DNA of 64,000 nucleotides from Marsupella aquatica. Its lineage: Eukaryota; Plantae; Marchantiophyta. The notes beneath the pieces are model-generated. The model was not told where the DNA came from and did no database searches. It was given only the letters and a program-made list of their open reading frames with translations. Position numbers and translations under genes: made by a program. The stretch lies in the NCBI GenBank assembly GCA_973895155.1, contig OZ316892.1:4300510-4364509 (forward strand). Reading direction: 5' to 3'. Positions 1 through 64,000 of the stretch are shown here, piece after piece (position 1 is the first letter of the stretch; every line of letters starts with the position of its first letter).

Positions 1-520
1 CGTGAGTTGTGTGGCGTTTTTCTTAGATCGTGAGCGGATTCGGTTTGAGGAGCGGCGGTGTTAATCGTCGAACGATTTTGGGGGACGAGAGAGGACTCTT
101 TGTCCAGGGCTCGATCATTCCGGCGAGTGCGATCACGAGGATTGCAAGTGTGCAGATGTGCGGATTCCAAGGGTGTTAATGAGACGGTTGGTCCGGGTTT
201 TGGTCTCGTGGATCGCGGGAGGTGGAGATTTAGGAGGATTCATTCGTTCGGACGACCGCGCGCTAGTTTTGCAGAGTCGGTTGTAGAGAAGTAGGATCCT
301 GGCAGCGCCGGCTGCTTAAATTTTGTTACCCTGTCTGCTCCAACATTCGTAGTCTCTTATCGGCCGTAGTGACCACAAAGGACGGTCGGGACGCATTCGA
401 GATTTCGCATCTGTTGCTAGGTGAATTCTCGTAGAGCACTGCATAGGACGAGGCTAGGACTAGAAGGCCAGGTTGCAAGGATTCCCTTCGCATCGCTGCT
501 GCCCTCCCACTTTTGACATT

Positions 521-1441
521 ATGGCCTTGCGAGATGAGGAGCAAGCGAGCAAGACTCACCAGGCAGAGCAGGGGGCACATTTCAGAGGGGTGAGGAAGAG
601 GCCGTGGGGCAGGTTTGCTGCCGAGATTCGCGATCCATGGAAGAAGACTAGAGTTTGGTTGGGGACTTTTGATACAGCGGAGGAGGCCGCAAGAGCGTAT
701 GATTCCGCTGCGCGGGCACTGAGAGGCGCCAAGGCCAAGACGAACTTCGTCACTCCATGCGACGATCAGAGCACCAGTCAAAGCTCCACCGTCGAGTCTT
801 GGAGCAGTCCGAAGAACCTTCAGAGGCCTGCCCCCTCCGATTCATGGCGGATCGATCTGAACGTCTCCTTCAACGATTATGTGACACCAGTGGAGGATCC
901 GAGCAGTAGAGCTGCAGCGAAGACCATCAGCGGGGCTCGATCTTGTCGGAGCCCTTCGGAGAACGTTGCGTGTGCTGTGTCGGGGAAACGACCTTCGACT
1001 CTTCTCTTTGAAGATGTAAGCGCCGGCGGCGATAAGCGTGCCAAAGTTGGCAAGAAGTTTGCCTCTACAGTCCCAGATAGAAGAGGGGTCGACGGAAGGG
1101 AATGGTCGGCGAAAGGAGTCGTCCAACAAGGTTTGGAGACCCGCGCCTGCCATAGCGACTGCGACTCCTCTTCGTCTGTAATTTTGGATACGGAGGCGCC
1201 CTGTGTGCCTGATGCGAAGCCGGCATCATCCACGCGATCGGGCCCCCTCCTCGACCTGAACATGCCACCTTCGGCCGAGTACTATTCGAACGATAGTGAG
1301 CCTTCTTGTGAGTATGCCGAAGAGAAAGGGTTGACCCTTCCTCCTTCTTCGGCCAGGAACGTAGAGTTTGAGAACAAAAAGGCCCCCGCGCCAGCCCTCT
1401 TGTTCGGTTGGAATGCGTTGCCATTGTGCAGTCGGGCCTGA
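521..1441 (+). CDS. AP2/ERF transcription factor, group VIII (ERF3/ERF4-like EAR repressor), single exon
   Basis: AP2 domain [57 protein letters not shown]; [11 protein letters not shown] motif typical of group VIII; EAR motif LLDLNMPP. First in-frame ATG is at 521 (the ORF track starts at a TTG at 473). Confidence 0.95.
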
Positions 1442-4400
1442 GCTCGAGTTTGTAGAAGGATAAAGTCGTAGATGTAGGACAAGGATTTTAGTTTCAGTTG
1501 AGATACGCAGAGACCAACCTTAAAAGTCATCCAACCTTCGGCTGTAAGCCAGCCAGCCTGCAAACATCTTATTTTTTTCGTGTATAAGCTTGGTACATTC
1601 ACCAACGGACACTGATTTGTTCATATTGAAAAAAACTTGGGCTACCTGTGATGTCTTTGATTTCACATTCCTAGCAATCAAATCTGGGACCGAGAACTCC
1701 GGCGCCCTTATCAAACTACAATTTCGTCGGTTGTACTTGGATTCGTCTGGTTTGGTCTGGAATTCAGCTGTGATGTTGTGTTCTTTGTGCTTTCTAGTCA
1801 CAGTCGGATGTCAAGCAAAAAAGTGTCTGTGGAAGACTCTGCACTTTCCAACGAGACTCGTCCAATTCGTGTCGGGTTCGATATAGTACGCATCACTTTT
1901 GCTTATCCCATTGCAATTGTTTGAGTCGTTGGGAAGATTGTCAGATCTGCTTCCGAGATCAGTCCAGTTCAATCGTATTGTGATCGAGTCTCCACTACAG
2001 GTATGGATATTAGCCAGCTTTTTTTATGTGAAAAAGCTTGTTCAGATTGAATGCAAGGATTTCCTTTGCTCGTTGCTTGGATCACAGTTTCGAGCTTTGT
2101 GACGTCATCGTGGCAAGTCGAGTTTCATTATCGGTGGTTTCAAAAGTTCAGTTGATCGTCTGAGCTCACTGGATCTGCACAGCCTTGATCGAGGCGTTCC
2201 AATACTGACAAATCGGCGAGGTACTCTTCGAAGGACTGGATTTCAGCTCTGAAGCGTTCAAGTAGTGACAGTCTGCAAGGTACTCCTCGAAGGTCTTTGG
2301 ACTCCAGCTTTGAAAAATCTATGAACTTCTTCGTACAGTTCCGGATATGTACCGACTCTGATAGGTTTAGTCAGAAGGATTACGGAATCGTTTGGTTGTT
2401 CTAATTTAGCTTCTCAATCAGCGATACTGGGATCGTGCCAAACGACAAGCCTGTCTCCGGATTGGCACCACTTCTTATGACGGTAGATCCGAGGGTCTTA
2501 GGTACATTCTTCGCATTGCTCAGCTGCAGGATGTTCGCATTTTGGAATCAAGGGATTTTTTCTGCTGAAGGGTGGAGGTAGTGACTTTCTCACTGCGACT
2601 TGGGGCAGAATTCGAGGGCATCCAAGCTATTGGTGAGTGTACATTTCGTGGACTACCCGTTCCTCGATAAAGGGCACCGATCTCTGTTCTCAAACAGCGA
2701 GCACAGTGAGCTTTTCTGTCAGCGGCTCATACGTCAGTTTCCATCACGTGGGCCTACAGCTCAGTCCAGTCCGCGACTTAGTAGCCTTCAATTCTTATTA
2801 GCCTTCAGTCATATCGTCATTAGGTGTTGGGAAGCCATCAAAGGCCGGGGCCGGAGATTCAAGATTGTGAACTGTATAGTCATGCTTCATTTGTCTTGTC
2901 CGGGATTGAAGACATCACATTCCGGGCCGAAAGATTGTGAACTGAAAAGTCTGTTCCCAAACGTCTCACTTCTGTTGGCAGAAAGCAACGTCGTGTAGAA
3001 CCATTCGATTTTGGATCCGCTACCACTCTCGGACATGGCAGATCATGCGGACTGTCTGCAATTTGTAAATGTTCCTTCACCTCGGCTTTAATCCCTCTTT
3101 AATGTCGCATGGGAAATGAGTATTGGGCAACAAAAGACGAGGTCAGGTACGATGGCGAATTAAATCCTGTTACACACAACCTCCGCCCTCCTTCATTCCT
3201 GCTTGGGCTACCTCATAAAGGCGAGAGAGAAAGGGGAGAGAGAGCGCAAGTACGAAGCAGCCCCATGAATCCTCCACATTTTCTACACGGATGCAATTTA
3301 CGGTGCCTCTCGACACAACTGCGCGCACGACGCAGACACGAAGATTCGTCTATAACATCATCCTGCCACCTCTACTCCATCGCACGCTTTTCTCTTATAA
3401 TTGCAACTCTACTAATACCTTACCGATTATCAGAATAGATCATGCCAAGGGCTAATTTTAATATTTTTATCTTTCTAATATAAGGAAATAAACTTATCCT
3501 CACTTGCTTAATCAGGCATGGTCGCGCTTGTCTTAGTGTGAAAGTCTATAAAAGCAGGCATGAGTAGGCATGGTTGTGCTTGTCTTAGTGAAAGTCTAAA
3601 AAATAACCTATCCTGAAAACATATTTAACCATGCATGACTGGTGACTCTTTCTTGCCAAATAATGGCACCAACTGACAAAACTAGCATCAACTAAATTTT
3701 TGTATTAATGTTTTCACACATACCAAAGAAACAAGATTTTAGATAGGTCTAATGTCACGAATAATCTAGTATGTAAGACCTTTCAAATTATAATGGAATA
3801 TAGCTATCTAATAAAGCTAGGACAAGGGTTGGTGATCTGGAGTGAGGCATCTAGACTGTGGCTCTGGGGGTGCACCCACCGTTGGAATGCAACTGGAAAA
3901 AAAGGACACAATGATACTCACTATATCGTTACTAACAAAGCTAGAACATTCAGGCTAGTCCCGTGAATAATTTATATAGATTATAGACATTCACTCTAAT
4001 AATAATGTATACATTGATACATTATTGTTTTCATTGTACTGCTGAGTAAAGGATAAAGCTGTGTTTTAATTATATTGCTGAGTTGAATATTGTGGACTGA
4101 AAAGTGACTCAGCAAGGTCAAACGAGTGAAGGGTTTCATATATAATTCTTTCACTTTTAAGAAACATATACATTGATATATGAGTGTTTTATATCAAAAT
4201 GCTTAGGATCAAATATGGATTGTAATATTTTTCCAAGTTTCATAACACTACCTCAGATTTTGCTCATGGGACAAAAAAATTCAATAATTATCTATTTAAT
4301 GCGCTAAGCTCATAGTCCATAGAGTACTCTTGCCCAATTCCTCGCCTATTAGACCAGGCCAGGTTAGGGCTTCCGTCCTCATGGCACACCACTTACATTC

Positions 4401-5292
4401 TGGGGCACTTGCCTGCCCAAAGGCCCACCGATATCAATCAGGTACTGTATGTATTGTTGTTCTTTTATGGTATTAGAGCTTCTCAACGGCTTGGTTACTC
4501 TAAGTAATAAATACCTAGTCCGCCAATTTAGTTTAGCGTAAGAGTGTCAGGCTGGCCATGACGTTTTTCCTGCTTGCACCAGTTCCTGCCATTCCAATAT
4601 TGTTCCAGATAGGTCACCTGAGGAGATGCAGAATGGCAAATAGCGCATTTTTGGCAGGCTGGAAAAAGTTTTTCCCAGGCTTTGCAAATTGCATTGACGC
4701 TTGACAGTCTGCCACACTAGCAAATCAGGCACCAACTTCACTGTTCCTCGTACTCTTCACAGTTCACTCTGCAACCATCCTGTGAAGTGTGAATGCCCCA
4801 AATGGCAAGCACCCAAATGGCAACCACTTTTGCGACAAACAAAATTATTCGAGATGGCTCTACTATCTCTGCCTACATTTGTGTCATATGTATCACAGTG
4901 TCCCTTCAAGGTCGTTTTACCCGCCCACAGGTGGTAAACCACTGCGTATGGTCTAAGTGACAATCATGGTCAAGTGAAACTCAGCCCCAATCCCTCCAGG
5001 ATAACTGCCCACCCAAAAGAAAGAAAAAACAGACAACACCCTGTAACGTGTTCTGTGTCGATTATCCGCTCCCCTCGTTCTGCCCACCCCCATGACAGGC
5101 AAACCACCCCACCCCCACCCGATCGCCGTGTACCGTATCGTCCGCCTTCCCTCCCGCCCGCGTTGGCGCCCGCCAAACAGGACCTTCGCGGTGCCCACTT
5201 GACCGAGCCCTGCGTACCTGCCCGGGTGGTGCGTACCTGCCCGCGCATCGCGTACACTCTTTGACGGAGCGGGCGGCACAGACACACAGGAA

Positions 5293-5319
5293 GAGAGAGA
5301 GAGAGAGAGAAAGAGAGAG
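5293..5319. repeat. (GA)n microsatellite in a GC-rich, promoter/5'UTR-like island
   Basis: agagagagagagagagagaaagagagag, flanked by CpG-rich sequence about 5040-5600. Confidence 0.8.
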
Positions 5320-6169
5320 TAAATTAATAAACAAAACAACAAAATGATAATAATGGCCCACAGAAAATGACCAACAGAATCATTGCCGCACCGCCCTCTT
5401 TCTGCCGCGAATCTTACAATCTCTACCGCCGAAATTCGAGATTCGCAGATCCCGAACCTGACCCAGCCTGCGGCTCGGGACCATGCAGTCGTAGATCAAG
5501 GCGAGAGATATGCGGACCGTGTATTAATACGATTTTAAATACTGGTCCGTATCTAGGCACGTTTTCCCGGGCCTACAGGAACACCACGGCTTTGGGCAGT
5601 CAAACGAAGTGAAAGACCGAAACAGGAAAAGGGAAAAGGGTTTTTCACTCTCTCGCCTTATTATTAAAAGAAAAATGGAAAAGTCAAGATTGAGAAACGA
5701 CCATTAAATGTCTTTTATATGCATGATGTAAGAATAGGTTTATTAAGCGTTGATGTTTCCTCTGAAATTAAATCAGGACCGTGTCATAAGTGTAAATAAA
5801 TTGCAATTGGCTTTACAAAAACTTGGGGTCCAGTCACTGATGCACTCTAACTAGTGTCTAGTTCAAGCAGGGCGGCTCAAGGAAACGTCTATGGGGTGCT
5901 CTAATTTTGCCTAGAATTGTACATCACCTCCAGAGTAGACTCAAGCATTTCCAAACTGTGGCTCCTTTGGAGTTTGTATGTATTCATTTTCATTTCAAAG
6001 ATTTTTGTCTAGAGTAATCTTTAAAACAAAAAGTGACGGCTGAGTTAGTTTTGGCGACCAAAATTGTAATTGACCCTTGGGGCTTGTAAAGACACCTTAA
6101 ATAAACCACTGTTTCCAAACGGGAGACAAACTTTTATTGTCACCTGCTTGAGGAAAAAGTGAAAACATG

Positions 6170-7110
6170 AGCTTTGCTTACTGGCCAGTAACCATTGCAT
6201 TCAAAATAAAATAGGAATCAAGAAATAACCGAAGCAAGTTTTCTCTCGTCAATGTGTTCAGAAAACATTGCTATCAAATTTTAAAATGAATAATTATATC
6301 CATAAACTCGGAGTACAGCATTCACCCAAACACGAAATATACCATTGTTAAAAAATTTGGAGAATCTCACTGTTGCAACTGACACGACAAATAACCAAAA
6401 TAACTGGTCAGTAAACAATTGTGTTCAAAGTTTTAAAATGAACATCCAATGTAGATAGAGTACAGCATTCACCCCAACATAAAATAAAGATGTTTAAAAA
6501 GTTCGGAGACAGTCTTCTCGACAGGATTTCTCTATTTCAACTGCCTGGAAACAGAACCAAGGAAACATGAACTCCTGTTACTAGTCAATAAACAATTGCG
6601 GTCAAAACTAAAAATGGAACTAGTCGTGCAATGAAGATATGGTAAAACTGTACTCTCCGCCGAACTCGGACTATAGCACACCCCAACAGAAAGTAAACCA
6701 TTCTTAAAAAAATTAGGAGGCAAGAACCTATCTACCAACCAGATTTAACTCCTGTCACTGGCTCCTAAACTTTGCTCTCGACAAACTCGAAGTACGGCAT
6801 TGACCCATCTCTCAAAACAAATCCGAGAAAATCTTCGATTGCAACCCACGAACATTAGCTCTGTTGTACTGGTAAGTCCAATTTTCGTTTTAAGCTAAAC
6901 CCTAAAATTACCCATCCAGTGAAGATATATATATAAACTTCACTCTGGATAACTCGCAGTAAATTTTCACAAATAATCGAAAAAATTAGCTCGTTTTTAC
7001 TTGGTAAGTAAAATCCTCTCTGAGGGATAAACCCAAAACTAAACATCCAATGTAAGGTATGAAAAAGCCTTTATTGTCGATAATCTCGGAGTACGGCAGT
7101 CACCCCAGAG
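6170..7110. repeat. degenerate tandem repeat with units of about 120-200 bp
   Basis: AACTCGGAGTACAGCATTCACCC-like motif near 6305, 6458, 6663, 6785 and 7085; several copies are preceded by ACTGGYCAGTAAACAATTG-like and TAAAATGAA-like blocks. Confidence 0.65.
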
Positions 7111-10100
7111 ATAAGAACGTCGGTAGGTCACTCCACTATTTTTCTGTCTTTCAGGGCAGGATCCCTTTTGTCCCGTTAGGATCCGCATGTTGAGGGCACG
7201 GAGATGCGTGTGTCAGGAAACCGGAGGCTTGTACCTCACTCGTCAGCAGCGGGCAGTACGCGGAAATGCGATCATTGTTGTTGTGTTTATCTACGCAACG
7301 GAGACAACTCAAATAGTGCGGATTGGTGGGCGTCACGACGCCCAATCAAAACTAATCGAAAGGACAGGACGGTTTTCTTGTCTCCTTCCTTGTTTACGCT
7401 CACGGAGTCACGGGCAGCGGAGTTGCTCCGGGATGGGCATAAGTTAGATCTTTCTGTTCTGACTCTGTTTGTGCCTACAGGATTGTGGTTTATTATTGTC
7501 TCCTTGACCACTGGCCTCCAGTGGTCGTGCTTTTTTATGGGTTGGACTGCACTCTGTCCGCTCCAAAATTGTTTGGACTTACCAAGTTACCAAGCACAGG
7601 GATTCACAACCACGTGGTAATTAGGTGCTAATAATAAGTAATTAAAGTAAAACAGCAGTGACTGGAAAAACGCACTTACATCTCTAACACTCTTTCTAAT
7701 TGAATGATATATTACAGTGCAAACAAACAATAGGCAATCGGGAAACCGTATCTCCCAGGCAGGGGAGAAAACAAGGAAAAACCCCCAAGGAAACCAAAGA
7801 GCCACAATGCACGACCATTCCAGGCAGGGGACAAAACAAGGAAAATCCCCCAAGGAAACCAAAGAGCCACATGCAAGACTATCTTCATACTACTGTAAAA
7901 GAAAACCTTAATACTACTGAGTGGGAAACTGAAAAGTCTCTTAAAGTTGTGGAGTAATTAATATAGGAGGGCAAGGAAGAGTAATTTGTACCTAAAATCA
8001 ACAGCCTTTGCACAATCAAGAGTTGTGAATCCCTGTGCCCTATGAAGTGCAATGAACTTCGGAAAAGACCTCGCTCTACACAAAAACCAGATAGACCCAT
8101 AAGAAGCGGTCAACAATAGGGTGCATGAGCTACGGAGTTCACTTGGATGGCATTTAAGAATTGGTTAGCCAGCATTTTCATTGTTTATGATGGTACAGGC
8201 AATTGGGTTCATGAACCCATGTGGTGCACATAATTATCACTAATTTAAGGATTCCGTTTGCTAAGTTTAGTAGCCTTAAGGAAATTTGCTTTTATATACG
8301 TCTGTCACTAAAGATGATTGAAGTTATAATAGTGTCATTGTTCTTATTACATTTATAAATATATCATGATTTTTTTATATAATTTTCTTGATTATGTTCC
8401 TCATCCACATACAAAATAATATTTATAAATATAAAAAATGTCAATATTGTCAAATTTGGTGGCAAAGAATTTAAAAGCTATTAGAGCAATGTACTCTTCC
8501 CTTGTGTAATGGGTAATGCTTGATTGCCTCTCTTTAGTATTTTTTTTCTTTTCCTTTTTAGGTTTCTATCACAACCTACTGTTGAATTTGGGGACAAATT
8601 TATAGATGCAATAGTGCATGCTGATGTGGAACACCCTTCACCATGTGAAAATCAAGTAACAAGCTGGGCATCCTCTTGGCCTTTAGAGGAGTTATCCTTC
8701 TCTAATTAGCAATGAAGGATCTCCATTCCGAAATTAGGCTTCATAATTCATGTAAAAATGTCACATTTTCATTTTTAAGATCATTTGACTCATATTTGAT
8801 TGCAGAGTGGATCAGTGTGAATTTGGACATCTATTTTTATTATTGTTTATGACACAAAGTCAATAACATTAAGCTAAAATGATAGATATACAAATCATGT
8901 GACATTAGATGTGTATAAAGTAATCTAGAATTGACATATCAATCATTTTGAAATCCTAAATGCTTGTCAAATGGATATATGATCCTTTGAAATGGATATG
9001 TGATCTAGTTTCCTTATGTGTTTAACTTAATTAATTGTGGATTCCATTCAAAAGAATACATCCAGAATAAGCTGGTAAAGAATACATCCAGAATAAGTCT
9101 TGGATTTTCACTCATTTCAGTATGTTAAGGGATTGGACCCAAACGTATAAAAGTATGAGTCCATTCCCAGACCGTATCCTTGATAGGTAGATTTTTGAAT
9201 GGCTTCGTTTATTGGAATTTTATTTTCAAGCGATTACAGGTCTTGCGAATAGTCCCTAACGTGTGGAGCGAGGCCAAAACAAAGGGCGCAGGATTTTTAA
9301 CATGATTGCATTTTTGACATGATTGACTGGCACAAAGAGGTGGCTATTGCTTTTCGTGGTGGCCCGTTTTGGCCACCGTCACAATTGTTTTGCAGAGGTT
9401 GGGATGTTGATGATCATTCTCTAGCTAGGGAACCTATTTTTAGTTTGCTCTGTAGACACTGCCCCCACCCAGCCGTCCATATATGGGACTAGATGAGGGC
9501 AGCCACGAGTCATGGTTACCCTACATGTTGAAACAGAGGGGAAATAAAGTCATGTTGTACTTGTTTCAAACATAGGTGTGATCCTTTTTCACTACCCAAC
9601 TTATGCTACATGACTGGTTTCTTCCCTCACCCAGACAATTCTGCTCCAGATTCTTCTCCCGCATGTAACACGGGTTATGTGCCCAATTGCATGGGGCGGA
9701 TTATTTATATCATGTGCCACAGGTACTTGTGGAACTGTAGTTGCAGAAATTATCCAATGTAAACAAAATTCAACTATGAACCAGTAGTTAGACTGAATAT
9801 AAAACACTCCAAAGAACAACAGGGGCCAGAGCTAGTACAAAACCATATGATACAGAGGAGACATGATCCCAAAGACAAGAACTCCATAAAGTGGGAAACC
9901 AAGGGAAAAATCTGGGAAGACCAATGAGCCGAAAAGCCCAATACTCCTAAACAACAGCCAAAGAACTAGAACTCAAGCCCTACTACTCAACAAACTGAAA
10001 AGTATGGTATAGCTCCGGAGTAACCACACAAGAGGGCCACAAAGAGTAAATTGACTAGAAGCCTTTAATTTAACTGCCTTGGCCCAACACATGATAGTGA

Positions 10101-10896
10101 ATGCTTGAGCCCTCTATAGAACAACTGACACCGTTGTAAAAAAAGAAGCCAATGAGGACTGAAACCAGGGAGTAGTTGGATTGCTTTGCACCAAGGCAGT
10201 TCCACTTTAAATTAAGAAATATTCAGTATTTCCTTCTCGTCTCTGTTGATGAGTACTACCAAGAGGGCTACAAAGTAGTTCCTCTTAGTTGCGGGCTCCA
10301 ATCTACCTTTGATGACATTCTCATCTCATCCTTTCATATAATTCAAGCTTCTCATCATCGTTTGGAAGAAAGAGGCTCAGTAAAATAATGGTTTCCAGTT
10401 GCAATAGACAAAGTGGTCCCTAACCCTAAATTGAAAACTAGAACGCTCAGGAAAGTTCAATGTTTTTGGCGCGCAGCTAATGATCATGTTTTTTGTTTTG
10501 GGCTTTCTTTTTGTTGCATAATTTGGTTGACTAGGTAAGTACCTGATTTGAGTATCTTTGGTTTTTTGGTTTGGATTTTCCTTCAAGCGAAAACCAAGCA
10601 TTGACCACTGAGGCAGGTAGATCCACCCCGTGTCTATATTTCTATCTATATCTAGATAATATGCAATCTTAATCCGGGTCCTAAACTGTTTTTCTCAAAC
10701 TGCGTGTACTAATGATTGGTTAAACCCTAATCCAAACCCTGAACCCTAAACATCAGGAGGACTCTAGCACTAGCCTCATCTCAAGCAAACCAGAGTTGGT
10801 CCCAACTTGTTCTAGGTCGTGTAGATGACTAGAAGATTATGATTGGCACTATAGTCAATAATGAAATTTATTGCGGAAGAATGCAAGACTTATGAA

Positions 10897-11631
10897 TGTT
10901 GAGCAAAGACACTACGCACAACAACATGCATATGTGAGCATCAAACAAATACATAGTGGACACTATAGATACATGGTTCACCTTCACAAGACTACGTCCA
11001 GGTGAACACACCAGAGCTTTCTTAAACTCTAAACACACTGGTCATACCAGCTCCCTACCCCGCTCCCTACCTCTCAATTGGCTTTGAAACAATGAACCTG
11101 CGTTCCTTCACACAAGGAAATACTATCTTGCTTGTGTATATATATAGTAAGTAGCATGGTTACCAAGTACCCAGGAAAGTACCTGACTATTGTTAGTTTA
11201 GTAATTAACTCTTGTTCCCGGATTTACTTAGTTTGGCTTTACTACAATTAGATAACTCTTGATTACATTAGGATAAGATCAAATTGGACTAGGCCCACTA
11301 ATCTCAGTTCCCCTTGGGTGGATAGGTTGGAGGGAGAGCTTTTGGGGATAATACTCATCTCGAGACACCATGCACATGTAAACACCATACAAAGTAGTCG
11401 ACACAGCGAGTACATGGTTCACCTCCTGACTGAGGCTACAGCCACGTGAAAGCAAGAGACCTTTACTTCTCTCTTGCTCCACTCCAACAATGAACTTAAG
11501 ATCCACCAGGGGCTAGCATCAACCCTGGTTATATATAATATGCATCACTACTAACCTTAGCTAAGTCCTAACCTGAGTTAGCCTAACTGCGGTTAGCCCT
11601 AGAGTCACAAGACTAAGAGCAATACTCAACA
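10897..11631 (-). mobile_element. two adjacent degenerate LTR remnants related to the copia LTR at 51379
   Basis: Starts TGTTGAGCAAAGAC and ends CTCAACA; the block (g)acac..agatacatggttcacct..ac..gactacgtcca occurs twice (about 10960-11000 and 11398-11445) and matches the copia LTR; no TSD recovered. Confidence 0.6.
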
Positions 11632-14600
11632 AGAGTATTCAATTTTTCATTCTTCACATGTACTTATATGCTATGGATCTTTCACGAGTTTCTTCACTGG
11701 TGGTTTCTTGTTAGTGTAGCATTTGATCAAGTCTCTCTCATGTTCCACGTTTGTTGTCCAGTATGAGCCACGGATTTCTTACAGTTAGCCTAACCATGGT
11801 CACAATATATATATTTATTCTATGCATTTGAACAAAGGCCTAAGAGATATCATTGTGAAAGAATATTTTACAACTTTCAGAGCTATGGATGACTGCATAT
11901 AAGATATCTAGTCCTCCTTGAGAGTCGTGGACTTGACTACCCTACCACTTAGCCTCGGCGTTGCTGACTCCAAAGTCAAGCTCCTCTATGGTCCAGGCCT
12001 CCAGAACAACCATCTGGTGGGGACTAAGTGTGGAAAGACTTGGGCGCAATGAAGCGTTGCACTAGAAAACTTAGGTAATGCGCTAAGCTGGTGATGCACA
12101 CTAAGGACTTAGAGTAGCATTGAGAGTTGATCGGGTCATGGGAAGGGCCGAGCTCAAGCTAGACCGCCCGGACCCCCAAACAGACTTTGAGTTTTGAGGG
12201 CTTGAGTGAGAGCTCTTCTTGGGCCCAAGGCCAAAGTAGTTTACTTCATGCACAACAGACGAGTGGCGCATGAGATATAGCGCAGTGTAGGCCTCCGAGA
12301 CCTTTGACTAACAATGGAATTTTAGGGCCCAAGCATGAGCATTGTGTCAACCCAATGACAATGGGCTAAGGCACTTTACTTACAATTATCCAAATATTAA
12401 CTAGAAAGTTGTGGGCATAGCAAGTTAGTTGCGTGCCCATGTGACAGTGTTGGAGTCCAGGTCAAGGGCCAAAAGATAGGGGACCAAAGTTGGTTCAGGG
12501 TCACCGGTCTCCATAAGCATATATGAGGGGAGTTTTGTATCCCTAGAGGGCTAGGGGCAAGCCCAAGTCGTGAAGTGCAACCATTGCGCTATTAAGGGGA
12601 AACGCAAAATGGAAATGACAATAACTTCTCAATGGGAAGTAAGTTGGAGGACTTATTGGATGCATTGAGAAGCCCTCAAGGTGGACTACATCCTCCTAGT
12701 TACATCTAGGTTTGGGAGTGCCTTTGGTTCTTGAGGTTTTTGGGGGACATGATAGCAACCAAACCGTGTGCAATTTCCCATGATTGGAAGCTTGCGTTGG
12801 AGAGGAAATGCAGAGTAGGCATGGGTATTGAGGTCCAAGTGCACTCAACCCTTGACTCTCAATCAAGTGGGAGCCTTAGAGATGGTTGCTAGAGTCGGGC
12901 AAACTGGTCCCGACGTTTGAGACAAGCTTGGGATAACCCTTGGGCAAGCTAGCTATTTGGGGCCCAATGGACATGTCCTTAAGGCAAGCCGTTCAGCCAA
13001 TGAAAATAGAATTCAGGAAGCTTGGGTGGCACCGGCTAGAGGGGTTGTTTTGCACAAGCAGTGGGTGCCGACCTTAGCTTTAGCTATGGCAAGGCCACAA
13101 GGGCCTGGGAAGTTATATTCATTGACCTACTTACTAACTACTGGTAAGCTTGAGGCAAGACAATGGTCTTGGGAATCCTAGATCATAATGGGATACTTAC
13201 CAATGTGTGTGGTTGCTTGTGCAAACATGATGACCGTTGAGCAATGGTTGTGTTAGGGATCAAGTGTGGCTTCGTATGGGAGTTGCCGTTGGGGTGCTAG
13301 AGGCACCGAGTTGCTTACTCAAAGAGTTCCATGTAGGCGTTTGGGCACCAAGGGTACTTAGACAAGAATACTAGGATTGGTGAGGGTGCTGGGTGGCTAG
13401 GTCCCCCACTTTGAGGGAGAAACGCAAACTAGTGAAGCTTACTTACTTCTCTAACCCAAGGTCCTTACTTTTTTTCTTTACATCTATCATGTGCAAATAA
13501 GTATATGGATTTTCTAAAGGACTTTTAAATTTTTGTGGAAGAACATTAGTGATGTTTTAATCCAGTTTTTGGAATTCCACGAATGTATTTTTCAGAAATT
13601 TTAATACCGTGAAAGCCCCACGGATAGGGAGGCCAAACCAGCCATTAACAATCAGTGAAAACACAAACAGACACCCCACCAGAGGGGAAGCCAGTTTTTG
13701 GAATTGTAATCATAATATGAAATTTTAAAAATAAATATAAGATCACTCCAAGAATATTCCAAAAAATTAGGGGTAATTAAAATATTCTCTTAAAAAAACT
13801 TTATTTACTTAAGTTTAGGGTATTTATCCCACAAAAAACATTGCACGTGGTATGGGACCATGGGACCCCCCTTGGAGTGAGGCCCCTGAGTTCTCTAATT
13901 GGTATATGTGGAGTCCTTGAGATAGTCTTCAGGGAAGGGTTACTCAGGTGCTCAAAAATTGAGGGGCAATTTACAAGAAGGCCGGATAGGCATCGTCCTC
14001 CTTGAAGAAATTAGTCTCCAAAGTTCATTCAACATGCCCAGGCTACATTCTCGTTAGAAAAATGTTGTGGCAAGTCTCATCCAGGTAACGTGCAAGCCTT
14101 CAAGGCACTGCCTGGTTTAGGCTATTTTCTACCATATGCCACCCTCCTTAGGCATTGAATTTTTTCCTTAGGCATTGAATTTTTCTGATGTTTTTGTTTG
14201 TTAACCGGTGAATTGCTATGGGAAATTGGTAGCACAATTGACTGCTAGTTCTTGTTTCTTGTAAATGCCCCTAAGTTCTACACAATCTTCGGGGCTAGTA
14301 CGGTGACTAATCATGGACTCCCATGAGCAGTGCTTCGCAAATTTCATCTGATCTCATCCATCCATCTCAGAAATTTAATGGCTTACTCGTGTCGTTATAT
14401 TTTCCTTTTGTTGGTTGTTGTTAAGGGTATTTGTTACGGTTCATGAGCCTAACCATTTTTCTAGCCTCAAGTAAAACATGTATACACTATTGTGTGTGTG
14501 TTGCCACAAACATAGATGTCCTTGTTTGTGACCAAAAACTTTGATGTGGCTACGCATGGTTGATTATTAGCTGTGACTATGTGCACATTGAATTGATGGT

Positions 14601-15682
14601 ACTTTCAGGGGTACTTTGAGTTTTGTCAAATGTTCTTCTTTAGTTTTCATGGTGTTGTTTATATGTTACTGTGGTAAGTCACCAATGCTAAGTACTTGCA
14701 TCAATAGAGTTTTCAGCCATAACTTTGTTGTCTAGAGTTACTTGGGCTGAGATTTTTGATGTTGTTGCATTGCTTGGGGACCTACTCACTCAAATAATTT
14801 AAGAAAATGAATTTCCCAAACTTTCCAACAACACTCATCAAACAAATCAAATGAAAGAGAATAGAAAAAGAAAAGGTGTGGGGAAAGGGGGATGGAAAAA
14901 TGAAACAAAATGCCCCAAATTGATAAAATGATACAAGGGATTCATTTGTACCCACACTGAATGGCATCAGATCACAAAGTGAAAGGCTGTTTAAGAAGCA
15001 AATATTAACAAGCACCTTGCTTGTGCCAAGTATAGACGCCACTATGAGTTAATAGAGCAAGATTGTGTGGCCGCATGGCTTGCATCAGCTCCAATCGCAG
15101 GATGAGTGCTTTACTGGTGGATTATGGCCCATGGTGGGCATTTGATCCTCCATGAATGCACGATTCTTGATTTTCCGGCTCTTAGTTTAGGTTTGAATTC
15201 TTTGTATTTGCTCGTGCATAAATAGTTAATCCTCTCTTTGGATTTTTGCTGGTGTTCCAGTGCTCAGATTCCACTTCTTTTGCTGGTTCTCTTCCTCTTC
15301 ATTTGGCTGAGTTGGCCCTCTTATTTGCTATAGTTGCATACTGTAGTTGTTTTCTTTGTTGTTGGGCATTGGGCCTCTTTGCACCTTTAGTTGATCCATG
15401 TTTCCTTAACCCTCTTGACTGAATGTGTTTGGTCTCCAAGTGGTTTTTGGCTTATGACAGCTTATGGTCCAGCCTGTTTTTATTGGGTTTACTTGTCACT
15501 GAAATAAAATACTCCTTTTAAGATTAAAAAATAAATGAATGATCAGTGGGTCAGATAACAGATAAGAAAATAAAGATTTTGAGTGTAACTTATTCACGAG
15601 CCATTTATTATAAGGTTTGTTAATAAATGTAATCTTTAAAGAGCAAACTTCACCTCATTGTATTGTAATGGTGGCTAATATA

Positions 15683-15943
15683 TATATATAATATTCATAA
15701 TTCATTAAAAGTCATACTCACCCCATGCCAAGCAGGATCTCATTATCAAAATAAATTGTGAGGGAGATTAGTATTGAAGCGCAATTTTTGGGGCAAGTCA
15801 ACAAAATTAATTTATATATATAATATTAATAATTCATTAAAAGTCATACTCACCCGATGTCAAGTAGGGTCCACTAATTCATTATTGAAATAGGTTGCGA
15901 GGGAGATCAGTATTTAGGCGCAATTTTTGGGGCAAGTCAACAA
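15683..15943. repeat. direct duplication of about 135 bp
   Basis: tatatataat...aattcattaaaagtcatactcaccc...gagggagat.agtatt...gcgcaatttttggggcaagtcaacaa occurs twice. Confidence 0.8.
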
Positions 15944-17480
15944 TTATTGAAACAGTTTGGACTTTGGGGAGACAGATTAGTACAATAATTAGTGTCAATA
16001 AAACATGGGTTTTCCCAAGTCCCGTACTATGATCAATTGAATCAGTCTCTGAGCTCTGGTCAGAACTCAAGCTCCTCGGATTCGTTTGCTCAATGATCGA
16101 TTTGCTGCAGTACATTGGAGCTCACTAATGCGTAATTGGGATGGCGTCAATGTTTGGGAGCAGCAGGGATGAAATGCATCGTGCCCTCATGGTCGAAAGT
16201 TCAAAACTATGTCATTGGATTACTTGATTCTTTCGATGTCGTCTGGTTGTGACCTCAGATTGATGGCATAGTTTGCGCGCAGATTTTCTAATTTACACAC
16301 AGATATAAAAATCAACCTCTGTTGCTTCAAAGCTTCGCGATATCTTGTGCAGTAATGGGGCGCTGGTTTCGGTTGAGTTTTGATGACATTGTTTTCGTGC
16401 GGATTGGGTTGGATTGGATTGCATGATTTGCACAGTAGTGATACTGGAAAATGCTGGTTCTGGTCGCTGTCGTCGGGGTTGGTACGGGGATAGCTGCTGC
16501 TGCTGCAACTTACTGCCATTCTCGCCGTTGCAGAGTTCGGCCCTATCGTGCAGACGGTTCAGACTCGATTCGATGCTTCGCCAGTGTCGCAGGTTTTGCC
16601 CCGGTGCCCCTCGGATTGGTGGTGCTCGGTTTAGATGATGGACAGATTTGCATAATCTTGAGCTTAGGCTGGTGGTCGACTTGCTCTGAGGAATTGATGT
16701 GGTCGTTTTGGAGCCCGCATTGTTTTAACAGAGGATTAGTGTGGATGGCTCGTTTCGGGGAAAGCTTCGGACGATAGCGGGACGATAGCGGGCTCGAAGG
16801 ATCTCGAGTAAATTTATTCGACGTACTTGTTCCTTTTCCTTGAGCAAGCTGAGTTGATGATTTCGCCACAATTATGAGCTTCTGGATATCTGGGCCTTTG
16901 CTTTCTCTGTGTCTCTCTCTGTGTCACAGTGCGTGTGTTCGGGATTTATGTTTCGATGATTGTGGACGCCTCATAGACTTCGTTTCCCCTATGCTTACTG
17001 GGAAAGGCCGCACCGTGGGTAGAGGAAAGTGTTGGGAGCTACACTTCATGCTGTCGTCATTTGCAGGTTGTCTGGCATTGCGACAGAATTGATCCTCCGC
17101 TTCTGCCCTAGCTCCGACGATTCGACATTTCCAAGTTTACCGTGTTCAGTCCATGTCAGTTTTACTTGACTCGATGAAAACATCATTTCTCGCAGGCCAG
17201 CCTCTGTCATAGTACAGTGTGAAGTATACTATGTGAATCTAATCCAGAATTTCATGAAGAGGCCTTTACTCGGATTCACGCTGTACTACGACAACGAGGG
17301 AGGTAGTAATGTGACCGCTACTGTGTAATATTCATCAAGGAGAATTCTATAAATACATGTCTTTCAGAAATGTGAAGGCTTCTGCGTGATCTTCTCAGGA
17401 ACCACGTCTTCCCTTGGGGTACACCACTGCACCTCCAATCAAGGAGACTGCGGCCTTTCAGACGGCGAAAGGGAAAAGGG

Positions 17481-19644
17481 ATGACGAACTTCCGTTTGGG
17501 CTTGCCAAGGAGGATCTTTCTACTGACAGCACACAAGCATCGATTCCTGTTTATCTCCGTTCTTATGCTTCTCTTTATCGTAACCATCTTCTCCCAGCTC
17601 AGAAAATATATTGGCACAAGCACGTTCCAAGCTTCTCTGCCCGAGCCACAATTGCCTGGCTCTTGTGAAGGACGATGGATCTACATTTACGACCTTGATC
17701 CTGAATTCAACCGAGAGTTTGTGCAGAATTGCTCGACTTTTAGGAAGAATGTGGACATGTGCCCCTACACGGAGAATGGTGGAATGGGGAAGAGTTTTGC
17801 TTATGAGCAGAATGTCTTTTCCGAAGGAGTGTGGTACAACACATGGCAATTTAGTCTGGAGATGTACTTCCATGAGCGATTACTGCGCTATCCCTGCCTC
17901 GCACCAACTGAGGAGTCTGCGAATGCATATTATGTGCCGTTCTATGCGGGAATGGACTTGACGAATCACGTGTCTCATCCATCTTTGAAGAAGTACCTGG
18001 AGAAGACTCACATGGAGCTTTTGGATTGGCTCAGGCATCAGTACTTCTTCCTAAGGAATGGTGGGTTTGACCACTTCATCACTCTGGGGCACATTGCCTT
18101 AGACTTCAGGAGATCCAAGGGTGACACCTCGGGTTCTCGAGTAAGTCCTTCTCTTTCTTCAGATCCTGCTGTGCGATGGGTTCCTGGACTCGGTAGTTTT
18201 GTATATGTTGCGGAATTGGTACCAATGGACCTTGGATTCTTGCATACATTCACTACTCGTGCTCTCTCTCCATTTATTCAATTGATCCAATTGTCTGGTA
18301 GTTTTCTCTCTTACTATATTCAAGCCAATTCTCTGGCTGGTCTGCCTTACTATTCTATACTCTGGGTATTCTTGTTCACTGTAAGAACCTTAAGCTCATC
18401 CCAATGAGTCTGTGTTGATTGTTGACCCTCCCGAGTACCAATTTACTTCAAAATCATTCGTGAGAGTAGTTGTACATTATTGGTCTCATGACCTTATGGG
18501 GGCCGTGCAGGCAACGAACTGTTTCGTTGGTCCGTCAAGTCACTGAATTCTGTGTGCAATTCGTCTCCTATATCTGCTCCCCTTTTTTGCGGTTGTTGGC
18601 ATGGCTCTTGAAAGTTCTTGCTGGTTGTATTTTCCTTGGACCTAATAAATTGAATTCAGTGATTCGTTCCTTGTCTTTTACATCGGCATTGCCGCGTTAG
18701 AACAGGGGCAATTTCCTGTTTGTCACTTTACTATCCATAGTTATTCGTTAATTATCTATGGAAATGGCTCATCCGCGAAGTACATTTGTCTAGCTGACGG
18801 AGTATCATCTCCATTGTAATATTTGCAGATGTTGCTGCAACCAGACTTTCAGAACATGGTGAAGCTCACCGTTGAGCGCGAGGGCAGCACACCAATGTAC
18901 TCTAACAATGAGATTGCTATCCCTTACCCATCCTACTTTCATCCTCGTGACATCTCAGACATCGAATCTTTAATCAAGTGGTCAGCCCGGGAATCTCAAC
19001 GCTCGGTACTCGTAAGTATAGCTGGACTTAGACGAAAACAAGGACAGGGTGGCCTAAAGGAGAAACTCATGAAGGATTGCGAGCAGGATGATCGATGCAC
19101 TGTCCTCATATGTCAGGGCCACGAAGGTGTTAATCAATCTGATTTGAGCACACGCTCGTACAGCTTTCTACCAATTTCCGGACACTCCCTTCAAGAATCA
19201 TGCAGCTTTCCTTCGATACTGCTTGACGTTTTCCACAGATCAGTGTTCTGCTTGCAACCCCCCGGAGAAAGTCCATCCCGCCGGTCATTCATCGACTCGC
19301 TGATTGCCGGCTGTATTCCGGTGATCTTCCAACGCAACTCAGCTTGGTCCCAGTATACCTCATTTCTACCTGAGGATGGAGACGCCTACTCGTTGTTCAT
19401 TCCAGTTCCTGAAGTCCGCACGAAGAACGTTGTCCAAATACTCGGCAAGATTTCCAAAAGAAAGATTGCATCCATGAGAGCACAGATTCAGCAGCTCCTT
19501 CCAAGAATTCTGTATGCACATGTTGACCGCACATACCCTCTTAATGACCTTTCTGATGGAAGTGCCTTGACAAAACCGGATGCTTTTGACATCGCATTGC
19601 ACGAAGTGCTGTCGTTGGTGAGGAAAAACGTGGAACAGGCTTAG
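17481..19644 (+). CDS. GT47 exostosin-family glycosyltransferase, MUR3/KATAMARI1-like (xyloglucan galactosyltransferase clade); exons 17481-18140 and 18829-19644
   Basis: N-terminal type II TM anchor; CEGRWIYIYDL, WYNTWQFSLEMYFHERL, YVPFYAG, GGFDHF, AIPYPSYFHP, SVFCLQPPGESPSRRSFIDSLIAGCIPV motifs; phase-0 intron cga|gtaagt...ttgcag|atg joins the two ORFs in frame. Confidence 0.92.
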
Positions 19645-20202
19645 CTGGCCACTTACATTGGGAACCGGTTTCATTTTTTCAATGCCCATGTTCAGTAGAA
19701 CTCGTAGCCATAAAGATAGGTTCATGGCTCAAAATTGAGGATCTTGAATCGATGAGAGATACATGGTTATCAATTACTTCGAAAAGGCCAGTGGACTCCT
19801 CAGAGATCTAGAGGAATGGATTTCTTATAGGTTTATCAGTCGAGCCTGAACATGCAATCCAATGTATCCACTCCGAAACCAGTACAGTTGTCAACAATCT
19901 CTTCTACACCGTCGTTTGTGAAAATGGCTCCAGCAGTACTCATCAGAGCCCTGTGAATCTTCTTTATTACGTTCTTTTGACCCTGCAACATAATTATATA
20001 GAAGTCTCATAAGTTCACGGATGCTGTTGCGATTGATTGTAACTGAAAAACATAGACAACACTCTTGAAGATCTCAATTATGATTTCACAGCTTTAGGAT
20101 TGATTATATCAAACAAGCCTAAGAATCTGTGTTTGAATTGGATGACAACTGCTCTTTCACAAAAAATCTACAATAAGATGATCATATTTATGTATGTTCA
20201 GC

Positions 20203-23200
20203 TCAAAACAGGGGAATTGGGGAAACCATAGAGCTCGAGATTTGTGAAAAATTACAAACCTGGAACTGAGAGAACTTGCAGTCTGGGGCCAAGATATCGG
20301 TTGTTGCATAGTCCTCGGCTCTGCCATCAACGAAGATGGTGGATGCCCTTTGATGCCCTTTCTTGTGCCTGGCTTCGTGGAGCTTCTTGTATGTCTGTTT
20401 AGTTTCTTGATAGGTTTGACCTGTATTCACAGTATTTTATCGACTTCATGATTTAAGAATCCATCTATCCATCCAGTTGCATCAAATTGCAGATTAGTTC
20501 ACGTACTGGAGTTTCTACAGCCTGTAAATCAATATTTAGTGTGCAACTCTACAACTTAATATTTTCAAACAATCATCAATCATTTTCCTGGTGGATGATG
20601 TCCCTGAGTTATCTCGCAGACTTAGCTCGGACAAGTCAACTTTAGTGCCACAAATGAAAGCTCACATACCAAGTACTCCATGAACTTGTGGAGTTGTTTT
20701 CAGTTGATCAATCTTGAAGTTGACCTGTCGTTCGCCATCATTTACAAAAGACCAGATTAGCTTGGCATAGTAATATATTAGCATAGTAAGATGTTCACTC
20801 TAGTCCAAGTCATATCTATGTTGCAATAATTGTGCGTGTCATTATTGCAAGATAACACACAGAAATATAGATCATGGTAGTTGTCAATAGCAGAATTGCC
20901 TTTCTTGCTTACAGCATAGCAGAAATTCGCAAGCAGAACAAAAACAAAAGCTAAGGAAAATCAAGCCTTGCCGCCGCACAGAACTCAAGATGGAAACGAT
21001 TTGTTACATAGTTTTGGCCCGATCCACGTGGTGTGAATGTTGGTGGGCGAATAGTTATGTTCATGTCGAGCTCTCCCAAGACTTGGATATGAGCTCCATT
21101 GGAACCACGGTGAACAATCAATCCGTCTGTGGTAGTGAAATCGTGATGAGGTTTCACTTCAACCTGGAAAGAACACGAACAGCCAGCCCATTAATTCTCC
21201 AAATTTTAAGTTCCATGAATTTGAAACACGAGTCATACAGATCAATACTTTACTTCAAGCTTCCTTACCAATTGCGATAACCGAACCATCAAACCAAGTT
21301 AGGATGCAGCTCAAAATGCTCTCTAACTTCCATCAAGACTAAACATGTACACTCATGGTTGTGGACTCATGAGTGTGTCCATCAGTTTCAAGCTGGGGAA
21401 AACAGAGTATGGCAAGATAATTGATTGCATTGCAACTACATGAGATAATGTCTGGAGCTTACTGTTCACACACTAATTCGTTGCAGAGAATTTATTCAAC
21501 TTACATTGTTCACCAAGAGTTTCCACTGATGTTTGAAAGCAGAAGCATTAGAGTTAGCATGAGCATCGACGAGGACGTAAGACTCCTTGTACAGCACACC
21601 AATTTGGGAAATGAACTGCATAATTGGAAAAGCAAGGGACAGTCAGATAATTTCTCAAGGTCATGCTCGAACTGAACACTGTGAATTCAAATTATTAGTT
21701 TCCGATCCAAATTTGGCTTCTCCAGTAGATCTACAGTAGATCACCTCAATCACTTACAAATGAAGATGCATTCAATTTGTTCTCTTTCGTCAATTACCTC
21801 AACAAAGGAATGAAACCAAAGCTGAAGATTCTACAAGTTGGTACTACTCTAGTAGTTACTACACATTATGAAAGTACAATTCTAATTAGAAAATCATCGC
21901 TGAATACAGCAATACTTATTTCGGCCTGCGCCACTGTAGTAATGAACTCAAAACGCATGAGAAATGATTTGGATTTGAGATTCGGTTGCTTAGGCTCACC
22001 GTAGTTCCCTTGTGAATGCCTGGAAAGACATGCATATTGACATGCACATTCTTGTCGGAGACAACACAGTAGTTGGTATTCTTTTGTCCTTGGAAGACAA
22101 ATCGCTCTCCATGCTTCCCGAGGAAGTGAGGGTCACCCTTGATACTTCCCTTCTTGGTGGGTGGAGGGCACATTGAGCAATCAGGCATTGGTGGTGGGGG
22201 CGATAGCATGGGTGGAGGTGGTGGAGAGAGTGGGGGTGGTGGAGACAAGGGAGCTGGTGGAGGGGGTGTTGTCCAAGGTGGTGGTGGAGAATCCCATGTG
22301 GGTGGTGGTGGTGACCAAACAGGAGGGGGAGGGGACCACACTGGTGGGGGTGGGCTCCATATGTCTGTTGGGGGCGGAGGGGACCAAGCTGGGGGTGGAG
22401 GTGACCACGTTGGCGGGGGAGGGGTCCATGGTGTTGGTGGAGGTGGAGACCAAGTTGGGGGAGGAGGGGACCAAACTGGTGGTGGAGGAGAGCTTGGTGG
22501 TGGTGGAGGAGGAGATGATGGGGGTGGTGGTGATGCAGGAGGCGGTGGAGAAGGGGGTGGTGGAGATGCTGGTGGAGGAGGTGAACCTGGTGGAGGAGGA
22601 GGACTAGCTGGAGCTGGCGGAGGTGGAGGAGACCAAGTTGGAGGCGGGGGTGACCACAATGGAGGGGGGCTAGGGGGTGGAGGAGGACTAGGCGGTGGAG
22701 AAGGTGGTGGAGGTGATGCTGGTGGTGGAGGTGGAGATGGCGGAGGTGGAGAAGGGGAGGGAGGAGGGGGGCTGGGGGGAGGGGGGGAGGGTGGTGGAGG
22801 AGACCACATGGGTGGACTTGGTGGAGGAGGAGATGGGCTAGGTGGGGGAGGGGGGGAGGCAAGGCATTCACTAGGTATCCAACCGCAAAGATTTCCCCCA
22901 GGCATGGGACAGCTTGGAGCAAGAGATGTTGGCCAGGGTAGATCTGACAGTGCTGACAGCTGCCATGCATGCAATATTTGAGAGTTAGAGCAAAATCATG
23001 TTATTAGACGTTGAATTGTGAGGTTTGCTAAATTAAGCTGCATGATGGGAACTAAAATCACTGCAATGGAATAACAACTGATATGAAATGATCAAGTCTC
23101 TTGACAAGCTTAATAACTAAATTCATGCAGGAGATTCTTACCCTGAACCCTGATTTATTTTTAAGTAGTTATGCACCTTTGATAAGTTATTTATTTCAAC

Positions 23201-26200
23201 TTTGAACCCACCTCCCAAGGGGACCCAGAATCAAAGCGAAGCACAATTCCAAATCTTACATCAGGATTAGATGGCCCAGTTACAGATGGTTGAAGTGATT
23301 TGGCCGGGCAGAAATTGCATGCGCTACCCATGCAATTCACCGAGTCCGACATCTGAACGTACAAGTTTTAGAACAACAATGATAGATGTAAGTAGCTTAC
23401 TGGGAACTCAGTCTATGGTCAATTCAAGCCCCAACAATCAGAATAGTCTGAACAGAGATTTGATCTGATTAATTAATTTCAAAATATAGCCCTAGTTCAT
23501 AAATTCAATTCAAATGTCCTTGGGACCTTACAGGGAATTTGCATTTAGAGAAGCTTGCATTGCCAAGTGCTCCCACATCCACAACTTGCAGATGCTGGTG
23601 ATCCAACCATGCAAACACCACAACCCACAATATATGGGTATCACCATCAATTTGATCCATAGCCTAGCTAATCATGCCTAGCTACTAAGTCCTCACAACC
23701 AATGAATTATGAATTATCTTTGCTAGCAAGATAACTCAACACTCAGATATGTTATTATCTGGAATGAATTTGGAGAACATCACTTTTCATTTAAGTGAAG
23801 TAGAGCATGTCTACCCGGGCTTAAAGTTTTTATTCAAGGACAACATACAAAAAGTGGAAACAACAGAACCCATCTTTTTCCACTTGATAATTCCACATGT
23901 CAGTTCAAGAGACCGTGTAGAGTTTGAGCTTATACCTGCATTGATGCGCCCCCTACAGTGCCAGAGAATTGGGTATCATAAGCAAATAGCCACACCCCAT
24001 GCGAGGCTGTAAGAGCTTTGTCCAAGGTTATATCTCCACCAGAATTCTGTTTAATGAGGCAAATCGCAATAATGGGGAGGATTAAGAAAAGTTATAGTGC
24101 AGGCAATGCAACTTAGACAATGAGATTGACATTCAACCAGGGCCTTTATGCATCATCAACTTTCAGCTGACTATGAATGCATAGACAAACAGCTATACCA
24201 AATAAATAAATATATATATAGTATATGTGGCTGTGTCGGACACCAGTAAAGAGTAAATTCCTTTTTGCCAAGAGGGTATATAATGACTAACTTGAAGGTC
24301 AAAGTTTTAAGAGGGGGTGGAAGAGGAGGGGCCGGGGGGGGGGGGGAGAAACTCAAGCTATATAACTAAGACTTCAATTCTATATATGCTTCCTTTTTAA
24401 ATGAAAAATTCAGTACTCTTACATAGATGTTTGTTTGTGCTCTTTAGTAGCTTGTGTGTGATTGAAATCTTCCAACGGAGAGCAAAGATTAGGAAGTGCA
24501 AACCATGGCAGCATTGTCCACAAAGTCAGAGTTCTTAATTTGTGCAGCAGCTCCTGCTGCACGCCAGCCAAGAAATATTGCTCCTCCAGCATCCTGACAA
24601 GTAAATAACCTACGGGGCATCAATATACAAGTAAACAGGGGAATGACATAGTCCTTTGACCGTTGAGCTGTGTATGCATCTCTAACTAGAATGTAATTAG
24701 AGAAGATCAGATTCAGTACCATGGCTGAGTTGTTCTCAAAGCGTGAATTTGTGACGTCTATTGTGCCACCAGGAGACATTCCATCCGAGCAGGTTGTGGA
24801 AGTATCATCAACATACACAGCACCACCCTGGTCTGCTGTATTCATGAGGAAGAGAGTATCTACTGATGAGGAGCAACTGCTGAGGCTACATCCCGGCACC
24901 ATTGCATCAGGAGGTGACATGTCCATAGGAGGAGGTGACATGGCCATTGTGGAATCTTTTATTTTGTTAATCCTTGCCGTTGTGTCCATTACCGTACTAT
25001 CGGCGGAACCAATATATATTGCACCACCACGTGGTGCCTGCACTTGCAGAAATTGGTTGACATGGTTAGGAAGTTTCATTTGGTTAATTAGCATTTTATT
25101 TAAAGTTAGAATTGTCCAATTAGTGACCATACATGTGAGCCCTTCTCTTATCCATAAAAATTCACATTTAGAGTTGTCTGTTTTGTGAGTCAGTATTGCT
25201 TTACTGATCTTTGGAACAATGTTGCTCATATTTTATGGCCTAATTGAGTGTCTAGCTGGTTCTCACAGGGAAAAGTCACTGCCTCTTGATGCAACATTGG
25301 ACTCCTCTTTCATAAAGGTAATTCTTGCTTTATGGTAACTTCCTGAACGCTGAAATGATAGAAAACATAGAGACAGATGGACTGAGGACAAAAGCCTTAC
25401 TGAGTTTGCAATGAAGACGCAACCATGGTAGTAAGCGAGTGCCCCACCCAGGACTGCTAAAGCTCCTCCAACTTCCTGTTCATTGCCCGGTTCATTGATT
25501 CAAGAATAGTTCCACCAATGTTGTTATAGTAGACATAGATTGGACACTAGTAGTTTAATCGTGTCCTTGATGAACTTCAGTTTAATATCAAAATTAAAAG
25601 CCAAATGTTGTGTGTTGTGACTTTTCAACCAGAATTGAATTATTTGAAGACCAGCTAGACCACAACTAAGGCACCTTGGAGATCATTTATCTAATAATTA
25701 AATTGGGCAGTGCAAATAGACAAAGCATGACGGCAATATTTATGAAATCAGAAAAGAACCACTGACACAATTTGCTTATATCCAGTTAGACAAGTTAAAC
25801 AAAATATTGATTTGATATATCCATGGCCTGGTAACTTCATAACTTGCTCTGGGAGAATCCTGAAACCAGGTCTATAAAGGTCTACGACCCTTGTAAAGCA
25901 ATCACTACTTACCGTTGCAGTATTATTGAAGAAGTGGACATTCAAAGCCACAAACTTTCCGCCCTGACCAGCCATTAGTGCTCCGGATCCAGATACCAGA
26001 ACAGCACCTCCTTGAGTGCAAAGTCCATTTCTCAGATTGATGTCTTTTAGAGTCAGGTACCCAGTCAACCCAATTTGGAAGATGTTCCCTTGTCCCCCAG
26101 CATCAAGCCGGCATAGCATGTCCATGCAATTCCCCATTATTGTGACTTTTTGCATAATGCCTGGTAATGGTACTGAGTCTGCAACATTACAAAGCAGAGA

Positions 26201-28626
26201 GAATATCACAAATTTACACAGTTTCTTTTAGTGTAGGCAAGGTTTGTCACTCTGATTGATAAATAACAAGATTATAATTATAGATGGTTGCATGGTATTT
26301 GTTCCTTTAAGGTCACAGAGAATGTTGTTACCACAAGCTTCCCACACTGACCAAACATATCACTCTTTGATAGGTACATTCATGACTCACCACTTGACCC
26401 CCTTCTTACTTAATGGGGCTTAAGGATATTGTAATCATAGGAATTTGTTCTTTGGCTGTTATGAAAAGCATTAAAGTCACTGAGTTAATCCAAAACATTG
26501 CATGCAATATCTGAAAACATACCAACAACATTTTTTAATTTAAGTTTACAAACCAGCAAGGTTAATATTGTTCGCAACAATGATGGTTGGATTGCCGGCC
26601 AGTAGAGCTTGCACAAGCTGATTTGCAGTCCAGACTTCCACGGTAGTCATTGGGGGCCACATCATCCCAGCTCCCCCTGAAGGCGGTGGCCATATTGTAA
26701 GATGAACATATATATGGTCATGATATTAGGATCCCTCAGAAGCATTGATATTGTTACGATCTAACAAGAACCATAGCAAGAAGAGACGAAGTTTGATTCA
26801 GTAACATGCTGAAAGTGATGTTAGACTTTCCTGGATATTCAGAGCTGAATGAGCATGTAAAGCTTCAATCAAGGATCAATTTTCACTGTTCAATTCAAGC
26901 TTTTGAATTTGTCAGTTGGAATGTGGACTTGGGTATGGTCTATGTTGAATAAGGGATGGGAGTAAACCCTGGCCATTCAGTTCTCATTCTGATTAGTGGT
27001 TATGTAAGCTAAGAACCTAGCTACAGACTCACTAGAGATTCTGGTTATTGAACAAAATTCATCCCTATAAAGGCTTTCAGCTTAAGGATTCAATCCAGAA
27101 ATATGTTAATATAAGTTGCACAATTGATCCAACACTTGGTCAAGTACCGGGGCATTGGAGATGGTGTCATCATCGGAGGAGGCATCATTGGTTCCATCAT
27201 TGGAGGAGGCATCATTGGCGCCATCATTGGAGGAGGCATTATTGGTGCCATCATCGGAGGAGGCATCATTGGCACCATCATCGGAGGAGACATGGGTGCC
27301 ATCATCAGAGGAGACATGGGCGCCATCATAGGAGGAGACATGGGCGCCATCATAGGGGGTGCCATGGGTGTCATTGGTCCTATCATTGGAGTTGGTGTCA
27401 TGGGGGTCATGGGTGCCATTGGTGCCATCATTGGACCTGGTGTGGGGGTCATTGGGGTCATGGGTGTCATTGGCGGTGGCGGCGGCGCTTGAAGGAGATG
27501 TCTCCCAGGTCGGGTACTATACCCCGCAGTGATGAAATATTGTTGACCCACAGTAACATGACAGGTTCCCGAGGATCCGGGCGACAATGGTAATGCCGGT
27601 AAACTTTGTGTGAAATTGGAAACATCCGCCAGTGATGCATAGTACTGTAAACAAAGGAGGCACACACCCAGCCCAACCACAAAAGCTCAATTGGTCAGCT
27701 CTGTTGCTTAGTTGTGCATACTATTGGTACAATGATTTGATCTGGAGTTGCTATTGTTGTGTCAATCAAATGAATGTGAAGTTTTCTGAAATGAATTCTA
27801 ACATGCTCAAAATGCATTTGATGTCTCACTTATTGTTTGAAGAATGATTATTGGCCTACAAAACTCATTTCTTACTATGATGCAACACAAGTGGACATCC
27901 CATTAATTCACTTTAATGTGGCATGACACCAATCCATCCTTAGTCATTGACACTTCTACTGATGCGGGAACATTCTTGATCCAGCATGAATGTTTCTAGG
28001 TGGTATTCTTAAATTTCACCAAAGAGTTTATTCTTGATAATGGCCCGTGCTAAATTTTCAATCATAAGTCGAAAAGCAAGGCACACATTCAGCAAAGAGG
28101 TTGGTTCTCACCTCACGAAGATTATCTAGAGAATTGGGTTTGCTGGAATCCCCAAGCTCTGTAATTGCAACTGTCGTTGCCTGAACATCTGCCAGAGACC
28201 AGACGGACAAATAAACATTTGGTTAGAATAAATTTCACACACATTTAATACTGAAAGTAATTGAAGCTCGATCAGGCCTGCAAACTGCAAAATTTCAAAG
28301 AAGCTAGTTTAAATGCGTAGGCAATGAGCATAGAATATATTAGAATGGAGGTATCATTAAGTCTTTAAGTCTAAACTTTCCCTGGAATTGCGTACCATCG
28401 TTAGACATGTTAGATTTGTTTGCAACTTGTGGAAACAATTCTTAGTAGTTACAAAAACCAGGCACTATTATTCGTGCTTCCAATGGATTACATTGAAATT
28501 GTTCCAAAACATTCAGATGTTGGGGCAGGGGCCACCCAAACCTGAGACGGATAAGATCTGGACCAGCTGCAATGCCACAAGAAGGGGCCATCCTAGCCCG
28601 TGACAAGGCCCCATTCTCCTCCTCAT
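20203..28626 (-). CDS. secreted chimeric proline-rich cell-wall protein: signal peptide, Met/Pro repeats, Pmp-like beta-helix, extensin-like stalk, Root_cap (LEA-related) domain; about 15 exons
   Basis: Hand-spliced exons: 28626-28542 (MRRRMGPCHGLGWPLLVALQLVQILSVS), 28188-28112, 27644-27148 (GRHLLQ + MPPPMMAP repeats), ~26676-26554, 26178-25913, ~25475-25401, ~25038-24720, ~24593-24504, ~24044-23937, ~23594-23532, ~23352-23260, ~22959-22000 (SPPPP repeats then GDPHFLGKHGERFVFQG..YCVVSD), 21615-21505, ~21160-21000, ~20755-20670 (VHGVLG), ~20421-20203 (GQTY...DY.TTDILAPDCKFSQF). Most junctions are GT-AG and phase-compatible; the exon 3-4 junction and the ends of the last three exons are unresolved. 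Confidence 0.8.
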
Positions 28627-29477
28627 GGTTAAATTGATGAACTTTTGATCATGCACTCACAGATGCAATTTCTACCCTTCCTTCATTCGGCTGTCAATGC
28701 TCGTCTGCAATTAAATTGGTGAGCTAGTAGTATGCAATCAGCTGAGCAATCTCACTGTTATAACCCAAAACAACACAACTGACATCATGTGAGACACAAT
28801 CTCAGATGATTATATCAATGAGCAAAGCAACTTAGTGTATCCTGCTCTGCTTTGGGTACTAGAAAACAGGCAGATCATTCCTCCATTAGAATAATTTTGA
28901 ATAGTTGCCACCACTACCCTCTATTAGCTCCAAAAATACCACTGTCAGCTGTGCCACCCCTCCAGAAAATACTGCGTGAATGGAATTAATGTGTCTTAAT
29001 TAAACAATTCAGCAATGTGTGGAATGTTGGCTTGTTGTCGCCTACCATAAATTGTGAGTGCAATATTGAGGAAGGGCCTTTTTCCTTGCAGCTGCCAAGC
29101 TCAAATTCATGGAGCTCCCGGATGGAGTTGAGGAGTTTGAATTCCAATGGAGGAAAAGATTATGTAGAGGGAAACGAATAGTAAGGAACTGATCAACCAG
29201 GATTTCACCCCTGGTCGCCCCTTCCTTCTTTCCTCGCAATGCCCTCTCTTGTCTATGTGCAGCCTGTTCAGTACGAGCACACAAGCTCCCAATTTTGAAC
29301 AATTTGCTACCAAAATTGCTGATCGTCTTTTAAAAAATGGGCAGGATATATTGTAGGACTGTGTACAGCTATTATCTGCAATGCAGACCAAGAGATGACA
29401 GTCCTGGATTATCCAGCCTTCTGATGGACAGTCCCACTTCAACGCTTGACTACTGCTGATCCATGATCCTGAAGTAC

Positions 29478-29577
29478 AGTTTGTAAAAGAGGTCTGGTCC
29501 CGAACTCACATTGCCGGACCAAAGGACGCACCGTTTGTAAAAGTGGTCTGGTCTGGAACTCACATTACCGGACCAAA
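29478..29577. repeat. short direct duplication (about 45 bp units)
   Basis: gtttgtaaaag.ggtctggtc..gaactcacatt.ccggaccaaa occurs twice. Confidence 0.8.
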
Positions 29578-31832
29578 ACACAAGCGCAAGGGGGAGGAGG
29601 GACAACTGGCAGGAGGGAGGGGGGTGTGCGGCGGTTACTGCACAGGCTTAAAAACTGCCGTTCGGTTAGGTTCTACTTTTCACCCGGGTAAAGTTTGTGG
29701 TATTGTGTCGAGTTACTCTAGTGACTATCAAGTCCAAGAAGTAAATGAATAGTTATTGACAAATTGAGTCCCTGGGATAAAAGTAAAATCTAGAGGAGAG
29801 TTTCCTGAAACTTTGAGAAGACAATTTTGAGTCCCTGGAACAAAAAATAAATTTCTATGAGTAGTGTTCCTGAAACTTGGAGAAAACACTTTCGAGCCTT
29901 GAGAAAAAATAGATATATAGAGTACTGTTCCTGAAACTTTGAAACAACATTTCATTGCAAATGCAAGGAATATTCTGACCATCTTGATGTGAAACACTGA
30001 TTTATTGGTGTAGACGCTAACCGCAATCTAGAGAAATTATTTTGGCCAATTTGTTGTTCTTTGAGAGGTAAGTAGCACTAGAATGGACCACCAAGTTTAA
30101 CGGCAAACCTGGATGGACCATCATGACTTAGATGAACCATAAGCTTAGAACATTAATACTTTTGGTAATCGATAATACTTAGTTGGCTTTGCTTTCATTG
30201 TCTGAATGCCCTCATGATTGCTCACATCTTTTTGGTGTTAATACATGGTTGGTCCATCTGGGGCACTTGGTGAAACAAGATAGTCTAGCTGAGTATCAAC
30301 TGCAGCACTTTGAGCTCCCAATTTGAACAAATACATATCTAGAGTGTAACACGAAGTAATTGCACATTCAAAAGGACAGTCCCTCTATACTATAATTTGC
30401 AATCACAGTTTACTGGTTCATCACCAACTCCACAAAGTGAAGCAGACAATTTTGATATTTAGGCTACCGTAGTGCCATAGTGGTTTGTGCAATGAATAAA
30501 TTATTATTAAAATTGTGTGCATGACTAAATAGATATTTTGGGGTCCTTGTGAAACTTATAAATTGATTTTTATCCTGTACATGTTAATCTGAATATTCTA
30601 AGCATCCTGGTGTAAGTGCTGACTTTGCAATGTGCATATTGCTTTTATTAAAAATAAAGAAATTTATAGGAAATAATATTCTGGCCTTACAGTGTTATTC
30701 CTAAAATAAAAACAATCAATATTTTGTGAAAGCTCTGTGCAAATCAGGATGGCATGTACTCTTGGCACGTACTATGGCATGTTTGTGAGTAGGGATATGG
30801 GGAGTCTGGGTACAGGGAGCCCTCCTTGTGCATAGGTGCTGCTATTTGAGCTAGTGCACATAATTGTGTATGGGAGTGACCAACAACCTCGCCAACAACT
30901 AACTTATATAAAATGCAAACTAAATCCAGAAACTTTACCAGAGTAAAAATAAGAACCTAAACCACAACAGCAGTTCCTAAGCCTGTGCAATAACTGCCCC
31001 CATGGCCACAGGATCGGAGTCCGTCCTCCTTAAGCATCATGTGGTTTGGTAATGCAAATCTGGGACCAGGCCTCTTTCATATGATGTCAAACGGTGTAAC
31101 ACAATCAGTAACACAATCAGTGAGCTGTAAAGAATTCAACACCTCAGAGAGCATGACAGCAGAATGAATCAACACTAGGGAGTTGAAGATTGAGGAGTTG
31201 GGAAGACCCAATTCAACGGCTTCAGAGCATGATAGCGGGATAACAGCAAACAAATCGGTCAAGGATTGAATTGGGACGGGAAGCAGGACTGTTGGTCAAA
31301 GTGCCAGTAAATTCAGGCACTTTCTAAATTAATTTTTGCATTGCAACATTACAGAGAATATTGTACACTATTGTGCAATCTCCGCCAATTTTCCAAAAGA
31401 CAACTAGTAAGTTTTGCTTTATGCTTTGCAGCATTGCAGAAGATGTGTACACTATTTGGCAATCCCTGGCCATTTTGAAAAAGCTAGTTTTAGAAGTTTT
31501 TCTTTTCTGCATTGCAACTTTGCAGAGGATTTGAAAAACAATTACTAGGTGTGGGGCTCGTTCTGGACTCTGGAGTTCATGTGCATGAAGCTGGGTATGC
31601 TCAATTCTTTGTATTGAACTCTTCTTACTGTGGGGAGGATTTGTTATTGAACAGGTTGCATGTGAGACACAAGAAAGAATTGGTTGGAAAGGCAACATTT
31701 TGTGGCCTAAAATCTTCATCCATGTATTTTGGAGTAGGAGGGAAGGCAATCTAGCTTGCTTTGCTGATTGATTTATGTGAGACTCACCTTACTTTGAGTT
31801 CTTCTGGGTTAGTAAAGAGTCGCTCAGCTTGG

Positions 31833-33400
31833 CTGCTCAGTTGACTGGCAACTACTCACCAAACTAATTGCAGGCAAGCATTGCCAACTGAATGGGTGAA
31901 AGGGAGATATTGTAATTTGTGAGCTCATGATCAAACTAAAGCTCATTGCTTTCACCGCGAGGAGGAGAATTGGGCCCAGCTAGTCCCTTGTCCTAGCATT
32001 GCAGCTGGTCCACATCTTGTCTGTCTCAGGTAAGTCTAATGGCTCTGATCAACGCCATTGTTTGCTAGGACTTTATCCATCCATTGAGCAATAAAGGATC
32101 TATTTTGTTTGACATCCTTTATTGCTCAATGAACTTCAAAAATTTGATGAGTTAGCTTTATGGCAATTTAAGATGAAAAAACCTTCCTGAAATTGAATGT
32201 TAGGAATAGAAACAAGCTAGATCAAACATGCTTGGAGTAGATCTTGCAACAGTGGCAATGTGGATGCAGATGGATTCATGTCAAGCTACAAGTTCAGTAA
32301 AGTCGGGAGTAAAGTGAACGAACAAGGAAGTTGTCCAATTGTGTAACTGAGGGTTGCATCCAAATAATGAAGTGACTCAAATCATCTTCAAACTGTAAAT
32401 GAAACTTTATTTTGAGAGAAACCCAAAAATTATTTTCATTTACTGATTGTTAAATCCTTGTAACATACATTTGTTTCTTTGACATTAAGTGTTTTAGACT
32501 CTAGCTAAAGACATGCGTTATAATCTAGAACAATAAAGTTGTTGGCACTACCAATTGTGTACACAACTAAGAAACAGAGCTGACCAATTGAGTTTTTTTG
32601 TGTGGATTGGGTGTGTGCACACTTGTTACTAGTACTACACATCAACGGAAGATGTTTCCGATTTCACACTGATTACCGGCATTGCCATTTGCCTCCAGGA
32701 TCCTCCGGTGCCTCTCATGTTATTTGCCTGGTAATTGTCCAATTGTGCAAGATTGAACTGTTAAATTTCTGTTTCTACAAAAGTCATATTGGAAGTATGA
32801 ATTGCATTCAATCATCATAATCTTGGGGATCTGTAGCTAAGTTCCCACCTTACTTCACCACAATTTAAGAATGAGCACTTGCGACCAGGATTTACATCCA
32901 ACTCCTCCTCAATATACTACATAGTTTTGACAGTGGGAATGGATCTCTAATTAACAATAATGTATCTTCTAATTCTTATGAATATCCTTGCCAGCAAAGT
33001 TTTGAATTGTTTCAAGTGCCATGTTCACAAGTTATCTCTTCTAAAGTGTGTACTTATAGTTCTATCTTGCAAGATCTGAATTGTTTCAAGTGCCATTTTC
33101 ACAAGTTATCTCTTCTATAGTAGTCATAGTTCAATCTTGCAAGCTCTTAACAATGCACCCTTCTAGGATGCTATCATGTATGTTCATCATGCAGTATGGC
33201 CCTGCCAGCTTCAAAGGCACTCAGTGCCTTGCAGAGAGAGACAATCCTCACCAACACCATGGTTCACAACAAACTCATTGAACCTAATTTGGTCCATCCA
33301 AGATCCCAAATCCAATGAGCCATGCCCACATTTGTACGGCCCTCAATGGGTTATAAACGTTCTGTAGTTGTCACTAACTTTTGTACAGGCAAGGTAAGTC
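31833..33400 (+). pseudogene. inverted, decayed partial duplicate of the 5' end of the 20203-28626 gene
   Basis: 31833-32030 matches the reverse complement of 28540-28750, with ATG changed to GCG (caccgcgaggaggagaat...gcattgcagctggtccacatcttgtctgtctcag|gtaagt); 32550-32722 matches the reverse complement of 27550-27730. Confidence 0.8.
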
Positions 33401-34859
33401 AACCTCCTGGAATGTGCATTTTGGGGCATCACAATTACAAATTTGGTGCCTCTCATGCCTTTTTAAAGATCTATTTTGCATAAAATACTGAAAAAGAGAG
33501 AATGTGCCAAATTTAATGAAAGTGACAGATTCGCAATCCCTCATGGCCTGGTGAATGTCTCAAAATATAGATACCAGGCTCCCCAAAAACCTCATCCAAA
33601 AACACATATTATAAGAAATCACCAAAACATTTTTAGGGTACTATGGTCCTACTATGGGAAGTGAGTGGGAGAGCCTACAAGGTAGGTTTGCTGTTCAACG
33701 AAGTAGGCAGATTGACAGTGGCCTGTTAGAGGTAATTCCCCTATTATACCATAGTGCCATCCCAATTGGTGCAACTTGTGGAGATATTAATTATTTTCTA
33801 TTCCAGGAAATCATGCAACAACAAATATTATTTTACTGCCTTAGTTTTCAGTTTTAGAAATAATATATATATACAGTGTTTACATCAAGAAAAATTCACA
33901 TCACAAAATTCTTTTGAAGCTTCAAAAACACTCTTAAATTTTTTGCCAATCCTGTCCAAAATAATAATAACTACATAACCTACATACCCGTGGGTATGCA
34001 TGGGAGGCTCCCATACCAAGACTCCCCAATTCCTCCCTACTAAGCATAAGAAGGGCCCCAATAACCAGTTCCAGTCGAAGGGAGTCATGAACCATGGACT
34101 TTGATAGCGAATTGGAATATAGATCACCAGCCTGAATTCCAGAGCCTTGCTTGTAAATAGATAGTGAGTACCACTGTGCCAGTTTCCAGTTCCACCCCAT
34201 ATCTTGTGTGTTTTATGAGAACACACAAGTGCCAAACCCTGGTGCCAACGTGGCCTGGGGATTCTCAAAATTTCAATGAGATCACACAAGCGGCAAGTTT
34301 TGCAGCGTAAAAGTGAACTGTCTTAATATTTCAAAACTACACTTGGGGCTTTATACCCTGCAACTCATCCCCACTTGAGAATAATGGGCTCTGTGCTTCA
34401 TAGTTACCGATGCTGGTTTCTGGCCATAAAGAAATGGCCATAGCTTCTTCATAGGGTAAAAACCTGTCCCCAAATTAGAAGTTTTGGTCTACAATCAAAA
34501 GTGTGAGGACAAGCACTTTTGTGTCCACCACTTTTTTTCACTTTCTATTCGGGCCCCCTTGACTGCGACCGGAGGCAAAACTCAGAGGATTGAGACGCCC
34601 TGTTGAGTAAAGCTATTTGGGCAACCCCAGAGTGATCCATACCCTTCATTGACCTTGAATCAAGTTACCCAAAACCTCAAGAATCCTTTCAGCTAACACC
34701 TCTTGATTTCTGGCACCTCTAGATTTCTGAGAGGGCTACCGTAGATCTGGCCTTCACAAAAGTGCAAGCGTTGCTGCCAAAATCTTGTTTCCCGTCAATC
34801 TGGACCCGAGCGCTCGTGTAGAATGATCAGGAAACGTGATATGGATCCGTGAAGTATCT

Positions 34860-36950
34860 TTATGCAGTACGATACGCGAAATCCTCTTGTAGCCTGTGCT
34901 TCAAAAAGGAAGTAATGCCGCTCCTCCCTCCGCATACGTAGTGATAGTTTTTGTCCATGCTACCAAAGATTTCTTACATGTAATCCTTTCGAATTTCGTC
35001 CCCATAGGAATGTTCTGCATATTTGTCTCAGCTTGTCAAAACGCAGTCGAGTAAATCGTGTAGATGATAGGTAATCCCCAAATACCTTTCATTGCATTAA
35101 ACGATGAAGTGCTGTTCACAGGCACTAGCAATACTGAAGCATAACTTACTTCCTTCCCTTCGTAACTTCATTTTCACATTGCATTGAAAGCTGAAGTTCT
35201 GTCACATACCAGCATGTCGCACACTTCCTGCCTTGTTGTCCCACCAGCTTCTTAAGCCTAGTAACACACTGCCTTCGTCTTGTCCAGGTGGTCTTGTCAC
35301 AGACTAGCATGCCACACACTGGCTTGTCCCACTCCTGCCCAGCTTCTCCCTACAGAATCCCACTCCTTCCACTGGTTTCGTACTCGTCATCTGTCCCACA
35401 TTCAGAGAAACGGGAGATCAATTTTAAGGAAAACTCCCAGCAATTGAGCAGCTCCAGAAGACGGTGAACTATTGTAACACAAATGTGGTCCCGATCTGTT
35501 GACCTTTCTCAAGAAAACCCCACACCCGTATTGATTTCCCGGCCTACCTTCATGTCTCAGGATGGAAGCTTGCAATCTGTTGTGCAACACGGGCAGTGTG
35601 TCGACAACACTGTTTTCGGTATCAATTGAATTTCAGCCACTGAAACGACTTCAATGTCTAGCTATATACCGTAATCGACCTCCTTTAATGATCAGGTAGG
35701 GATATCCTCTCTCGGTAAGTTACTTGCCGAGAAGGTTTGGGGGTTTGAAAGTCACTTCAAACCATCACTCAGAGATAGCTCTATGCGATAGTTGACCTCA
35801 TAAGAGCAGCTGAAGAAGATTCGGCATGGGGTATTTGTGGAATGTAAAATCAGTTTAAGCCACTACCTAGAGATGGCTGTGAAAAAGTTATTGATATCCT
35901 TCGATAAGTTTGTGGAGTTTTGAACGAGGCAACAGCAATTTGTCAAGAAGTCTTGATGATGCTACAATTCTGATCATTTTCTAAATGGCTATTTTCCCCC
36001 AGAACGAAGTTTACGAGTCGGTCGTCACCTATCTACGATTCTTAAGATTGAAGTGGCCTGTCACTTCTCAGCGAGGCCGGCTCGACTCCACTTGCACTTG
36101 AAGTATTGCGATAGAGATCCACTGGGTTGTGACATCTAGGAGTGTTCTCGAGGATTCCAATGTTTGGACTATTGTGGAGTAATCAGATGGAGACGGACCT
36201 AACAAGCAAGCACTTCTGAAATCAACTAGAGACAGTCAGACGGGGAGAAATTTTGTCTACCACAATCAAGTGGACGGTTGAATTTCAGGGAATTTGTGAG
36301 ATAAGGACGTCACGTACAGGAGTACAGGGAATCTCGCAAGGAATTTGTGAGATAAGGAGTACTCCTGTAGGTTGCTAAATAATAAATTTTCTTTTAAAGT
36401 ACACAGAAGCAGTCCAGAGCAGCATATGTCCCGTTGCAAATACATTCTTTATTACTGTACAATTCCAACCTTTTTATCAATGCAAGTAGAACGGTTTTTG
36501 TCGCAGCTGCCAAGATTAATGATTCCTCATCCACGTCCTAGCAGTTTTTCTGGTGGCAATCTTTCTGCTGCTAGGTAAAAGTTCTTCCCCTGTTTACGGA
36601 GCTCCAACCCTTTGGCATTGCCAGTACCTGCTTTTTCTGGCTGAAGTTTCCGGTACAAACGAAGGCAATCATCCCTGAGAGAGTTCCATAACGCTTCTTG
36701 CGCAGTCTTGTCCATGTGGAATCAATCCTTTTGTCTCCTGGATCCTGACAGAAGCCGATGCCTTGCATGATAATTGCCAGCAGCCACTCACTGGCTGGCA
36801 ATTAACCAATCGCCTCAAGGCCTAACTTCTTGGAGCTCAAACGCATCCATGTTGCCTCATTTACAAAGTAGCCGGATGTTGTTACTCTGCCATTCTACAC
36901 TAGCCACATTCTCGCATTCACCATCTGCAAATCCGAACTTCACCACACAA
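34860..36950 (-). mobile_element. highly degraded L1-type LINE remnant
   Basis: Minus strand near 35030-34900 reads LRQICRTFLWG...KSLVAW......EGG, characteristic of plant L1 ORF2 downstream of RT; a weak endonuclease-like DAFELQEV lies near 36850; many stops; boundaries approximate. Confidence 0.45.
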
Positions 36951-37249
36951 CGAACAGTGATTCACAGGCCGAACATTGAAGACGACGAGCAGATAGGTAA
37001 ATGGCGAGCTGTTCGACAAACTATGAAAATACCAAATCAGCTGGGTCTCGCGGCTGTGAATCCTGCTCATTATACAAATTGGTGATGGACCCAACTGCAA
37101 TTCTGCCGCACAAGGTGGCTCTTCTTAGAATCACTATCCTAGACTGGTCGGTTTGACTCTACCAAGTGAACCAGTACAAACAATCCTTTTGCACACTTGT
37201 GGCACTAAGTATGTACAGCTCCATGGCATCGTGCTGAACTACAGTCTAC

Positions 37250-38005
37250 TTAGACGAGCTCCCTAGGCCAAACTCTATACCATCCAGTCCAAGCCGATGT
37301 CAGCCCGCTGATGCCAAGAGTAATGGCGTGAGAAACAAAGGGGTTCGGGGCCAAATCAGACAGATCGATCACATAATCAGCAACATTCGCGGCAATCGCC
37401 ATTATCCTGATGACCCTTTGGAACCGTATCTTTGCTATGGCCGCCTTCCTCTGCTTCACCTGCTCAGCTAGGGTCAAGGTCGAGCAAGGCTCCATTTTGC
37501 CACCGTTGAGAAGAATGTTCAATTCATTGAGGTACTTCTTCTCAGCTATCCGTTCATTTTTCAACGTGATCAGGTCCGAAATGATGAAAAAAGTGTAGCC
37601 GAATGCCTCTCCAAACGCTGATATGAAGCAGAATTTATCCGCGAGATGCTTGTCCAGAAGGCCAATTCGAGACAGCCAGGTGAAGTGATCAAAGAAGAAG
37701 TACACAAACTCACCACTGTTGCTCAGAACCGCCAGCAGTTGCCATCTCCAATCCGGGTACTCGGTGGTCCGCACCGTATTGTATCCCGTCAGGAATCGCC
37801 CCATGCGGAAGCATTTTCTGCTCAGCCCACACGATACCTCCCAATTCTTCACTCGGATGGCCAGTTCATTGTTCCCTTTCTGAAGCAGGTACCAATTGGC
37901 AATTTTCGATGTATATTGAAATGTCTTCACCAGCTTATCGATTCCGTCTCGTTTGGCCAGGAAGACCACCAATCTATCCGTGAAATCGTGCTTCCGCCCC
38001 CCCAT
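37250..38005 (-). CDS. PEX11B: peroxisomal membrane protein PEX11 (PEX11B type), single exon
   Basis: DRLVVFLAKRDGIDKLVKTFQY N-terminus, SRKCFRMGRFLTG, YFFFDHFTWLSRIG, LGISGLTSAWTGWYRVWP C-terminus. Confidence 0.93.
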   Translation of the reverse strand: MGGRKHDFTDRLVVFLAKRDGIDKLVKTFQYTSKIANWYLLQKGNNELAIRVKNWEVSCGLSRKCFRMGRFLTGYNTVRTTEYPDWRWQLLAVLSNSGEFVYFFFDHFTWLSRIGLLDKHLADKFCFISAFGEAFGYTFFIISDLITLKNERIAEKKYLNELNILLNGGKMEPCSTLTLAEQVKQRKAAIAKIRFQRVIRIMAIAANVADYVIDLSDLAPNPFVSHAITLGISGLTSAWTGWYRVWPRELV

Positions 38006-38880
38006 TCTCCCGATTCTGTCAGCCCTTCACCTTCAGCCTCTCTACACGACTACTCTCAGCTCACAGACATCCAACAACGACCCACACCACTCGCATTCCA
38101 CAACCTCTTTTCCTACCCACCCACTCGGATTCCACAACCTCCTTTCCTAATCTATATAAGTAATCTCGAAGAGAAGCTAGAGTTGGGGTCTATGCTTGAA
38201 GCATCTAGGCCGTGACTCTAGGGCCCCACCAAACCAAAATTTATGTGGATAGAAAGAAGGATGGGGATATTATGTGGATGGGGAAAAGTTCACAAAAATA
38301 AACTCCATTAGCTCTGGACAATTGTCATGCAGCCATCCTCCATCAGACTCTTCAGAATCTATCTTCCAAGCTTAGCTCCGTCAGCTCCATGCGAGGCGAG
38401 GTACGATTCCAAGTTTCTCAAACCCATCTCTAAATTGCTCACCTAACCAACAAATTACGGCCACATTCTACGAGAACATCACATACTGAAACATCCAAGC
38501 TAGCATCACATTCTGAACTCCGGAAATCTCCGCCTCAACAGCTCTCAATTGCGGAACCTCTGACTCACCAAGTCTCAATTTGCAATTCATCCGAGCTACA
38601 CTCTTCTCGGCCTCCCCGCCTGTAAATTGGCATATCGCATCGCATCCAATCCAATAGACTGATGGGGCCCTGACCTCTGGCTCTATCCACCACAGTGTGG
38701 CTGAAATGGACGATAATCTGCTTCCGATGAACCCACAGCCCTTGCTACGCAAATAGGATACCTGTGGTGAAGAAATGCCGTGATCTCGCTCGAGGACATG
38801 GAGATAGGGACCGAGCGACTGCCAGCTAGCCAGGACGGAGGGTATTAAGACCATAAGCTTAACATAGACAAGAGAGAAAG

Positions 38881-38888
38881 GTATATAC
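38881..38888 (+). promoter_or_regulatory. TATA box of the U6 Pol III promoter
   Basis: GTATATAC about 30 nt upstream of the U6 +1 G. Confidence 0.65.
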
Positions 38889-38911
38889 TCTGGTATAGAT
38901 GCCTTCCTCTC

Positions 38912-38931
38912 GTCCCTTCGGGGACATCCGA

Positions 38932-38963
<32 letters not shown>

Positions 38964-50829: not shown

Positions 50830-51060
50830 AAACAGTGCAAGCCCAAAGGAAGTGGTCAAAGGGTGGAGAGCACCAAAGACCTCAAAAGGTAGAAAAGATA
50901 TATCCCCGGGGTACTGAAGGGCATAGGCCTCCTCCTTAAGTCGGGTTGCCTTGGCTGCAGCATGTCCATGCACATGAGTTGCAACCAAGAGTTGCTCTCT
51001 AGTAGGAGCAGCAATTAACACTTTATCAAGGGAACAAAAGTCAGTCCGCAATTGGTCAGG
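50830..51060 (-). mobile_element. remnant of a REL-endonuclease non-LTR retrotransposon C-terminus (CRE-like)
   Basis: VLIAAPT...HGHAAAKATRLKEEAY....PGD..FLPFEVFGALH resembles the DV...P...AA..A...K...Y...F.P...E.FG signature of REL domains. Confidence 0.5.
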
Positions 51061-51378
51061 CATGATGCCATCCCTAGGGAATTGGTCTAAAGCATGAATG
51101 AAGTTAAAATTGGAGTTTAAAGATATTCTATAGACATCTAGGAACTAGTAGTTGGAGGGATATAGTATATCCCATTCTGTATATAATATTTATTTTGTTT
51201 TATGTGGTAATATTATGTTTGGTTTTGCATTGTCCTAGATTTAAAGTGTTTAAGCATACTCCCTTCCTCAAATGAAGGGAGGTAGTATGGAAAATTAATG
51301 CCCTCAAAATTACAAAGAAAAAAATCATAAAAGTCTTTCAGGTCCACAAGGAGCCAAACCCAATGTGAATTTGCTTTT

Positions 51379-51723
51379 TGTTGAGCATAGACGACAATCG
51401 CAACGGCAAGCCCATGAACCATCCAACGCACAAAAGTCGACACAGAGAGATACGTGGTTCACCTCCACATGAGGCTACGTCCACAGGAACACACATGAGC
51501 TTTACTGCACTCTAGGTCAACCGGCCATACCAAGCATCCACAGCGCAAGCTCTCTCTATCTCTCAACTAGCTCCGTAACAATAAGCCTGAGTTCCCCCTC
51601 TCCAAGCAAACACCGCTTGGTTATAGAGTGTGCACAACATGACTAACCTAACCAAGTCTGCGACTAAGGTTAGCCTTAACTACGGTACATTCGTAACTCT
51701 AGACCTAAGAGTAAATCCTAACA
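51379..51723 (-). repeat. 3' LTR of the copia element (345 bp)
   Basis: TGTTGAGC...CCTAACA, preceded on the minus strand by the PPT-like GGGGAGAT. Confidence 0.95.
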
Positions 51724-54700
51724 ATCTCCCCATTGACTCTGGTCTAGGGGAGGATAAAGACTGCTACCAATATGACTGCTCAGCGGGAAATTCTGGAAAG
51801 AAAAACCAAACCGGTTTTTCCCTCTTTATACGAGAGTAAACCAGAACTAAGTCGTAGCCTATACAAGGAATGAGCAAGTCAGAGCATATCTCAGTATCTA
51901 CACAAATGTTAAGTAACCCTACTTGTGAGGCAATTGCAAAACATGCAACGCATCACGGTGTCTAGAAAAACTCTCCAAAGGAATCACTTTGGTAAAAGCG
52001 TCAGCCGGGTTGAGTTTACCGTCAATCTTGACTAGCTCAAACATATTATCAGACACAGCCTGCCTGATAAAATGGTACCTGACGTCGATGTGCTTCACTC
52101 TGCTGTCCATCACCTGCTTCACAGCAAGGTGGAGTGCACTTTGACTATCACAATGGAGCTTCACATTCCCCTGTGGCAATCCCATCTCAGTGATAAGTCT
52201 ATCCAACCAAATTGCTTCCTTTGCTGCTTCCGCTGCTACATCATACTCCGCTTCTGTAGTAGACTGAGCAATACACTTCTGCAAAGTAGACCTCCAACTT
52301 ATGCATCCACCTCCAAGTGTGAACACATAACTTGTTGTTGACCTCCTCCGATCCAGATCCTGTGCATAGTCAGCATCTACATAGCCCATCAATGATCTAG
52401 CATTATCAGCATGTGCATCAAACAATAGACCATGATCCACGGTACCCTTCAAATACCGAATAATCCACTTCACTGCTTCCCAGTGTACCTTCCCTGGATT
52501 CGACATGTACCTGCTCACCTTGCCCATAGCCCATGGCAAGATCAGGTCTAGTGCAAATCATCAAATACATGAGATTCCCCATTGCCTTGTCATACAGAAC
52601 CTTTGACATCAATCCCTTCTCTGTGTCATCCGTAGGACAGAAAGCTGATGACAAGTTGAAGTGTGGAGCCAACGGGGTACTTACTGGCTTGCTATCCCCC
52701 ATGTTGAACCTTGCAATTACCTTCCTCGCATAACTGCTCTGCGTCAACCATAGCTTACCAGCCTTCAAGTCCCTAGTGATCTCCATACCCAAAATTCTCT
52801 TAGTTGGCCCTAAGTCCTTCATCTTAAACTATGCACTAAGCAGTGCCTTGAGCTTAACAATCTCAGACCTATCCTTGGCCACAATAAGCATGTCATCCAC
52901 ATAAAGTACTAAAACAATGAACCCAAAAACAACATTCTTCACCGGTTTAAGATACACACATGGGTCAAACACACTCCTGTGAAAGCCTTGTGCACGGATC
53001 CAATCATCAAACCGCTTATTCCACTATCTTGGTGACTACTTCAACCCGTACAAGGATCTCAGCAATCTGCAAACCAAATCCTCTTGCCCTTTCTTCGCAA
53101 AATCTAGCGGCTGTCTCATGAAGATCACCTCTTCCAAGGTGCCATAGAGGAAAGTTATGACAACATCCATCTGATCTAGCAACAGACCAAACATAACAAC
53201 AAACACACACAATAGCCGTATTATTGAGTACTTAGCAACTGGTGAGAAGACCTCATTGTAATCCACACCTTTTTCCTATGAGAATTCCTTGGCTACCAAC
53301 CTAGCCTTGTAGACCTTCGATCCACCTCCTGTGGACTGATCCTTCAACTTGTATATCCACTTGCTGTCCACCACTTGTTGTCCCTCAGGCAGCTTGACAA
53401 GCTCCCAAGTTTTGTTGTCCTTCAGTGACTGCATTTTTGTTTGCATTGCTACAGCCCACTCTTGCTTCTCCTTTGAAGCACTTGCTTCATGAAATGAAGA
53501 AGGTTCCCCTTCTTCCAAAATCAACGCGTCACCCTCATCATCAGTAACAAAGTCCTCCTCTTGCAATTGAGATGAATCAACCCACTATCCATACCTTGGT
53601 GGAGCGCGTACAGTACGACCAGATACTCTTCTAGCCGATGACTCCGGTTGATTTGCGTGTGCTAGCGGTACAATTTGAAGCTCAGCAGCATCCACTTGCT
53701 GCTCACCAGCATCAACAAACTCCTCTGGTTCTTCTGGCACAGGAACCAACTCCATAATTGGAGCAACTCCTTCTCTCCGGTCATGCACCTCATGACCAAT
53801 CTCCCCCTCAATGAGATCCGGGATAGGAGATTTTCCTTTGTCAATACGGGAGACTTTAGTATTCTCCCCCTCCTTCAATAATCTGGATTCATTGAAGGAA
53901 ACATCCCTACTGACAACGAGCTTACAGGCAATAGGATCCCATAGCCTATAGGCTTTCACACCACTCTGGTACCCAAGAAAAACACATTTCTTGGAGGTAG
54001 GATCCAACTTGGTCTTATTTTGCTTTGGTGTGAGAGCATATGCATCACTTCCAAAAACTACCAAGCCATGATAGTCTGCTTGCCGCTTATAGCGCATCTC
54101 AAACGGCGTTTTGAAATTGATAGCACTAGAAGGAGAAAGATTTACCAAATAAGCTACGGTATTGACAGCTTCTGCCCAAAATTCTTGTGGTAAACCTGAT
54201 TGGCTCAACATACTTTGTGACCGCTCCAACAGTGTCCGATTGAGCCTCTCAGCGACATCATTCTGTTGCGGAGTATAAACTGTGGTGAGATGGTGAGTTA
54301 TCCCCTGTTCTGAACAGTACTCTTCAAATTTCACTGAAGTGTACTCCCCGCCGTTGTCTAACCTCAGACTCTTCACCCTTGTATCCAAACACTTGATCGT
54401 GTTTCCAGTCTGATTCTCCACCTGGGCCTTCCACTTCTTAAAAATGGACAAGACATCAGACTTATGCGTCACAAAATAAATCCACACAAATCTTGAATAA
54501 TCGTCAATAAATGATACATAGTACAACTTTCCAGAGTGTGAGGGAGTCGGGGATGGACCCCACATGTCACTATGTATGTACTCAAGAACCGCTTTGGAAC
54601 GATGAGTTCCAACACCGAAAGCACGACGATGTTGCTTTCCAAGAATGCAATGCTCACAGAACTCTAATTTACGAGATTGCAAATCAAAAATGAGTCCATT

Positions 54701-54853
54701 CTTCCGTAAGATAGCCAAACCCTTCTCACTCATGTGGCCTAGCCGTGAATGCCACAGTTGAGTCATCTCCTCGTGAGACTTGGTTACATTGGCCTCTCCA
54801 CATACAGTATTGCCCTGTAACACATACAAATTCTTCTGTCTGCTCCCCTTCAA

Positions 54854-55492
54854 GGCCTCATTCACAATTGGAGGACCCAAAAGGAACGTCACACTCAGAA
54901 GTGACCATAGTTTATTATGCTTTGGGACATCATTTGTAAGGTGTAATGAGATGATATGCAAAATTTGATGTACTATACTTAATAAACATCCTGTAGGTTG
55001 GTAACATTAATTAAACTATCTAGCATTTGAGACTTTGAAGCTTTCCTTATATGTCCTTCAAAGATCGATAAAAGGACTTGTCACGCAACGAGTCACATTA
55101 TTTCAGGACTCGAAAGGATTCTAAATACTTGCATTTTAGACAATGAAATTTTACCAAGACATGCATACTAATAGAATAATCTTATATTTTAAAATTCAAA
55201 TATTGACACACACTAAACCTTTATGTACAGGACAAAAATAATCAGTAATTTTGGCTTATTTAGGGCCATCAATAATAGGATCCCTTAAAAAAGTTAAAAA
55301 CTTGATTTATCTACATGGTGAGGTAGGTTACACCATGTAAAATAGTCTTGTGAAAAAATTAGACTTAAATGTCTTGAGATAAAATCATGATGAAGCTTTT
55401 TCCATGTTACGAAAGTCATTTTTCACTAAAAAAGCATGTTTTTGAGTCCTGAAAGTGGTTCCTGTGAGGTACACCCAATTGTGAATGACTCC
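54854..55492. mobile_element. 639-bp MITE nested in copia pol (PIF/Harbinger-like GG termini)
   Basis: TIRs ggcctcattcacaattgg and ccaattgtgaatgactcc; TCA(A) duplication; removal restores ...MILKGSRQKNLY. Confidence 0.8.
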
Positions 55493-56451
55493 TCAAAATC
55501 ATTGTCTCTCCCGACCTGACTTGAAGTTCACCATCAATAATGCTCCATTGATGACCATTTGAATCCAACACACCGAGTGAAATCAGATTCTTACGCATGA
55601 CAGGTACATACCTAACTCTGGACACTGTGCGCACAGCGCCATCAAACATTTGAATCTTCACAGACCCAATTCCCTTAATTTGACAGGAGTGATCATTTCC
55701 CATCAGAACTGAACCGTTTGAAACAGAGTAAGAACTGAAAAACTCACGAATGTAACAAATATGAAAGAGCAAGCACAATCAAGAATCCACACATCATCTG
55801 CTCTCCTAGATGACGTGCACAGGGCATACCCCCGGCTTCATAAAACATACTCATCATTGAGTAAATCAGCTTCTCCATCAGCCCTAGCCACATTTGCCGA
55901 TGAAGTTTCCGCTGCCTTTCCCTTACAGTCTCGCTTGAAGTGTTCCAACTTGGTTGCACTTCCAACATGTCACCTGCCTCCTCTGAGGGGATTTACCCTA
56001 GACTTAGTTCTGGATTTAGATCTAAACTAGGTTCTACGGTCCCCAGTTGGTCGCTGCATACTTCTCCCACGGTTAACATTGAGGGCAACACCAGATGATG
56101 AAGGCTGTGACGTGATGTGCATCTTCTGCTGAAGATCATCACTAAGCAGAGAAATTACCACGTCATTGTATGAAATGGTATCCCTATCACGATGCAACAA
56201 CACTCGTGATAGGGACTGGTATGATGGAGGTAATGAACTGAGAAGCTGCAGAGCCTTCGTCTCATCATTCAAAGTCTCCCCAAGGTTTTCCAAGTCAACG
56301 ACCATGTCGTTGACTGTATCCACATGGTCTTGCAACTTCATACCAGATTCCTTCATCCTGAAACTCATCGGTTTTTAGGAAGTGTAGAGCCGGTTTGACA
56401 ACTCCTTGCGGTGATACTGGCTCTGCAATTCTGCAAACAAGGACATGCAAT

Positions 56452-56737
56452 CTCGGGGGGTTGACTATCAAAAATCTTAGGAACCATGTGTGATCCAAAA
56501 TATGTATTTTTGATAAAAATTAACTAAATTTTTAAAAAGCGTAGGAGGCAAAAGAAGGTATTATAAACTCATGTTTATAGAATATTCTCTAATATATATT
56601 TTTTATAAAATAAAATAGGTTATTAATATTGAAAATAGAGATTATTCTTGGAATATTTTCTTTATAAAATAGGTCTATTTATATTAGGCTAGGATCGCAC
56701 GTGGTACCCCAAAATATACACTTAGTTAACCCCCGAG
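56452..56737. mobile_element. 286-bp MITE nested in copia gag, with an 8-bp TSD (hAT-like)
   Basis: Imperfect TIRs of about 45 bp (ctcggggggttgacta...accatgtgtgatcc and ggatcgcacgtggtacc...tagttaacccccgag); TSD CATGCAAT; removal restores HKDCMSLFAELQ. Confidence 0.88.
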
Positions 56738-58675
56738 CATGCAATCCTTATGTGCACCCAACTGCTTGATGATGAGAGGCATGAGATAGAGTGTAACACA
56801 CCACACTCCCTGCTCCTGCATGCGGTCCCATTGTTTCTCATCAACATCGTCTTCACGAGGGCTTAGCAGTTGGCCCATCCCTGATGCATAGAGCACTCCC
56901 TTCACCTGCTTCTCCCATAGCAAGTAGTCAGAGTGCCCATCATACTTTGTTACTTCATACTTGGGTCCCCAAGCTTGAAAGTCCCCCTCTTCTTCTTTGG
57001 CACTACCGTGAGCTCCGGTAGTAGTACTACCTCCTCCACCACCGCCGCACCGGTGATGGTATCGGTGTCACGTGCTCTTCCTCCTGCTCCACTCTCTGCC
57101 CCTCAAACCGCCGCGGTGATCCTCGTGCTTCAAGTTCCACGTCTTCGAAAAACTCCTCCGAATCACTCATATGAGAAAATCACAAAAAATGTCATTTTTC
57201 ACAACTTCTCAAAAAACTCAAAACTCAACACCGCCGCGTAGCCCACGAAGCTAGGAGTCCAATACTGAAAACCAAAATCAAAATCAAAAATTTGACGGAA
57301 AAGTTATTCAAATTTTGGTCGAGGTGGGTAAAACCTTGGGAAACTCCCCCGTTTTGACCACCTCAGGGAATAACCAAAATACCAAGTACAACCCATCGTC
57401 GGAATTGCGATGTGATCGGTGCACCGCATTGCCAACTTCAATGGCTACGACCTTGTCAAAAAAGAACCCAAAAAGTTATCGTTCGGCAGACAGAATCTTT
57501 GTCGGATGGCCAAAAAACAATATTCCCGCACAATCCGACAAGTCTCATAGGGGGCCGTTCCCCCTGTCTAAGTGGTTAAAATGGAGGGTCACAGGGCCCG
57601 GGATGCGGCACAACCAATGAGGAGGAGGAGAGAATTTTTTTTCATAAAAAGCACTTTGAAGGGTCTTAAAGCCTTTGGAAAAGGCGCACGTATTCGCGGC
57701 CACGCGCGCGTATCCGCGACCAGAATCACGTGTAAAGTGCAAACAAACGTGAAAAAACGAGTTTAAAGGGGTCAAAACGTGCGTATTTTTGCGTATTCAG
57801 GCCGTATAAGGGCGTTTTGGGCCGTATTTTCACCAAGAAAATCACATTTTCGTGCTTAAAGGGGTGTGGGAGGCCGGGGCGCACGCCGGGGTATATGGCG
57901 AAGTAGGTTTGTCAGGATTTGAAGGTATACAGGCCCTATGGGGGCATAAAAATGCCCTAAACTAGCCTTAAAATGTGCCAAAAAATGACACAAAGGCCGT
58001 GTTACAAACCTCAGCTGTCTCCGCTTCGATTTCCAATGAGAAAAGTGATGACCGCCGACATGAAAATGTTGCCAAATTGCACCGGCACGTCTGCAGCTCC
58101 ACCAAAGAAGAGAAAACCTCTGCCGTGTCTTACTCTCTCCGCGTCAAGGGCCAATCCCAGACTCAAAACGATCGTCTCACCATGATCTCTCCATTGAGCC
58201 TCAGCACTTCGCGTTTCTTCCTCCGGGTCAAGCGTCACGATGAGGAATCCAGTTCAGGGAAAAACAAGCACCATAGCTTGTCAAAAAACCAGAACTCAAC
58301 TTTCACTCGTCATGACGCACTCGCTCCACAAACGCCAGCAAACCAGGTACCAAAACGACTAGCTCGCTTCAACCTTCAACTTGAGCTATAACATGCGATG
58401 CCTCCCGCACCGCACATCTCACACCGTTGAAATAATAATCTCTGGTCTCTCCCCCAAAATCTCGTCGAACACGAATAAATCCTGAACGACGCAAACTTCA
58501 ATTCCTCTGCACCACAGATACCGATCAGCGAGTTCTAACCACCATTAGAAAGCCCTCTCACTAACCTATTCGCTCAGCCACACACATTCGAGTTTCATGC
58601 GACAAAACCCTGAATGCAACACCAACAATGAATGCTGGAAACCGTCACAAAAAAACCTCGTCACCTCCCAGGCAT

Positions 58676-58687
58676 GCTCTGATACCA
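58676..58687 (-). other. primer binding site (tRNA-iMet)
   Basis: TGGTATCAGAGC on the minus strand, 2 nt inside the 5' LTR. Confidence 0.95.
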
Positions 58688-58689
58688 AT

Positions 58690-59036
58690 TGTTGAGCATA
58701 GACGACAATTGCAACGGCAAGCCCATGAACCATCCAACGCACAAGAGTCGACACAGAGAGATACGTGGTTCACCTCCACATGAGGCTACGTCCACGGGAA
58801 CACACATGAGCTTTACTGCACTCTAGGCCGACCGGCCATACCAAGCATCCACAGCGCAAGCTCTCTCTATCTCTCAACTAGCTCCGTAACAATGAGCCTG
58901 AGTTCCCCCTCTCCAAGCAAACATCGCTTGGTTATAGAGTGTGCATAGCATGACTAACCTAACCAAGTCTGCGACTAAGGTTAGCCTTAACTACGGTACA
59001 TTCATAACTCTAGACCTAGAAGAGTAAATCCTAACA
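58690..59036 (-). repeat. 5' LTR of the copia element (347 bp)
   Basis: Near-identical to 51379-51723 (10 substitutions and a 2-bp indel by manual comparison). Confidence 0.95.
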
Positions 59037-59041
59037 CTTTT

Positions 59042-59400
59042 ATCTTCACCCAAAAATTGTGCTAGAATTGGATAACCCTCCAATAGGCTAGCTAGGAACT
59101 AAAATCTCACTCACTTACTGGCAAGGCGGTCATGGCAAGCCAAACCCAATGTAGTTTTGCTATATTCTTGACCCAAATTTGTGCTAAAATTGGATAACTG
59201 GACTAGCTAGGGGCTGAAATCTCAACCTAGGTAGGTTGGCAATGGGGCTGTTGCTCATATATACAGAGCGGAAGTCAATGTAGTTTTGCTCTTTTTTTGG
59301 CAGAGAAATTGTGCCAAAATTGAATAACCCTCCAAATGGGCCAGCTAGGGCTATTTAATATTTCATAAGCCTATGCTAGGTTTGCAATGGGGTTATGGCT
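59042..59400. repeat. degenerate tandem repeat of about 125 bp (3 units); the first unit is split by the copia insertion
   Basis: caatgtagttttgct...aaattgtgcYaRaattgRataac...gctaggg...ggcaa.ggggt units; the first half of unit 1 lies at 51352-51378 and a related unit at about 50070-50145. Confidence 0.7.
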
Positions 59401-60608
59401 CATAACCATTCACAGATATCCAAAGAAAAAATTACAGAGGGGCAGATTACAGTTGAACACAGTATAGCGAATCCAGTGAAAATGGATTGTCATTCAAGTC
59501 TCTTCTGCCTGAAATGTTGTCTATAGTCTGGATTTTGTCCCTTTGTTTTTGTCTCACAGTCTACTTGTGTTCAGTTTTTTATATTTGAATGAGCCCTATG
59601 CTAGTGCGTTGCACGGCACAAGGAGGGCCGGCCATAGGGAGTCAACGAGGGCTGGCCCAGAGGGAGTAGGGCCAGGGAATTTATGGGGCAGCGTGGGGAA
59701 GCACATATGCACCAGGGGTGTCCATTTTCTCCATCAATGGTTAGGAAAAACAGCCAAAGGAATCCAACGGCTGTGGATCTTTCTCGCTCATGAGCTTTTT
59801 TGTATTGGGATGAACGACAAAAAATGCAGGATCCCTTATTATAGTTGTAGATGTCCTATGTCGATGATACCGGTGATGATACTGGTTGTACTGGGACATA
59901 CTGAGCTTTGTCCACTAGTCTGTTGTGTATCAATGGATTGGAGTAAAGTTTCAGTTTCCATGGAATCCAAGTAGACTTCTTCTCCAAGAAAATTGGAGTG
60001 AAATTTCAGTTTCCATGAATTTCTTAGTTTGTAGTCAATAGATAGAGATAACTTTGGGTTTCCATTGAAATCTAAGTTAGTCTCTGCAGACAACAGGAAA
60101 TGAGTTTAAAAAAATAGTAGTGGCAGATTGACAAGCTATAATATGCAACTTCACCGATTCTGACCATTGTCTGTTTATGAATTGCAATCTGGGCAGGACT
60201 GAAGGCATCCTGGCTGTTCATTAAAATTTTGTTTCTTTGTCATTGTTTGATTGGCCATGAACTGGTCCCCATGTGCCCTCCCTACTTCTGCAGGCGCCAT
60301 ATGTGCCTCCTCCTATACGAGGGTAATCCTCTCCTCAAACATGTCTTGGGTAGCCATGGGTACTTCACACGGCAAGGGAGCTAGACCCAAATTGGAAACA
60401 AAAATATCTTTTGTGACCAGAAGTCCCTTTGAGAAATTCATTAGAAAGCTATGAATAAGGGCTAGACCCTAATGGAATTCACAATATCTTTGTGACCAGA
60501 AGCCCCTTTGAGAAGTTCTTAAGCTCATTAGAAAGCTATGAATGAGAACTCAAGACATTCATTGGGGTAGCATGGTGCCCCAATAGGCCAATACATTGAT
60601 GAGAAACT

Positions 60609-61024
60609 TGTTAAGTAATGATAGCAAGCAAATGTGATTCAACACTGACAAGAGTATTTGACAACAAGAGGTTTGTGGTTCACGTTTGGTAATGCTACTT
60701 CCACGAGAAGACACTAGTAAGTCAGAACTTTGTTGCACTTTAGGCCTGTCAGCATACCAAGTCACCGCCCTGGAATATTAACTAAAAACAATATATTTTG
60801 TTAATATCACATATAATTCTTATTCAGTTAACTTTTCTACAAGCAAGCCCTATCCCTATCTCTGAACTTGCTCTCCAACAATGACCATGAAGTTCCACCA
60901 ACCATGAGTTTACTCAAGCCATATATATGAGCTCCAGGCTATCTAACCCAACTCTGCTCCTGACTACAATTAGAGTAACTCGGGTAACAAGAGTAACCCA
61001 AGACCTACAAGTAAATACTTAACA
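60609..61024 (-). mobile_element. solo LTR of a related copia family with intact TSD
   Basis: Termini TGTTAAGTA...TACTTAACA; 5-bp TSD AAACT on both sides; internal blocks gtggttcac..gctac.tccacg and tgcact.taggcc..catacc match the copia LTR. Confidence 0.85.
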
Positions 61025-62034
61025 AAACTTTAATTTGGAAAAGGGCTAGTGCACATGGACAGGGGGAATAAGCAATGTCATGCATGATTGGGTGGTTTGG
61101 AAGCTCTGGAATTATACCTTGGGAGGCAAGGATCTTGAGCTTTGTAAGGAGTCCAACAAAGACACAAGTGGCACCATTGCATCTTGTGAGTTGTAGTGTT
61201 GGGGACTTAAGATGGTCCCCGCATTTGAGTACAAGCTATGAACTTAGGGCCATGAGCATGTCTTAGAGGTAGGGCAGTCAGTCAGTGACAAGTAGAAACT
61301 AGAAAGTGGGGGAAGCTAGGGCTAAGAATGCTTGGTAGAGTTGCTCCATAGGAGCATTGAGTGTGAACCCTTTGTTTCTACAAAATATGGCAAAACTTAA
61401 AAACTATGGGAGATTGTGGGGGAGATTGATTCAATCTATTCATTGACCAATCTACCGACAACTGTTGAGCTACAGATAAGACCATGGCCAAATTGTCCCT
61501 TGCTACCTTGGATGGAGTATTTACGTTGGGGATCCGTACGTATGTGTAGGCAATTGTTGGGTTAATAATTATCAGCGTTAGTACATGTGAGTCTTTCTAT
61601 GGGAGTTGTTGTGGACAAAGAATGGGATCACCAGAGCTAGCTTATTTGAGTTCCCATGATCCAGGTCCATGATAGTTTCAAGATCAAGCTATGTCCACAA
61701 GAGGGGATAGAGCTTGACAAAAACGCCTCAAACAATGGGAGGTCCACAATTCCATCCACGACCTCATTTACAACTCCAGTTCTGAATAAATGATGATTGA
61801 ATCATACATTTTGAAAATGTGATTTTGTTGGCTGAAACAAAGTTCACTTGAATGGTCTGAAAACAGGTCCCAAACAATATTGTCACATTGTCAAAATGAA
61901 GGTGATGTTATTTATTATGTTTTCTAAGGGAAATCTGTGAAATCTCACAGAAAAACAAGAGTCAACCCATATCAATTGAACCCAAAACCTATCAATCTCT
62001 AAGCAAATGAGTTACCACAAAGTCATGCCTCTCT

Positions 62035-62101
62035 GGGCAAAGGGGATGTTATTTTATAGCATCTAAGTGGGCAAAGGGGATGTTATTTTATAGCATCTAA
62101 G
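62035..62101. repeat. 33-bp tandem duplication
   Basis: tgggcaaaggggatgttattttatagcatctaag occurs twice. Confidence 0.9.
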
Positions 62102-62856
62102 TCAAATTAATCTAACTATACACGATACCATTCAGGCCAAGTATCCATGACCATTGGCAGAGGTTTCTTTTTTTCTCTCTACTAGATCACTAAAGCTTTC
62201 CCATTTAAACTTTCTTTTTTGGTCACATCTGGTATTATTATTAATTAACGGGTACTAACGTGTCTGTCCCGAATCGGACCTCGACGAATTTCCCCCTTAT
62301 TTTGAACCGAAGGCGATTATTAACTGCCGTAGATGCAACGGATCGGCGGCAGGGGATAAAATAACAATTATTTATACAGAAAGTGCAATCGTGCCACGAC
62401 AAGACAGCCCGAGCCCGGTTGTTTATGTTTGTTTTCAGTTGGCCTTCGGCAGAGAGAGAGTGAGAGACAGGACACGGAGCTCGGAAACCAACACAACGGA
62501 CTCACGCACGCAGAGCATTCAATCGTCCATCCACGCGAACGAAGAGCTCTCAATCTGCCATCCATTCATACCGCGGTACCTGGCAGAAAGCAGCAACACG
62601 TCCACAAGGCGAGAGAGAGCGACTGAGAGATCAGAGATGGAAATGGCACTAGAAACGAGCTGGAAATGAGTAGTAGTGGTCGGTGACTCTTTGGAATGGG
62701 AAAGCAGACTGAGAGTACTTGAGCTCAACGACTTTGTCTAGACGTGACGAGCGTCATGGAATGTGAAGAGGAATCGCCACAAGTGACTTTCGCCCGAGAA
62801 GGACAGACGATTGGGAACGGGCAACACAGAGTGGAACGTGACGGAGAAGGATTTTG

Positions 62857-62859
<3 letters not shown>

Positions 62860-62898
<39 letters not shown>
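62860..62898. repeat. (GA)n microsatellite in a CpG-rich, 5'UTR-like region
   Basis: about 19 GA units; surrounding 62270-63850 is CpG-rich with no recognisable ORF. Confidence 0.85.
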
Positions 62899-62903
<5 letters not shown>

Positions 62904-64000
62904 GGATTCGGTTTGCTTAAGGCGACGAGCTGGTTGTTGTTGTTGTAGATACTGTGGGCGGAAAACTCGGGTGTCGGTGATTTCGGAGGCGGACGGGAGT
63001 GGGAGGAGTTGTTTATTAAATAATTGTCGTGAGCCTTTCGGCTTTGTCTGAGGAGAAGTGGTTGGAAGTGCTATCGACAAGAGTAGTTGAGCACTGATTT
63101 TGGAAGGACTCGCGCTCCGGACAAGTGTTGATGTGCTTAATTAATAGTAAGGACGAATGCAGCTGGAGTGCTTGACGGTTCCGCGATGTACCCTTGTGGC
63201 TGAGGAAATTTGGAGAAGTACAGTATAGTACGGGACTGCACTGCTCTTCTGTAGATGTTCTTTACGAAGGCAGTCGGAGCATTCCACTCTTTGACTAGAG
63301 GTTGTTCCCTTGAACGAATTGTCTCGGATTCTGTCCGAATGTTCTCTTGTTCGGGAATATTGCGGATTTTTCTATGAACTGACACACTTCGGCCAAATAG
63401 GCGAAGCAGTTTAGGTTGAAGCTGCCAGGAATAGAAGAGAGGAGAGGAGGGGAGAGGACAGCAGTTTGTGAAGTGAGTCTGTGCTGCAGCTCGTTCTTCT
63501 CCCCGTCGCTGCGCTGCAAGTGATCAGCCGGCTGCCTTTGTCGCTCTTTTCCAGGATGTGACTGATTGCAATTCTACGACGAAATTTTTGATCACATATG
63601 TCCGAGATCGTCAACTCGACTTAACGACTCGATTTACTTTGCTGGATACTGGTCACCGGCCCAAGCGCAGGGAAGGAGATGAGATGAGCTCTTTGGGACT
63701 ATGCTCCCCGAGTTTAGTAGCGTATGCTCTAGGTTTCCCGGCGTCGGAGGCCGGAGCCTTCGACTTCCTTGACGACTCCAGCGATCCTACAGGAGTTAAT
63801 GATCACGCTTGCCACACACATCCATTTTATCTAAGACTATCCGTGGGGAGTTCCTTTAAGGACTAAGATTATCATCGTCTTTTACGAATGGTGCTTTTGA
63901 AAGACTTTTGGTGGCCAATTTACAACCTCATATATTTTAAGGATGCGGCTTAGAGTGCCTTGAGATTCCTGTGAATTATTTATTCATTTACGTAGTATTT

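What the first reader, a model, noticed from the sequence alone, without database searches (positions are those of the whole stretch)
20203..28626. Adhesin-like chimeric cell-wall protein: Pmp-type beta-helix, extensin stalk and Root_cap domain
Seen: splicing the small minus-strand exons gives one secreted protein. It has a signal peptide, an RHLL motif, a Met/Pro repeat block, then alternating GGA[IVL] (GGAVLV, GGALAV, GGAIYI, GGAVYV, GGAIFL) and FxxN (FFNN, FIAN, FENN, FVDN) motifs, a Cys-rich linker, about 230 aa of SPPPP/WSPPPP, and a C-terminal GDPHF..G..F.FQG...VHGVLGQTY...DC..SQF domain. Known: alternating GGA[ILV]/FxxN is the signature of chlamydial polymorphic membrane protein beta-helix adhesins, and the C-terminal motifs match plant Root_cap/LEA-related proteins. 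Inference: a two-headed HRGP with a carbohydrate-binding or adhesive beta-helix on a glycosylated rod. I do not recognise this architecture among characterised extensin chimeras (LRX, PERK, formins). It is scattered over many ORFs in the six-frame track, so it is easy to miss.
Basis: partly seen in the sequence, partly recalled or inferred. Interest (0 to 1): 0.8.

Follow-up and report, generated by a model that had tools for sequence, protein, structure and literature searches.

The report
Mucin-like plant wall adhesin, frameshifted copy
This liverwort-type gene joins a predicted sugar-binding beta-helix, a proline-rich rod and a "root cap" domain predicted to fold like the self-cleaving von Willebrand D domain of animal mucins, a layout also annotated in ferns and an alga, but the copy in this window carries one extra base that likely disables it.

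Summary
All junctions keep frame except exon 3/4, where this copy has one extra base. Contigs of two studies match that base exactly, and sister copies lack it, so this copy is probably a recent pseudogene. No RNA was available.

Annotated proteins of Riccia, Adiantum and Closterium carry beta-helix + Pro-rich linker + GDPH domain; Selaginella has the fusion without a rod. It is an old streptophyte family, not a recent chlamydial transfer. AlphaFold of a Riccia relative gives a pectin-lyase-fold helix (Z about 26) with no conserved basic catalytic residue.

The new point is the Root_cap domain. It is predicted to have the vWD fold (Z 11, MUC5B/VWF/FCGBP/RGMB; TM 0.76 to the ITIH C-terminal domain), and its GDPH aligns with the self-cleaved GDPH of FCGBP. 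Best reading: a secreted, Tyr-free rod with a glycan-binding head, likely matured by Asp-Pro self-cleavage and possibly grafted onto wall glycans. Cleavage and grafting are untested.

The parts
28542..28626 (-). Exon 1: start codon and predicted signal peptide
   Evidence: Marchantia relative P0161 has a similar hydrophobic N-terminus
28112..28188 (-). Exon 2: N-terminal pro-region
   Evidence: CAG/GT sites and phase; its end aligns with the Riccia N-terminus
27148..27644 (-). Exon 3: conserved CHV stretch, RHLL (27503-27492) and 113-aa Met/Pro block (27488-27150)
   Evidence: weak match to Marchantia P0161 (38% over 48 aa, E 0.011)
27149..27152 (-). Four-base C run just before the exon 3 donor: one base longer than in sister copies, breaks the frame
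   Evidence: exact in X2 record 12 and X3 record 20; one base left out in 2 contigs each of X3 and X4; X1 loose end also one base shorter; donor scores
26554..26676 (-). Exon 4: N-terminal cap (strand + helix) of the beta-helix
   Evidence: tblastn 50-56% to Riccia; model
25913..26178 (-). Exon 5: beta-helix coils, GGAVLV and FFNN
   Evidence: 67-72% to Riccia
25401..25475 (-). Exon 6: one coil, GGALAV and FIAN
24720..25037 (-). Exon 7: GGAIYI, short Met/Pro loop insertion, FLMN, GGAVYV, FENN
   Evidence: Pfam Chlam_PMP E 0.004
24504..24593 (-). Exon 8: one coil, GGAIFL and FVDN
23936..24046 (-). Exon 9: late beta-helix coil
   Evidence: tblastn 61-67% to Riccia
23532..23594 (-). Exon 10: last helix coil
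   Evidence: tblastn 74% over 19 aa to P0002 and P0003
23260..23352 (-). Exon 11: Cys-rich C-terminal cap of the helix
   Evidence: alignment; Cys conserved in four genera
22000..22959 (-). Exon 12: Cys linker, SPn rod (22857-22189; 223 aa, 31 SP3+, 13 Trp, 0 Tyr), GDPH (22137-22126) and first strands of the vWD-fold domain
21505..21615 (-). Exon 13: vWD-fold domain
   Evidence: tblastn 55-61%
21008..21163 (-). Exon 14: vWD-fold domain
   Evidence: tblastn 43-49%
20670..20724 (-). Exon 15: vWD-fold domain, start of the Pfam Root_cap motif (VHGVLG)
20260..20420 (-). Exon 16: Pfam Root_cap motif
   Evidence: Pfam PF06830 E 3.5e-4; 67-72% to Riccia
19836..19982 (-).
30926..32916 (+). Inverted, degenerate 5' remnant of the same gene family (upstream stretch, exon 1 without its ATG, start of exon 3, intron 3 piece)
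   Evidence: blastn 72-79% in four pieces; no beta-helix exons found there by tblastn

Best explanation
This gene belongs to an old streptophyte family that likely encodes a secreted wall or mucilage glycoprotein with a predicted glycan-binding beta-helix on a proline-rich rod and a predicted self-cleaving vWD-fold tail, and the copy here carries a one-base insertion that likely inactivates it. Proposed working of an intact member: (1) The signal peptide takes it into the secretory path (inferred). (2) The SPn rod is hydroxylated and arabinosylated into a stiff stalk (inferred from established extensin chemistry); with no Tyr it cannot use isodityrosine cross-links (Tyr count shown). (3) The non-catalytic beta-helix binds an acidic wall or substrate polysaccharide (fold predicted, ligand inferred). 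(4) The Asp-Pro bond of GDPH cuts itself, as in FCGBP, MUC2 and ITIH3, leaving an Asp-anhydride at the end of the rod (fold and register predicted, cleavage inferred). (5) The anhydride is either hydrolysed, as in FCGBP, or captured by a wall glycan hydroxyl, as for ITIH3 on chondroitin sulfate, tethering the rod head-out (speculative; about 0.2-0.25). In this copy, splicing at the best sites would give a 257-aa fragment without helix, rod or tail.
For: Fusion in independent gene models: Riccia P0002-P0004 with PF02415 + PF06830; Adiantum P0013 passes both, and P0162, P0163 and P0065 carry helix + GDPH; so do Selaginella P0034/P0178 and Closterium P0033. Helix model of Riccia P0002 residues 78-523: mean pLDDT 77, 242 of 446 residues at 90 or more, the loop insertion disordered. 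Best matches are pectin-lyase-fold lyases, hydrolases, tailspikes and adhesins (top Z 25.9, rmsd 3.1, 276 aligned). Of 65 columns identical in window, Riccia, Marchantia, Adiantum and Closterium, only two are Asp and none Arg, Lys, His or Glu; none of 10 recalled GH28/PL1/PME motifs is in the window helix. C-domain model of P0003 715-979 (mean pLDDT 63, core mostly 70-88): 16 of the top 19 of 48,161 chains are MUC2/5AC/5B, VWF, FCGBP or RGMB (best Z 11.2, rmsd 3.1, 143 aligned), then Z drops to 4.6; Foldseek E 8.5e-5. The Atlas's own model matches the ITIH2 C-terminal domain at TM 0.76 and vWD at 0.66. A family profile aligns GDPH and the following GxxFDFxG with three GDPH sites of FCGBP. GDPH is intact in all 10 fused relatives seen. 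GDPH chemistry: PMC8267560, passages. Root_cap proteins occur in the Marchantia wall proteome (PMC8792609 supplement row) and the Penium secretome (PMC6027541). Frameshift.
Against: No transcript or protein data for this gene or any fused relative; all relatives are gene predictions, and several are visibly mis-modelled (P0033 fused to a condensin subunit, P0163 to a transposase; Marchantia P0161 and P0012 stop before the rod). Folds were predicted for Riccia relatives (67-72% identical in exon 5), not for the window's own spliced protein; the C-domain alignment had only 17 rows and the five models ranged from pLDDT 39.5 to 63. Many vWD domains among the top hits are not known to me to cleave, so fold alone does not show cleavage. 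In FCGBP the anhydride was found hydrolysed and not cross-linked, which argues against step 5. The whole-sequence E-value of the FCGBP match (5e-6) is inflated by the Pro-rich linker; the best single stretch has E 0.024. The Marchantia wall protein lists no PF02415, so it is probably another Root_cap protein. The 909 codons after the break have no second lesion, which leaves room for a splice rescue.
Confidence: 0.55

Rival explanations
1. The vWD-fold tail is a polymerisation or assembly module as in gel-forming mucins. It may be cleaved or not, but no covalent graft forms; the protein builds a mucilage or wall network with the helix heads binding pectin.
For: The best structural matches are the assembly domains of MUC5B, MUC2, MUC5AC and VWF. 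FCGBP's anhydride is simply hydrolysed. Glycosylated PTS-type rod + vWD is the mucin layout.
Against: The plant domain has no C8/TIL partner modules (only a short tail follows). There is no conserved Cys five residues before the Asp, which in FCGBP D1 (C472/D477) ties the fragments together; upstream Cys lie at -12/-15 in liverworts and are absent in Adiantum. That resembles a releasable ITIH-type pro-domain.
Confidence: 0.25
2. The beta-helix is an active polysaccharide lyase, hydrolase or epimerase held on a stalk, like the known extensin-GH28 chimera.
For: Most top fold matches are enzymes. An extensin-GH28 chimera is catalogued in poplar (PtEXT31). Two Asp (D66 and D231 of the downstream ORF) are invariant in four genera.
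Against: No invariant Arg, Lys, His or Glu, and none of 10 recalled GH28/PL1/PME motifs in the window helix. Identity to the listed fold matches is 8-19%. The sequence family is Chlam_PMP, not a CAZyme family.
Confidence: 0.1
3. This copy is functional: a weak alternative donor, a micro-exon or an internal start restores a full or near-full protein.
For: The 14 downstream exons form an open 909-aa frame with canonical junctions. The same allele occurs in two studies. 17 of 28 exonic differences among copies are synonymous against 0.25 expected, though this speaks for the family and not for this copy alone.
Against: The homologous donor scores 4.4 (held out), and all seven phase-1 GT alternatives in the open frame score 1.2 or less (the matrix was trained on only 15 donors). 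No acceptor in exon 4 fits a two-base overhang. Sister copies are one base shorter at this place. An internal start would lose the signal peptide. A decayed sister fragment lies 2-4 kb away, so copies of this family do die here.
Confidence: 0.18
4. The helix gene and the extensin-Root_cap gene are two neighbouring genes that gene finders join.
For: Marchantia models P0161 and P0012 and Closterium P0030/P0177 end before the GDPH domain. No cDNA was seen.
Against: Exon 11 has a canonical donor and exon 12 a canonical acceptor in frame, 300 bases apart, with no start or signal peptide before the rod. The same order is modelled in four genera, and in Selaginella only 11 residues separate helix cap and GDPH.
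Confidence: 0.05
5. The head is a chlamydial or other bacterial Pmp adhesin recently transferred into a liverwort.
For: Chlam_PMP repeats pass the Pfam cut-off in Riccia. The large Atlas clusters nearest by features are bacterial or archaeal (0.89-0.92). Unnamed metagenome proteins hit at 23-32% identity.
Against: The top-scoring named relatives are Marchantia, Adiantum, Closterium, Selaginella, Chara, Spirogloea, Prasinococcus, a 'Mesen1' record and one haptophyte. The helix is spread over eight exons. There is no autotransporter barrel. The Atlas omits clusters under 50 members. A much older bacterial origin in algae is neither shown nor excluded.
Confidence: 0.03

Closest known systems
Chimeric extensins with a Root_cap domain (PtEXT30, listed with AtEXT51; maize root cap proteins 1/2, 'LEA-related' proteins; PF06830)
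   Same: Signal peptide, SPn runs and a Root_cap domain (passages); found in wall and secretome proteomes.
   Different: Here the N-terminal head is a beta-helix of about 330 folded residues. I recall (not tested) that flowering-plant members have a small Cys-rich head and D-P-R rather than GDPH at the matching place.
GDPH-cleaved vWD proteins of animals (FCGBP, MUC2, MUC5AC, RGMB)
   Same: Predicted vWD fold (Z 8-11.5); GDPH in register with FCGBP; glycosylated Pro/Ser-rich rod next to a vWD domain.
   Different: A single vWD domain, no C8/TIL modules, no conserved tethering Cys at -5, 8-18% identity; the rod is SPn (Hyp type).
Inter-alpha-trypsin inhibitor heavy chains (ITI_HC_C, PF06668)
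   Same: C-terminal domain after a flexible linker, TM 0.76 between predicted models; ITIH3 uses its Asp-anhydride to esterify chondroitin sulfate.
   Different: No VIT/VWA head and no bikunin; the match is model against model; Pfam does not assign ITI_HC_C to the plant proteins.
Chlamydial polymorphic membrane proteins and Pmp-like adhesins (PF02415)
   Same: Alternating GGA[ILV]/FxxN repeats forming a right-handed beta-helix.
   Different: Only about six repeats, no autotransporter domain, N-cap of the polysaccharide-enzyme type, eukaryotic exon structure.
Diatom GDPH-domain adhesive trail proteins (Amphora coffeaeformis Ac629)
   Same: Secreted algal adhesive proteins that are modular, with PTS-rich regions and a GDPH-named domain (bioRxiv 10.1101/2023.03.06.531300, passages).
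   Different: Called diatom-specific there. I could not compare sequences, so homology to the plant domain is untested.

Membership tests
Chimeric extensin (HRGP) | Signal peptide plus repeated SP3-SP5 motifs with a non-HRGP domain | tested here: met
   31 SP3+ runs in 223 aa, hydrophobic N-terminus; met by the gene model, while this copy's frame break separates the two
Classical cross-linking extensin | Tyr cross-linking motifs (YXY and related) in the rod | tested here: not met
   0 Tyr in the window rod and the three Riccia rods; 2-4 Tyr but no YXY in three Adiantum rods
Chimeric extensin (HRGP) | Hyp-O-arabinosylation and wall localisation | not testable with these tools
   needs glycoproteomics and imaging
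Root_cap (PF06830) | Pfam profile above the curated cut-off | tested here: met
   28.2-28.8 bits against 27 in P0002-P0004 and P0013; window exon 16 alone 21.1 bits, E 3.5e-4
vWD (von Willebrand D) fold | Two-sheet vWD structure | tested here: met
   predicted model of the Riccia relative: Z 11.2, rmsd 3.1, 143 aligned; gap to 4.6 after rank 19; independent Atlas model TM 0.66
vWD Pfam family (PF00094) / ITI_HC_C (PF06668) | Sequence profile match | tested here: not met
   neither family was listed for P0002-P0004 or P0013 at E 0.01
GDPH self-cleaving domains | GDPH at the start of the domain, in register with cleaved sites | tested here: met
   invariant in the window and 10 fused relatives; aligned to three FCGBP GDPH sites
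GDPH self-cleaving domains | Actual Asp-Pro cleavage and fate of the anhydride | not testable with these tools
   needs protein chemistry
Gel-forming mucin / FCGBP vWD assemblies | Tethering Cys shortly before GDPH and C8/TIL partner modules | tested here: not met
   Cys at -12/-15 in liverworts, none in Adiantum; only a short tail follows the domain
Chlamydial Pmp autotransporters | GGA[ILV]/FxxN repeats | tested here: met
   6 and 5 motifs; PF02415 above cut-off in Riccia and Adiantum P0013
Chlamydial Pmp autotransporters | C-terminal autotransporter beta-barrel | tested here: not met
   no such Pfam hit; the C-domain is predicted vWD
Pectin-lyase-fold enzymes (GH28, PL1, PME) | Family catalytic motifs and conserved basic residues | tested here: not met
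   0 of 10 recalled motifs in the window helix; no invariant R/K/H/E among 65 identical columns; other beta-helix enzyme families were not tested
Diatom GDPH domain | Sequence or structural homology to Ac629-type domain | not tested
   no sequence in hand; primary paper not in the searched library

The most novel reading that the evidence does not exclude
The plant 'Root_cap' domain is a self-cleaving vWD/ITIH-type module. In this streptophyte family it grafts a Tyr-free extensin rod, by an Asp-anhydride, onto wall or mucilage polysaccharide so that a beta-helix adhesin is displayed head-out. That would be a peroxidase-independent protein-glycan cross-link in plant walls and a plant counterpart of mucin/ITIH chemistry, possibly tied to substrate adhesion during terrestrialisation.
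Probability: 0.2. Interest if true: 0.9.

Novelty: new variant of a known kind. Interest (0 to 1): 0.6.

Why it matters
Root_cap proteins are listed as 'unknown function' in wall proteomes. Assigning them a vWD fold with a GDPH site gives a direct, cheap test (look for the PH-starting peptide; mutate the Asp), and it offers a way for Tyr-free extensins to become wall-bound. The helix-rod-vWD fusion is predicted in liverworts, ferns and a zygnematophyte alga, and without the rod in a lycophyte, so it may be an ancestral streptophyte adhesive or mucilage component. For annotation, this locus is probably a dead copy, and work should use an intact sister or a Riccia or fern orthologue.

Tried and rejected
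No genome assembly is held for this window, so sister copies could be seen only through contig tables. Sequencing-run search: no RNA holder listed. The four runs cover introns and show no joint skipping a predicted intron, so they behave as DNA and say nothing on splicing or expression.

An assembly error at 27149 was rejected: exact bridging contigs occur in X2 (study P1) and X3 (study P2); the X1 and X4 exact pieces end too close to count. Either study may be the window's source.

The word-based search with the C-domain returned only the 3 Riccia proteins among 612 candidates and missed even the Adiantum fusions, so it shows no absence. No seed plant appeared among the 12 of 30 looked-up clusters that named an organism (30 chosen by me, by score and plant-like look, from 150 listed of 173 hits). 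Loss in seed plants is therefore only a lead.

The tree is the quick tree only, because the careful search did not finish. It has 77 rows; I dropped hits covering under 95 columns and 21 near-duplicates, and 38 of 72 forks are open. The window groups with Riccia and Marchantia (support 87), and a long-branched haptophyte pair falls inside the 95-supported land-plant group. No donor or order of events is claimed.

Foldseek gave no helix match at E 0.001 or better; only VIA-align did. phmmer of P0004 against PDB sequences matched only Pro-rich stretches.

Paper searches (open-access library only) found no description of the PF02415 + PF06830 fusion or of Root_cap as vWD-like. InterPro, TED and subscription papers could not be checked, so the fold link may already be recorded there. 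The search for RGMB's cleavage position found nothing relevant; that RGMB chains starting at residue 169 begin at the cleaved Pro is recalled. Earlier findings of the scan: three look-ups, nothing shown. No complex prediction was run.

Full report
Gene model. Reading the minus strand gives 17 exons from 28626 to 19836, with introns of 126-471 bases, each with a CAG acceptor and a GT donor (the exon 12 end was corrected from 22001 to 22000). Its end at 20203 runs into an intron: exon 16 is spliced at 20259 to a last exon whose translation matches the C-termini of four Riccia proteins at 43-54%. The closest named relatives are Riccia and Marchantia proteins and the neighbours are plant genes, so the window is probably from a liverwort. 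I did not try to name it further.

The frame break. Exons 1-3 give 219 codons plus two bases; exons 4-17 give an open 909-aa frame that needs one carried base. Spliced at the best sites, the product ends in exon 4 at 257 aa. Four public runs of two studies hold this DNA; they cover the introns and skip none, so they are genomic. In one search, X2 record 12 (637 bases, 26636-27272) and X3 record 20 (187 bases, 27037-27223) match the window with no difference across the site, so the extra base is not an assembly slip. In the same call, two contigs each of X3 and X4 lack one base at 27149. A loose end in X1 shows a further sister whose donor-side sequence is also one base shorter (read). Both give the phase that exon 4 needs. 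A donor matrix from the other 15 donors scores the homologous donor 4.4 and the seven phase-1 GT alternatives 1.2 or less; the training set is small. I put the chance that this copy is non-functional at about 0.8. The lesion looks recent, since nothing else is broken. Among 29 exonic differences taken from the 80 rows displayed (40 of 366, 40 of 101), 17 of the 28 that could be classed are synonymous against 0.25 expected; the family has been under purifying selection. An inverted, decayed 5' fragment of another copy lies at 30926-32916.

The architecture elsewhere. Exon 5 found four Riccia proteins among 380 candidates; three carry PF02415 + PF06830 with an SPn rod between. A full HMMER scan with the Riccia helix gave 173 hits. 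Names were looked up for 30 of the 150 listed, and 12 named an organism. Helix + GDPH domain in one model: Adiantum (four models, three with rods of 215-238 aa), Selaginella (two, 11-residue linker) and Closterium (one, with a Pro/Ser/Thr linker, wrongly fused to a condensin gene). Helix-only models occur in Marchantia (P0161 has a signal-peptide-like start), Closterium, Chara, Spirogloea, a 'Mesen1' record, Prasinococcus and a haptophyte. All are gene predictions; I saw no cDNA. The quick tree puts the window with Riccia and Marchantia, then Adiantum, then Closterium and Chara, with modest support. It does not settle the deep origin. A recent chlamydial transfer is not indicated.

The head. 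AlphaFold2 on Riccia P0002 78-523 with 52 rows gives a confident right-handed beta-helix with an N-terminal helix cap and a disordered loop insertion (mean pLDDT 77, pTM 0.77). VIA-align ranks alginate, pectate and other lyases, hydrolases, tailspikes and adhesins (Vag8, PfbA, SRRP) at Z 20-26 with 8-19% identity; Foldseek found nothing at E 0.001 or better. The conserved residues are structural: Gly, Ala, Phe, an Asn ladder and Cys. Only two Asp and three Tyr are invariant among charged or aromatic-polar residues, and none of ten recalled GH28/PL1/PME motifs occurs in the window helix. A non-catalytic binder is the better reading; the ligand is inferred.

The rod. It has 223 aa, 65% Pro, 31 SP3+ runs, 13 Trp and no Tyr. 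The Riccia rods also lack Tyr, and no fused relative examined has YXY. By established extensin chemistry it would be Hyp-arabinosylated but unable to form isodityrosine links.

The tail. The model of P0003 715-979 (17 rows; mean pLDDT 63, core mostly 70-88, last 57 residues poor) matches vWD domains. 16 of the top 19 chains are mucins, VWF, FCGBP or RGMB; the other three (Cypridina luciferase, vitellogenin, a cricket pigment protein) I recall as vWD-containing. Z is 8.2-11.2, and rank 20 falls to 4.6. The ESM Atlas's separate model matches a Root_cap cluster (TM 0.80), the ITIH2 C-terminal domain (0.76) and bacterial vWD proteins (0.66). A profile of the family aligns GDPH and the following GxxFDFxG with three GDPH sites of mouse FCGBP (best single stretch E 0.024). 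PMC8267560 (12 passages read) reports that all GDPH-bearing vWD domains of FCGBP are cleaved, that cleavage yields an Asp-anhydride, that ITIH3 uses it to bind chondroitin sulfate, and that in FCGBP it is hydrolysed and the fragments stay linked by a disulfide from a Cys five residues upstream. That Cys is not conserved in the plant proteins, and the site follows a long flexible rod, which is closer to the ITIH arrangement. Cleavage (about 0.6) and grafting (about 0.2-0.25) are inferences.

Comparison with print. Extensin + Root_cap chimeras are catalogued (PMC5073881, two passages). Root-cap proteins appear in the Penium secretome (PMC6027541, passages and two supplement rows) and one in the Marchantia wall proteome as 'unknown function' (PMC8792609: no hit in the main text; one supplement row). 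Diatom adhesive trails contain a GDPH-named domain (bioRxiv 10.1101/2023.03.06.531300, five passages; its supplements are closed and the primary 2019 paper was not seen). PMC3149072 had nothing relevant (term search). Other papers were seen only as search listings. Ten searches found no account of the triple fusion or of Root_cap as a vWD/GDPH domain, but domain databases and subscription journals were out of reach.

Verdict. This is a real, apparently undescribed variant of chimeric extensins, with a testable mucin/ITIH-like processing site that may explain a domain of unknown function. The particular copy is probably dead, and function rests on predicted folds of relatives. Interest 0.6.

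Noticed in passing
window 30926-32916 (+): Inverted, decayed 5' fragment of the same gene family, head to head with the gene: ATG lost, no Met/Pro block, no helix exons; 72-79% identity in four pieces.
   Followed up: partly
window 40287-42707 (-): One uninterrupted 807-aa frame with MutS II-V domains. It looks MSH4-like to me (recalled); plant MSH4 genes usually have many introns (recalled), so this may be a retrocopy or an intron-loss case.
   Followed up: no
window 17376-19644 (+): GT47/exostosin glycosyltransferase gene ending about 190 bases from the stop codon of the finding, tail to tail; no evidence of a functional link.
   Followed up: no
window 51378-59036: Copia-type LTR retrotransposon with 348-base LTRs 96.6% identical and gag, integrase and polymerase-like frames in pieces.
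   Followed up: no
window 464-1438 (+), 37253-38026 (-), 48354-49748 (-): Ordinary plant genes: AP2/ERF factor, PEX11, BAHD-type transferase.
   Followed up: no
window 27488-27150 and 24950-24900 (-): Met/Pro-rich blocks, one before the helix and a short one in the helix loop; Marchantia P0161 has a Met/Pro block in that loop, Riccia an Ala/Pro/Ser one. Role unexplained.
   Followed up: no
window 27503-27492 (-): RHLL resembles the RxLL site-1 subtilase motif (recalled); R-x-L-L/RRL motifs also precede the helix in Riccia, Adiantum and Closterium models, hinting at pro-region removal.
   Followed up: no
window 19500-29200, runs X2-X4: Contig depths and variants suggest two to three or more close copies of this gene per sample: a small multigene family or homeologues.
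   Followed up: partly
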